A stretch of DNA of 64,000 bases from assembly GCA_048772705.1 (NCBI GenBank), contig JBLWGC010000208.1, positions 1 through 64,000 on the forward strand, read 5' to 3'. The notes below the pieces were generated by a model, which did no database searches, was not told the DNA's origin, and saw nothing but the letters and a program-made list of their open reading frames with translations. Both the position numbers and the translations under genes were made by a program. Of the stretch, positions 1-64,000 are shown piece after piece. Positions within the stretch are counted from its first letter, which is position 1. Each line of letters starts with the position of its first letter. Source of the DNA: Leidyana gryllorum EB-2025a. Lineage: Eukaryota; Protista; Apicomplexa.

Positions 1-554
1 CATAAGGTAAGAGACTCACCTATTACATGTCTTGTTCTCGTACGTGATCACTTCGTGTATCTTATGCTACAACGCTGCCGTCTTACCATCTTTTGTTTTA
101 GATGATGTTGCCCATCTCAACTTGGAACCCTTTCCCGCAAATCTGACACTTCATGTATCCCCGATGTACATGAGGAGGGGTAGGGGGAGCTAGGGGAGGG
201 GTAGGGGCTGCCAGCCTTGGCAATGGCTTCAGGTCCACCGTCGAGGCCAGTGAGTCTCTGCGAGTGCTCAATAACTCTGTTTGCTCATCTTGAACAACCG
301 TTGAGAGACACCCAATGACCTCAGTAGACGAGACCGAAGCTGAGGGAGACTGAGAATCACTCAGTGGCATGCTAACTGGGGGGCCACTGGATGCTGGTTG
401 GGGGAGGGAGCGAATGGGGGAGGGGTTAGCTGGCTGGGGAAAAAACCGAACAACCGGGGGTTCAGGCTCCATTGGCTGGAGCTCTACTCGCAATTGGGGT
501 CGCGGGGCATCCCAGTTCCTCGCAAAGTGCCGAAGCTCTTCCTCGGCTATGTGA

Positions 555-1142
555 GATGTGTGGGGATGAGGTGTGGGAACTTACTTGGTGTGGGAACGTG
601 CCAGACCAGTCTGAGTGGCACGAGGTCACGTCTTGGGAACATCTGGGGGGGAAGAAAGCGAGCGCGAGCGAGAAGAGGGCTTTTTGGATCTGAGAACAAA
701 AACAACAGTCCAAGTCCCACGTCTCGCACACCAAATCTTGGGAAAAGTGGCTCGTTTGGGCTGCTCTCTGTTGCTTGCGAGCCGCACGAGAGCTAAATGA
801 AGGAGTCTGACGACCCTTACATCTCGATGGGAGGCTAGTTTGCTGTAGCGAACGAGCCAATTGAAGTTTGGGAAGTCTCATTTTTGCAAAAATCAGGCCT
901 TCTCGTGTCTCAGAGAGCTCGAGAGAGTCGCCTATCTCCTATTCTAGCGGTGAGATTTCGCCTAAAATCTGGCTGCTAACTAATCAGGCCACTACTATTC
1001 CTAAGGTAAGCGAGAGAGCTAGTCTAGAGCTTCTAATCAAATTCCTATTTCACTAAAAGTCGTTTCTGGTACCCCCTAAGAACCCCCAAAAAACCTACGG
1101 TAATGGTCGGGCACACCCTTGCGGGTTTCGCCGACCTGCACA
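555..1142 (+). mobile_element. 5'-truncated LTR copy (copy 1), ending at the conserved ACCTGCACA site
   Basis: Near-identical to ~7759-8347 of the complete LTR; ends GCCGACCTGCACA. Confidence 0.9.
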
Positions 1143-1345
1143 ACCACCTCACAGCCACGGAGATGGCTTACAACGCATCGGTACAGAAATCAACGAACGC
1201 TACACCACTGGAATTAGATACAGGCAGAGTCACTTTCATACCTACCAACCTCACTGACATTGCAGGAACCAGGAGCACCTTTGGCAGAGTATACCTCCAA
1301 AAGTTACAGGAAGCACACGACCGATTGAACGAGGCAATTCGACTA
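1143..1345 (+). pseudogene. Ty3/gypsy integrase core fragment
   Basis: HLTATEMAYNASVQKSTNATPLELDTG resembles the gypsy integrase 'AE.AYN.S...ST..TPFEL..G' segment; followed by LQEAHDRLNEAIRL. Confidence 0.75.
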
Positions 1346-2454
1346 GTTTGCCTGTAACCTTTGGTTCGGCGTTTCGGTCGGCTTCGATGGCTGTTGTGAC
1401 TGCTGTTTGTTTTTGGATTATGTGGTTTATGTGCTTGTTTATCGCTGCATTGTACTGTGTTTGCGTGTTCGCGAATGTTTAGCTTTCAATTCTCTACACG
1501 TTCCGGTTGCTGTAGCGTGCGCAAGTAAGGTCTGATGTGGTGTGTATTGTGCTAATAAAAGACTGTGACGATATAGTTGTGTTGCTTAGTATGTTGACAG
1601 GTATCGTGCTTGTTATGTATTGATTTGTGAGACTATATGAGCTGGAGATGCATGATTGTATGAGTGTATGGCGTGTATTTTGGTAACTGTGCTGTGATGT
1701 GTAGTATGCTCAGTTTGCTAAAGTGAATGTGGAGCAACTTGGAAGGTTATGTGTGAGTGATATTGGTTTAGATGGTTTGTCTGTTAGGCTGTGAGGGGTC
1801 TAGAGTGAGTCAGCGATTCGCTCGTTGATTGAGGAGTATTTGTAGACGTATAAAAGCTTGTAATGCTAGATATAGGGGGATCAATGAGATTCAGTTGAAT
1901 TGAGAGTGTTGAGAAGAATGTCATGAGTCCAATGCGTATCGTGGACATTATTTATCGGAGTGAATGGGAATTTGTAAGAATATGCGGATGGAGTCAAGTT
2001 ATGCATAGGATTTGAGTGTTGATTCGGACGACATGAATTTGGCTAATGATAGGTAGGTTAATAGGAGTATATTGACAATTGTGATGTAGTTCAAGGTGTG
2101 GTAAGAGGGTGGTGGTCAGTTGTTTGCTATAAAACATTGAGAGAGTGTATATATGCTAAGAGTTATGAGTATTCGAATTGTTAGTGTACGAGCGGGATGA
2201 TAAGGCTGATATGTAAGTTGAGTAATAGTGTGCGTGAAGAAGTATTGATGGGGTGTGGGGAGCGCCCTTGTCGCTTCGCTCGGGCGCTTCCCCGTACCCA
2301 TTGTTTCTGTGAGATTTATTTATTGATGGAATAGTTAGCAAGCTATCGTGAATGTGATAAGTAGAACGAACCAATTGCATCAATCTTGCGTGCAATTGCT
2401 CTGGAACGATATGTACGAGTTCAAACGACTTGTAGAGAAGTGTCATTTAAGTAC

Positions 2455-3855
2455 CTATCAAGTAGCAAATAAGTGTGAAACAAGTGTCAAACAACTCGGA
2501 AACCAGTGTCAAGCAAGGCTGGAACATGTTGCAAACAAGTGTCAAACATGTCGCGAAGCAAGGGTCAAAGCAGTTCGCAACAAGTCTCAAACATGTTGGA
2601 AACAACTCGCAAACAAGTGTCAAAAGAGTAGCAAACATGTGGCAAACAAGTGTTCAACAACTCGCAAACAAGTGTCAAACATGTATCAAACAAGTGTCAA
2701 GCATGTGGCAAACATGTGTCAAACAAGTGAGAAGCATGTGTGTAACACGTGGCAAACAATTAGCAAACAAGTGTCAAAGATGTCGCAAACAAGTAACTAA
2801 CAAGTGTGAAACAAGTGGCAAACATGTGTCAAAGATGTCGCAAACATATCGCAAACATATCCTAAACGAGTGTCAAACAGGTGTGAAACATGTGGCAACA
2901 AACAAGTGGCAAACATGTGTGTCACACGTGGCAAAAAAGTAGCAAAACAAGTGTCAAAGATGTCGCAAACAAGTGTCAAACGAGTGTCAAACAAGTGTGA
3001 AACATGTGGCAAACATGTAGGAAACAAGTGGCAAACGTGTGTGTAACACGTGGCAAACAAGTAGCAAAACAAGTGTCAAAGATGTCGCAAACATGTCGCA
3101 AAGATGTCGCAAACATGTCGCAAACAAGTGTCAAACGAGTGTCAAACAAGTGTGGAACATGTGGCAAAAAAGTGTTAAACATGTGGCAAACAAGTCTCAA
3201 CGGAGTTTCAAACAAGTGTTAAACATGTGGCAAAGAACTGGCAAGCAAGTGTAAAGCATGTGGCAAACAAGTTTCAAAGAAGTATCAAACAAGTAGCAAA
3301 CAAGTGTCAAACGAGTGTCGAACAAGTGTGGAACATGTGGCAAAAAAGTGTTAAACATGTGGCGAACAAGTCTCAACGGAGTTTCAAACAAGTGTTAAAC
3401 ATGTGGCAAAGAACTGGCAAGCAAGTGTAAAGCATGTGGCAAACAAGTTTCAAACGAGTGTCAAACAAGTGTGGAACATGTGGGAAAAAAGTGTTAAACA
3501 TGTGGTGAACAAGTCTCAACGGAGTTTCAAACAAGTGTTAAACATGTGGCAAAGAAGTGGCAAACACGTGTCAAACGAGAGTCAAACAAGTGTGAAATAT
3601 GTGGCAGAAAAGTGTTTAACATGTGGCGAACAAGTCTCAACTGAGTGTCAAAGAAGTATGAAAGATGTGGCAAAGAAGTGGCAAGCAAGTGTAAAGCATG
3701 TAGCAAACAAGTGTCAAACGAGTGTCAAACAAGTAGCAAGCAAGTAGCAAACAAGTAGGAAACAGGTAGCAAACAAGTGTCAAACATGTCGCAAACAAGT
3801 CTCGAACATGTTGCAAAGGGGTATTGAAGGTGCTACAAAGAGATGTGTAACACAA
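2455..3855. repeat. Degenerate ~11-bp satellite (AAACAAGTGTC / AAACATGTGGC family) with higher-order repeat structure
   Basis: Tandem imperfect units seen directly; generates spurious KHVANKCQTS-type ORFs. Confidence 0.9.
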
Positions 3856-3912
3856 GTATCATCTGGTACAAGTTGCACACTGGTGACGAACTCTGCTTTT
3901 TTGAAAAATTTG

Positions 3913-4086
3913 GTAAGGGGTTAAGGATGACGACATGAAAAATTCCGATGAATTAGTAACGGGTTAAGGATGACGACATGAAAAATTCCGATGAATTTGT
4001 AACGAGATAAGGATGACGACATCAAAAAACACCGATAAACTTGTAACGAGATAAGGGTGACGACATCAAAAAATGTGATAAATTTC
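3913..4086. repeat. 43-44-bp minisatellite, 4 copies (GTAACG(G/A)G(T/A)TAAGGATGACGACAT(G/C)AAAAA...)
   Basis: Direct inspection; repeated at 5426-5599. Confidence 0.9.
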
Positions 4087-4270
4087 GCTTAGAGACACCC
4101 AATAACCTCAGTAGACGAGAAATGCGGTAGGGGAGACTGAGAATGACTCAATGAGATGTTAGCTGGGGCGTCACTGGATGCTGGTTGGGGCAGGTAGCGA
4201 ATGGGGGTCAGTTGGCTGGGATAAAAACTGCACAATGGGGAGGTGAGGCTCTGGTCGCAAAGTGGCGAAG

Positions 4271-4877
4271 CTCCTTGGGGGCGTTCTGGGATGTGTGGGG
4301 ATGAGGTGTGGGAACTTACTTGGTGTGGGAACGTGCCAGACCAGTCTGAGTGGCACGAGGTCACGTCTTGGGAACATCTGGGGGGGAAGAAAGCGAGCGC
4401 GAGCGAGAAGAGGGCTTTTTGGATCTGAGAACAAAAATAACAGTCCAAGTCCCACGTCTCGCACACCAAATCTTGGGAAAAGTGGCTCGTTTGGGCTGCT
4501 ATCTGTTGCTTGCGAGCCGCACGAGAGCTAAATTAAGGAGTCTGACGACCCTTACATCTCGATGGGAGGCTAGTTTGCTGTAGCGAACGAGCCAATTGAA
4601 GTTTGGGAAGTCTCATTTTTGCAAAAATCAGGCCTTCTCGTGTCTCAGAGAGCTCGAGAGAGTCGCCTATCTCCTATTCTAGCGGTGAGATTTCGCCTAA
4701 AATCTGGCTGCTAACTAATCAGGCCACTACTATTCCTAAGGTAAGCGAGAGAGCTAGTCTAGAGCTCCTAATCAAATTCCTATTTCACTAAAAGTCGTTT
4801 CTGGTACCCCCTAAGAACCCCCAAAAAACCTACGGTAATGGTCGGGCTCACCCTTGCGGGTTTCGCCGACCTGCACA
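4271..4877 (+). mobile_element. 5'-truncated LTR copy (A)
   Basis: Matches LTR from CTCCTTGGGGG to GACCTGCACA. Confidence 0.9.
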
Positions 4878-5425
4878 AACAAGTCTCAACGGAGTTTCAA
4901 ACAAGTGTTAAACATGTGGCAAAGAACTGGCAAGCAAGTGTAAAGCATGTGGCAAACAAGTTTCAAACGAGTGTCAAACAAGTGTGGAACATGTGGGAAA
5001 AAAGTGTTAAACATGTGGTGAACAAGTCTCAACGGAGTTTCAAACAAGTGTTAAACATGTGGCAAAGAAGTGGCAAACACGTGTCAAACGAGAGTCAAAC
5101 AAGTGTGAAATATGTGGCAGAAAAGTGTTTAACATGTGGCGAACAAGTCTCAACTGAGTGTCAAAGAAGTATGAAAGATGTGGCAAAGAAGTGGCAAGCA
5201 AGTGTAAAGCATGTAGCAAACAAGTGTCAAACGAGTGTCAAACAAGTAGCAAGCAAGTAGCAAACAAGTAGGAAACAGGTAGCAAACAAGTGTCAAACAT
5301 GTCGCAAACAAGTCTCGAACATGTTGCAAAGGGGTACTGAAGGTGCTACAAAGAGATGTGTAACACAAGTATCATCTGGTACAAGTTGCACACTGGTGAC
5401 GAACTCTGCTTTTTTGAAAAATTTG

Positions 5426-5599
5426 GTAAGGGGTTAAGGATGACGACATGAAAAATTCCGATGAATTAGTAACGGGTTAAGGATGACAACATGAAAAATT
5501 CCGATGAATTTGTAACGAGATAAGGATGACGACATCAAAAAACACCGATAAACTTGTAACGAGATAAGGGTGACGACATCAAAAAATGTGATAAATTTC
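5426..5599. repeat. Second block of the 43-bp minisatellite
   Basis: Copy of 3913-4086 within the 1513-bp duplication. Confidence 0.9.
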
Positions 5600-5783
5600 G
5601 CTTAGAGACACCCAATAACCTCAGTAGACGAGAAATGCGGTAGGGGAGACTGAGAATGACTCAATGAGATGTTAGCTGGGGCGTCACTGGATGCTGGTTG
5701 GGGCAGGTAGCGAATGGGGGTCAGTTGGCTGGGATAAAAACTGCACAATGGGGAGGTGAGGCTCTGGTCGCAAAGTGGCGAAG

Positions 5784-6390
5784 CTCCTTGGGGGCGTTCT
5801 GGGATGTGTGGGGATGAGGTGTGGGAACTTACTTGGTGTGGGAACGTGCCAGACCAGTCTGAGTGGCACGAGGTCACGTCTTGGGAACATCTGGGGGGGA
5901 AGAAAGCGAGCGCGAGCGAGAAGAGGGCTTTTTGGATCTGAGAACAAAAATAACAGTCCAAGTCCCACGTCTCGCACACCAAATCTTGGGAAAAGTGGCT
6001 CGTTTGGGCTGCTATCTGTTGCTTGCGAGCCGCACGAGAGCTAAATTAAGGAGTCTGACGACCCTTACATCTCGATGGGAGGCTAGTTTGCTGTAGCGAA
6101 CGAGCCAATTGAAGTTTGGGAAGTCTCATTTTTGCAAAAATCAGGCCTTCTCGTGTCTCAGAGAGCTCGAGAGAGTCGCTTATCTCCTATTCTAGCGGTG
6201 AGATTTCGCCTAAAATCTGGCTGCTAACTAATCAGGCCACTACTATTCCTAAGGTAAGCGAGAGAGCTAGTCTAGAGCTCCTAATCAAATTCCTATTTCA
6301 CTAAAAGTCGTTTCTGGTACCCCCTAAGAACCCCCAAAAAATCTACGGTAATGGTCGGGCTCACCCTTGCGGGTTTCGCCGACCTGCACA
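5784..6390 (+). mobile_element. 5'-truncated LTR copy (B)
   Basis: Matches copy A at offset 1513. Confidence 0.9.
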
Positions 6391-7068
6391 AATGGGGGTC
6401 AGTTGGCTGGGATAAAAACTGCACAATGGGGAGGTGAGGCTCTGGTCGCAAAGTGGCGAAGCTCCTTGGGGGCGTTCTGGGATGTGTGGGGATGAGGTGT
6501 GGGAACTTACTTGGTGTGGGAACGTGCCAGACCAGTCTGAGTGGCACGAGGTCACGTCTTGGGACCATCTGGGGGGGAAGAAAGCGAGCGCGAGCGAGAA
6601 GAGGGCTTTTTGGATCTGAGAACAAAAATAACAGTCCAAGTCCCACGTCTCGCACACCAAATCTTGGGAAAAGTGGCTCGTTTGGGCTGCTATCTGTTGC
6701 TTGCGAGCCGCACGAGGGCTAAATTAAGGAGTCTGACGACCCTTACATCTCGATGGGAGGCTAGTTTGCTGTAGCGAACGAGCCAATTGAAGTTTGGGAA
6801 GTCTCATTTTTGCAAAAATCAGGCCTTCTCGTGTCTCAGAGAGCTCGAGAGAGTCGCCTATCTCCTATTCTAGCGGCGAGATTGCGCCTAAAATCTGGCT
6901 GCCAACTAATCAGGCCACTACTATTCCTAAGGTAAGCGAGAGAGCTAGTCTAGAGCTTCTAATCAAATTCCTATTTCACTAAAAGTCGTTTCTGGTACCC
7001 CCTAAGAACCCCCAAAAAACCTACGGTAATGGTCGGGCACACCCTTGCGGGTTTCGCCGACCTGCACA
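6391..7068 (+). mobile_element. 5'-truncated unit (C): short flank + LTR copy
   Basis: Matches 4200-4877 with several SNPs; ends GACCTGCACA. Confidence 0.9.
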
Positions 7069-7582
7069 ACAGCAAGAAGAACAAGCGAACAAGAAGAGGA
7101 AACCAATAACGTTTCAGCCAGGAGAGCAAGTGCTCCTGAGCACGAAACAGTTGAGCCACGTACCCACCAATAAACTCGCCCTACCTTTCTGCGGGCCATT
7201 TACAATACTGGAAAGCTGTGGATGCGACACATACAAGCTAGATCTGCCAGACTCATGGGGAATGTACCCAAAATTCCACTCGTCACGACTGGAAAAGTGG
7301 TACCCACGACAAGGCGAAACCAACTCAGCGCGAGACGAGACGGACACTACGCCAAACGAAGAAGAGACTCTCTACATCATGCAGGACATTGTGGGATGGA
7401 AACAGGAGGGCAACCAATTGTACTACAGAGTCCGATGGGTGGGATATCAAGACGAGAGTTGGGAGACAGCTGAAACAGTACTGGATGCAGACGGTGCGGA
7501 CTTGATAACCGAATTCAAACACAAGTGGAACAACAAATATCCACGGAACCCGTTCAGTCTAGGGGAAGAGGGAGGGGTGTAA
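7069..7582 (+). pseudogene. 3' end of chromovirus pol: integrase C-terminus (GPF motif) + chromodomain
   Basis: ANKKRKPITFQPGEQVLL...KLALPFCGPFTILE...TYKLDLP...FHSSRL (GPY/F domain) then YYRVRWVGYQDESWETAE (chromodomain). Confidence 0.9.
7561..7577 (+). other. Polypurine tract (PPT)
   Basis: AGGGGAAGAGGGAGGGG immediately before the TG of the LTR. Confidence 0.9.
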
Positions 7583-8397
7583 GCGTGTCTCCGGGGAGAC
7601 CGGCACGGACCGGCATGGAGACACAGACACGAGTTTTTAGACACACGCACGAACTTAGACTAGAACAAAAAACAGATGGACTTACGAAGCGGCCGAGCAG
7701 TGCAACCGACCCTAGCAGGTAGCGCCGAGCAAGGCTACACTCCTTGGGGGCGTTCTGGGATGTGTGGGGATGAGGTGTGGGAACTTACTTGGTGTGGGAA
7801 CGTGCCAGACCAGTCTGAGTGGCACGAGGTCACGTCTTGGGAACATCTGGGGGGGAAGAAAGCGAGCGCGAGCGAGAAGAGGGCTTTTTGGATCTGAGAA
7901 CAAAAATAACAGTCCAAGTCCCACGTCTCGCACACCAAATCTTGGGAAAAGTGGCTCGTTTGGGCTGCTATCTGTTGCTTGCGAGCCGCACGAGAGCTAA
8001 ATTAAGGAGTCTGACGACCCTTACATCTCGATGGGAGGCTAGTTTGCTGTAGCGAACGAGCCAATTGAAGTTTGGGAAGTCTCATTTTTGCAAAAAACAG
8101 GCCTTCTCGTGTCTCAGAGAGCTCGAGAGAGTCGCCTATCTCCTATTCTAGCGGTGAGATTTCGCCTAAAATCTGGCTGCCAACTAATCAGGCCACTACT
8201 ATTCCTAAGGTAAGCGAGAGAGCTAGTCTAGAGCTCCTAATCAAATTCCTATTTCACTAAAAGTCGTTTCTGGTACCCCCTAAGAACCCCCAAAAAAACC
8301 TACGGTAATGGTCGGGCTCACCCTTGCGGGTTTCGCCGACCTGCACAACGAAGCATTCACCTGAGCACTACGAACCCGGCCTTAGAGCCAGGTTACA
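7578..8397 (+). mobile_element. Complete 3' LTR (820 bp) of a Ty3/gypsy chromovirus
   Basis: Starts TGTAA after the PPT and ends TTACA (5-bp terminal inverted repeat); the only copy that continues past ACCTGCACA. Confidence 0.82.
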
Positions 8398-8788
8398 CTG
8401 CTATCTGTTGCTTGCGAGCCGCACGAGAGCTAAATTAAGGAGTCTGACGACCCTTGCATCTCGATGGGAGGCTAGTTTGCTGTAGCGAACGAGCCAATTG
8501 AAGATTGGGAAGTCTCATTTTTGCAAAAATCAGGCCTTCTCGTGTCTCAGAGAGCTCGAGAGAGTCGCCTATCTCCTATTCTAGCGGTGAGATTTCGCCT
8601 AAAATCTGGCTGCTAACTAATCAGGCCACTACTATTCCTAAGGTAAGCGAGAGAGCTAGTCCAGAGCTTCTAATCAAATTCCTATTTCACTAAAAGTCGT
8701 TTCTGGTACCCCCTAAGAACCCCCAAAAAACCTACGGTAATGGTCGGGCACACCCTTGCGGGTTTCGCCGACCTGCACAACCTGCACA
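8398..8788 (+). mobile_element. 5'-truncated LTR copy (E, 8398-8779) plus 9-nt reiteration ACCTGCACA (8780-8788)
   Basis: Direct alignment to the LTR. Confidence 0.9.
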
Positions 8789-9130
8789 ACGACCCTTACA
8801 TCTCGATGGGAGGCTAGTTTGCTGTAGCGAACGAGCCAATTGAAGTTTGGGAAGTCTCATTTTTGCAAAAATCAGGCCTTCTCGTGTCTCAGAGAGCTCG
8901 AGAGAGTCGCCTATCTCCTATTCTAGCGGTGAGATTTCGCCTAAAATCTGGCTGCCAACTAATCAGGCCACTACTATTCCTAAGGTAAGCGAGAGAGCTA
9001 GTCTAGAGCTCCTAATCAAATTCCTATTTCACTAAAAGTCGTTTCTGGTACCCCCTAAGAACCCCCAAAAAACCTACGGTAATGGTCGGGCTCACCCTTG
9101 CGGGTTTCGCCGACCTGCACAACCTGCACA
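8789..9130 (+). mobile_element. 5'-truncated LTR copy (F, 8789-9121) plus 9-nt reiteration (9122-9130); innermost unit
   Basis: Direct alignment; unique sequence begins ~9132. Confidence 0.9.
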
Positions 9131-9295
9131 AACCATCTGGAGCGTATCAACAACTCTAGACATTGTATAGACCGCGAAAATCGCCACGATCAACCCTCCA
9201 TTTGATAGTCAATAGACCCCCTTCCGGAGCTATTGTCGGGATGACGGTTAGGATGGTTGCAAAAGAACTCTGATAAGTAAGATTTCAAATCTGAC

Positions 9296-12223
9296 ATGCT
9301 GCAGCCCCATTCTTATATCACTCTCAAGGACCACATCATAGCCTGCCTTTGGATATCAGCCAGTCCGGAAGCAGCCGAGCTTCGCAGGAATGGCTTCTCC
9401 ACTTCGGTCACTCAAGAGAATGAACTGAAGAGGATAATGGTTCGTGGTCCTACTACTACATTGGAGTGAGTATTATTCTCCAGCCGGGTAACAAGCGCAG
9501 CTTCCAGAAGAAGTTTTCTTTGAGTGCCATCGTGGCACAAATCTCATTGCCAGGTCCAACGAAAGTAGTGAAACGTACAGCCAATCAACAATGGTGTTGT
9601 TCAGCATTCTCGAACAGTTCTTCGGTTCCGGAAGCTCTCGCTCCGCTCCGGGAGAAATTCCGATCTGCTCAACGAGACCCCATCCTCTCAGCTCTGCTGG
9701 ACATACCAGTCCTCTCCTGGACGCATGATGTCTTTGGCGATGGTTTGCTCATCAACTTATTTGCACGATGTGATATACACTTCCAGACGTCACTTCTGAG
9801 AAGCTCGAATGTGTGGTTCTCCTTGAGGTCACAACAATCCTTGATCGTGAGCGAAGGTCAGCCATCGACCTTGAAGCCCGTTGCGACTGATCACCCGATA
9901 CCCCCAAATACTTTGACGATGGCCAGCGGGCGCCGTGGACGACGAGGTCGCCGAAAGCGCATCTATAAGGAGCTTTCGTTGAGTCCGGAAGCTGAGCTGC
10001 GCCGCTATCTGGTATGGCCAGCCTCTCTGCCCGAAAGTGAAGTCCTCCTCGATGTGAGGTGGTGTATCCGGGAGCGCCAGTCTTTTCCAGCTTCTTGGGG
10101 TTGGCCCGCTAGGCACTACCTCAGCCTGCTTCTGCGGAGGCCGGTGCTACGCGTTTGTGTCGCTAATGGCTCCATGCTCGTACCGAGCGATGTATTCGCC
10201 GCACGATGGGTATTATGGGCGAATAACAGCGAGTTTCGGGTCGAGGGCCCTGACTCGCTGACAACTTTGGGAAACAGTAATTGGGGGACTAAGTACCTCA
10301 GCCTCAAACACTTCGCTGAACTGCGACATCAAATATCTTGCCGTTGCGCGTGGGACTTCCTGACATTCGTTCAAGAGATATTGAGGGATATACTGAGATC
10401 GTTGAGGAATTTGAAACAAAGAGAACTCCTGCAACGGTGGGCTCCGTGTAGACGCCGATCACTGGAGTTGGCGCCGCATTGCTATCGTGTACCCCGGTGG
10501 AACATTACCAGGCTCTTCAGAGCGTTGATTGGGTGAGTGAGTCTGGAATGCACGGTGCCCCTAGGCTCGTGGTAGCCTTGTCGTCCCTCTCCCCAGGCCC
10601 TATGTGCAAAAGCTGCAGCAGCTGGCCACAAAATTGTTGACTGGACGGATCTGCGGGCAAGTCACTGTGCATGACTGCTTGCACAACGTGGGACTGGCAG
10701 CCATCCGTCAGAAATTGGTGAGAGATTCCTCACTCATAGGTGTGGGAAATATGCTGGCCAAATTCTTTTGGGTACGGATTTGCAAGTTTGTACTGCAGAG
10801 CATTGTCTTCGTCTTGATACGGTACGTGGTGGCCACAAGTAGACTCTTTAATGTGGACAGAAAGTGGTTCCATGTGAGTGTTTTGGCAAATCGTTTCTGC
10901 TTCTTCCGTCGAGTGACGTGGTCGTACCTGACACATGAACATCTGCCCTTGATGCCTTTCACGAAGCTGCTACTGAAGGGAAGCGGATTACGCCCAATCG
11001 TAAACTATCGGCGGGTAAACAGATGCTTCCTGATCGGTCATGCCTCTTAGCCTTTGTCAGACTTCCCCATTGTGGCTGGTTGTTTCAGTGAAAGATTGCA
11101 ACGTGCTGGAATTGTGACAACTTCCTCACCGGTACGCGATTTGTATCGCATTGTAGCCTCTTTACTTCGTGCTCACCTCCCGAGACCCACCGATGCGGTG
11201 CGGGATATCGGCCAAGTTCACAGAAAGCTGCTGCAATTCGTCCGGCAATACAACAAGTATTGTTGTCGGACTGGATGTATGACGAAGCAGCTTCTCTGTG
11301 TGGCAAAATTTGACCTCAGGTCGTGTTTCAACGCGATCGATACAACCGATTTGGAGGGTCGGCTTCTGAAGGACTTGGCGTCTCACCAGTACTTTGCGCT
11401 GTACCCCTTGAAGATTGTTTTGGACCGTTTCAGAACATCTTGCACGTTGTGGGTGCCGAACGCTGATGCCGTGGAGATCAGACAGCGGGTTCGTAGAATC
11501 CAACGTAAGCTGGGGTGGCGTCTGAAGTCTGATGACACCATTTTGGTGGAGAAAGACTCCAAGAAGCCAGTGTTGGTACTACCCAAAGGGGAACTGTTTG
11601 AAATCCTATCCAAAGCATTCCAGATGGCTGGAAAGGAAGGCGGGTTGCCGCAAGGCTTACCCATCTCGTCGCTGTTGTGCGACTACTACCACGCGCGTGG
11701 CGACTGTCGAGTGAGAGCAATTACGGACAAGGCAGCACCTTCGCTGGTCATGCGTTGGACGGATGACGTACTAGTTCTGTGCCCTTCATTAAATTCGACG
11801 CAACTGGTAGTCTCAAGAGCAATGGAGATGTATCAGTCCCACTTGGCAGAAGAGAAGACGGCTATAGAACGGTACCCGCTGCAGGATGAGTGTCTCCTAT
11901 GGAAGCGACCCATTAGCTGGGCTGGTATGACGCTGTGCCCCCGGCTGGTGGGTAATACATTGCGTCTCGAACTTTCTGCGCAGAGAAACCATCTTCTTAC
12001 CTCCGGGGCATCGTTCAGTACTACAGCAGTCCGATTTCAAAAGCAGAAGTTACGGGCTAGACTGGTGGCATGTCACGCTTGGCGAAGCCGCCGCCTTTTT
12101 CTGGACGTGGAACTGAATAGTCTGCGCCACATACGCCTCAACTACAAACTGGCGAGGATGCCACTGCGGTTAATAGGAGCGTGTAAGCCAATCCTGCTCA
12201 GGAAACGACCAACCAAGAACTAG
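9296..12223 (+). CDS. TERT: Telomerase reverse transcriptase, divergent (~920 aa; predicted introns 9466-9500, 10533-10575, 10822-10860, 11015-11050)
   Basis: TEN/GQ-like (FGDGLLINLFARCDIHF...GQP), T-motif-like (LIRKWFHVS...CFFRRVTW after splicing), motifs 1/2 (LLKGSGLRPIVNY), A (KFDLRSCFNAID), B' (GLPQGLPISSLLCDYY), C (MRWTDDVLVL), D (EEKT), E (ISWAGMTL); the predicted introns keep frame. Confidence 0.9.
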
Positions 12224-12224
12224 T

Positions 12225-12784
12225 TCATGCACTGGGAACCTCTATCTCGCCAGCATCGATGGCTTTCTGGATCTCAGTGGGCTTCTTGCCGTTGACAGTA
12301 CAGCCGACGGCATTAGCAGTGCCCAACATCTCCTTCACTGTTCCCGCCAAGGTGCGAGAAATGATGCCTCTGTTAGCTGACCGCATTTCCCGAGCGATAT
12401 CGACGATAGTGTCGAAGCTGAGGTTGCCCGAATGCTTGATGTTTTTGACCTTCTTCCTGTCACGGGGGGGCTCCTTCAGGGCGCGAATAATGAGGGAAGT
12501 GGCCGTGGGGATGATTTCACAACTGATTTGACGGTTCTGGATCTTCAGCTGCACTGTGACCTTCACTCCTTTCCACGCTTGAGTGGTTTTGGCAATCTCA
12601 TCACCAGCCTTCTTGGGAGCCTGCACAACATTTAAGGATTATGGATCCAATGTGGACCGTCGTATGCACTTACGATACCAAGCGGACCCAACTTGGGTGC
12701 CAGAACGGCGGAGGAACCTGCCTCACCACCGACCTGACGGACGGTGACGTAGGAGATGGCGTTAGGGTCGAACTTGGGCGGCAT
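12225..12784 (-). CDS. RPL12: 60S ribosomal protein L12 (uL11); intron 12621-12673
   Basis: MPPKFDPN...GGE...LAPKLGPLG|[11 protein letters not shown]...[18 protein letters not shown]. Confidence 0.97.
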
Positions 12785-12870
12785 GATACTTCCTCTCCGT
12801 GTGCTGGCAAAGTTGCGCTCCTTGTATTTTTGTCTTTTTTGTAAGGCTGTTAGGTCTCTTCGCAGGCTCC

Positions 12871-15853
12871 ATGCTATCACGACTGTTCAACAAGGGCGAC
12901 GATGGAGGAAGCAAGGCTACCGTAGCGAAAGTGAGTGAAAGGGCATCTTCCCAATGACTATTTCGTGCCCAGATGGGGACACCCAACCGAATGTATTTCA
13001 ACAAGGAGTTGAAGAGGTGGGTTATACCTGGAACCGAGGAAGCTGCTCGGAAAGAAGCAGCCGAGGCTGACAGGCCTCCCCCTACGGACTCTGATCTGCC
13101 ACCACCGCCACCAGTGGGTGCCCCAGCGCCAAGCACAGGGGATCTGGCAAGTCGATATCCTGTGCCCTGTTACTCTTCATATATAAAATCGACTGGAGAT
13201 CACACGCGTTCCCTGTCATCCAATACAAGACCCGTTACCCCTTGTCCCGATCCTAAAGACCATCCTGGCGGTGGAGAGATTGGCGAGAGTCATACCCATA
13301 CAAAAAGAGATGTACAACAAGGCGTAGTTCCTCCATTGCAGCCTATCCCGCACCCAAAATGTGGGGAGGCCACAATTGATTCCAGTCGTACCAAGAGGAA
13401 CTACGGTACCGATCACGTCACTGTTGGAGATGACGTTGTCAATAATACAGCACGATTCCCCGCACATCCTCCACGACCCAGCAGTCGCCGAGGATCAATG
13501 GGTTCTGATATCGGAGGCCTTCCTCCAGTTGGCGATAACAGACGGATGGGAATGACTCGACCCCCTCTGCCTACGCGCAGGGGAGGGGGCCAGGGCGAGG
13601 GTATGCCGCCACTGCCTCCAGCACAACAACATATTCTGTCAAGCGGCGATGTGGCTTCGTATGTTGGAGGAGATGAAGTTCACCGTCGAGCCTCCACGGC
13701 CCAACGCAGGCAAAGCTCTTTCGATAGCCGAAATTTGAACACCATGCCGCCTCCAAGTGACACCGCGAGCGTCCGGATGTCAACGCGTAGAACCACCAGT
13801 GTTCAGCGTGAGCAGATGACTCTTCTCACACCAGACACTGACTATCCCACATTTGTAGGGCATGTTGGGGGATTGGATACAAGAGTTAATTCTGTTCATC
13901 TGGGATCTCCCCCGATGTCTCCTCAAGGGCGAGGTGCTGCAGCGGAGTACGGTATCGGTGGCTGGTTCGCGTACCGTAATCGTGTTGAGCATGTCAGGCA
14001 GACGTCGGGTCGTTGGACTCCAGACAGCACGACGAAGTTTCAGGCAACTGTAGATCAAGCTCCGACACCCAAAACCTCTGCAGCTTTCCGCATCACCGAC
14101 GGTTTGGAGCGGGAGCTTGCACACGTCTCGACTTTGGCAGACTATGAGTTGGTCGGCACATTGGAAAGCATGGCAGCAATCATCAGATGTGGAACGCGAG
14201 AAGCAGCAATGTTTCCGGCCTCCGTGGCCAGCAACCTGATAGCGTTGTTGAAAGAAGTCAAAGACAAGTATCCCAACAATATCAACCTAGTTGGCGCCGC
14301 GGACACGTTGCTGCACGTGCTCGAGGCTGGGGCTGACATTCCCCAAACATTGACGTTGAACGAGGAACTGATGTCCGCTCAGGTGGCTGCAGTACATCTG
14401 CAACCTCTAACAGAGCTTCGCGAATGCCTTGCCAGGTGCGTGCTTTCCTCACCTTCCTCCAGTAAAGACTTTGTCACCTTGTGCAGGTTGCAAATGGCTT
14501 GGGAAACTCTGGGGCATGCGGATCATGTGGCCAGTCTTGCGCCTGCGTTTGCCCTCGTTGAGAACAGTATCCGACAAAGCACAGAACGTGCCAATACAGC
14601 GTGAGTTGCTTCAGACAGTACGGCTGGGTATTTTCCATTCTGACAGGTTCAAGGATGTTGAACAATTACGATTAGACCTACGGCGGTGCCTCGACTGTTT
14701 CAAAGAAGCGTTGGAAGAATCGCAACGTGTGAATACCACGCTGGAGTCAAAATTAGCAGCGAATCAACTGGACGATCGGGTGGAGGGCGAGTTGGAGGCA
14801 GTCAAGCAACGCAACGAGGCGCTAATGGAAGAGAAGGCTTCACTCGAGCAGAAGTTGGCTGATCTGCGTTCTGAGAGTGAAGGCATCACGAACAGAGTTG
14901 AGAGTGTTTGGAAGCAGCGTATGCACGCTCAAGAGACAGAATTTAGATCCAGATGGGCTCGTCGACTGGACCTCGAACGGAACGAGATGGCTCGTCGGAA
15001 GAAAGTAGACGAGGAGCATCAGAAAGTCGTTGCTTCGCTGGAGGAACGCAATAGCGCTTTGACGAAGGAGTTGGAGGACTTGCGTTGCAGAGAAGTGCAG
15101 GTCCACGGTCATCGTCAACGAGAATACGACGAACAGTTGGTGGAAGCGAGGAGTCACATTCAGGATTTAGAGGAGCAAGTGAGCATTTTGGAGAACACAG
15201 TTGCGGATTTGCGAACCGATCTGGAGTGCGAACGCAGCACCGGCACTCAATTACAGCAAGAGCTGACGCAGACCAAGTCTTCGCTGGACGATGTCCAGAA
15301 GCGTTTGCAGCAGCAACTTGAGGAGGCCGCTGAGCATGCCAGGATATTGGCGGAGGCATCCGAATTGGCGGAGAATAGGCTGATGGAAGCAGAGAAACGA
15401 GCGGACAACCTCGAGGAGAAGGCCCTCGTTGCTCAGGAGGCGCTCTCACAGATGCAGAAGCAAACACAACAACTGCGAGAACAGACGGACGCGGAAGTTG
15501 CACGAACTCGAGAAGCTTTGAATACCGCGGAACATACCCTACGGTGCATGGAGCAGGAACTCAATCACGTACGTACTGAGTTCCAAGCCCGATCGAATCA
15601 GATGGCGGAGGCTACTTTGGGTGACAAGGAACAAGTCCGAAGCGTTTTGCAGGCACTTCGTGGTCGTGCGGATCTCATCGAGCAGACCGCTACTCAATTG
15701 TCCACTGGGATGGAGCGACTACATGGATTGGCATCCAGTCCGTGGCAGCTGTGCGAAGAAATGGAATGTGAGGATATACTCGGCCAAGCTATCCAAACTC
15801 TGTCCCAGTCACCTCTCCCGAGTGCTAATTCGCTGACTGCTGCAGCTTACTGA
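12871..15853 (+). CDS. Pro-rich / long coiled-coil protein with an N-terminal Sec16-like '[10 protein letters not shown]' motif; introns ~12931-12972, 14601-14647
   Basis: Two long ORFs joined by a GT-AG intron; E/Q/L heptad-rich C-terminal half. Confidence 0.7.
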
Positions 15854-16174
15854 ACTGGACTCACCGATAAGCGACGGTGGTGGTAAAGTCTTGTCAATAT
15901 ATTCGCCACACGTAGGACATGCTCTGCCCGCTGCCATATTTGATAGTTTCAGTGGCCCACCACTCGCAAGCTGGAGGGAGTGTGGGAGTCGTGCTCTGTA
16001 TTCTCTCTTTCTGCAACTGCTAGACAGGTTCACTCAATCATCCCCTCCATCACTCAGCCTACCAAGGACACAAACACACTCATTTTGGTTGAACTTGATG
16101 CTGAGGGTGAGTGTTCACTTGGGTTGTGAGACACATCCCTCCTTGGCATGTAAAAATCAATGCGCTAGCTCTCC

Positions 16175-17394
16175 TCAATCCTCCTCTCCCTCTCCCTCAC
16201 CGTCGCTAATTCCCTCAACCACTAAACCCATACCTTCGTCAACCTCAGACTCATCATCACTATCATCGCTATCTGACTCGGATTCACTCTCAGACTCCTC
16301 CCGTTCCTCAGCTGGGACTTCTTCAGCTCCGAATACGACAATCTGAACATGTGTGTGCGCATGTATGGTGGATGAAGCTTATCCCGATATCTTACCTCTC
16401 CTTGTTGAGCAAATTCACCCCCAGGAACCTCAGTAACGGTCTTTCTGATCACCTCTAAGGCTTCTTGCACTTTCCGCAAGCCTTCTGCGCGATCCAGGGC
16501 AGTGGCAATGACAGCGTACAATGGCGAAGCGACTAGATGAACTTTAAGGTCGAAATCCTTGGTCGGTTCGTAAAGCTGTTGAGCTGCCAGCAGGGCTTCC
16601 TTCACAGCCACAACTCCTTGACTTCCCGTGCAGCTCACGTGGATGCGAGCCCTGTAACAATTCAAGTGAAATGCAATCAGCAACAAATGGAGCGAAAATG
16701 CATCAGCAACGAATGGAATGAGACGCAGTCAGACAGGAAGCGGCATTACCTGATTCGGAGAGTCTGAGGAGTGAGTCTGGTTTTCATGTCCGTGATGAGC
16801 GCCTCCATAACCTCTGGGGGGCAATCAATCCCCTCGAATGCTTTTTGTGGATCTTCGACTGCTTCCTTGAGACCGTCATAAGCGTGGCCGTACTTTTTGT
16901 ACAACGGCCAAATGGCCACTCTATTGAGATCCATAATCTCCATTTTCAGTTGCTATCGAGCTGTACATCGTATGTGTGAGTGGTAATCCTTACGCTGGCG
17001 ACTTGACGAGCTGTCAAGTACACTTTCTTGGATTTGGAGAATCGCATTTCAGTTACAGCAATATCTTCAGGCGCTACACGCTTCTTGGAGAGATCCACAT
17101 AGCCCTTCTCCGTATCAACACGGACCACCATGACGACTTCTTGTCGACCAACCCGGATAAGTCTGCTTATCGACCGAAAACGTCTCTTGGACAATTCCGA
17201 TGGCAGAATCAATCCCTCCATATTGCCGTACTCTAGGAGGCGCACATATGCTCCCATGTTTTGCTCGAGACGAGCGACCTGGTGTGCGTGAAGATACATA
17301 CCTTAAATATAAACCTTAGACCCACCTTGACCATAACCAAGTCATATGGCTCTGGAAACTCCTTCTCGTAGAAACGGCAGGAATCGTAAGACAT
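16175..17394 (-). CDS. eIF2alpha: Eukaryotic translation initiation factor 2 alpha (multi-exon)
   Basis: [38 protein letters not shown] (Ser51 motif), [17 protein letters not shown], acidic tail. Confidence 0.95.
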
Positions 17395-17430
17395 TGGGAT
17401 TCCTTTTATGCATTTTTTTGGATGCCTTTG

Positions 17431-19246
17431 TCATTCGTGGAACAAAAAAGGGTCACGAAGCAACTCGGATGGTGTGGCGCGACTCCTAGGCTCCACCCGC
17501 AACATTCGAGAGACGAACCTGATGAAACTTGGAGGAGCATGCTCCAGCACTTCCTGTGATGTGCAAATTGTATGGCCATTCGGTCTGACGTACTGCGAGT
17601 GGCTCGATTTTCTTTACGGTCTGTACAGACTGGACAGATGACGCCCTCTCTGGCCAGGCAAGCCGATCCCTCCGGCTTGTTATCAGATCTCGAGCCCTGC
17701 TCCCAGCTGCCCTGAGCATGTGACGAGGGACGGGCTCAATCATTTTTTCCTGCACCGCCAAAGGGATATATGGGAACCCATAGGTTTTTGTTATTACGAT
17801 CATTGCCAAATGCTCCAGGTGGCTATGGGTGCGAAAAAGAAGCTGTCCGGTGTATAGCTCCGCCAGCAAACATCCCAGGCTCCAAATATCCGACGACTCA
17901 TCCCACCCCAAATCTGAAAGCGATCTGACAGCCATAAGAAGACATACTCACCCAGCATGACCTCAGGAGCTCTGTATTGACGCGTGTTGATCAGAGAGTT
18001 ACGCTCGTCGTCGTTCCACGTCGCACTTCCAAAGTCCACCAGCTTCACGTGAGCATTCCGGGGTCGCGGTGGCCTCCGATCTAAGGTCACATGAGCATAA
18101 CGCTCGAAATATCATCCACCACGCGGTTTACCGACGTGAACACACACAGCACATCGTTCAGCACCTACCAGTTGGCGATCTTTCTGTCGGCGTACTGTCA
18201 ATAAACACCACATTCTCTGGCTGGGGTCGGAAATTCAGCAGAATCTTTTTGAGCTAGAACTCACTTTGATATCGGTGTGTGTTAAGCCGATTTTCTGCAA
18301 GAAAGCCAGGCACCGCAGCAAATCCCGACATATAGTCCGAATATCTTGCATCGCATAACCTTCGCACCGGTGAGCGGCAGTAAACTCAAACAAATCCAGC
18401 CCCAATCGCTCCATCACCAAACAAATTCTCTCCCCATACCGGAACCAACTGTGCAACAGTACACATCCAGAGTCTCCATGGGGGTCTAACTGCTTCAAGC
18501 GGCCGAGGATATCGGCTTCTATAAGTGCAGCTTCTGCATATACGCTTTCGGCCCGCACTGCCTTTATAGCCACGCGATGCCCGGTTTCGGGGTCCTCGCA
18601 TTCCAACACGCGACCGAAAGTACCCTCAGCCAATTGACCTATAACTCGGTATCCTCCCAGATTCATCCCTGGCCGCCTTTACCAAGTTAGACAGATGAGT
18701 AAATGATGTACGTTCATACCATTCGAGATGGGCGGAACGCCCTTTGGTGCTACGCTCATCCGAGTGTGACTGTGGTGCGGACTCCTGATATCTTCGATTA
18801 GAGTCGTGGCCTCGTGTTTGACCCCCATATGATCGGTAATTAGCAGAGTCGGCGTAGTTGCGAGCCGAATCCTGTTGATATTGACGGTTTGAATCATTGT
18901 AAGAACGGCCAAAATCGCGATAACGCTTATATGATGTTGCGTTACGTCGTCTATTAGAGTCGTGTGACCGTGTATCCACATCGTTCAGTCGGCGAGCTGC
19001 GGTAGACCGTGACCCGCCGTAATGTTGATGAGCGTGGTCATCTCGGGGTGGATAGGGATTGTGTGAGAAGGCAGAGCTTTTCCTGTGGGATGGGGACTCG
19101 TGATGGTAAGAGGATATATATTCGAACGTCCTGCGTCTTCGTCTAATGCGAAGCCACCAAGGACGATGTTCCTCAATGGTGCGTCTACGCTTATGATCGT
19201 ATATTTGATGCTCAACTTCATCTGGCACCCATCGTTTCCGGTTCAT
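17431..19246 (-). CDS. CLK/LAMMER-family protein kinase with R/S-rich N-terminus (multi-exon)
   Basis: EGTFGRVLEC, LTHTDIK, DFGSAT, TRQYRAPEV, FRTHSHLEHLAM. Confidence 0.92.
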
Positions 19247-19586
19247 GGAACTTTTCTACGTTGAAAATTTCAAGTTGAGCTGGATTGTAGGAGTTTGACG
19301 GCCTCTTTCGCAGCGAGCATGGTCCCCACAACAACTGTGATAATTATGTGTTGACAGCAAACAGAGTGTACTACTGACCAGCGAATTCCACGATCGGCTT
19401 CCACTGATTAGAGTTTTGTTCCTCTTCGTCTGAAGACATGGAAAGTATCACGAAGTGCTTGATGAATGTGGCTTTGGGGCAGGAAAAGGTGTCAGCTACC
19501 GACTAGACGTACCAAGATCGCGGAATAGCATAGTAAACGACTGACTAGCAAAAAACTCACGTACTAAAATCTTTTGACTTGGTCCC

Positions 19587-21897
19587 ATGCCTATCTTCGG
19601 AATTGATCTCGGTTCAGCCTCTTCCGTTATCGCCACTGTTGGCAAACGAGAGGTAACTATTGTGCGCAATGATTTGGCAGACCGCCTGACCCCGTAAGTT
19701 GTTGTTGTTAGAGTTGGCCCCTCTCTTCACAAGTCAATGCCTTCAGAACTTTGGTGTCATACACGGACAAGGAGCGGCTCATCGGCGATGCCGCCTTAAC
19801 TTCGATGAAGAGCAATATGACAAGAACGACAAGATACTTCAAAAACTTGTTGGGAGCGATAAATGACAAGTCATGCGACCCTGTGAGAGCCATCGAAGAG
19901 GGGTTCATGCTGGCCCCAATAGTCCCAACTGATGCCTCGGGCTTACTCGGCTATGATGTTGGTCGGTCGAACCCAGTTACCGCTACCGAAATCCTAGCCT
20001 GCTACCTCAAGAGATTGCGAAGCATTGGAGAAGCTTTCATCGGAACTAACTGTGGAGACGTTGTTGTGGCTGTGCCTTCGTGGTTCACAGATGTGAATCG
20101 TATGGCAGTTTTGGACGCGTGCGACATAGCGGGTCTCAAGTGCTATCGCGTCATGTCGCACACGGCAGCAACAGCTCTCAACTACGGACTGTTCCGATCG
20201 GCGACATTTCAGGCTGATAAGACTCAAGTTGTAGCTTTCGTTGACATTGGCGCCGCCGCCGCTTCTGTGACCATCGCAGAGTTCCAATCGGATAGACTGA
20301 GAATCGCCGCTGTTGAAGAGCGTACTGATCTGGGAGGCCGGTCTTTGGACCGCTTACTCATCATGCACCTGGCAGAGTTGTTCAAGTCAAAGACCAAAAG
20401 AGACGTCTTTGCCAACGCTCGTGCAGCCCTGAAGGTTGCCGAAGCTGCCGAGAAGGCCAAGAAAGTTCTGTCCGCCAACAAGGAGGCCAGTGTTCACATT
20501 GAATGTTTGATGGGCGACGAAGATCTGGAAGCTTTGATCACCCGCGAGACCTTCGAGGAACTCGCAGGTCCCTACAACAAATTGCTGAACGAATTGGTCT
20601 CCTCAGCCATCGCCAAGGCCAACTGCACCGCTGAAGACATCAAGTCTGTCGAGATCGTGGGAGGTGGCACGCGTGTCCCGTTCGTGCAAGCCACCATTGA
20701 GAGACTTTTTGGCCGTCCAGTCTCACGTACCGTCTCGGCTGATGAGTGTGTGGCTCGTGGAGCCGCAATCCAAGGAGCCATGTTGCATCCGTTCCATCGT
20801 GTCAAAGACTTCCAAGTTATCGATGTCCGCACCACCCCAGTGTACGTTACTTTGTCAGCAGAGACTGCGGGCAGTGCTTACGAGATGATCAAAGACGAAG
20901 CCAAGCCTATGACTTTCGCCAAGGACACTACCTTCGAGTTGTTTCCTATCGGCACACCCAGTTACTACCTCAAGTGGTTGCTGTTCCCGCCAAGTGTTGC
21001 CAGCTGCTCTCGTGTCACCTTTGATCTCTCCACAATGAACCATCATGGCAGCCTCATCCCACTGGGAACTGCCGAGGTGATTGTGCCTGACGCCATTCGC
21101 CAGCGAGCGGCTGCTGCCGAGGCAGGCAAAGCGCGTCTCAAAGTCTGCTTCAAATCGGATATCCACGGCATTGTCCAGGTGTGTGCCATCTTCGCTGAGG
21201 ATTACATGGAGAAAGAGACGATCGTGGTGTCAAAGGACGTCCCCAATGAGGCAGGTGAAATGGTCCGGACGCAGGTTGAAGAACAAGAGGATCGCTTGAA
21301 GACCAGGAAAACCGATTTGGAGGTGCGGATAGAGAGACCTTTGGGATGGCTGGGACCGAAGGAGCTGAACAACATGAAAGAGCGGGAAAGACAATTCGCC
21401 GCCGAGGACGATGCCGCCCAAAAAGCTCGCCACATTGCCAATGAAATCCTGTCCTGCTGCTTCTCAATCAGACAGGAGCTCACCGGGGCTTTGAGTGCTT
21501 TCGCTACATCGGAGGAAAAGAGTACTTTGGAACAGAAGAGCCGCGAATGGGAGATGTTCGTCGAAGAGAACCAGGGACTCGCCTACGAAGACTATCTGCC
21601 CACATGGGAAGACCTTAAGGTAGGTACCAACTAGTCTTTCCATCATAACTTGGCCGTGCACAGAAACACTACGACCCAATCCTCGGTCGCAAACAAGCGC
21701 ATGACGAGGAGCTGCGTCGCCAGGAAGAGGAGGCACGTCGTCTAGAGGAGGAAGAAACGCGTAAAGCAGAGGAAGCAGCACGAGCAGCCCAAGCAGCTGA
21801 GCAGGAAATGTCTCCCGAAAGTAGCAACAACAGCTCTCCAAACGTTGTGGTTGACGATACTATGGAAGAGGGTTCGCCTAACAGCCAGAATCAGTGA
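19587..21897 (+). CDS. Hsp110/Sse1-type Hsp70-family chaperone
   Basis: MPIFGIDLG...VRNDLADRLTP, TAATALNYG, VEIVGGGTRVPFVQ, SADECVARGAAIQGAML. Confidence 0.92.
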
Positions 21898-21938
21898 ACT
21901 CACAAACAGAAAAAACAGCCCTTTTGAATCTACCCATC

Positions 21939-22418
21939 ATGTGGACACTGATCGTGACACTTATCGTAGCACTCCCTCTGGTCGACGGACTCTTCGGGGT
22001 ATTGGACCTCGTGCGATCGAGCAGTACCCTTCAGGCCTTACTTCAAGAATGGTGGCCAGTCGTGGTTGCCATCTCTACCTACATCACGATGTGGTCAGTC
22101 ACGCGACGCTGGCCCGAGATGAAGGTACACGAGGACGACCCTGTTAGTGAGCCCGCTGAAGATTTGAGTGCTGCCACACCACCCAAACAATCCGAAAAGA
22201 GCACCCGTGCCCCATCGCCACCTACCGATGACGATGGCACCCAGTATCCCGATGGTAAGCTGTCGTTTTGCGCAGGTGGGTTTTCTACTTTGGCATTAGG
22301 GTATGTTTTCACGAGCAATTACGTCAACTCGGCGGATGATCTCGAGAGACTACGGCGTGAAACCACGCAAATGGCGATGCGGGAGCTCTTCCGAAGTGAA
22401 GGTAAGGGGAAGTACTGA
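21939..22418 (+). CDS. Small membrane protein, unknown
   Basis: ORF with two hydrophobic N-terminal segments. Confidence 0.55.
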   Translation: MWTLIVTLIVALPLVDGLFGVLDLVRSSSTLQALLQEWWPVVVAISTYITMWSVTRRWPEMKVHEDDPVSEPAEDLSAATPPKQSEKSTRAPSPPTDDDGTQYPDGKLSFCAGGFSTLALGYVFTSNYVNSADDLERLRRETTQMAMRELFRSEGKGKY

Positions 22419-22553
22419 TGTTTGCATCATCACATCACAAACAGATTGGAGGGCGCACCTGCGTGAGCGCGGACGGGAAGAGTCGGCATATAACTGGCAA
22501 AGACGCCAGTCACTATCTTCGTCAGACTCCAGACCGTGCCACTGATTAGCTAG

Positions 22554-25500
22554 ATGACAGTTGCGCAAAGGGGTGAAGCTATTGTCAAGCCTCGGGAGAG
22601 CGCAGCTACTGTGTCAACTGTTCCTTCGCCTTCGTTGCCATTCCGAACATCTCAATACTCTCAGAGTGCCAGCCCGTCAAAGCTGACCTTCCGACCGTGG
22701 GGACTCTATCGTACCCCCATTGGATGGATCAGAAGAGCGAGTCGCGGTCCTCTCTTTGTACTGAGCGCCACTTGGCGGGCAGTGGATGTGCGAATACCAC
22801 TGCTTTGTTTCCTCGTCTACATTTACTTCCACTGGCTCCTCTTTAGTTTAACACTTAGGGTTGTATCCATTTTCCTGTGTCCACTGCTGTACGACTGGGC
22901 ATCGTATTGGTTCTTCTGGTTAGGATCCATACATCGCAGTCGACAGACCATTTTAGCAGCTTATTGCGCCAACCCCGAATCGCTACAACACTTCTTGAAG
23001 GTCAATCCCGTTTGGCGTCATCCCGCCAAAGTCATCGATTTCCTCATTTCCATTGTCCACCGAGTCGAAACCTATGCGGAGCAAACTTTCCTTCGTTCCC
23101 CGCCCCTGTCAATTTCCGAGAACCTACTCAGACAAGCTCTTTTCTGGAGACCTCCTGCTTTCCCTCTCTCGTCGCATGACTACTTCTGGCTGCAAGACAC
23201 ACCCGAGAACACTTGTCAGATCATTGCACTGGCTTTGGTGGACCGCATGACCATTGGGCAGCTCCAAAGAACCATCAATGAACGATGGGTTGAATGGGAC
23301 ACGAAATTCAGCTCCGTCCTAAGCAAAAGATTAGGTCGCACTTGCTGGGTACCATTACTGCGATGTCCACTATCCACAGATCAGACCTCCAATGACGAAG
23401 GACTTAATCCCCTGGCACGGGCGGGTGACGAGTCGTTCCCCGCATTCAAGCTCTCCGACCATGTCTATGAGGTCGCGATTGACTTGTGCCAAACCACCAT
23501 ATACGAAAGCCTTTCCAGTCTAGCCTCAGAGGTTCTCCCGCACACCAAACCTCGATGGAGGTTGGTCTTGCTCAATCCTATTGCTCAAGATGAAATCAAG
23601 TCAAATTTCAGCTGCCTGGCCCTGCAAGTCCATCATGGTCTGGGCGATGGCATTGCTATTGCCACAGCGGTTGTGCATCGCTTATTTGATCCCCCTCACA
23701 CTGGCGGAGCACCACCTGTGAACCCAACCGCGTGTCGCCCGTCCACCGCTGCTCCCGAATGCTTACTCGAAGCAGTGGTGCCGCCTCGACCGCCGTCGGT
23801 CATGACAGAGTGCGCTGAAGAGCGCCGTACGTTGAGAACACAGCGTCGCATCCGCCGAAATCGTGTGGAACTCCGAGACACAGCCCCCGCTCTACAGCGG
23901 GCGCAAAGCGGGCCCGCAAGGAGCAGCAGACAGCATCAGCCGTCACCGCCATCGGTTGGTGCGCCCAACGGCGCCCCTTCTGGCCGACCACTATGGTCGA
24001 GCATGGGCACTTCAAAGCCAGAGACAGCTTTCAGGGCGAGGCATAAAGAGGCAAAACCGGTCAAATCTTGGACAGGCGTACTGAATCTGCATCTGGTGCA
24101 AACAGTTGTCTATTACGCTTGGAACGTGCTGAAGTGTGCCATATATGGGATACGCGTCTTAGGTTTCTGGCTCATATGGTGCCCTAAGCCACCTGCTCTC
24201 TTCCAACCGTCGAGTGTGTCGATTATCGACCGCTCTCTTCCCACTGGAGCCAAGTTCTTGGCTCCTCCGGTCATAATCGACATGCAGAAAATGTCCACAC
24301 TTCGGCAGGCGGTCAAAGACGTCGCGGACTTTTACCCCACCATCAACGACATCATTGCGTACTGCCTGACAGTGGTGGCCGGGCGCTTGCGGTCAGGCAC
24401 AGTGGTCAAAGAACTACGTCAGAAAATGCAAGCACGCAAGCGACAAGCACTTTTAATCCAAAACCAGAACGAGAACAAGCAAGAACGAGTGACGACAGTG
24501 CCGGCTGGATACACCACCCCGTCTTTGGTACTTCGGAAGCCCACGATCTCGCGCCGATTCCCTTTCAATCACATTTGCGAGGGAGTTCCCAAAGATCCAA
24601 TCGAAGTGGACCTTAGTACCCCAACGGCTCTCAGATCTCACCCGGTATCTTTCTTTCCGCAATCGGGGGCTGCAGGGTTGCGGAACGTGCCATCTGAACA
24701 ATGTACCCATCAGGACGAGAATTGCGGCCCTCTACCTGCTGGTGGAGAGACTAGCGGTCATGATGCCCCTGCGACTAGATGGAAATCTTGTGTCGCCAAG
24801 TGGTTGAATTCTCCTGAGAGGTTTTATCACCCGTATGCCTCCAGCTTCGAGTCCTATTTGCAGCTATTGATACCAATGACTACCAGAACCAGCATGCCGA
24901 CTGCTATGGACAATTTCACGGGTCCAGTGCTCGTGAGACTCCCTCTAATCTCCTATACTGAGATGAAGTTCGTCAAAGATATCCAAGAATGGTCGAAAGT
25001 ACTGCATAGTACAGTTGGAGAAGTCAGCCGCGACCTCTTGCTCGCACTGAAGCATCTCAAGGTACGCGTCCTCCTCCAAGGCAGGGGTATAATGAGACTT
25101 TGTTGTGTTCAGATGGTGAAAGCGGAGATTGATGAGATGAAGCGCACGGATCTCGGGCCGGTGTTCTTTCTTCTCGTTTGTCTGGCGTGTAAAGTATTAC
25201 CTGACTTTATCTCAAAAGTAAGTGACAAAAAAGCCTTAGAACTCTCAGTTGACACACTTACATAGCGTATTGTGACCGAAACAAACGATAGGATGCAAGT
25301 TTTGCTAACCAATGTCATCGGTCCCACCGAAGAACGCACCATTTCAGGCTGCTCCGTCAAAAGTTTGCAGTTTTGGCCGCCTGCCAAAGGAGAGGTGACG
25401 GGAGGGATCGCCATCCTGTCGTTCAAGGACAAATTGCAGATCTTCAGTATATTCGATGAATCAGAGTTCAAGACAATTTTCGGAGCCGAAGATTATGCCT

Positions 25501-25649
25501 CTTTAACAAAGCATGATCGGGCCGCTCTATCACAGTTTGTGGGAAATTTGATCAAGGCCGAGTTCTTGAACTTGTACGACACGATCGTCCACACGGGTTT
25601 AGAAAGGCTCGGTCTTGATGAAAGTGAGCGGGGGTACAAACAGAACTAA
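22554..25649 (+). CDS. Wax ester synthase/diacylglycerol acyltransferase (WS/DGAT)-like protein
   Basis: HHGLGDG (HHxxxDG) catalytic motif, PRWRLVLL, PTINDII, C-terminal TNVIGP. Confidence 0.8.
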
Positions 25650-25651
25650 GC

Positions 25652-28600
25652 TTAGGCCGCCTGGATAGAACGCGATTCGGAGTTGGACTCGAAAGAGATC
25701 TCTGACACGTTGGGTGCTTCGAAGTCTTCAGGCGTTGGAGAGGCCGGAGGACCCTGGCTAGTTGCAGAAGCTAATGTCAGAAATTTGATTAATGAGAATG
25801 GCACAACCATTAGTTTACCATTAGCATTATCCCCAGCACTTCCCATTTGATTCGTCGGGTTGACACGTTTGCCGCCTCCTGTACGGTGGGTGGGTTTAGT
25901 GACCGTCTGACTCGATCTGATAGATGGTGGTGACGTCTTGTTGACGGCGGCCGCCGGCCCCTTGGAAGGCGGTCGCGGAGCGGTCGTGTTGCGGAAGAGG
26001 TTCGCCGACGATCTGGTCATACTCATGAACCCGGGAGATCCCCCAACTTTCACAGTAGCAGATCGAGGATACCTCGACGACGAGACACTTGCTGAGGCGG
26101 TAACCGCTGTAGGAAGCGGAGCAGCAACAGTATGTGGCGGTGAGGGTCGAACGGCGGCTGAAGGGACCGGCTTGCGCTCTGTCATGTTACGGTCTGGAGT
26201 GTTGCGTACACCAGACTGATACAAAGCGCCCGACTGGCCTAAAGCCGTGCGCGGAGACGCACCCGTCAAGGGCGCCGCGAATCCACTGCCCCGTGATGCA
26301 TTCAGCGCAGGACCATTGTTAGGCCTAATAGGTTGCTTCTCGGCGCCCCGCCTAGTGGTAACCTGACCCGAGGCGGTTCTCATAGATTGGGGCATGGACT
26401 TGTCTGCTGGGCCTGTTGCGCGATGTGTGCGTTGAGAGAGTGTGTATTTCGAACACTTTACCTCCGCTGGGGAAACTCTTGTTGTAGTTCTCTCCCAGGA
26501 CGAATGTCAAAGCCGAACGCGCTTCGGTCGAAGAAGACTCCGCCAATACAAGTTCCCGTAGTGTACGATAGAAGGCGATCTCATTCCAGCTTCGCTTTTG
26601 ATTCGGCCCTCTTGGCGGGACTGCAACATGAACTTGTATGGGTCTCACCGGAGGAAGATGGCGGCTGCTGTCGTACCGCGCCATCCCAAGTGTCAATTAG
26701 CACCTTACCTGCAGTGTGCTTGTCCATGGACTCTGTTGCTTTAGAACATGCCCTGAGGCAAATTTCTGGCCCTAACCGGCGAACTGCCTTCATAAGCTGT
26801 AGATCGGGAGGTGATGGCGGTGCGGGAGTCGACTTGGGCTCCGAAAAGGTACATCTTATTGCATTGTATGTAGCTCGCTCCATCGCATTGAGGTCGGCTT
26901 CGATCCATTTGCCGAAGTTCTTCTTGTCGTAGACGACAAGCTCCAAAGCCTTAGACCCATTCATCGGCACGACAAGATCAGCTGCAAACCGACTCTTCAG
27001 AGCTTCCACGAGGTTTGTGGGGTCTTCTGCACTCCTATAGGTGGCCCAGAGCTTCGCTACACGGAACAACTGTGGGTGGAGGGGGAGAAGAAGAAGTCAT
27101 TGAGATCAGTTAGTTTCAGACGTACCACAGGGTAGTGCCGGCGGAGTTGAGCAACGTGCACGGAAGTCAGACCCCAACTATCAGGGGAGAGTACGCATTC
27201 AACGAGGGAGAATGGACGATCTTCGTTGCCTTCGACCTGTGCGGGCAACGAGGCTGTTTTGACATGATGGATCATCTTCTCGGCCAGCTGTATGTTTCCC
27301 CAGGCTATAGCAACGAAAATGGGGGATCGATGATGACGATCCAATTCCATCAACATTCGAGGATCAACTGACGGAATTTGACTTTCCGATAGCGGACAAT
27401 TGTGCGAACTCACATTGACATTCCTTGGACATCGCATCGAAGAACCCGCACGCCAGCTCCGTATCGCTCAACGCAGCAGCATAGTGGAACAAGTTTCTTC
27501 GCATGCTGTCCAGGCCGCCAACTGGAGACTGTGTAAAGTGGAGATCTGTAAAGACACTTACGAGGAGCTCCATGAGCGATGAGTCGCTTGGCAATCCCAA
27601 CATGCCCTCGGATGGCTGCGATGTGGAGAGCGTTGCTATGAACGGGCTCCTGGCCGGGATTCGGTGGACAAGTATGTGCTAACTGAGTATCTAGATTCAC
27701 TTGTGGATAGGTAAGGATCCCCTGCAGCCGGAATTAGATTCACTCACTGGCCAGCGGCGGCACTCTCACCTCAACCGCCTCTTCGTTACATCGTGCTACT
27801 GCCGTCAAAAGAGGAGTCCACCCCCGATGGTCCACTTGATTGATCAGCTGAGCAAAATTAGGTTTGTCAGGTGTAACTTCGGGTCGTGAGCCGGAAGTAG
27901 CTTTCCGTTCTTCGATCCTGCCATGAGTCTTTTCAATGCGTCGGAGTACCTTGCGTAGGAGGGGAGCGTCGCCGGTAGCTGCCAGACAATGGAAAATGTT
28001 GCGGCCGTTGCCGTTCGAAACAGTCAGATCAGCTCCGTTCTTCAGACAGGCCTCCAATATCTCTGACGATCCCATCATCGCGCCAGCGAAAACTGTATCC
28101 CTGACAGACTCCGCATTGCGCTCCTTTGCGTCGGTGTCGTTAGCGGCTGTTGGCGCAGGCGGCGTTGGGTTCGCATCGGACTGTTGAAGAACCTCCTGTA
28201 AAATTTCCGCACCAGGTAGCTGCTTCGGCCCGACAGTAATTGCTTCGGGTATTACGCAGGGAAAGCATACTTCGCATCCCTCGACAGCTTCCATCAACTC
28301 AGGCGCTTGCCCCTGGAAGGCTCGGCTCACTAAGTTTGCGACACGAGCCTTCTGAGGATCTCCCGAGCTGTGCTTGGTTCTTGACGATGATCGATGTGAG
28401 GGTCGGGTAGGAGTGGGGCGGGCATCGGGGGCGGGCATTATCACTGAACTGGTGAGGTTCTCGACCACCGATCGCTCATCATCCACCTGTTGAGGAGGGG
28501 TCTCCGATCTCAGATCCGAGGGCTGTTCGGCCGTATCAGGCTGACGATTTTCAGCACCAGAAATGTCGGATCCTTCGTCTCTCTGCTTTTTTGCCGCCTT

Positions 28601-28699
28601 GCGTGTCTTCCGGGGAGAGGGACCCTCCAAACTGGGAGCTTGCGTCACGGTGGTGGACTCCATATCCTCGTTGATAAAGGTAACAGAGACAGTTCGCAC
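25652..28699 (-). CDS. Ankyrin-repeat protein with disordered termini (multi-exon; boundaries approximate)
   Basis: NGRNIFHCLA, RGWTPLLTAV, SNALHIAAIRGH, RRNLFHYAA, WGLTSVHVA repeats. Confidence 0.75.
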
Positions 28700-28764
28700 G
28701 ACTTTTGAAAAAATCGGCCTAATGGTGTCGCAACTCCAAACCCCTACACCAAATTATCCAAACT

Positions 28765-29487
28765 ATGTCGATTCTACTCCTGGCATCGTTGCTCTTGTCA
28801 ACAGTATCCCGGGCTGCGGTAGAGAAGCTGGAGTTACGTAAATGTGATGGAGGAGCGGCCTGTCACGACCAATGTGTGGCTTGTGTGCCCTCAGATGATT
28901 CTAAACCTTTCAAAGATCAACTGGACTGTCTGATTAAGAATAACAAGGCAAATCCAAGTTGCGCCACAGAAGTTGTGATCTCCGAATGGTGGAAGATCTC
29001 CCACTACTGCGTCGCGTCAGACTCCTTTCTCGGCGGCTGGGGCTTCCGGATCCCATTGGCGCAATTCCTGGTCCCAAGCAAAGTTTTGTCTGCAAGATTT
29101 GAAGCGACACTGGTACCCACTACGGGTGACCACGACATTTTGCAGGAAGATTCGGTGAAAGCGGCAATGGCTCTTGCTGTCGACTTATCTGACAACCCAA
29201 AACAGAGCATGATCAGGACCTGCAAACTCAGCGCCAAGGATGGCTATACTGGCCTCATAAAGGTCATTCAAGACGCGCCTGCTGACGCTGAGTCCCTGAA
29301 TTCCACCATCTCCCGCCCAATCCGATTCAATGTCGAGAGCCCGGCCTTTGCTGGAGACGAAGCTGTTTATGGCGACAAGTTAGTTGTGGAGATCATCACG
29401 GACGCACAGAAAATCGCAAACAATGGTGTTCTGCCCCCTGCGCTGGATTACCCCAAATTCTACATCACACATGTTCTCAGTTTCTGA
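28765..29487 (+). CDS. Putative secreted Cys-containing protein
   Basis: Signal-peptide-like MSILLLASLLLSTVSRA; intronless 240-aa ORF. Confidence 0.7.
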   Translation: MSILLLASLLLSTVSRAAVEKLELRKCDGGAACHDQCVACVPSDDSKPFKDQLDCLIKNNKANPSCATEVVISEWWKISHYCVASDSFLGGWGFRIPLAQFLVPSKVLSARFEATLVPTTGDHDILQEDSVKAAMALAVDLSDNPKQSMIRTCKLSAKDGYTGLIKVIQDAPADAESLNSTISRPIRFNVESPAFAGDEAVYGDKLVVEIITDAQKIANNGVLPPALDYPKFYITHVLSF

Positions 29488-29583
29488 GCGAAGAGGTCAC
29501 GCACACACCTCCGGTGAGGAGATGTGTACAGACAGCTCGCTTCCGGTGAATTGGGTTATTCAGAGCAAGTCAGCAATGACGAG

Positions 29584-31271
29584 TTACATCTCGATTATAG
29601 CCTCTTCAAGCATTGCATCCAAGAAAGTCTGGCCTGTTTCCTTCATTCTGGACTTAGCAGCATCTTCTCTCCGTCTGGCTGCTCGAACGATCTCGAACTG
29701 TCTCAACTCTCGTATTTTCCTCCTAGAATAAGATCGCATCGCTTCGGCATCGGCGTCCCGTGGGAGCTGGACACCCAACACCTCCTCGGAATCCCCTGCG
29801 AGCCCATTGATATCCTGTAAGGTCATCAAGTACTGCCTTAAAATGTTCTCATCGTGGTCGTCGTATCTATCCACATCAGACACTACAGCAGCCATACCAG
29901 CGAACTTGCGCCAATCCCCAGACCGAAAGAAATCCTCTCTCTCTTCTTGCGATCTCAGATCATATCTCCATCGCGCGCATCGCAGCAACAGCCTTGAGAT
30001 CAGTCGCTCACAACGCATGAGCGGCCAAAAAGGTAGAGCATCCCGCCACTGTATCTCTCTCCACTCCAAATCTTCCCGAGACTTAAGACAGGTAACCATG
30101 AACCGTACGAGGGTGCGTTTGCAGACTGCTTGCAGAGTTGCCCAGTTCGAAAACGCTCTCTGGAAGATGTGACTATGATATCGATGACGTAAAGACTGGG
30201 CCGTCCTGGAAGAGTTAGTCAGACGATGTCTAATGTACAACCATGGAATCTTGGACCTCGGGTACTGTACTCCGGTGCACTCCCGTATGAGCCTAAGCAT
30301 CTCCTCATCCTCGGCAGCGGTCCACCGACCGGCTGCATTCTTGCTATAGTCGGGCTGCACACCTTCGAGGGACGCGATCGCTAGTGCTTCCAGCCTCCCC
30401 GTCAACTTCAAATCATAGTAGTGATCGCGGCAGGCTCTCCAGTACCTTCCGATCTGCAAACTCACATCCTTCCATGGAATTTTGACGGGATCGGTAGAGG
30501 ATTGGACCAACTCAACCAGCTCTCTGTCATCCTCCGTCGACCATCTGCCACTTTTTTTCCAGGGATAGAAGTGAGTGGCCACATGTTGAATAACAGACTC
30601 AATATGCCGGTGGGGTAATACTTCAGCGACATGTAACCACCTTGACCGTTCCTTGCGGCCACCAGCTTTGTCAAAGACCAGCCATTTCAAGCCCTGTTCA
30701 CGCTCCATACCGAGCTCCTGTTCGACAGAATGAGTTCGGTCTCCTGGATGTCAAATCTTACCTTGAAATATTGAGTCAAGCGATCATTAAGCAGAGCGTT
30801 CTCCGCCTCTGAAAAGGGACCTTTGACAACAATGCCATTACTCTTCTGCAAGTCAGACCACTTCCGATGATCCAAGAGTGTGGTGGCGGGGTCAGGTGGG
30901 CGTTCTCTAAGATTGATACTCTCGCTTTTATAATGGACAGCTTCGACCGCGTCCACGGGGGTCCCTACTGCTAGACGTTCCGCCGTTGTTCTTTCACGCC
31001 GCCTCTCCCGATTGTTCTTAGGGGTCTCGGGGGGCGGAAAAGAGATTGGCTGTGACAGAGAAGCAAGAGGAGTATTTGCTACTGTCGACGGGGTGCTCGG
31101 CTCGTCGACATTCTCGGCATCGGCTCCTATCTTCGATTCCAGCGAGTACTTCTCCGTCAGAAGCCGTAAACGGCGCTCAATAGCAGTCTCTCCGAACCGC
31201 CATCTTGCGAGATTGCGGCGTGGCCCGCCCATCTTCCCCAATGTGACAAAAAAATTAGGAGGACCGCCCAT
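29584..31271 (-). CDS. Myb-domain DNA-binding protein, Reb1/TTF1/DMTF1-like
   Basis: KGPFSEAENALL, KSGRWSTEDDRELVELV..IPWKDVS..IGRYWRACRDHY, GRWTAAEDEEML. Confidence 0.8.
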
Positions 31272-31376
31272 CTTAAGCAGCCTGCGGCAAAGTCACATTC
31301 AATACTGTATCGCGCATCAGTCGGTTCTGACGCCTCCGGAGGTTATACTCCCGCACAACGGCGGCTGCATGTCAGA

Positions 31377-31766
31377 TTAAAGGATTCTTTGGGTGCACCT
31401 ACCGATCTTTATCCAAGCACAGGCTAATTTGAGGGTCAAATAGGTGACGTGTATTATCTGTATTCTTAGTAGAATGCCACTCATCACACCCTTCCAAGAG
31501 CGAGGATGAACTTGCTGCTTTTCTCCTTGCGGCCTCATCTCGGCACCCGCACTCACCTGATCCAACTCCCTCTGCAAAGCACTTCTTCTGTCCACCAGGT
31601 TCCACATCCAGCGATTGATGACCTCGTCACTCGTTCCTTCAAAGGCATTGGGACTCGCCGGAGGCTCGAAAACCGGTGTCACCGTACTCGCCGTTATTAC
31701 CGCCTGCAATGCTCGATTAGCGACAGGCATTCGCTTTGTGTCGAGTCGACACGCTGGTGGTGTCAT
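31377..31766 (-). CDS. Hypothetical protein
   Basis: 129-aa ORF filling the gap, preceded by AT-rich AAAATTTTGC. Confidence 0.45.
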   Translation of the reverse strand: MTPPACRLDTKRMPVANRALQAVITASTVTPVFEPPASPNAFEGTSDEVINRWMWNLVDRRSALQRELDQVSAGAEMRPQGEKQQVHPRSWKGVMSGILLRIQIIHVTYLTLKLACAWIKIGRCTQRIL

Positions 31767-31775
31767 GCAAAATTT

Positions 31776-33629
31776 TCAAGTAAGGTTTCCAGGTACAGCA
31801 TTCCTCATCCCCATGTTAAATACTTTGCCTGGAGCCGACTCGATTGCATTATCTACCCTTCCCATGCGTGCTTTCGCTCGTTCACCAAGGGACGGTCCTT
31901 TGTCCTCCTCCTTCGGCCCAATCTCCTCTGCCATCTCCTTCATTTCCTCCATACCATCATCCTCGACACCCAACTCCGCCTGTAATCTCTCCCACTTGCT
32001 GATTGTCTTCGGATCCAGAAGATCGTAAGCAGGACGCTCTTGTGGGAAAATGATCAGCCACACGAAGGAAGCCGTGCAAACCACCACCATGACCCAAACG
32101 AACACATAACGCCGGTAGAAATTGCTGATAGATCGTAAGCAAACGGATCTAAGTGTTGCTCACGAGAATAGCTTGATGTGGAATCTTTGTAACGAGAATA
32201 GCACTTCAGCTTCGGTGTCAGGCGAATACCCCGTAAAAGCTTCGTAGGTTAGCTGGACCACCGCTGTGGCACTCAATATACACAAGGCGATGTGGAATAG
32301 AAGGGCGTTCAGATGAGTATCTGCCCGCTTCAACGGCTGCATGGGTAGGCAGCTTTGAATCTGATGCGTGAATGTCAAACCAGCGTTATCGTAGGGGGCC
32401 TACTCGCAAGCTTATCCGAATGTTGCCATGCAGACTGGCTGCAACAAAGTAGCCACTCAGAATCAGATACAAGACCAAATCGGGTGCGAGAATCCGAGAT
32501 TTGGCAAGAACTTGCAATAATTGCGACATCAAGGTGAAACTGGGCTCGCGACCCGTGATATCGGGAACCAGCATACAAACAAATATCTGGAGGATCCAGG
32601 CGATCGTGAGAGCCATGAAGATCACGCCCAGTGTCAGTACCCCCCAGGCTTTGAGTGGGTTCATTCCCCGTTTTTTGTATGCTTCCTCCAACATATCGTA
32701 CTCATTCTCCAGTAAATGCACCACTTGTTTGAATTTTGCCAAGCGAGACCGGAACTTTACACGTTGCGCAGCCTTAGTCACCCCGGATTTGGCAGATATT
32801 GCTCCTTCTTTCTTCTTTAGAGTTTCCCCAACCTTCCGCAAAGCCTGTGCCCGCTCACCTAGAATCTTCCGCATCCGTCTGAGGGAAGCTGAGATGGTCT
32901 CCGAAGGGCTCAACTTACTCGTATTGCGCAGGAAGGATTGGCTGTGGTCTGCTGATAAACTGTTGGATCAACGACAACGGAAGGGATGCCAACCCAACTC
33001 CGCCTTGGAACATGAGTAAGAGCCATCCGAAAAATCCTGGAAGCGCCACCAGGAACGTGAGGAAGGCCAACGAGCTCTTCTTTGTCTCGCTACGCATCGT
33101 GAAGCTTAGTGATGCGATATCATTGGTGGGTATCTCATCCTGCAGTGCAGTGTCAACACCTGTCTCCACACGATGGCTGATTAGGTACAACAAACCAATA
33201 ATCGCCCAACATGCCGTGGAAGTAATTGCTGTATTGATCACGGCCTTACGCCAGGGCGGAGTTTTAGACAAGCGTACATCAGAGTCAGCCCTATCGAAGA
33301 AATTGAGAAACCTTCGTGAGCACTTACTCGTAGAAAAACACAGCAAATGGCAGAATACTCGTTAAGTACACGCAAACAAAGAGATAGACGAGTTGCCAGT
33401 AATACAGCATGTTCAATCCACCGTCATAGGTAGCGTTGTACACATCCGTCGGTAGCAATGTACAGAGCATGCAGACAATTTGTCCGCCAATGAGAGCAAT
33501 TATCTGTGCGAGGATGCCCTGGTTGTACTTGTAGTCATCCACATGCATATAGAAGTAGAGAAATCTCATGTTAGCGAACAGCAGCAGCACATTGAATGCT
33601 GCTATGATAATGAGAATCCACCAATGCAT
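31776..33629 (-). CDS. LMBR1-like multi-pass membrane protein (multi-exon)
   Basis: LLPTDVYN, ILPFAVFFYE, GGVGLASLPLSLIQQFISRP, PLKRADTHLNALLF. Confidence 0.85.
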
Positions 33630-33661
33630 CTTGGAGTATTAGCACACGCGTGTGCCTGGCA

Positions 33662-34920
33662 ATGGCGCCACGGCGAGGAGGTCGCTCTTCTCTTGTTAGT
33701 CAGCTTGGTCTGTGGGCGGTGCTCTTGGCTACTTTTCAAGAGTCTCTGAGGTGGGCACCGTGCGTTGTCTCTCACAATATTTTCACTAGCTATCTGTTCA
33801 TTGTACTGTTACCGACAGCATTGTATCCAAAAAGACTAACTGAGGAGACCCTGTGGAATTGGCTGTGGACCCATTTCCGTGAGGCTGCTTGCTGACTGGT
33901 CTTGTACACCATGTGAAATGTGCAGGCGTAGCGGTCCGACTAAGTGCATTTTTATCTTTCTTATTGCTTTTCGCCTGGTCCACCTACAAGGCTGCTATCA
34001 CTGATCCGGGTCGCGTCCCAGGTACTGCACCTTATCACCAAAAAATGACACAATTGTAGACACTGACGAATGGCGGGAGAAGCCAGATTGGACTCGCATC
34101 TATCAACGCTTTGAAGGAGGATTGCGATATGACATGTAGGTCAAGTTCGCTCTCTCACTAATCTCCTATCAGACGCGAAAAGAAATACGGTGAGCATTTG
34201 GACCGAAACGATGAATCGCGACAGTGCCGGACCGCGCTGAGTATGAACGTCGGATCGGTCATATAGTACTAAAGATCGATCACGACTGCCCTTGGGTGAA
34301 CAATGTGTGAGTGGGAATAGAAGTCCGCTGGTAGATACATGAACGCTCAGTATCGGACACCGAAACTATCGGTTCTTCCACCAATGCTGCCTCCATGCAA
34401 CAATACTCACGGTGTGGGTGCTGGTGGATACCCTTCTCATGCTCATTGCCAGATGGAACAATATCATGGTGAGGCGTCAGAACAGATTCCCATTCTTGCA
34501 GTTCACATGGAGTCATATATACGCGCTATTAGCCACAGTCTGGGTGACCAGTCTGTTCATGGCTGCAGCGGCTGGATTATATATCTTTCACTTCAACTTA
34601 ATACTGAAGGTGACAGTGTCTGCAAGCTGCCTGTCATTGAAACAACGCAGAATGTGACAACCAGAGAGTATTTTCATGATAACAATGTTCTGCAGCGAGG
34701 GTCCATGTGGGATTTAGGCAGTCCGTGGGAGAACTGGAAGGCTGGTAAGACCTTACTCTGAATAATGACACTACAAATAGTATATGGCACAAATGTCTTG
34801 CAATGGCTGGTGCCAATTGGTGAACCCATTGACGATGGCTTGTACTTCCCTTGTCCCAAGCTGCAAAACGTCGACGAGACGAATCCAGAAGCTTCAATCC
34901 TCCAAGCCCCTTCAGAATAG
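33662..34920 (+). CDS. DHHC-family palmitoyltransferase-like protein with DHDC variant (multi-exon)
   Basis: TDPGRVP, VLKIDHDCPWVNN, IGHRNYRFF, NVTTRE, WDLGSPWENWK. Confidence 0.82.
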
Positions 34921-35292
34921 ATACTTTGCATCCTCCACTCCAGGGCGATCTTCCGGCTCGGAAACGACGTCCTCCGAGCTTATCGAGTCGGTGGCCGTTT
35001 GATCTCCGCCCTCATCTGTACCGCCCATAGCCAACATGGCATCCTGAGCTTCGGTGGTGGCGATGACGTCGACGACTCCACTTTCAGTTCGCTCTCGTAG
35101 CTCGAAACCTTGTCCTCGGAAAATCAGATCGTCCAAATCAACGAGGTCGGGTAGCCATTCCAGGCGAGCGGCACCCAACACAAGAAGCAACACACTTATG
35201 TATCCAAAGATCATCGGAGGAGAAAAAGGGTGAATATAACCGCATGCATTGCAATGGAATCGATTGTCGGGAGCGGTGTCGCTGGCTTTCAC
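34912..35292 (-). CDS. Small hypothetical protein (hydrophobic segment, acidic tail); start uncertain
   Basis: ORF with MIFGYISVLLLVLGAA; could be a terminal exon of the upstream gene. Confidence 0.4.
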   Translation of the reverse strand: MKASDTAPDNRFHCNACGYIHPFSPPMIFGYISVLLLVLGAARLEWLPDLVDLDDLIFRGQGFELRERTESGVVDVIATTEAQDAMLAMGGTDEGGDQTATDSISSEDVVSEPEDRPGVEDAKYLF

Positions 35293-38200
35293 CCCGACGT
35301 CTCATCTCCCATTTGAGGTTGACCGAGATCCTCGCGGTCTCTTTTGGTCAGAGAGGGCCGCCAAGAACTGTTGGTATAGGGTTTAGGGTTCTGAGGAACA
35401 GCATCTGACGATCCTGATCCTTCGACAAGGTCAAAGAAAAACTCAAATTTGATGGTCAAATGTTGTGTGCGGAGGCTGTCCCAGCTGTGTCCGCGCACTC
35501 TCAAGTCCCCCCAATGTTGTCCTCCAGTTCTTCGGTGGTTATAAGTCTGAGTCTAGGATATTCCCCCATAGCGTCTAGTATATTCTGTCCTCGGAAGAGT
35601 CTTGCCCCGAAGATAAGGCCGATGGACGGAGAAGGCAATTTAGCATCAGCAAACCAGTCTGGGAGAGGTGGAACTTCATCAGCTGTCAACATCTCGGCCC
35701 ATTGCTCTCGGTTCCTGAGATATCTCGGCATCACAGTAGATCTGGAAAAAATGAGAGCAGTCCCGTGTCACATTCCCACCCGATAAAGTTGGATCGATCC
35801 CAATGGCCCAACTCCTCAAACAAAGGCTACATCGAGTGAGCCAGGGCGAATCGAGCAATCACTCACCAAGACCACATACTTGTGAAAATCCAAACATGCA
35901 GTAACAAAGCGGTGATGATCAGATCGTGCGCAAAGCGGGGACACCAGAAGCCCCAGCGCGTTCTCTTCGTCTCCCTGTAGAATGTAAGAGAAAGAGCCGG
36001 AGTACTGGTGGTGGCTTGCCTGTAGGTATCGTTGGCATGCCCGACGTACTTCCCAATCGAGGTTCCGATCCCACTCGCATAAGCAAAAGCCTTCATTCGC
36101 CACTTTCAATATGAGCAAACATATCTGTCTCCGATGAGCTTGATTGGAATGAGGGTCAAATTCTGGAGACATCCTAAGAACGCGCGATTCGGCCAGCACT
36201 TCGAAATGTCGTGCCAAGTCAGAGGACAATATCCACTGAAAATAGGCCCCTCTGACCTCAGAGTGCTCGAACGATGAGAGCTTCATGAGCAAATTCGTTT
36301 CGCTTCTACATTGGATTCCGAGTGGGTGACATTGCATTGCGCACTCACGAGAAGCCAATAATGCGCCACAAGAGAAGTCCGCTGAGATGCTGGAGAATGC
36401 TAATGTCGCACATCATGGTCGCCTAAGATTGAGATTGCGGCGGCGGCGAGACAAAGTCTTGTTTACCAGTAAGTGATTAGTACGGTGATAGAAGTGATTG
36501 TCGCGACCAGCATGCCCTATGTGCATAGAGAGTGCAGTTAGACAGTATGCCACCCTCTCGAGCGGTGTCAAACTGCCACAAATACGCATTGAGAGAAGAC
36601 AAATCGAGGGCGTCTCTTACGAAGGATACATACTCCCAGCCTTCAGGAGCGCTAGAGACATATGAGAGGTGGCAGCTACATATTTCCGATTGTGGAATGG
36701 GTTATCGTAGATGGTATTGCTCATCAGATGGAGGAAACGGAGCGCCACATCCTCTTCAACGTCGATAAAGGGCAGATGTGGCTTAAGGATGGCCATGCCG
36801 AACTCAAGAACGGGGTGATCAATAGTCTGGAAGACCTGTCAAGGTTGTTTCTCAGCCACCCCACCGAGACGGATTCTCACTCTATTGCAATTGAGGAATG
36901 GGTTGCGCCCTATGTCCTGTGCTTCCTCATCGGACTGTGCGGAATGTATTCACCCTCTTGTTGGGGAAGCTTACGAGCACTGGGCGGGGGAGTACATACT
37001 CAGTTCGGTCAGCCGGGCGCACTGGAGCTGAATTCCATATTACGTCTAGTTCTGAAGCCTGTCTGTTTAGTCTGTCAAGACTTCTTTCCAGGGGGACTGG
37101 CACTCCTGAAGCACTCGGTCGCGCTACTTGGTATAATCGAAGGAATTGAGCTTCCTCCCCCGAACGTGAGGCTGCAGGGGCCAGGAGATCTACGCCTTGC
37201 GTTAGCTCGCGAATGACTCTGCGGGTGAGAAGGGATATGCGGGGACTGGCAGGTGTACCTCTGGATCTCTGTCGCAGCAGCATCGAGTTCGTCTGAGCAA
37301 CGCAGCGGATCGCGTCGAGCCGCGTGTACTATCGTCATAGTCTCATACAAATGATCAACTACTTCCTCTTTTGCGGAGGTGGTCGCTCTCCGTTTGACCT
37401 GCCGGCGAAATTGCCTCATTTCGGAAATGCGGGTTTGAGTTTCAACCATCACCACCTTAAGGCAGCGATTGTGGAGCTCGTTGAACCACCGTGCAGCAAA
37501 TGTAATAACGTGAAGCAGCGCCCAAACATAAACGTCGGTCACCCTGTACGGCTTGCTGTCAGTCGGAAATTGCATTGGTCCCACCAAAACAGCTTTCGTC
37601 GCAGATTCCTTGTCGAGTCAATGTGGAGCCCCAAGGTTACCGCCGTTATCGTAAAGGTAAAGATGAAAAAGGGTGCGAGATAGCGCACCCGGGTAGTCAT
37701 GAAGAAGGTTGTGAAACACACAGCGATCCCAGACATGATCTCCATGAAGGCATCGACGAAAGCAGAGTACTCCATGTCTGCATCTACATCGCTGCGCGAT
37801 GCCATGAAAACCCACGACCATGTGGCCATACACGTAATTTGCTGAGAAGTCAGAACCATTGGCGGGGTGAGGAAGCCGGTCACTTACAACGAGCAGTACA
37901 GCAAAAATCACCGGCTCTAACCGATCACGGGTCAATCGGATGCGCGGAGCTGACATGGCCACCATACCAGCCACAATGCCAACGATAATGGTGGCATTCT
38001 CAGTGTTCTCGATGAGTGACGATTCATCGTTCGCAAACCACTCATTGTACCTTCCCAGCAACACTAGTATATAGGCCAGTCCGAAAACGACAACGCCTAC
38101 GAACCATTTTAAGCCCGCGCGAATCCACGCGCGCGATCACTCACTCACACCTCCCACCACGGGGCAAGATCGCGCTAATAGTGAGTTGACCACTAGCAGC

Positions 38201-38370
38201 CACTCGTGTTCCAGCTTGGGATTGCGAAATCTCATAGGAAAGAATCGGAGGTGCCGACGAGCTGCGGGCCAATATGGCCCTGCCAGAGCCTGCAGCAGAC
38301 CTGCCACGCCTTTGTGCTTGTGAACATCACTGAGTCGTGACTGGACGGACGGGGAAACGTCTTGGACCAT
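35289..38370 (-). CDS. Membrane-anchored class I cyclic-nucleotide phosphodiesterase-like protein, probably catalytically inactive (multi-exon; ends approximate)
   Basis: N-terminal FRNPKLEHEW + TM helices; YDNPFHN, ALSMHIGHAGRDN, ILSSDLARHF, ILKVAN, QGDEENALGLLVSPLCAR. Confidence 0.78.
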
Positions 38371-38393
38371 CTAACTCGCAAACGGCATGCGTC

Positions 38394-40780
38394 CTAACTA
38401 TCGGCCCGATCGCCAAAAGGATACAAATCAACTTGGAAAAGTGGCTCGGGGCTGCTGGTTTCACTCTCTTCTCCTGTGAGGCCCAGCCTTCTATAGATGC
38501 GTGCTCGATCATTAGCCTGCAGGCCCTTGCCGGTTTGGACCTGACCTGGCAGTATTTCACTGAACTGAAGATCTATCTGACATTCACTGTCGTCAACGGC
38601 TTCCTCCAAATCCGACAAGGTACCTTGTGTTCTCATAATACCATCTTCGGGTTCGCGATCCCCACTAAGAGGGGTACTCAACAATGTCAACGGGTTGGGG
38701 AACCTGGAGGCCGGTGGTCGTGAGGGCAGCGGAGTCTGGCGCTGCCTTGCTGGCACATCTACCTGCCGGTGAGCCTCCGATCTCACATCACGGCTTATTC
38801 GCCTGTCAATGTTGCGCTCATCTTCCTCCATCGCGGCGCCTCCCCTTCGGGATCTAACAGTGGAAACAAAGGGAGTCGGTGTGTTGCCTCGCAACGAAGT
38901 TCGGGGTGGTTGTATCGATGTGTGGGTGTATGACGTGTTGAACGACATGTCCAACGGTCGTCGACTAGGCTCTGCGCCGGGAAGGGTCACGCCCATCATT
39001 CCCCTCACCGGAGATACTACAGGATCTGGCACTTCAAAATCCTGACTCGACATCGGATTGTCTATAGATACCACCACTTCTGCTTCTTCCGATGGAGGTG
39101 GCGGGGGCGACGACTGTCGCACGCTGACCAGCGAGATAGTAGGCGAGTGCTCTTGCAAGATGTGGTCCGGCACAATCCGTCGTCTCTTCGTACTCGCTTC
39201 ATGCGTCCGGTCACCAGTGTCCGGCTCGTAACCTGCTGGAGTCATCCTTACCCGCGAGCCCAACCCACTACTTCTGCTCTCGTCGAAGCCAGCGAAGTGT
39301 TGCGGCTGCCGAGGAGTGGCATAGCTCGTCGTCTCGGGTGAGCCCCTTCGCAGATTCCGGTTAAACATAATGGGCGAGGCACCAATGGACGCCACTTCTG
39401 GTATTATGGGTGGACTGTCCCTTGCCGTGGAACTTCGTCGCCGTCGTTCCGAGCGTTCGTAGTGCTGCTGGTTTCTCGACTCCGCAGGTCTCCCACGCGT
39501 TCCATCCGTCCTCTCATTGTTGTTGTTTGGTACGACCTTCCCTTTGACCTCGAGAAAAGCCGTCCAAGACCGCTCGATGCGTACAGTTTGGGAGCAAGCC
39601 CCTCCAATTCTGCGGAACTTCTTTTGCGTGACCCTGAAATCGGGCTCACCCCAGCACTGTTGTCGCGCCCGGTCGGGCTAAGATTGCGGGAGGCGGAAGT
39701 GGATTGGGATTCCAGGCTTCCCACTCTCTGCAGCTCAATAGCTCATGCTCCACGCCATTGCCCATCTGAACTACTCGATCTGCTGATGATGTCGCTCACC
39801 CCCTTACCGCGAGTGAAACTGGCGCGGTGCCACCGTGCATCGCGAGTAAAACTGGGGTAGTTGGGTCTGAAAGTCATCTCTCAAAGGAAGGGGAGTTCTG
39901 GTTCGGGCTGGGTACCTTTGGCCAAGTCCAAAAAGTTGCGGATGTGTGAGTGGTTCACAGCTGTCTTGAGCTCCTGGCTCGGTGCGTTCCGCGGCACGAA
40001 GGAGGAATCTGTGCGCCGAACGACTTGGGAATGGACTGACGTGTTTCTCACCAGAGTAAATCCGACGAGTGAGCCCGTTATAGATCCCTTTAAAGTCCTT
40101 CACAATTCGCCTACCCCATCCGAACTCGAATGTCTCCACGTGGAACTACTGACAACGGTCTCACTTCTCACTTCTGCCGTACTCACCTCGGCGTTCAAGT
40201 CATTCAGACCTTCGATTCGTGGAACGAGGATGAGGTTGGAAGTATCAGGTGTGTTGGGGAACGTCCTCAACCAACATTCAGTACTTGCTAAGCAAGCTGC
40301 CCGTTTGTGTACGGCAGTGGGAAAGACAGACTCATAATCGTCTGCTTCTACATTCAGTTTGCACGCCCAGGCGGCACTGGCCCTGGCTCCGTCGAAGCGT
40401 ACCTCGAGTTGGTCTTTGAGAATGTCGGAGGTGGATAGGTACACAACGTCGGGCTGAAGGTCGGTTGCTTTGCTCTCCCGTAGGATTTTCAGCTTCTCAC
40501 TAAGCTGTTTCGAAGAACAGCTGATCGTCTCAGCTATCCCGGTATCGCGGCTCGTAGGCTCGCCGCTCAGAGTGGGGGGCCCGTTGCCGAGCGGATCGAA
40601 CACCTCGAAGAATTCATTGACAAACTGGCATATGATGGTCACAGTCTCGTCGCCACTCTTGCCATAGATGAGTAAACTATCAGGGTTACAGTGGAAGTTG
40701 ATATTGTCAGATACACGAGATACAGCGAAGACTAACTCTGCGAAGCGAACCGTGCCACCTCTACCGATCCTCAGGAACAT
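38394..40780 (-). CDS. Rad9-like (9-1-1 clamp) protein with long disordered C-tail (multi-exon)
   Basis: N-terminus FAELVFAVSRVSDNINF...ICQFVNEFFEVF resembles Rad9; S/P/R-rich downstream exons; exon joining is inferred. Confidence 0.5.
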
Positions 40781-40829
40781 TAGTTAGAGAGCGACCACGT
40801 CTTCGCGACTCAGGCAAAAAACATTATTT

Positions 40830-41462
<633 letters not shown>

Positions 41463-41493
41463 TGCAAAAATCTGACTTTTTTACTCTACTACT

Positions 41494-41964
41494 ATGGGTG
41501 ACATTCCCAAGTGCCGGGTGATGTCCGAGGCCGCAATGGCGGAAGGGGCCTTGGACCATCAGACTAGCATGGGCCCGATTCAATATAGTCCCCAGTACAG
41601 CGATGACGATTATGTGTACAGGTCGGTGCCTCTGGCATTGTCGCGACCTTCCTATCCGACTTGCCTGCAGGCACATCACCGTCCCACGGAAAATCCTCCG
41701 TAAAGCCCGAGAACTCATTAGCCAACGTCAAAAAGCGATGGGGCATCTTCCGCCTCATGGACGTACGGGGCCACTGCGATGCCGGGGTGACGCTCCCCTC
41801 TTGCCCTATGAAGATGTGGTGACTAAACTATACATACATATGAGCAATGATTGGATACTATATTTAATCCACGAGTGAGAGCCGTGGACTGTGGTTCAAT
41901 GGTACTTAAATGCAGCCGGGACTCGACTTTCTGCTTTCGGCGCCCCAGACGTGATCGTCACTAA
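41494..41964 (+). CDS. CKS1: Cyclin-dependent kinase regulatory subunit (Cks1-like), 2 introns
   Basis: IQYSPQYSDDDYVYR|HITVP...LL..E...MSNDWILYLIH...CFRRP. Confidence 0.75.
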
Positions 41965-41993
41965 GTGGAGAGAGCAGTGTTTGTTCGTGCACC

Positions 41994-43296
41994 ATGCGGG
42001 GTCTCGGACGGTTCTTAGAACCGTTATCTCCTGGCTTCACTGATTTCAATGGCGATCTGCTTTTTGACTCAGATGAAACAATCGGACCGCTCGGTTGGCT
42101 GGATGATTTCTTTGGCGTCCTCCGCCCGGAACCTGCAAGCTTCGTGACGCTATCTTTAGGATATTTGGCTGGCATCTGGGTTGCGGTTTTCGTCTTTTCA
42201 ATGATCTGTTGTATCATCCTGCAGGCCGATATACCGTCTAATATCATTCCTAGAGTTTTACTGGCCACAGGGTGTTTGTACAGATATATTGACCCTTGGA
42301 TAGTGACACTGCCTCGAATGATTACCTGCGCCTTTCTGCATTTCGACATCACAGTAGGCCCCCAATGAATCTGATCCGATTCCAATCCCATCGTCTTTAG
42401 CATCTCATTGTGAATACCATCTCCTTGATTGGGGCTTATGGATTCTGGCAATCCGGCCGCGCCTTCCAGGATGCCACAGAGCCGCCTTGGATCGACTACT
42501 GGTTCTTCCCGGTCTGGATGATCTCGGCCTTTTTCGGAAGCGCATCGTCGTACACTGCTACTTTGGGCAAGACGGGATCCTTCACCATAGGTGCATCCGG
42601 TGGCGTGTGTGGGTTCAACTCCTTTATCCTCGTGTTGATGATGTGCTCCGACACTGCGCGCACAGAGGCTCAGGAGAATAGGATTCTGATGACTTTGGTG
42701 ACAACGGGACTGCAGTTTATCCCATTCTCAGGTGAGGCCGAATAAGTAGCATCTGAGTGTAGACTTTTCACATAGCTCCCGGGACACACGGTCAGAAGAC
42801 TGATGTGGGTGCCCACAGTGGCGGCGCCATCGCAGGAATCATCATGGCTCTCCTTCTGAACTATTGGTCCAAACACATGGACGCCATCTTCTTGCGCAGA
42901 GCAGGAGCGCTCGCTTTCACTGTGTGTGCCTGTCTGGTGGTGATCTGTTTCCTGGAGGTGTTCAGGCAGTTCCTGGCTGGGCACTCTGATCGGGTGGTTC
43001 GGGCATATTTCAGGTGAGACTTCAAGATTGGGAAGAGTCGACGACATAACTTCTTGCGCAGGTGGCTGAAGCTTGAAGACATTGTTCTGAGGGAGAGAAA
43101 GCCCACCGAGCCTCGACGATGGACTATCGCCCAGATCGACGGAATTGAAGCCCGTATCAACATAAACCGTCAAGACGGGCCCAAGGGAGGCACGCTGGCC
43201 GCCTTGATGCAGCGCGAAAGGGAGAGGAATCCGTGGCGAGATGACGAGGCATTGGAAGAGATTCGTCAGCTGATGGCTGCCCGTAGATCATATTAA
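41994..43296 (+). CDS. Rhomboid intramembrane serine protease (multi-exon)
   Basis: RMITCAFLH..HLIVN, GASGG (catalytic Ser), AHSGGAIAG (catalytic His). Confidence 0.88.
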
Positions 43297-43310
43297 TTAA
43301 TTTTATTTCA

Positions 43311-45549
43311 ATGACATTAGCTCGCATCGAGGAACACAAAGTGTCAAGTTGTGAAGAGAGCGAGAAGCCGCCTCTGAGTGCGTTAAGAGGGGACTTCAAA
43401 GACTCGCTGATAATCAGTGATGAAGTGGCTCCAAAATGGAGTGTATCGGACTTTGACTTTGGCAAGAAGCTGGGGGAAGGTCAATTTGGTGCTGTCTTCC
43501 TGGCAAGGGAGAGAAGGACGGGTTTGATCGTAGCCATCAAATGCATCAAAAAGACGCAATTACTGACGTGAGAGCTCTCAAGCCCTTATCTGTACGTCTT
43601 CGTCAGCACGAGCAATGAACATTTGCTGCGGCGAGAGATCGAAGTGCACTCTCATCTTATCCATCCATACATTCTGGGGTAAAATACCACATGTCGCAGC
43701 AGAGTACTCATCTCCTTGAGACCATAGATTCTATGGATGGTTCGCGACCTCGCATTACATCCATCTCATCTTGGAGATCTGTCCCGGAGGTGAGTTGATG
43801 GACAAGTTATCTGACGGTGGGCTCCCCGAGAAGTTAGTGTCAAAGTAAGAGCCGCCCGAGGCTGCATACACTATCATTAAACGAAAGGTATATGCTACAA
43901 ATGATCTCCGCACTTCGTTACTGTCATCGTTTGAACGTAATGCACCGGGACTTGAAACCTGAAAACATATTGATGGATGTGGATGGGAACCTGCGGTTAG
44001 CGGACTTCGGATGGGCTGCCCATGTGCAGGTCCCACCCAAAGGTGATGAGTCGGAGAAACTCTTCCAAAAGGGACCAACATCTGTTACTCGGCCAATGCA
44101 ACCCAAAGGCACCGGACAGAACCCTTCCTTCAATTACTTGAAAGCCAGACGGAAGACCTACTGCGGTACTCTTGACTATCTCAGCCCCGAGATTGTCAGA
44201 CATGACTGGTAAGTGGGCCGCTTTTTGCCGCTAGTCACTCTCGCCGTTCCCAGGTACGGAAAGGAAGTCGATCTGTGGTGTCTCGGGGTGCTCTGTTATG
44301 AACTTGCCGTGAGCACACACTTAACGCTTGTCACATACCACCCTGACACAGACAGGGGGCCCTCCTTTCGCTGTGGAGCATTATCTCAACAAAGGCTTCA
44401 ACGAAAAGGAAGCTCGACGCTTGCAGCAACATGACATACAGAACTCCGACGTCGAGGTGAGGTGCCGGGCACAATGAACGCACTCTCAAACCTTCATCAC
44501 TTCAGTCTCGTCTCCGATCTGACATGTCACCCGAGTTGCAAGACTTTCTCAAGAAGGCCCTGGCCAAAGATCCCAATAGGCGGATGACGACGGATCAGAT
44601 GATTCGGGTACGCGCCTCCACAAAGGGATAGCAACCAATGACCTCACAGCATCCCTTCATCACAAAGTACAACTGCATCGAGCAAGAGATGGTTTTCGAC
44701 AAAATGTTCGGAGGCGGAAGGTTAACAATACAACCGCCGTCTGGTCTTCGCGGTCCTCCTTCGAGTTTCGCCCGCCAGAGAAACGAATCACTGAACAGCA
44801 GTATGCTTACCAACCCTCCCACTAAGACACCGCAATGCGAACGGCCGGGCGTTGAAGCACAAGTCACGGACAATGCCAACGTAACTCCGTCAGGCCCCGT
44901 TGAGGGCAAGCTGACCCGAGTGGTTGGGTCAGACGGTGTTTCTCGGTGGGAGTACAGTCGTCATTATCTCTCAGCAGCTACATCTCCCGTCCCTGGAGCA
45001 TTGCGGAGAGAAGATGAAGCAGTAGAGCCAGTCTCTCTGAATAGAAACACGGCATCCAGAGCAATGCCCGAACGGATCAGCGAGGAGTCCGAATGTGAAG
45101 TGTTCCCGGACAGTGTCGACCATGCACAGAGGGCTGCGGAGTTTGGAAAAGGGATGGCGGAAAGTCCGCCGCCCCCAAATCAAGTGCTCCAAGTCCCTAT
45201 GGGTGAGTCAATAAATGACTCTAACGAGGAGGAGAGCGGTGAAATCGAAGATGGTTTGGACGAAGAAGATGAAAATCCGATTCGAAGTATACTATACGGC
45301 AAAAACAGATCTCCGCGAATTGGATCTGGGATGAATGATGACAAAGAAAACGATGCTGTTGCGAGTAATTGGACTGACGTGTCCCCCGAGAATCTCTTTG
45401 CCTTGGGAACAGAGAAAGAGGAACCGATGATGCTGAACCCGCTCTTCGATCTGAAAGGAGGCTTGTCAACCCGCACTGAAGCACCCACCACCAAGACGGC
45501 CACCAGCAAAGGCCCAGTAAACAAAAGCAAGCGATCCCAGCGCACCTAG
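43311..45549 (+). CDS. Aurora-family kinase with long C-terminal extension (multi-exon)
   Basis: [62 protein letters not shown]. Confidence 0.92.
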
Positions 45550-45624
45550 TTAGAAAGCACTGATGTTCTCCCGGGGGGTGTCAACTGATCTACTACAGGC
45601 ATATGCGTGTGTCCCTATCTATGG

Positions 45625-46999
45625 TTATGTGCGGAGGCCCAATCGCGTTTCGACAGATCGCCTCTCACTTTCACTGAGTTCGAAGAATGTCTGGTGATTT
45701 ATTCGAGCATGGCGAGCTAATGGTGTTCCTGATAGCAAGTCTTCGTTCTCAGCCATATCCAGACGCAGGAAGACAGCTTCACTGACTTCTAGGGGTAGTT
45801 CCTGAGATTTGTGTGTGTGTACAATAGAAAGGGAACTAGGAGACAGCGCTTACCTGTCCATCACGACTCTTCTTGAGAGGTTTGTTTTCGTTCCAAGGAT
45901 TGGTATAACTTGCGAGCTGTTCGAAGTCCACTTTGCACTGTTTCAGCCATTGTACCCTGAAGTTTGGGCTGAGTTTGCTGCTGAATGAACCCCAGACTCT
46001 TGGATACAAGCTGGGATCACTCAGCGTCGCCATTCTGGCGTAGCCCTGAAATCCTCCTGATTCATTAGCGGACATCACGAACAGCACATGATGACAGGTT
46101 CGGAATGCTTGTTCAAACTTGGCTATATTTGCTTTGCCGGTAGCCCATATCCCTTTTTGAATGGACGTGAGGATATTCTCTATTTTGGCCGACTTGATCA
46201 CAAACACCCGCACTGCGAGATCCTGACTCCTGACCGGTGGGGGGATCGGGCAGCTCCAAGGAATGGGTGGCAGCAACTCTTCCAGAGTTCGTGAAGCATA
46301 TTCTGCTGCTTTGGGGTCGTCCGTTAAGGATGCGGCGAAGATGCGCCATTTTCGGGCGTGCTCTCTCGCCACATGTTGTTCAAGTTCGTTGAATTCAATT
46401 TCAGCTCGGTTGAGAACCATCAATGCAATGTACCAGTCAGGAAGTGGAATACTCGGTCGCTGATCCGGGGTCAATTTGATATGACGTTGTGAGCAGAAAG
46501 GGCCCATGAGACAATAGCCGAACAGAAACTGTAAGCAAACCGCTCCATTTTTTCGAGCTTCAGGTTGAGGACTAACAGGGTTGCTGTCCGCGGTGGTGGG
46601 CGGTAGACTTGAAGCTACTTCGTCAGTTCCGACGTCTTCACGATCATGGCGTAGTTGACACGATCCCTGCTCGAATTCCAAACAACGCCCATGCTTGCGG
46701 AAGTGGCGGCACGGTGGCATCCGACTGGGGTCAATTATATGTAGGAAGTCACATTCATCCCCTTTTATACAGGTGCCGCGCAGCCAGTGCCGGCATACAA
46801 CTTGGTGCGTTGTTCGGGGACGTTTTATTGGCCTGTGGCTAATTTCTCCGGATTCGCCAGAGTATCGTCGGGGTCGTTTGGTGGTCTCGACGTTATTCAC
46901 AGCTTGTTGCTGCTGCTGACTATGCCTGGCCTCCTGTTCAGCCCTCTTTGCTCGTTCATCTTCCTCTATCTGGGCCTCGAAGTCGAATTGGAAATCCAT
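45625..46999 (-). CDS. CPSF4: CPSF30/CPSF4 with CCCH zinc fingers and YTH domain
   Basis: VVCRHWLRGTCIKGDECDFLH, RMPPCRHF, YTH motifs FVIKS..GIWAT..SANESGGFQGYARM..NPWNENKPLKKSRDGQE. Confidence 0.92.
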
Positions 47000-47011
47000 T
47001 GGTGCAAAATT

Positions 47012-50000
47012 TCACACTGAATGCCTCATCTCCCGCAGGGTCTCTTCTACTGCCTGGAGCAGCCGAACTATCTCGTCATCGCGCGCAGCTTGCAAACTCA
47101 TCAGTCGGATGACCACCCCAAGAACAATTAAGAGTACTGCCCATACTGCTGCATCTGCTACTGAATGGTCAAAGCCGTGTGTCCATCCCGCCCAACTCAC
47201 GGAGAGAGAGTCCTTGCCGAAACTTGTCAGCTGCACCAACAAGCTTCTCGCCGTATGCGCTCCGCTTTCCATCACTCTTCCCAAAAGGTGATCCCAATGA
47301 CTTGCGCTTCAGAGTAATCCTTGGGCTCGATGAAGCCTTTGAGTGTGCCGAGGGAGAGTGGCCCTCTATTTCTACTTCCAGTGAAGCCCTTGTTTTTGCG
47401 GTATACAAGTAATCGATCATGAGCTGATTTCGCTTGGCTCCTTCTGTCTTCCATTCGCTCACGCATGTGCTTTCGATCTTTCCTTTCATCAATACATTAG
47501 ATAGCCACTTGACCTCCAACTCATTATCAACTTGCACCCCGTTAGGTCCGAGATCGGTTAGTCGCAATCTGCTCTGCAACGCAAACTTATCAGCAAAGGG
47601 AATTCCCTTGAGGGTCACTTCTGACAGCAATATCGCGCTCTTCAAACTTGGGTGAAGAATGAAGGTTGCAGTTTCATAAAGGTCTGAGAAGTCTGGAAGC
47701 CTCAAAAACATGGTGGCAGCTCCTTTCTCCATTGGCTTCTTCCACGAAGCCGTTCGGCGGTACATCTGTCCCACCAAGTCATTCAGTCTTGTTGGATCCG
47801 CTTCCCAATCAACATCTCCGGGGATTGGAGGATCAAATTCTGAAAATGTCCAATCCTTACACCCAGTGGATTGGAGACAGTGTTTCGAGAAGTCTATGCC
47901 GAAGCCCAATGCGGACACCACTTGAACAAAGGACAAATTCTCAAAGCGCAACCCTTCGGTAACGTGTTTCATCTCTGCATTGCAGAAGTTGGCGGGGTAA
48001 GGACTCGGATAAGGCTCATAAGGAATCGGAGTCTCATCCATGATACACCGCACGGGTAGTCGTTCCTGCTGCAACATCAAAGGGGGTGAGATGGGGTTCC
48101 ACCATCACTCGCCGGCTTACCGGAAGGTCGTTTGATGTGAGTGCCATTGAAGAAGAAGGCGCCCGTTGGCTGGCGGGCGTGTCAGGTGCGACTGAGTCCA
48201 AGATGGACTGAACCCGAGCAGACAGTCGTGGGAGGTCAGCCGTCTCCTTTTCGGACGCCTTCCCACCGGTCAATGCCATGAGCAGACTCCATGCCTGTAT
48301 AGTCCGTTGTCTTTCCGTAGCGTTCATCTCCGTTCAACTGACCTTGTCCCTCCGAACGAAGGAGGTAAAAAAATACGAAGACCCATCCTTGAGTTGGAAC
48401 TCTATAGCATTGTGAAAGATGAGGGCATAGCTCCGCTTTCTGCGATTCAAAGTGAATGGAACGTTTCTTAGTCGACTTACTTTATTGATACAATATCGCT
48501 CAATTCGAAGAGAACGAGAGTTGGGATCGAAGAGAAAACAGTGGTGTCATTGAATGCCGAGTAAAAGCCAATGGCCGTAGTTGTAACGTATAACTTTCCT
48601 TGCAATAGAATCTTACCCACCAGTGCACAGAGAAACTGATTCAGAACACGGCACCGGCGATTGTGATATTGGAACCTCCAAGTGAACTCATCATCAAGAT
48701 TTCCCGGACGGTTTTTGCCAAAGTTGGTGATCACCGATGTTGTTCGCATTCGCAATGATCCATCGTGATGATGAAGTAGATCGAGAGTTGGCAAAGCGTC
48801 ATCGGTGGTATGTACGCTTCCCATGTCATCGTGAGGACTGATCACTTTGTTCCCACCCAGATCCAGCTCCCGCTCTCCCGCAGACACTCGGCGCTGGACA
48901 ATACGGATGTGAGGGGCCGGTTGTACAATGGACGACTGGTTGTCCCCAATGATGATGTCCTTTTTGCCCTCTTCGCGGTCTCGCGCGAAGGAGCGTGGTA
49001 ACTCTGTTGGTGAGGATTCCCACAAGGCCTCGTGATGCCGGGGGGTGTGGCGTTGCGCATGAGTGAGTTCCGGGAGCTCAGCTGACGGCATGGCACGCAA
49101 ATGACTCAAGTCTGCCTCCTCCACGAAGTCCCGCTCAGTCACATACTCTGCAGCGCTGCTGGTTGTGGGATCACATATATCGCCAATCAGTCCGTCACAC
49201 GCCCACAGGTCGTGCTGAATGCTCTCGACCCCCAGCCTCACCCTCGACTTGAGTCTATCAACCGAGTCGGCATCCCCACAACTGGAGAACAGCTGTTCCA
49301 AGAAGCCGGCCGCTCGCTCAAAGAAGTTGGGAATAGAGACCTCTTTGGGACGTGGAGGAACACTGACCACCGGAAGTTCCTCTGTCCATTCCAGGACACT
49401 GAATGATGTTTGAGACCCCTCATCCATTGCTAAATAGTCCTACCCATGTGGTATATGGACCAGTGCACTTTTGTGCCGGACAAGCCACTTGGTACCAAAC
49501 GGGATCAGTACCTCGACTGTGGAACCTTGGGACAAAGAGACAAAGGGTGGCTCTTTGTAGTCTTCCCGAAGTTGGGCAGACTGATACCGCAGTTGGCACA
49601 ACGAGTCCAAGTTTGCTTACGAATTTTGATCGGGCCACATACGCTCTGATGATCCTGTCCTTGGAAGCCTCCAAACTGTCAGGATCACTCCCCGCATAAG
49701 GGTGTGCCACAAATGCCTGGAGAATGGAGGCTATTGCTTCCCTCTCCCGCTCGTGTGGGATAGGCGAAGGGGAAACTCGTGGTCCCTCAAACACGTCCTC
49801 GACATAGGCTCGTATGAACGACTCGGTCCCGGGTACAATGACACCCCAGAATCGTCTGGCACGGAGAGGGAAGGATTTCGGGGACGCAGAGAGAGGATAG
49901 TTGATGCTCACTTGGCTATTGAGCTCTGTGAGATCTCGCTCAATTCCACTTGATGCCGAACGAATTTCTGTGTAACATCCTTTAGATCGGCAATCTGCAG

Positions 50001-51794
50001 AAATTGATTCTCGTCCTCAAGAAACCATTTAGTCAAGTCATCACTCACGTCCAGATCACCCGACTTCCAAACGTCGAGCCATTGAAGATATATTTCGCAA
50101 ACCTGAACTTCGTAATCCATCAAAAGTCTTCTGTGAAGCTTCCCATCGCTCAGAGAACTGTCACCCCCGAGTCCTTTTTGCAGAGTTCTTTTGATCGCAG
50201 TGTGAGACGCCAGAACACTGGTCAGACCAGCAGCCTGGGGCGCCTGTGCAGCCAGCCACGCCAATCGAGACAGCCCACGGCAAATTGAGCAGAACGTCTC
50301 ATCCAAAGTCACCAGCGCTGGCGGGACCAGTGGGGCTCCCCGCTCGCTTTGCCACGGTCCAAGCAGTGGGCACACCTGATTGACCAAACTCTGTAGTATC
50401 CCTTCCTTGGACTTCATCTGTGCGAGCATTCGCTTGAGAGTGTGGCGTTGTCTCTTTCCGCGGCGCCATACACCCTGAAAATCAACACATTCGTGGGTCT
50501 CCTGCTCCTTTTCCGGGGGGAAGAAATGCGAACGATTCTCGCCCGGCGACTGATTGTCCTTCTCTGAAGGATGCAAAGGGCCCGACTCAGTCGACAAGTT
50601 GGAGGAGAGCCCAGCCGACTTTTCCGCACTTTGCGCCGACAATTTCTGAACCATAGTCTAAGATTGAGTAAAGGGCAGTACTCACCTCTATAAGCAGATC
50701 GCCCTTCATGACGAGCTCGGCTATTCTTATGTTCCGCTGCCTCGCGGCTTCCTGCATTCCTCGTAAAAACCCCACCAAGTCTTCTAATGCGGTCCTTAGC
50801 GGTACGCAAACGTCTTCCATGAAGGTCTTGGATACATATACACCATAACCCACGACCAGTAGTAAAATCGCCGACTGCACAGATGGATAGTGGGAGTGAA
50901 TAGAGCAGTGGCATTCCATATTTCTCACGGCGAATGAGCTTTCGACTGTGTGGTGTTGCTTCATCGCATTGAGATAATGCTCTTGAGCCCATGCACATTC
51001 TCCCAAGAGACTGAGGAGCTTTTGTGCCTTGTCGCTCGATACGGCGTGGAGTGGAGACAGGGCGGAGGTCGAGGCCACGCCCAGAGGCGGGGCCGGACTG
51101 ATCGCGATCTCGGGCTCTAAAGCATGTCGCAGGTTGCTTAGGGCTTGAAGGTAGTTCTCCTGGAGACAGCGTTGGTCACAATCGGTCTTCCGCTTACGCG
51201 ATACTGAACAAAGATTTCTTGAGACGTCCGGAGGAGAGCACGAGGCTCCTTGAGATGTTTGCGAAGCCGGCCAACCGCACTCTCGGGATCCGAACGCACA
51301 GTTGGCGTAGCGGCCATCATTTCGAGTAATTTGTCCAACAAACCGGTGCATCTGAGCTCGTCACTGGTTTGGGTCAAAACTTCTCTATTGACGAGGTCGA
51401 GAATGGTGTCCTGTAATTGTACCATTGGTCCCATTAGGCCTCCGACTGTCTGATCAATGCTGGCACGTCTCTCGAGCGAGGACGACATGTTGTCCAAGTC
51501 GGTCGCGTATGCGGCATAGAGGCCGCCGAAGTTGGAATTTGCGTCATTCGCAGCGACTCCGTTGTCGACACTATGGCGATCATTGGTGCTGAGGCACGTG
51601 GTGGAGTCATCCTGGACGAGGCTGACTGCCCGACTTAGTGATTTTCGATGTTTGTTACTGGGTGCACGATGCGCCTGACCGAGAATCTTGGCAACACCTC
51701 TGACTCGTGCAGAGTGTTGCGCCTGGGCTATTGAAACATCGGCAACTAGCTCCAGGAAGCTCTCGACAGCATCACAAGGGGGGCGCATCGACAT
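47012..51794 (-). CDS. GRAM + VASt (StART-like) lipid-transfer protein with C-terminal TM; N-terminal exons may be a separate gene
   Basis: FLCALVGKILLQGKLYVTTTAIGFYSAF (GRAM), GIPFADKF..VKWL (VASt), terminal hydrophobic helix. Confidence 0.72.
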
Positions 51795-51970
51795 TTATGA
51801 GCGATACCTTGCGGGAAGGACCTTTCAAGTCCCCCACGAGTTTTTCGGAAGTCAAGTTTCACAGCTACAATCTATGCAGTTCTCTCTCTATATATGGAGA
51901 CCCAGTGGTCCATGAAGAATAAAGTTTCTCTTGCGAACAGCTATGGTGGAATTTGTGAGGAATCCCACCC

Positions 51971-52532
51971 CTATCCATTTCGGGCTCGGAGTTTGATGCC
52001 CAAACTGAGATCCAATGAGCAGTCCCCATCATCGACGAAGAATGTAACTATGGCAATGAGAGCTGCCAGTAACGAGAAGGCGGCACATATTATGCCCATA
52101 CCCCCATTGTAGCCAAAATTGCCGAATAATGCCATGATAACAAGAAAGCACTATCAAATTGGGGAGACATGTGTGACCACATATGGCGTGCTTACTCCGT
52201 ATCGCGAAAAGCTTTTTGTCATCCATTTGAGACAAGGGAATTGCTTGAAGTGGCACATGGTAGCCATCGCACCAAAAACAAAAGGGGACCAAATGTCGAC
52301 TGCTCGACACCATACCAATGGGTCTTTGTTAACTGCACTCACCAAATCGATCTGGGATAAAGGTGAAGAGTGGATGACGCCAGTTGTCTCTGGCGAACGA
52401 ATCCTCATGGAACCTCTTCGGCACCTCCAGACTCGCGTCTACACGGAAAATGTGTATGAACCCCAGCACCCAAGCGAGGACCCCGGCTATCAAGCCGATC
52501 CATTTGGTGACGGTTTGTAGTTCTTTTGACAT
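51971..52532 (-). CDS. Small multi-pass membrane protein (paralog 1)
   Basis: KWIGLIAGVL, VDIWSPFVFG, ALFGNFGYNGGMG; aligns to the divergent neighbour. Confidence 0.75.
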
Positions 52533-52627
52533 GCTGGCAGTGGATCGCCAGAACAATGCTCCCCAGTGCACGTCTTTTTTTGTGTGTGCTTGGTGCGGAC
52601 ACTTCTTTATAGCCCGCCGCTGACAAT

Positions 52628-53193
52628 ATGAAGAACGGGAGTACTCTGCAAGCTGCGGCCAAATGGGTTGGCCTTGTATCCTCAGTACTCACCGTCGCAT
52701 TGGGTGTGGTGCATATGATTGAGATCGAACCCAATCTGCACTGGCCGGACAGTGGATTCCTCCAGGATGTGAATGCAGGAAGCTGGAGGGGAGCTATGTT
52801 CTCTCTAGCGCCCAGTATTTTCGGTAGGTAGCGTTGACAAGTGTTTCGGTGCAAACGACCAATCCAGTGGATGTCTGGACTCCCTTCGTGATGGGGATGG
52901 CTGGTATATTGGCGCACTTCCCAGAGTCCGGAAAGATGTTTACATTCATTACATCCAATTTTCTTACATTCGGGGTACGCTCACTGAGTTCAAATGAATG
53001 TCTGTCCATTGCTGATTGTAGATTTACCATTTAGTGGTTGCTCTGTTTGCCAACTTGGCCTATAACGGAGGTGTCGGTATTGTATTTTCTTGTTTCTCTT
53101 TCCTTACAACGGTGATCGCTTGGGTTGTGTCCTACGCGGATGAGGACTGCGCCAGCCTGGAACTCAATCTTACCATCTCGCGCAGCTGAGTGA
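52628..53193 (+). CDS. Small multi-pass membrane protein (paralog 2)
   Basis: KWVGLVSSVL, VDVWTPFVMG, ALFANLAYNGGVG; introns at equivalent positions. Confidence 0.75.
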
Positions 53194-53426
53194 GTGAGTG
53201 AAGAGGCGGACAGCCTTTTTGTGTCGTCGAGCATAAGCTCTCAACGAAGGCAGTCCGTGGATACACACACATATACACACATATATACCGAACCATAGAG
53301 CAAGTCATCGTAGGATCGTGATCACCCGAGTTTATCCACTTATTTGCGTGCACATATGATGATGAGAGGGCCTGCCAAATCCAGCGGACCTCAGCCTCTC
53401 TTCTTGCCAAAACGATTAAGATGATA

Positions 53427-56400
53427 CTAAACAGCAGGTCTGCCTAAGTCACCAGCCTCCTGAATACGTCCCAGATGCTCAAAGTCGCCAATCAGAGCAT
53501 TCGCAAAGCCTTCTGTAACCGATGCGACCAAATTAAGACACGCCATTAACGGAGACAGCAGACAACGACAAAATCGCCATATCCCCCAGAGTAATATCTT
53601 CCAGCCATTCTCACCCCTGATTTTGCAATGAAAATGTACTGAAGCCTCTTTTGTTGTCAGCGCCTCACCTTTTTATCTGATGCCACGTCTGCACAACGAA
53701 TGACTTCCAAGGCCTCCAGAACAAATCCAGCCAAAAGCCTCGGAACCCAACACTGAATCCATCCACAATTCCGGAAGGTCGTGGTCGATATCCGCCGAGC
53801 GCTTTGTGCAGCAAGTTGCACATATGACTCACGAAGAAGAAGGTGCCGCCAAACACATGAATCAGCAGCACCACTGCGCCCAGACGTATGGCGGCGATGT
53901 CGGGAGAGAGCAATCCCATACGTCTGCTTTGCGAGACTTCAACTGTCACCAACTGTATCAGCGACATGCCACCCCGATATACGCCCATGATGGGAGCCAA
54001 TATATAGTTGAAGAATCCCACACTCAAAGAGATAGGAATATAGGACATGAGATAAGCGTGTTTCAGGCTGGCCACCAGCTCTGCCCATGTTGAGACGAAG
54101 AACGTCCGACGGACCTCTCTCACTTGAACAGCCTATCACACAGAATAGCGTTGCACCGAACAAAGAGAGCGGTTCCTTACCATATAGGGGGAGTCGAGTG
54201 GGAGGGCGTCCACAATCCACAATATATCTCGGTTGATCTTTTGACCAGATGTTCTAATTGAGCAGGCGATTTCGATTGGGGAAATGTTGAACTTCTGGAA
54301 GTAGACGGCATGAGTGTCCTTAAGTTCACTCCATCGAGGGCTGACAGATGCGAGAATGGGAGAGAAAGATCCAGCAGGGGATATATAGATGGACTTTCTC
54401 AACCTTTTGAAATTCAGCTCTGTTAGTTTCCGTAATTCTTTCACTGTGTGTAATACCGGAGGCTTCACCACACTCTTCAGTGTCTTCGAAGCCACCTCGT
54501 AATCGTGTGACTCGTCTTCCACCACTTGGGCACTGTCTTGCCGAAGATAGCGACCGACTTCCTCGCCAATGAGATATCGGGTGGTCGAGCTTCCCATGGA
54601 CGGAGACGCAACAAGTGACTTCTCCCGCTCAAACAGCGCTACAATCTGCTCGAGTACGGCCATTTCTAGATTGATCAGAAGCGGACTGATGTGGACCTGA
54701 GATCGCGCATGACGGGATTAGAAAAACCCTCTCAACAACGACTCACCGAGATTTGATCATACACAGAGGCATGAGTGGGATCCAACAAGTGCTTATTGAG
54801 AGCAACAAAGACTGCTGAATTGTTGGGGGCCCTCATCCGCGGCGACATGCTCGCGCTCAGAAATGCTTCAACTTCTGCAACAGCCTCGTCGTCTGGACTC
54901 AATGGCCCTTCCTTGGTCGGCTTCTCTCGCAGTATTCCACCTCCTACCGGCGCGCTCTTCACCAAGACGGGCACGTCCCCCTCCACAAAGTGGTCGCAGT
55001 GAATGACACCCAACGATATGTCTATTTTCAACACTCCGTTCAACAATAGCGCCTGCATCATCTCTTGGATTCGGTGGGATTGTTGTTCCCGCAACTCCGC
55101 CAGTCTAACGGGATCCGAGGTCGCATACTTTGGAATTTGAGCCATCTTGATCATCTGTCCCTCGGGAGCTTCGTCTGTCAACTGCAGACTTCGCCTCCGC
55201 CGGCCCGTAAATCTAACCCGCACAGCGCTCAATGGCTTCCGTTTGCGGGTCACTGAAAACTGCCGACTATCCTCGTCCTCAGCCTGCATCACAGGATGGC
55301 CACTCAGCCAAGCGGGTGTCTGACGAGGGCGTAGGCTACCCGACACAAAGAAATCGGTGAGGTGCATCGCTACGACATACGATCCTCTGTGACTCCACGT
55401 GATTCGTATCCGATCCAATACGGCTTCCCATCGCAGTCTCACGAACGGCAACTGCACTCCGCCTCGAGCCTTCATCACCTCATCACTTGACCCCTGAACT
55501 TGACCACGACGGATGTTCTCCACCACTGCTCTGCTGTCCACCAAGTGGAGGATTCGGGTACCTTCTTTATTGACAGTTAATAAGCCATATACGGCAGTCT
55601 TCCCCTCCAGAATCTCAATCTCTTCTGCACGCGGACGCCGGGGACTCAGACGCGACAAAGCTGACACTTTTTGCCCATGAGAATACTCTCTGGTCAAAGT
55701 GCCCATAGGAGACGCCGTTGCTCGTAGAGCGTTAACGTCTAAACGCTGAGGCGCTTGAATGGGCTCGTACTCCATCACCACAACATCATTTTTGACCGAC
55801 ACCAACGAATGGACGTGCCACTTGGAATTCTTGGCATGTGGGAGCATAACGCTGGCAGTGACCCGATCCTCTTCTCCTGGTGTAGCGAAATGCACCAAGC
55901 CTGAGCCCGGTGCAACTTGAATGGGAGGTCCATCATCTCCGCGTTTGAGCCACGTCAACAGGTTGGCTTCATTAGTGCTCTCGCCAATGGGGTACAGTAG
56001 ATTCTCGCCCGGCCGCCATCGCCGCGTTCTTTTCTCTCGTTGCACTCTCAACGTGTTCTTCATATCCTTAACGTGGCGTGATTCCCGATTGTCGTATCCG
56101 TCGGCTGATGCCTTGCAGAGGATAGTTTGACTGGTCATATTCCGAATAAGAAAGTGGGGTGACGTTGGCAAACTCAAAATGAACCAGAGGCCAGCCATCG
56201 AATAGGATCCGGATGACTTGACCCCTCGGAACTGTGAGCTCACCACATTCACCTGCAATATAACGCCCTGGTCGTTCCCATATCCCCGGTAACTGAGAAC
56301 ATCACAAAAGCGGATGAGATGGGACCAGATACCACCAAAGCCACTTACTCTTTGAGTTGCAGCTGCATCACAGTCGGGACAGTGGTAGTTTGCAGTGGGA

Positions 56401-59400
56401 ACGGCCGAGTCGCAAATGGAAGAGACGGGGAGAAGCATAAGGCATGACTGCGGCTTGTGTGGAGTACTTGCGTCTCATTGGGACGAATGAGTATCGGGCT
56501 TTCGAGAGGTGGCTCACTCCCTCGACCGGGAGTCTTTTTGAACGTCGTCGGGGCCACACACAGGCTGAAGGGAAGACGAGAATAGACACAGTAGTATGGG
56601 GTCAGCGACACGATTTTGGTGTCGCTGAAAGGGGGCTCGGCACTGTGCACAATCATAGCGAATGCCAATGCTCGAGGCAAATCGGTTGCCGGGACCATTC
56701 CTGATACTCTTTCACTCCGCCGGGAAGCTGTGGTCGCTCTCGTCTGAGTGGGCAACTGGGACGATGAGTATTGTGAATCAGTCGTCATGGGATAGGGCAG
56801 ATTAGGAGTCTTCGAGGTGGGAACCCAACTCAACGAGGGATCCCTCTCTGGGTAGGGTGCGCTGACTCCATGGGCTGTATCATTCGCCACTTGACTCTCG
56901 AACAATGGCCTGGAGAACAGCCCCCCTGCCGTGATGCCCGGTTTGTGCTCCTCGATACGCGGCGGTTTGAGTCGAGCCGTACTGCGAGCGGAATTAGTCG
57001 GATGATGAGCACTAAGATCGAGCCATATCGCTGGCCTCAGCTTGCTCGGATTGCCCGCAAAGTCGAGCTTCGGGGACATTGCAGTGAAACATGGCTCTCT
57101 CGTCAGAGGGTGTTGCTGCACAGCGCTAATACGATTCGCTCGTAAATCCTCTTCTGTCAAGAAAACTCGGCTGAGTGGGGGTACGGGAGCTCCGCCAACG
57201 ATCATAAGAGTGTCGGGAGTCGTGTTCTCCACCATATAGGGGGCTATGACAGCGATGTGTCTCCTGCTGCTTTGCACTCCCAATGCGAAGTTTCTGAAGT
57301 AATTAGCGGGATTGCTCTTTCGTCCACTCCGCCGTGTCGAACTTGGCAGGGGGGCGCCAGCAACACGGGTACTCCTCCTTGTCTGAGCACGAGCTGAAGT
57401 CGCCGGGGTTGTGGTTCGGTGACCCCCCGCAACGTTGTCCAAGAGATCACAGGCGTGTTGAACCGCGGGAGAGAAGACGGCATCGACCTTTGACAGCTCT
57501 GTGGTGAGCTTTTGAGTCATAGTGTCGGCACCATACAGCCACAGTGCTAAGGGGGTACGAGACGTGTAAGTGATCAGTGGGGGTGGTGATGGATGGCCGT
57601 CATCGTCCCCAACAGACATTGCCTCCGAGTTTCCTGTAGTGATCACCGACCCGCTGCTCACAGGGATGAAGGCACTGGGACCATCCATTTCGTATGTGCC
57701 CGCTTGACCAACGGTCTGAAGATATCGCACGGTATCTTCCACCAACAGATTCACCCGCGCGGTTTGTTTCCGAGTCCCAGTCAGGATTGCCTCCAGCGCT
57801 ATTTGACGCAACTGTTGTTGCTCGATCGCCAGATTCTTCGAGTGCGACACCGCGCCGAACTTGGCTGGCACGATTGCATCTGCAAAGCCCGCCACAGGCG
57901 GACCGTGGATGGAGACATGCAGATCAATACCAGGAGTCGCAAGCGGAATACCCTGAACAAAGATTAGCAACGCCGCGCAAGAAGCACTCACCCAGGACCA
58001 ATTTGTTGGAATAGTGGCATAGACTGGTCGCCCATTTTGAAGACGAAGAAGTTCGATATGCGTAACATGACTGACCAAATCCTCCGGACGCACTCGTCGC
58101 AGATTGACTGTTCTGTTTCTCGATTTTTCCTCTCGTTGTGCTCTCGATGCCCGTTTTCTGAACTGCTTCTCAGTGGACCCGGCTGCGGCCTGAATCTTTG
58201 GAGCTAAGCAAACGGTAATGGGGTACGGCAGTAAATTCTGGAAGGTCAAGAACGGCTCCAGACGAATAACGTATCTTGAACACAGCTCTGACAACTGATT
58301 GGTGGCGATGTCGAATACTTTGACACTGCTCGAGATTGCCAATCCCCTCTTGAAAGTGATCGTTGCCACTGTCGACAAGAGTTTTGATAACCGTTTCGAT
58401 AACACATTCTCAACCGCCCGCTGCGCTTGATCCAGTGCCATCAAGTTAGATTGTGCTTCCAGATGCATAAGTAGTGAGTGGAGCTGCCGGAACTGTTTGG
58501 TGGTTCTGCCGAGCGCGACCGCTCCTCCTGAAAGTGCGCCAACATTATTATTGACACAATGCACATCCACAAAACTCACCAGCGTCACCGGTCCCTATCC
58601 GGGACCCTCTCTTCCCATAGTCAGCCATTTCTATGGGGAGTATAGGAGTCAAAGTCAAGTGATGACCTCTCGGGTCATCAAACCACGACAGAGGTACCGA
58701 TACTTTGCCCACCGGATCCACCCGGATACTGTACGGAGGCTCTCGATCGGCGCGTCGTCGTGTCGATCGGGCACTAGCAATGGAGTTGAAACTTCTTCTG
58801 CCACCAGGGGATGGCCGCAGAGGAGATGTTCTGCCGGTCCCTCTCGCTTGTCCGCCCTGGATAGCCGGGTGATCCCAGTATTCTTCATCCAACTCCAATG
58901 CGGATTGACCGCGTCCCAACACAGTGCGATCTCTGAGTCGAAGCAGGAATTGTCCAACTGGGCCGGGTACATTCTCGACGCGCAGATGCAACAAAGCCTG
59001 TGCGAGATCTTTAAATCGGTTCTTGCGGGGTCGGCAAGTCAATAGCATTGGGAAAGACGTCATATTCTCGACTTGGATACACGTGCCGACGAAGAGGGCC
59101 TTTTCGGGCAAGTCGGAATTCGGAGGCGGAGTCACCCTTTGTGACTCTACGATTATATGTTGACCCATCTATAGACGATAGAATCAATTATCAGATTTCA
59201 CATCACTTACATCTTTGGTCTGATACCCCCGTGTCCCTTCCGAACTCATCTTCAGCTGCCCACAACTCAGCCATCCTTCTGTCGCCTTGAAGAGACGGTC
59301 AGCCAAATGCACATTGCTTAACGCATCGACCTTATTCCGTAGCAGAAAAGGAGCATCTTCAATCAGTGTCTCGAGCATATTCTCCACATGACGAGTTGTG

Positions 59401-62400
59401 GACATCAGATAGTCATTCTGGTTATCAATCAAAGCACGCCGGTAGGGTCGGTTCTGCATAGAAGCATTGTTTGGGCGACATCAATGCAGCCACGATAGCT
59501 TACCTTCTCAACAGCTGCGCGCGAAGCGTCTCTGATATCCTCTTGACCATTTCCTTGGGCCATTCGGACGACCTCCCGCAGTTCCGGATCCTCAGCTAAC
59601 AGCTTAGCGAGATTGAGGAATTGAGGTGAGCCCAGAGACTGCAAGTCAGCGTATAGATTCTTGACATGCTCAACCTTCTGAATCTTTTGTCTCAACTGTA
59701 CTTCGTTGTCTGAGGCGTCGTCATCATGAGTGTCTTCGACAGCGGCATTCGACTCTCTTTGGTCGTAGACCGACTTTCCGAGGCGTCGTGGAGGCCGTTC
59801 GTTGACTTCAATCACAGCATCACCGGGATTCGCTGACGAGTCTAACAGGGCTCTGTGGTCGGAGAATTCGACCGAGTCGCTCAGCACCTGATCGATCTGC
59901 AGCTGGTAATGAGGGGCTCGTAGTTTGATAGCTTTGTTGGGACTCAGTTCCTGTCTCAGTACGCTAAAGTGCACTGTGGCCGTAACGTCCTCCGCGAGGA
60001 ACTGATGACGGTTCAAGATACAGTATCCCTTGCAGCCCCGTGGGGTCTGAGGCCCCCCTCGGTGATCCACAGACTCTGCAGGCCAGTCACTGCGGCTCAA
60101 TATGCCCCCACCTTCGCTTGGGCTCCCCATAGTCATTGCTCTGTTCCGGCTGAAAGCAGAGGCTTCTGCCCCCCCTTTCGCCGATGCGAATCTCGTCAGC
60201 CCGCCGTGCGCAACTCCAGTGCTTCTTTGCTCGCTCGAGAGAACTACGAGTCCGAGAGGGGCTCCCGTCTCGTTCACAATGAGCGTTTGATCCTCTCGTT
60301 TGTTCATCTGGAGATTGTTCAAGGTGAGATGCATTCCTTCTTGTGTGGAGCGGAGTACTCGAACCAGACTTTGCAGCAGCCCCGCCAACACTATCACATG
60401 GATCGGGCTGACGTGTACTCGGATGTCCAGTGTGGGGAGATAAAGTTTGTTCTGGGTGTGTGGAACCCTTCTGGCCATCTCGACATCTATGAACAGAGGA
60501 TCGATCATCTCTTCACTCTTGTTGGCCAACGAGTTCCATCCAAAGAGACGAGCCTCGATGAGTAATGTCATTTGAGAGTCGCCCACGAGCGGTAATGGGC
60601 CTTGCACGCTGACTTTGGGTAGACGGAGTCTCAGAGCTGTAATGTCACCATGCTGCAGAGCAAAGTCGATCTGCTCCAGTGTCACCGAGACGGAGTAGAT
60701 TATAGTCTTCACGTCTCTTCCACACACCCAGTCGTACAGAACCCGTCCGGGGAACTTTTGACTCCTGCGCTGCACCAAAGTGTGCCCGTACTCTTCCTCG
60801 ATGACTCTCTTGGCAACATGATTCTTCCTCGAGTTGTCTGCGTTGTCACCACGTAGCCCGTATTTTGTCTCCATGAGAATGCGGCCGAGATTTCGTGCCT
60901 CCTCCAGAGCCTTCATGTCGCGGTTGGCTTCCTCTCCGTTGAGAGGTTTGGATACGATGCCGAAGAAGAGCTCGTCACTCGGTATCGCACCATCACGCAT
61001 TGTCGTGTAGTGGCCGTATCCATCTAATGCTGAGGCTCCCCCATACAGAGCCCCAGTGGCATTCGACATTTCCTCATATTCGCTTGCGCTGCTTCCCCCA
61101 TTGTGTGTGTGCAATGTGGGCTCGCGGGCGTAGTTCGTCCGATAATCGTCTCCGATTTCGCCGGGACTGTGCTGTATTGACGCGGCGGTAGCAAAGATGT
61201 CATAGTGAACGGAGCTCTCCTGACTTTGGGGGGCGTGGGCAGTGCTTTCACGGTGACTGTCGGAGTGGTGGAATGGGGTTTCTTGGCCAATCTCTTCCAC
61301 GCGCTTAGTGACAAAGTGCCACGAGCTCATGGAGTGCATAAAGCGTCTCTGATACTGACCCGCCATCTCCTGCAATTGATAAAAGAGCGCCGTCGAAGCC
61401 GATAGTCGAGTTTCAGGGCAACTGAAAGTCACGGGGCACAGCAGATTCTCCTTGTAGAACTGTATTTCCGGACTATCGATTGGATAACGAATGGATTCAT
61501 ACACTGCAGGGATGGGTCGGAAGCGACTACGTGCCTTCTTCTGCTTGTCGCCCTTATCGTTCCAACATCTTCTCAGTTGGAATTCGAGAGTGGCTTTGTT
61601 GACTTTGAATACCGTATCATCCATAGCCGCAGCTGGTCCATGATCCAAACAAGTCAGCCATTTGCTGGTTATCTTCTGTCCAGTGAAACCCATAAGGAAC
61701 GGACTGCTCCCAACGGACTTGTCATCGAACGAGGGGGCGCCCACGGCCATGAAGGAAGACAATCTTCCAAACCCCTGAACCTCGTCATCGTCAAATTGCC
61801 CCACTCGGGCACCCCCAGAGAAGAAGAATACGAAGGTCAACTCGGAAGGACTTGGAATCAATGTAGCGCGATGTCTGCTGGACTCGGCCTCGTCTGGTAG
61901 ATCTAAGGTCAGCGATAGCTTTTTCTCAGCTTTGGGGTCTTGGAGTGTTGTGGGCAAATTATGGCTCAGCTGCACAAATCGGCGCGGGTTGAAGCGGAAG
62001 GGTCGCGGCTCATCGAGCAGCGATGTGCGGATAACACTCCGACTCGGTAAGCGAACGGGCATAGATTGAAGGAGTGTACTGCTGGCGTCTTCCGCAGAAC
62101 GCTTCTTTTTGCCATCTCCGCATTTGCAGCATCCAGTGGCATTCTCGTTCTCATGGGAAGAGGCACCGCCCCAAATATTCTCGTCCAAATCATCCCATTC
62201 CATCTCCGCGTTGGGATCCCCGAGATAGAACATACTGGCCGACCCCCGATGGTTGGAGGAAGTCGGTGCTCGACGCCGTACCCCTTCGTCCGTTACATCT
62301 TCCACAGAGGAGGACTCTGACAGAGACTCGGAAGAGCTTTCGGCTTCTTTGTCTGTGGCCACATCAGTTCCCGCTTCCGTTCGGTCAGGCTTAGCCTCAT

Positions 62401-64000
62401 GCGTCATTATGTCGAAGGTCGTCGTGCTGACCCCTCGGGCGAATACCTGTGCGTACCGAGTTTGAATTCGGTCACACTGGGAGTCCGCAGAGAGCATCCT
62501 GGTGGCTACGTCCCACGTCGCACCCAATCGAGGCCCAATGGCGAGCCTTCGCGCACGGGCTTCAGAGGTCCAGTGGTACATCCAGAACTCTATCCCTTGC
62601 AAGAAGAGCTCTACCTCCAGGCGTGCCTGGTAAAGCGGCCCTTGTTGGGAGACACGAGCGCCGCCACCCGATGACACTTTGCCCTGCTTTCTGACTGGTG
62701 TCGGTCCGTTGTCGGGAGAGCCCGCTGCTCGATAGGACAACGGAGGATCTGAATTTCGGACGCCGGATTCCTTGGTGAGAGGCCGGAGCTGGATGTTGAA
62801 AGCATCGATGCAAACGGTGGCGAGATCAAATTGAGGGGGTATGGGAACCTCCGGCTCGCTGATTCCAATTTCTAGGGTCCTGCCCGTGGTGGCCTCCAGT
62901 TGAGTGGTCCCGAGTGCTTGAGTCCCGACCGGAACCCATCGACAATCCTCATAGCGAGCGTGTGGGCCGAATTCTCGGAGAAAGTTTGGCTGTGGTCCAA
63001 TGGCGGTGGGGGTCTGCAGACCGTTGAGAACGTAATAGAAGCTTTGTCCCACGTTACTGATATCCTCCAGGGCCGTGGGGTCCAATTCTACACGCAGATC
63101 ACTGAGATACAGCTTTCCTGCAGTATAGCTCGGAGAGGAGATTTGGAGACAGAGGAATGGAGGATTCGGCCCGTCGTTTATGGGCGGCACTCTGGTGCTC
63201 CCACGCCTGCTTTCTGCCGCAGCAGCAGCTGTGGGACTGCCTATGGAGCGAGCTCGGCGGAAGTTTGTCCCAGCTGATGCTCTCGGTTCCGCCCGTGATG
63301 TATTCACCGTCATGGGAGTGTGATCTGCAGACCGCAGATTCTCTCCGACCGTATGCGCCGGGGACGCTGGAGCTGTTTCAACAGGCAGAATTACTTCGCA
63401 TTTCCGGGATAATATTGGAAGTTGTTCGCGATCTTCCAGCAATACATCAGCAATTGTAACACGCACCAATGATTTCCCGGGTAAGGTCTGTCCGGGGCCA
63501 TTATGTGTTGCGGTAACAACTGCGCCGCTGGTGAGCATACAGAACGATATGTCGAACAGACGAAGACGCACCACCCTCTGCCACCGCGCATACTGAAAGG
63601 CACTCTTCTTTGATGGGAATATGAAATATCCGGACTTGTTGGCTCCAATGAGTGGAATATGTTCTCCGCGATCGCTGCAGGCTTTGCTGGAGGACAGAGC
63701 AGTCTTCGACATATGTCGCAATGCCCCTCCGTCGGCATCTATTCCCACCCGGGCGCCAATCTCGTCCAGCTGCCAGTGTGCGACATCGACAGTGATCGAG
63801 GGTATGGAAGCTCGCCACAATACTCTATCCGTTTGGTCGTGAGCGTTGCCGATTGTCGAGAGCCAGAAAGCCTCGAATTGTCGTGTGGCTTCATTTGATG
63901 CTCGATAAAGATGATGCATCATCCGTTCGTTTTCAGTCTTCAGGAAGCTCAAACTGCTTCTATCAAGAGTTTCACTCTGCGATCCGCTTGAGGGGACTAA
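53427..64000 (-). CDS. VPS13-like bridge lipid-transfer protein, 5' part outside the window (multi-exon)
   Basis: >3300 aa of tandem long ORFs; FQNLLPYPI (VAB-like), NISPIEIACS, LVASLKHAY, GIVDGFSVGFRG, SVTEGFANAL resemble the VPS13 C-terminus. Confidence 0.75.

Follow-up and report, generated by a model that had tools for sequence, protein, structure and literature searches.

The leftmost part of the analyzed window, i.e., of the complete 64-kb stretch of DNA, is an array of about 9 kb of head-to-tail units that adjoins a TERT gene. On balance, we favor the reading that this region is a patchwork of cDNA copies of RNAs ending at the R/U5 site of a chromovirus LTR. The polymerase was most likely the RT of a retroelement (the element's own, or one of the non-LTR or Penelope type encoded elsewhere), rather than TERT. 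The observations made in an initial annotation of this DNA are confirmed, and its interpretation, a telomere-like system, is partly supported.

Organization of the array

A BLAST search with a reference copy and a self-comparison of the window identified seven LTR-containing units and two 9-nt copies, all on the plus strand, with the single orientation and variable 5' ends described initially. The array and its flanks are made up as follows.

1..301, no strand given: left flank, non-repetitive; either unique or belonging to the upstream portion of U1
302..1142, plus: unit U1, variant LTR with ACCTGCACA end, without U5 (BLAST/self-comparison)
1143..1346, plus: E5a, integrase-core fragment, left half of an element copy that is truncated at its 5' end and continues at 7064/7069
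1347..4877, plus: unit U2' (3531 bp), leftmost of the inserted block, ACCTGCACA end (repeats and self-comparison)
1347-2465, plus: C-poor stretch of U2'
2466-3808, plus: 11-bp satellite of U2'
3902-4085, plus: 43-bp repeats of U2'
4087-4270, plus: variant U3 start in U2'
4271-4877, plus: LTR part of U2' common to the units
4878..6390, plus: unit U3 (1513 bp), ACCTGCACA end, 99.7% identical to 3365-4877
6391..7068, plus: unit U4 (678 bp), ACCTGCACA end, equivalent to 4200-4877 (99%)
7069..8397, plus: E5b, right half of the element copy, integrase C-terminal ORF and complete LTR
8398..8779, plus: unit U6 (382 bp), LTR part with ACCTGCACA end, starting at reference position 7965
8780..8788, plus: 9-nt copy of the extreme 3' end of a unit
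8789..9121, plus: unit U7 (333 bp), LTR part with ACCTGCACA end, starting at reference position 8014
9122..9130, plus: second 9-nt copy of the unit 3' end, abutting unique DNA
9131..9295, plus: unique spacer of 165 bp between array and TERT ATG, no similarity elsewhere in the window

The LTR-containing units are 97-99.7% identical, and no copy is found elsewhere in the window or on the other strand. This repeat block occupies the far left of the window and is followed by 55 kb of unique genes. The left flank (1-301) resembles nothing else in the window and has no Pfam match, no tandem repeat and, in six-frame translation, no long ORF. The 5' ends of the units fall at unrelated places, namely LTR positions 7965 and 8014, the variant U3 region, the satellite and the integrase. 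In U1, the first ~220 bp of the U3 region differ, and the remainder is 97.5% identical to the other units; its 5' end lies within about 3 nt of the variant LTR start, which is unlike a random truncation and counts against the reading favored here. The initial description of the units as LTR-derived holds for the LTR part present in seven of them, but in those at 1347-4877 and 4878-6390 this part is accompanied by non-LTR satellite DNA of up to 2.7 kb, comprising a satellite of 11 bp, repeats of 43 bp and a stretch of 1.1 kb poor in C. Unit U3 begins inside the satellite, and has two private SNPs.

Adjacent units (U6 and U7, for example) differ in shared SNP haplotypes, which represent at least three source lineages; thus, neighboring units are not local tandem duplicates. 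There is no age gradient, the rightmost unit having no private substitution in 333 bp. TSDs around the LTR-derived units were not seen in the window, as noted initially, and U5 is missing in six of the seven units. We conclude, in agreement with the earlier proposal, that the units were not placed by integrase.

The fixed 3' end

Eight plus-strand junctions end at ACCTGCACA (1142, 4877, 6390, 7068, 8779, 8788, 9121 and 9130), exactly at the coordinates first annotated. The 9-mer occurs nine times on the plus strand of the window, always within 1134-9130, compared with a chance expectation of about 0.25 per strand in 64 kb. Its ninth occurrence (8339-8347) is the native site in the only complete LTR; it precedes the TTACA end of that LTR (8397) by 50 bp, and the distance by which the junctions had been said to fall short of the LTR terminus is therefore correct. 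E5b is the only LTR unit that ends at the true LTR terminus instead of ACCTGCACA. The two minus-strand matches (14480 and 44023) fall within coding DNA, have unrelated flanks and appear to be due to chance.

The base 3' of the junction is A in eight of eight cases, as in the native LTR. The fixed end is thus more simply described as CACAA, one base further, and the true end is probably ...CACAA rather than ...CACA. The recurrent A had been taken as part of a microhomology of 1-4 nt; the A itself stands, but it is native to the LTR, and the choice of end point may account for part of this microhomology. Apart from this single native A, neither oligo(A) nor oligo(dT) nor any adapter remnant is present at the junctions. 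That oligo(A) is absent at every junction is odd for a polyadenylated template, and no poly(A) signal was recognized; both findings count against the favored reading.

A hairpin and then a 7-nt tail precede the fixed end, and the 9-mers comprise the tail and the edge of the stem. This hairpin is no more stable than shuffled controls (z = 0.47), which also counts against the favored reading. The 64-kb window contains no telomere-type repeats of any kind, nor any sign of telomerase-style repeat addition. The 9-nt copies never number more than two. The putative RNA end (CGA-CCUGCACAA) has no terminal redundancy usable for telomerase-style realignment. In metagenomes, arrays of (ACCTGCACA)n are short and for the most part internal, and those at contig ends occur in both orientations; hence there is no hint anywhere of the 9-mer as a telomere repeat. 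The 27-mer at the 3' end of the element was absent from both DNA collections searched.

A block nested within a chromovirus copy

The element from which the LTR derives has the following features.

7070-7579, plus: ORF with integrase SH3-like domain and chromodomain (Pfam)
7561-7577, plus: purine tract directly before the LTR
7578-8397, plus: complete LTR, TGTAA...TTACA, native ACCTGCACA at 8339-8347
8348-8397, plus: presumed U5, 50 bp past the native ACCTGCACA

A TG...CA LTR beside a purine tract and an integrase with an SH3-like domain and a chromodomain are features of Ty3/gypsy chromoviruses. In Pfam, the ORF at 7070-7579 matches SH3_Tf2-1 (E 3e-11) and, below Pfam's cut-off, Chromo (E 1.9e-4); homologues of this ORF carry both domains. 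The array does not have the features of an ordinary integrase-mediated insertion, in that it includes one complete LTR, no full gag-pol and no TSDs, and its pol coding consists of C-terminal integrase fragments only.

The ORF at 1145-1354 contains the end-of-core AYN...TP motif, as aligned with the homologue P0130. On P0130, E5a ends near residue 104 and the right half begins near residue 106. The two integrase fragments (1143-1346 and 7064/7069-7579) thus adjoin each other to within roughly one residue, the integrase sequence at the borders being deduced from the reading frame and this one homologue. The three units in between (1347-7068) would thus be a block inserted inside one element copy. 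Judged from this alignment, the array is nested and not simply linear; of the simple polar array described initially, the head-to-tail order stands but the linearity does not. A block between two retained integrase halves points to a two-ended internal event, not to a chromosome tip. The right junction of the block shares GCACAA with the target, and the last 5-6 nt of U4 (GCACA plus A) are equally readable as integrase, in the frame CCT GCA CAA CAG.

Several of these characteristics are those of break patching: the inner block is bounded on both sides by halves of a once-continuous integrase sequence, and the junctions have zero to a few nucleotides of homology, no TSD, and as donor the 3' part of an LTR element. 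Other characteristics are those of a terminal array, namely the head-to-tail arrangement in one orientation, with constant 3' ends inward and variable 5' truncation. However, additions are not confined to a terminus, the block at 1347-7068 being internal, and the junctions have neither oligo(A) nor telomeric repeats. The initial annotation had regarded interstitial or randomly oriented arrays as evidence against its proposal; orientation is uniform in the window, but the three-unit block sits internally, so that the process was not restricted to termini.

The adjacent TERT gene

The gene to the right of the array was assembled from reading frames and splice sites.

9296..12223, plus: divergent TERT gene, intact, 930 codons
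9296-9465, 9501-10532, 10597-11014 and 11051-12220, plus: TERT exons, then the stop codon

Its three introns are of the GT-AG type and 35, 64 and 36 nt long. The ATG at 9296 is 165 bp past the last junction (9130), matching the distance first estimated. Profile and fold comparisons indicate that the gene is a highly divergent TERT, with a TERT-type RT domain (motifs A, B', C, D and E, and the insertion in fingers) that runs on into the C-terminal extension, as had been recognized from the outset for the gene as a TERT. An hhalign comparison with six TERT relatives gave 99.2% (E 2.9e-19, 309 columns), and the library matches have a Telomerase_RBD, TERT_C or TEN domain. The top 14 PDB fold matches of the RT model, which was built from a TERT-only alignment and has a pLDDT of 63.7 (below 50 at residues 298-389, the start of the C-terminal extension), are all TERT. 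The fold matches listed include 7k9y, a 'template-switching complex' structure. The T-motif match is weak (Telomerase_RBD, E 0.51) but at the expected place, and motifs 1-2 (GLRPIVN) were recognized by eye upstream of the RT domain. With exons searched singly rather than as a joined protein, the N-terminal exons had no match with PDB or profile. The intactness of the gene argues that ordinary telomerase exists. No RT-coding gene other than TERT is present in the window, which counts against the favored reading, and no Rfam family matched the 64-kb window.

Proposed origin of the array

An RNA 3' end is the only natural molecule end expected 50 bp inside an LTR, and the eight junctions at this position thus support RNA templates. 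The RNAs would end at the 3'-end site of the LTR, putatively assigned to R/U5 and presumably a site of polyadenylation. A DNA 3'-OH would prime on the last RNA bases (...CACAA) with 0-6 nt of pairing and be extended toward the RNA 5' end over a variable distance, i.e., from right to left on the map; after that, either the polymerase would jump to a second RNA of this kind, again at its 3' end, or the reaction would be repeated in a later round. Starts at the 3' end, variable extension and jumps would together yield head-to-tail units with a fixed 3' end and variable 5' ends. Copying of RNA primed by a DNA 3' end, as first proposed, is indeed the best fit to the constant 3' ends, the variable 5' ends and the single orientation. 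The 9-nt copies may be abortive starts, covering the 7-nt single-stranded tail and 2-3 nt of the adjacent hairpin stem. Any RNA ending at the site could serve as template, including element genomic RNA (integrase-chromodomain-LTR) and read-through from satellite to variant LTR, which fits the differing upstream material across units. The segments at 1143-1346 and 7069-8397, ending at the true LTR terminus, may be captured, incomplete minus-strand cDNA. At least one such reaction would have taken place at an internal break with two ends, inside the integrase fragment; this suggests the patching or healing of breaks rather than a dedicated telomere machine.

Alternative explanations

The left of the window might instead be a chromosome end, at which a retroelement RT adds LTR-terminated RNAs to an eroding terminus in the manner of HeT-A/TART, coexisting with telomerase or backing it up. 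The uniform orientation with 3' ends toward the gene-dense side would be expected of such a terminus, as would the location of the entire repeat block; variable 5' ends, lack of TSDs and several lineages would follow from independent additions, and the piece at the true LTR terminus, with its upstream part lost, fits erosion and then healing. We nonetheless regard this explanation as rather unlikely, because telomeric repeats are lacking, nothing in the window marks position 1 as a chromosome end, the block between the integrase halves is internal, the supposedly oldest unit has no private substitutions, and an intact TERT argues for ordinary telomerase. It is far less probable still that this TERT itself copied the RNA 3' end, with the hairpin as template boundary, a part of the initial interpretation that is not supported. 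The gene is 165 bp from the array, the initiation register is fixed, and the 9-nt copies stop at the hairpin foot, recalling a template-boundary helix; however, adjacency is the sole link, the 9-mer is present in at most two copies, the RNA end offers no redundancy for realignment, the metagenome arrays do not look telomeric, and units of 0.3-3.5 kb need processive copying far past any boundary. We know of no TERT with such processivity, and of no precedent for the copying by TERT of kilobases of foreign RNA.

An origin at the DNA level would involve a variant LTR ending in ...CACA and one-ended (half-site) joining of its CA-3'OH by integrase, or a site-specific recombinase, or template switching by MMBIR. 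The fixed end does finish in CA, the dinucleotide exposed by integrases, and U1 spans from a TG at 302 to the CA at 1142, like a complete LTR. Yet a target-derived base after CA would be random, and the probability of A in all eight junctions is roughly 1e-4 or less; since the native LTR has the same A, the units extend past CA. Given also that TSDs are absent, that a well-defined LTR (purine tract, TGTAA/TTACA ends) runs 50 bp beyond the site, that MMBIR does not predict one reused start point, and that neither a recombinase gene nor a core repeat was seen in the window, we consider this origin quite improbable. An artefact, in which the left 9 kb derive from chimeric reads (amplification chimeras or library cDNA concatemers) joined to a genuine contig ending near the TERT promoter, is also improbable, if slightly less so. 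Template-switching RTs in vitro join an RNA 5' end to the next 3' end in this way, the organism is apparently an uncultured-type protist, for which the use of amplified DNA is common, and the unique junction at 9131 is at a plausible 5'-UTR length upstream of TERT. Nevertheless, the right side is genomic, with introns retained and genes on both strands, most chimeras from random amplification are inverted and such chimeras do not return to a single nucleotide, the junctions are free of oligo(A), oligo(dT) and adapter sequence, and the SNP differences among units are consistent.

Comparison with known systems

The telomeric arrays of the Drosophila elements HeT-A/TART/TAHRE are the subject of a review (PMC5537684). 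These elements form one-orientation head-to-tail arrays with intact 3' ends centromere-ward, variable 5' truncation and no TSDs, through reverse transcription primed by DNA ends; they are of the non-LTR type, oligo(A) is found at their junctions, and their location at chromosome ends is established. In the present array, by contrast, the templates would end at an LTR-internal 3'-end site without oligo(A), an intact TERT is present, one block is internal, and a terminal position is only putative. Chlorella Zepp and the telomeric LINEs of Giardia form telomeric arrays akin to those of Drosophila.

Endonuclease-deficient Penelope-like elements (Athena and Coprina) occur at chromosome termini (10.1101/2021.04.23.441226), as was reportedly found by Gladyshev and Arkhipova in 2007. 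These elements form 5'-truncated copies on DNA ends in hosts that keep telomerase, and their copying is primed where the 3' end of the RNA pairs with the end of the DNA; they differ in having short telomeric repeats between units, and a TERT-related RT that is element-encoded. The present array has no telomeric repeats between units, and the TERT-like RT is a normal-looking host gene.

In yeast, Ty1 cDNA intermediates are captured at double-strand breaks, and the 3' LTR is a hotspot of this capture (PMC11372161); earlier work (Teng 1996; Moore & Haber 1996; Yu & Gabriel 1999) is cited in such reports, as are Y'-Ty1 chimeras in telomerase-negative survivors (PMC4700185). Likenesses are the use of reverse transcripts as break filler, the taking of replication intermediates, and little or no homology at junctions, whereas most inserts in yeast are short single fragments whose end points are scattered. 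The piece at the true LTR terminus in our array would likewise fit incomplete minus-strand cDNA. The array differs in its up to three to seven serial units, kilobases long, of which six of seven start at one RNA-end nucleotide without U5.

The non-LTR RT R2 and the group II intron RT GsI-IIC jump end-to-end between templates with zero to a few nucleotides of pairing and produce concatenated cDNAs, known mainly in vitro or at the 5' junctions of single insertions. The array would resemble these products in that synthesis resumes at the very 3' end of a new template; kilobase genomic arrays of LTR-element RNA made by template jumping have, to our knowledge, not been described. With telomerase, the array would share the extension of a DNA 3' end on RNA at a fixed register beside a helix, but it has at most two 9-nt copies and no alignment redundancy, and most of its products continue for hundreds to thousands of bases beyond what would be the boundary.

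An array of LTR-derived units with a common 3' end

Strong purine and G-over-C skews set the leftmost 9.13 kb of the window apart from the remainder, and the repeats in the window are confined to this interval. Nine + strand copies of ACCTGCACA, the 9-nt motif that closes the unit junctions, were located (ends at 1142, 4877, 6390, 7068, 8347, 8779, 8788, 9121 and 9130), against a chance expectation of about 0.25 per strand in the window. At least 14 identical bases precede the motif in seven of the nine copies; the remaining two consist of the 9 nt alone, directly behind a full copy. The native site, at 8339-8347, lies within the sole complete LTR (7578-8397), which has TGTAA...TTACA ends and is preceded by a purine tract and an ORF (7070-7579). 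Thus, the special base lies 50 bp inside the 3' end of the LTR. The ORF matches a Tf2-type integrase SH3-like domain (E 3e-11) and, under the Pfam cut-off, a chromodomain (E 1.9e-4); its homologues bear both.

A unit map was drawn by combining BLAST of the complete LTR, used as reference copy, with self-comparison of the window and TRF. Every unit is on the + strand, unique DNA starts at 9131, and BLAST and self-comparison found no further unit copies elsewhere in the 64 kb. The motif locations and the LTR map bear out the junction coordinates and the array description of the initial annotation. Two DNA scans returned no sister copies of the element.

Units of the array (E5a and E5b, left and right parts of a chromovirus element copy)
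302-1142 (+), U1: LTR, first ~220 bp variant
1143-1346 (+), E5a: integrase-core fragment
1347-4877 (+), U2': C-poor 1.1 kb, 11-bp satellite CAAACAAGTGT, 43-bp repeats, variant U3 start, 607 bp of shared LTR
4878-6390 (+), U3 unit: 99.7% identity to 3365-4877
6391-7068 (+), U4: same as 4200-4877
7069-8397 (+), E5b: integrase C-terminus, chromodomain, full LTR
8398-8779 (+), U6: LTR portion
8780-8788 (+), 9-mer: copy of the unit 3' end
8789-9121 (+), U7: LTR portion
9122-9130 (+), 9-mer: copy of the unit 3' end

Inside the retro-units, the 11-bp satellite CAAACAAGTGT occupies 2466-3808 and 4876-5321 (~120 and ~40 copies, ~68% matches), and the 43-bp repeats lie at 3902-4085 and 5415-5598. Both repeats may be of subtelomeric or centromeric origin, or derive from a non-autonomous element. 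Over 1347-4270, the + strand has a marked deficit of C (12-17%). The interval 1347-2465 was considered as a C-to-T hypermutated element copy, and no likeness was seen by eye or by low-stringency BLAST. No coding capacity was found in 1-301 or in the satellite-bearing region. In the interval 7983-8014, a TATA-like sequence, TAAATTAA, is located ~18 bp upstream of the start point of U7 (reference position 8014); U6 starts at reference position 7965.

Three units inserted into one element copy

To relate E5a to E5b, both integrase halves were aligned to a 284-residue homologue that covers the two (P0130). With the register of E5a set by the conserved AYN...TP motif, its final residues fall at about residue 104 of this homologue, and E5b aligns from residue 106-109 on (E 6e-27). 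The chance of two independent breakpoints coinciding in this manner in an element of several kb is a few per thousand. We therefore regard 1143-1346 and 7064/7069-8397 as a single 5'-truncated element copy. On these alignments, 1347-7068 reads as a block inserted into that copy with both flanks kept. Three units with ACCTGCACA ends make up the block (3531, 1513 and 678 bp). At its right edge, GCACAA (7064-7069), when read in the integrase frame, can be assigned either to the donor 3' end or to the integrase, i.e., the overlap there is at most 6 nt.

Local tandem duplication would also give head-to-tail units, and was assessed by comparing the shared LTR part of the units column by column. LTR columns 513 and 595 read T and A in U1, U4 and U6, but C and T in U2', U3, E5b and U7; column 458 reads C in U4, E5b and U7. 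Neighboring units thus have different shared SNP haplotypes, which rules out local duplication for most of them as the source of the array. The only possible duplicate pair is 4878-6390 and 3365-4877 (99.7%), both of which end on the same special base. Private changes in the shared LTR part show no right-to-left age gradient.

Nature of the fixed end

All eight junctions, and likewise the native LTR, have an A directly after ACCTGCACA. In the simplest reading, therefore, the units end one base beyond the motif, at ...CACAA. With this end, the first acceptor base is C five times and A three times, i.e., unconstrained. The microhomology of 1-4 nt previously proposed at the junctions thus depends in part on where the end is placed.

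From this fixed point the units reach variably into U3, into the chromodomain and integrase, or into unrelated satellite DNA. To our knowledge, only one natural molecule end is found in an LTR some tens of bases short of its 3' terminus, namely the 3' end of the RNA at the border of R and U5; we know of no integrase-processed cDNA end, minus-strand strong-stop DNA or plus-strand strong-stop DNA that ends there. From the position of the junctions we infer that the fixed end is probably an RNA 3' end, and that any RNA terminating there could be copied from it. Instead of being 5'-truncated, U6 and U7 could be complete copies of short R-only transcripts, initiated and terminated in the LTR. At the fixed end, no poly(A) signal was recognized, and there is no oligo(A) at the junctions, an absence that an RNA 3' end does not explain. 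A hairpin can be folded from the final 40 nt of the unit, with a 7-nt tail behind it; the stability of the hairpin does not exceed that of shuffled controls. Both 9-nt copies match the 7-nt tail together with 2-3 nt of the hairpin stem, and are consistent with abortive starts.

Other origins of the end were also considered. A self-cleaving ribozyme of the retrozyme or Penelope type would define such an end, but neither a ribozyme nor any other Rfam family matched it, even at E up to 5. Helitron-like elements have a hairpin by their 3' end; here, however, TC/CTRR termini and an A|T target are lacking, and a bona fide LTR encloses the sequence. Nested ordinary insertions at R/U5 would displace the 50-bp U5 to the right of each inserted unit, but this segment is present once and is never displaced.

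The adjacent TERT gene

The gene to the right of the array was modeled by eye, and its exons were searched one by one, never joined.

Exons of the TERT gene, from three-frame reading and boundary sequences
9296-9465 (+), exon
9501-10532 (+), exon
10597-11014 (+), exon
11051-12220 (+), exon

The gene has 930 codons, and appears to be real and intact. Its GT-AG introns are very small (9466-9500, 35 nt; 10533-10596, 64 nt; 11015-11050, 36 nt), and the third holds an in-frame TAG, by which the ORF looks broken. The last exon matches RVT_1, and its PDB sequence matches are weak. A full-library search with this exon gave nine matches (E 0.001 or lower); Telomerase_RBD, TERT_C or TEN domains are present in five of them. 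A profile built from six library matches aligned to it over 309 columns, from motif A into the C-terminal extension (99.2% probability, E 2.9e-19). The top 14 PDB matches of the structure model (pLDDT 63.7) are TERTs, with the bias that a shallow TERT alignment brings to the model; pLDDT is below 50 over residues 298-389, in which the C-terminal extension starts. Over its N-terminal 500 residues the protein is unrecognizable, with nothing significant in PDB or Pfam for the N-terminal exons, apart from a marginal T-motif match and a motif 2, GLRPIVN, spotted by eye. Profile, library and fold matches together support the divergent TERT initially annotated here.

The sole link of this TERT to the array is adjacency. 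Telomerase templates require terminal redundancy, and the LTR RNA end has none; ACCTGCACA repeats in the array never exceed two copies. We know of no precedent for kilobase copying by a TERT. It is unlikely that TERT catalyzed the array. The 9-mer was also considered as a telomere repeat. (ACCTGCACA)3 is found in 62 metagenome loci, with 3-10 copies each, but these arrays are short; most are internal, and those at contig ends have either orientation, so that they lend the idea no support. These microsatellites (L001-L062) are on 62 unrelated contigs and have no relation to the element; their 9-nt unit size makes coding repeats of three residues the probable reading. A single copy of the rotated 9-mer, CCTGCACAA, is present at 12620-12628 (+), ~400 bp past the TERT stop codon and inside an apparent minus-strand coding exon, and is taken as a chance occurrence.

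Proposed reverse transcription onto DNA ends

In the proposed mechanism, a DNA 3'-OH would prime reverse transcription at the final bases of RNAs ending at the LTR site. Synthesis would run from right to left on the map, and successive units would arise by jumps to the 3' end of another RNA, or by repeated rounds. The three units of the inner block would have been added at a single two-ended break inside the DNA. For the enzyme, a retroelement RT is the conservative assumption. E5b, unlike the ACCTGCACA-ended units, ends at the true LTR terminus, and so resembles an incomplete minus-strand cDNA, normally primed at the primer-binding site. It would belong to the same class as the Ty1 intermediates captured at yeast breaks, for which the 3' LTR is a hotspot (PMC11372161).

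Whether the array marks a chromosome end is a separate question, and the telomere system proposed in the initial annotation is unproven. In its fullest form, this would be a genuine chromosome end of a gregarine-like alveolate, onto which LTR-site-ended RNAs were repeatedly reverse-transcribed, with the divergent, intact TERT as the first gene and internal breaks patched likewise; we consider this improbable. The array does lie at the extreme left of the window, in uniform orientation, with its 3' ends facing 55 kb of ordinary genes, but the window has no telomeric repeats, the 301 bp at its left edge are non-repetitive, one block is inserted internally, and the TERT is intact. The position of the inner block at an internal break favors break patching, or healing in general, over a machine acting only at termini. 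A less likely alternative is that the array is an assembly artefact. We conclude that the pattern observed is real and non-random, and that it represents an unusual kind of RT-mediated addition to DNA ends in which LTR-terminated RNAs are used. The left flank also contains a G-rich run, GGGGTAGGGGGAGCTAGGGGAGGGGTAGGGG, at 177-213 (+), which has no regular tandem pattern and whose top-strand polarity is wrong for a left-end telomere.

Addition of retrotransposons to DNA ends is known for non-LTR and Penelope-like elements, whereas LTR elements are thought to depend on tRNA priming inside particles plus integrase. Kilobase multi-unit cDNA arrays in a natural genome, begun exactly at the 3' end of an LTR RNA, would place such RNAs in a target-primed, template-jumping pathway in vivo. 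They would also connect cDNA capture at breaks in laboratory yeast with genome evolution in a wild protist, and would be relevant to the long-standing proposal of an evolutionary connection between head-to-tail terminal arrays and LTRs. If terminal, the site would be the first LTR-retrotransposon-based terminal array, and a testable case of retroelement healing alongside telomerase. The literature searched covers non-LTR and Penelope-like terminal arrays and RT-mediated break repair; no 3'-anchored array of LTR RNA was found in it, which, given its incomplete coverage, is no proof of novelty. Yeast Ty1 and Y' phenomena are known (PMC4700185).

Neighboring genes

The 55 kb of genes to the right of the array include HSP110-like, Myb, YTH and VPS13-like genes. 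The best named relatives of the HSP110/Sse1-like ORF (19751-21634, +) are Gregarina spp. transcripts (39-41% identity), and its best match overall has 48% identity; this similarity suggests that the DNA is from a gregarine-like alveolate. Three exact-protein look-ups gave no match, and none of the window's proteins is in the large protein collection queried, where identity to the closest proteins is at most 48%. Further to the right are the Myb-domain gene (29584-30708, -) and then a gene with CCCH zinc-finger and YTH domains (45836-46999, -).

Follow-up and report, generated by a model that had tools for sequence, protein, structure and literature searches.

A hairpin-bounded module that recurs in a repeat array of the gregarine Leidyana gryllorum is a real feature and behaves like a fixed internal template with occasional addition of a 9-nt repeat. 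Sequence comparison indicates that its owner is likely a separate non-coding element, named B here, which lies outside the adjacent chromovirus LTR. The explanation favored, at about even confidence, is that the module serves a non-autonomous element of the Penelope-like (PLE) type as an internal site of priming, the 9-mers arising by stalling within the hairpin and restart. The copying enzyme is probably that of a Penelope-type transposon; alternatively, it could be the adjacent telomerase.

The window, that is, the whole stretch of 64,000 nucleotides analyzed (contig JBLWGC010000208.1), consists of a repeat array (1–9131) and a region that is gene-dense from about 9300 rightward. The host is a gregarine, the RPL12 gene (12225–12786, minus strand) being nearest to gregarine proteins (identities of 83% to Blabericola, 85% to Gregarina, and 70% to G. 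niphandrodes). The TERT gene and RPL12 are convergent at 12223–12225, with stop codons one base apart. Farther right occur an Hsp70-family gene (19712–21634) and, toward the right end, long minus-strand ORFs with a weak VPS13 domain match (56345–58594). The features of the array and its flank are collected in Table 1.

Table 1. Coordinates of the element B copies, the module, the chromovirus pieces and the TERT gene in the window.
Feature	Position	Strand	Remarks
Copy U1 (variant B')	1..1143	+	Extends past window edge; 5' part diverged (304-551)
Antisense ORF in U1	98-580	minus	Pro/Ser-rich; no Pfam or Atlas match
Chromovirus (family A) integrase, left piece	1145..1352	+	Past catalytic core
TGTAACCT	1353..1360	minus	Reverse complement, without mismatch, of the tail's final 8 nt
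Copy U2	1361..4877	+	Longest; GT-rich part, satellite, 43-bp repeats, shared core
Copy U3	4878..6390	+	5'-truncated
Copy U4	6391..7068	+	5'-truncated
Family A integrase, right piece	7069..7577	+	SH3-like and chromodomain; includes polypurine tract 7560-7577
Likely true chromovirus LTR	7578..7739	+	TGTA...TACA; 162 bp; end coincides with start of B homology
Copy U5	7740..8397	+	Sole copy with tail
Hairpin 1	8310..8341	+	6 bp, 4x4 internal loop, 4 bp, TTGC loop
11-mer ACCTGCACAAC	8339..8349	+	First 3 nt in stem
Predicted small stem-loop UGC/GCA	8342..8355	+	3 bp; AC-rich loop contains site 1 in the model
Optional tail	8349..8397	+	49 bp; 1/7 copies; contains hairpin 2; terminus AGGTTACA is putative site 2
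Copy U6	8398..8788	+	5'-truncated
Extra 9-nt unit ACCTGCACA	8780..8788	+	Right end of U6
Copy U7	8789..9130	+	5'-truncated; adjoins unique host DNA
Extra 9-nt unit ACCTGCACA	9122..9130	+	Right end of U7, followed by unique host DNA
TERT gene	9296..12223	+	937-aa open model; introns 9466-9500, 10533-10575, 11015-11050 predicted GT-AG

Element B is represented by seven copies, all in one orientation and with variable left ends. U3 differs from the 3' part of U2 at 4 positions in 1514 bp. Among the copies, 17 of 589 columns are variable and the SNP patterns show all four gametes, which points to several source templates or to recombination. U2 contains an 11-bp satellite (2466–3808, about 121 copies) and 43-bp repeats (3907–4085), and an inverted repeat with 20-bp arms (2248–2301) occurs in its GT-rich part. 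G exceeds C along the whole sense strand of B (skew +0.08 to +0.45). A Pfam scan of 12 short frames of B returned nothing approaching a cut-off, and an Rfam search gave chance-level matches only. The antisense ORF of U1 terminates in CQICGKGF, which we take to resemble the start of a C2H2 finger, and may be a captured piece of a host gene.

The hairpin GGTCGG-GC(A/T)C-ACCC-TTGC-GGGT-TTCG-CCGACC is found in all seven copies (starts 1105, 4840, 6353, 7031, 8310, 8742, and 9084), as the original prediction had it, and its polymorphism is indeed confined to the internal loop, where a single SNP divides the copies into three with A and four with T. This SNP is no evidence of conservation, since the copies share 97.9–99.5% identity and 12 of the 32 positions lie outside the stem pairs, and one loop SNP amounts to no covariation. 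The folding energy of hairpin 1 (-16.2 kcal/mol, z -2.2) is the strongest among the 627 32-mers of 7740–8397, and 0.1% of 3000 background 32-mers are as stable. The predicted second hairpin is also present, at 8373–8394 (-7.7 kcal/mol; 1.3% of 3000 background 22-mers as good). The exact pattern of hairpin 1 had 0 matches in metagenome contigs and 0 in viral contigs.

The relation between the hairpin and the 11-mer differs from the one first described. Instead of running straight into the 11-mer, the hairpin overlaps it, ACC at 8339–8341 being part of the helix (probability of being unpaired at most 0.01). The stem's last three bases thus double as the start of the 11-mer, and the 9-nt unit terminates inside the helix; copying up to the helix, which had been supposed to give 9 nt, would yield 6 nt. 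The terminal AC repeat of the 11-mer exists, but 2-nt repeats of this kind are common, as they occur at 43% of background positions at periods 5–12 and at 7.5% at period 9. Site 1, as we infer it, has 8347 as the first copied base, with the primer end opposite 8348.

The module had been placed inside an intact LTR at 7578–8397. It lies past 7739, and that interval appears to be composite. The integrase is of the Ty3/gypsy type, with a chromodomain and a polypurine tract directly before 7578. All four other copies that reach past the shared core (4/4) enter different sequence there, and the homology boundary at 7739 reads GGCTACA, a closing TACA being expected at that place by chance with a probability of about 0.02. 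The divergence of the other copies beyond the core, together with TACA at 7739, makes 7578–7739 the likely LTR and 7740–8397 element B. The family A integrase has 0 relatives in viral contigs.

The same chromovirus records an insertion of B. The integrase pieces that flank 1353–7068 abut in frame, with an offset of 70 codons vs. 72, 70, and 69 in three homologs, a comparison that relies on proteins of 30–34% identity. The agreement of frame and offset indicates that U2–U4 (1353–7068) interrupt the integrase and that hardly any of it, if any, was lost, and three copies so placed with almost no loss are not simple end additions. The presence of TGTAACCT at the left end of the insert has a chance of about 2e-4 within 6 nt; terminal inverted similarity beyond 8 bp is not significant (151/1000 shuffles).

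The right ends provide the main evidence for a fixed template. Six of the seven copies terminate at one base, ACCTGCACA^A (the caret marks the junction), and the seventh 49 bp further, at site 2; for six of seven ends to fall within one 2-nt interval, p is about 4e-13 under uniform placement in the 609-nt core. A occupies the 8348-equivalent position in 6/6 junctions. The recipient could be resolved for three junctions, where the same sequence occurs uninterrupted elsewhere in the window, and in 3/3 of them the overlap begins at the 8348-equivalent (lengths 1, 1, and 4 nt) with no leftward match, so that the position is not governed by best pairing. The site therefore behaves as the fixed internal start of an RT template that had been proposed, with a constant register (6/6) and a constant overlap start (3/3). 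We infer that structure places the RT on the RNA and that about one base pair suffices for a DNA end to be accepted. At the recipient cuts 4878, 6391, 8789, and 8398 the preceding base is always G (three G^A, one G^C), and two of the cuts read GCG^AA; a cutting preference is possible, on weak statistics.

An extra 9-nt unit is found in 2/6 site-1 junctions, in two copies that differ at 6 SNPs. These duplications (n = 2) are compatible with re-alignment on AC...AC, and the product after the extra unit would end in GT, pairing with 8348–8349 in the same register. No run of at least three 9-nt units occurs in the window, the maximum being two. Poly(A) is absent at 6/6 junctions (longest run 3 A). 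Splicing was considered as the origin of the junctions and rejected: on the minus strand TTGTGCAG^G resembles the RPL12 acceptor, yet the bases upstream of AG are retained in the copies.

Under the favored PLE explanation, a telomerase-like RT from a PLE elsewhere in the genome would copy B RNA onto cut DNA ends. The enzyme would bind the hairpin region, with the DNA 3' end set opposite A8348 and about one base pair needed. It would usually read through the hairpin for 0.3–3.5 kb and then drop off, and a next round restarting at site 1 would produce partial tandems. An occasional stall 3 nt into the stem, followed by restart on AC, would add the extra 9-mer, a step that would resemble telomerase translocation whichever enzyme performs it. 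Priming of both ends of a cut could account for the three copies in the integrase and leave the 8-nt inverted tail end.

The layout of element B as a whole, optional tail included, agrees with the internal-initiation signature of known PLEs. In the available part of a PLE survey (bioRxiv 10.1101/2021.04.23.441226), PLE insertions are described as 5'-truncated partial tandems, one end bearing a tail of 30–40 bp and the 5' end often an inverted copy; MRC1 and other non-autonomous PLEs were originally mistaken for LTR elements, and Naiad PLEs likewise have no hammerhead. For the anole PLE (PAc/Poseidon, Anolis), the accessible text of an in vitro study reports that reverse transcription begins inside the RNA at two places, one at each border of the tail, on an AC-rich stem-loop with no homology to the cut DNA, and that both strands are extended (PMC11167929). 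Element B shows 5'-truncated partial tandems (pLTRs) in U2-U3-U4 and U6-U7, an optional tail between two putative initiation sites (1/7 copies, 49 bp) and, where the insertion begins, 8 bp of inverted sequence that may be either such a copy or an LTR-type terminal repeat.

Against a PLE origin, the ends of B (TGTAACCT...AGGTTACA) also resemble ordinary LTR termini. No PLE enzyme was seen in the window, where the only RT motif picked out is that of TERT. Rfam and pattern searches of 1–9200 found no canonical hammerhead, the one CTGACGA per copy having no proper core. Five copies contain the region 7951–7989, where a 9-bp stem (GTGGCTCGT with GCGAGCCGC) is flanked by GAAA on one side and CTGACGA on the other; by eye these words are hammerhead-like, without a cleavage triplet. 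The literature covered, with subscription papers mostly outside it, contains no description of element B, no report of an apicomplexan PLE and no gregarine telomere repeat; the PLE survey text (10.1101/2021.04.23.441226) has 0 mentions of apicomplexans.

A possible but doubtful alternative is that the gregarine TERT templates on B RNA, with the 11-mer as template, TTGTGCAGG as repeat and a leaky boundary. Read-through, alone or extended by recombination with existing copies, would make the long units. In its fullest form, rated equally doubtful, TERT would make the 9-nt TTGTGCAGG about one time in four and otherwise read through, so that chromosome ends or breaks are built from copies of the telomerase RNA. 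The proximity of a 937-aa open TERT gene, 165 bp from the array and with telomerase-like RT matches and fold, speaks for this reading, as does the single register shared by de novo priming and repeat restart.

The TERT gene, whose ATG is at 9296, is apparently intact. It has RT motifs, the catalytic aspartates (Asp in motif A, DD in motif C) and a TERT-type fold. A full HMMER scan with the RT part gave 9 matches among 1.84 billion proteins, the best from Gregarina; 5/9 have the TERT C-terminal family and 4/9 clusters are source-named TERT. A word-indexed homolog search with the RT piece gave no match. In structure comparison the top 14 matches of the predicted model are all telomerases; the fold used is alignment-based (pLDDT 58), the single-sequence one (pLDDT 36) being unusable. 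Telomerase_RBD reached only E 0.58 and the pairwise TRBD match is not significant, this region being too diverged to score; no TEN domain was detected in the model, and an Atlas search with the TRBD piece returned nothing usable. A likely T motif (10565–11047) reads YVVATS vs. FFYVTE in TERT P0126, in a by-eye alignment that is not significant, and the C-terminus is about 40 aa short of the Gregarina homolog P0124, or the last intron was missed. A pseudogene was considered and discarded, as each of its three interruptions falls on an in-frame GT-AG intron; 408 splice combinations keep the frame open, so that the intron positions given are provisional. Insertions in the array, which ends so close to the TERT start (9131–9296), may disrupt or drive the TERT promoter.

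This neighboring gene makes the telomerase-RNA idea possible, yet its presence does not link the enzyme to the RNA. The available part of a Plasmodium study reports that telomerase healing begins at one template position and gives a template, ACCCUGAACCC, of the same 11-nt length (PMC5550746), and no canonical telomere repeat beyond one unit occurs in the window (7 motifs tested), both of which suit a TERT that copies B. In rodents, according to the accessible text on TERC-ITS loci, internal breaks have received telomerase RNA sequence from outside the template, placed in opposite orientation (PMC2246262). However, the extra unit is present in only 2/6 junctions and three units in none, the sequence 3' of the template is just 48 nt long, the 9-mer requires 3 nt of stem to be opened, the 5' parts differ between copies and include a satellite, three copies are interstitial, and the G-rich sense strand means that the outward strand would be C-rich. 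We know of no kilobase read-through by TERT.

The idea that the module belongs to a telomerase RNA stands in part: the fixed start, the 9-nt repeats and the nearby TERT are there, whereas the window has no array of three or more units, and neither a pseudoknot above chance nor an Rfam match was obtained. Two of the family tests for a telomerase RNA, 5' boundary and 3' pseudoknot, gave negative results. The 5' helix does not act as a boundary that stops the RT, as had been supposed, since every one of the 7 copies continues through the hairpin into further sequence and the 9-mer ends 3 nt inside the stem; a simple search of 8350–8397 for an H-type pseudoknot found 4+4 bp at best (85/300 shuffles as good) and none at 5+5. 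A tandem 9-mer pattern was found at 51 loci in metagenome contigs (3–10 units), which have no bearing on this organism; compared with 1–13000 of the window they gave a single match of 23 nt, which falls on the repeat, and by their appearance many may be Pro-Ala-Gln codon repeats. The TeloBase supplementary file, in its accessible part, has no gregarine entry (PMC10767889).

An unlikely reading makes B a 3.6-kb LTR-like unit (TGTAACCT...AGGTTACA) placed by the chromovirus integrase, with site 1 as the R/U5 boundary, that is, the RNA 3' end onto which a retrotransposon RT jumps. The 8-bp terminal inverted repeat with TG...CA would be expected of such a unit; 49 nt is a usual length for U5, and the tail fits it. 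Similar 5-mers (CTGCT, CTCCT, TTGCC) stand beside three TG/CA-type ends, and GCACA+AA at three junctions could come from a clipped A-tail. Poly(A) itself is nevertheless missing from 6/6 junctions, the 4-nt overlap at 8789 runs into the tail (ACGA), and no polypurine tract precedes 1353. A second event would be required to delete tail and target duplication exactly to the integrase, and the joining of U7 to unique host DNA is unexplained by copying within a particle.

Quite improbable is a two-step route in which host telomerase, its RNA encoded elsewhere, seeds 1–2 TTGTGCAGG at a break, and B anneals through the reverse-complement repeat, to be copied in Athena/Coprina-like fashion by an endonuclease-less PLE RT or joined by recombination. 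Identical junction sequences would result, and a precedent exists in endonuclease-less PLEs, which attach to telomeric overhangs through reverse-complement repeats in the available part of the survey (10.1101/2021.04.23.441226). Telomerase would, however, have to halt after 1–2 repeats six times, no hammerhead stands beside the repeat, and the inverted tail end is left without explanation.

Copying at the DNA level, either from a site-specific nick by a hairpin-recognizing (HUH/rolling-circle) enzyme or by microhomology template switching, is very improbable. A hairpin close to a fixed end is a typical HUH substrate, as seen here, and G^A recipient cuts occur in 3/3 resolved junctions, but the local probabilities of G before A are 0.23, 0.53, and 0.45 (about 0.05 jointly), no such enzyme is found among the scanned ORFs, and neither the tail nor its inverted end is predicted. 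That the array is an assembly artefact is hardly credible, given the shared, structured SNPs across copies and the base-precise junctions into four kinds of sequence.

The site bears on the question of how short-template repeat copying arose from retrotransposon copying, as PLE RTs are the sister group of TERT in the available survey text (10.1101/2021.04.23.441226) and two kinds of product, the short restart repeats of 9 nt and read-through over kilobases, occur here at a single RNA site. Should a PLE enzyme be the copier, the array would document, in nature, a retroelement that adds repeats in the manner of telomerase. With TERT as the enzyme, it would represent a new mode of chromosome-end maintenance, and a leaky-template TERT, if true, a living intermediate between telomerase and Penelope-type retrotransposons. 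A candidate gregarine telomere repeat, TTGTGCAGG, is also provided.

Compared with known systems, B shares with Plasmodium telomerase RNA, as far as the accessible source describes it, an 11-nt stretch with a terminal repeat, an adjacent 5' helix, a fixed register and re-alignment. Unlike a telomerase RNA, it is multi-copy, has a variable 5' part, gives at most two units with read-through dominant, and includes interstitial copies. As in the part of the rodent TERC-ITS work available, non-template RNA is found in internal breaks, with the 3' part in opposite orientation and overlaps of 1–5 nt; in rodents repeats dominate and the RNA pieces measure 31–118 nt, and in B the reverse holds. Arrays of Drosophila HeT-A/TART are head-to-tail, with 5'-truncated copies whose 3' ends point toward host genes. 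The copies of B are arranged in the same way, like those of Athena/Coprina PLEs; unlike both, B has no ORF, hammerhead, poly(A) or repeat tracts.

The remaining comparisons concern PLEs, within the text of the sources available. The tail of B is 49 bp vs. 30–40 bp, its targets are not AT-rich, unlike those of the anole PLE, its 9-nt re-initiation repeats have no counterpart described there, and its host is a gregarine, unlike those of the described PLE systems. Like MRC1-type PLEs, B is non-coding and was first taken for an LTR. As in the anole PLE, the start falls in an AC-rich loop, predicted for site 1 of B, and pairs little with DNA, and, as in PLEs, two right ends bound an optional tail, the putative site 2 having been used once directly (8397) and apparently once in inverted form (1353).
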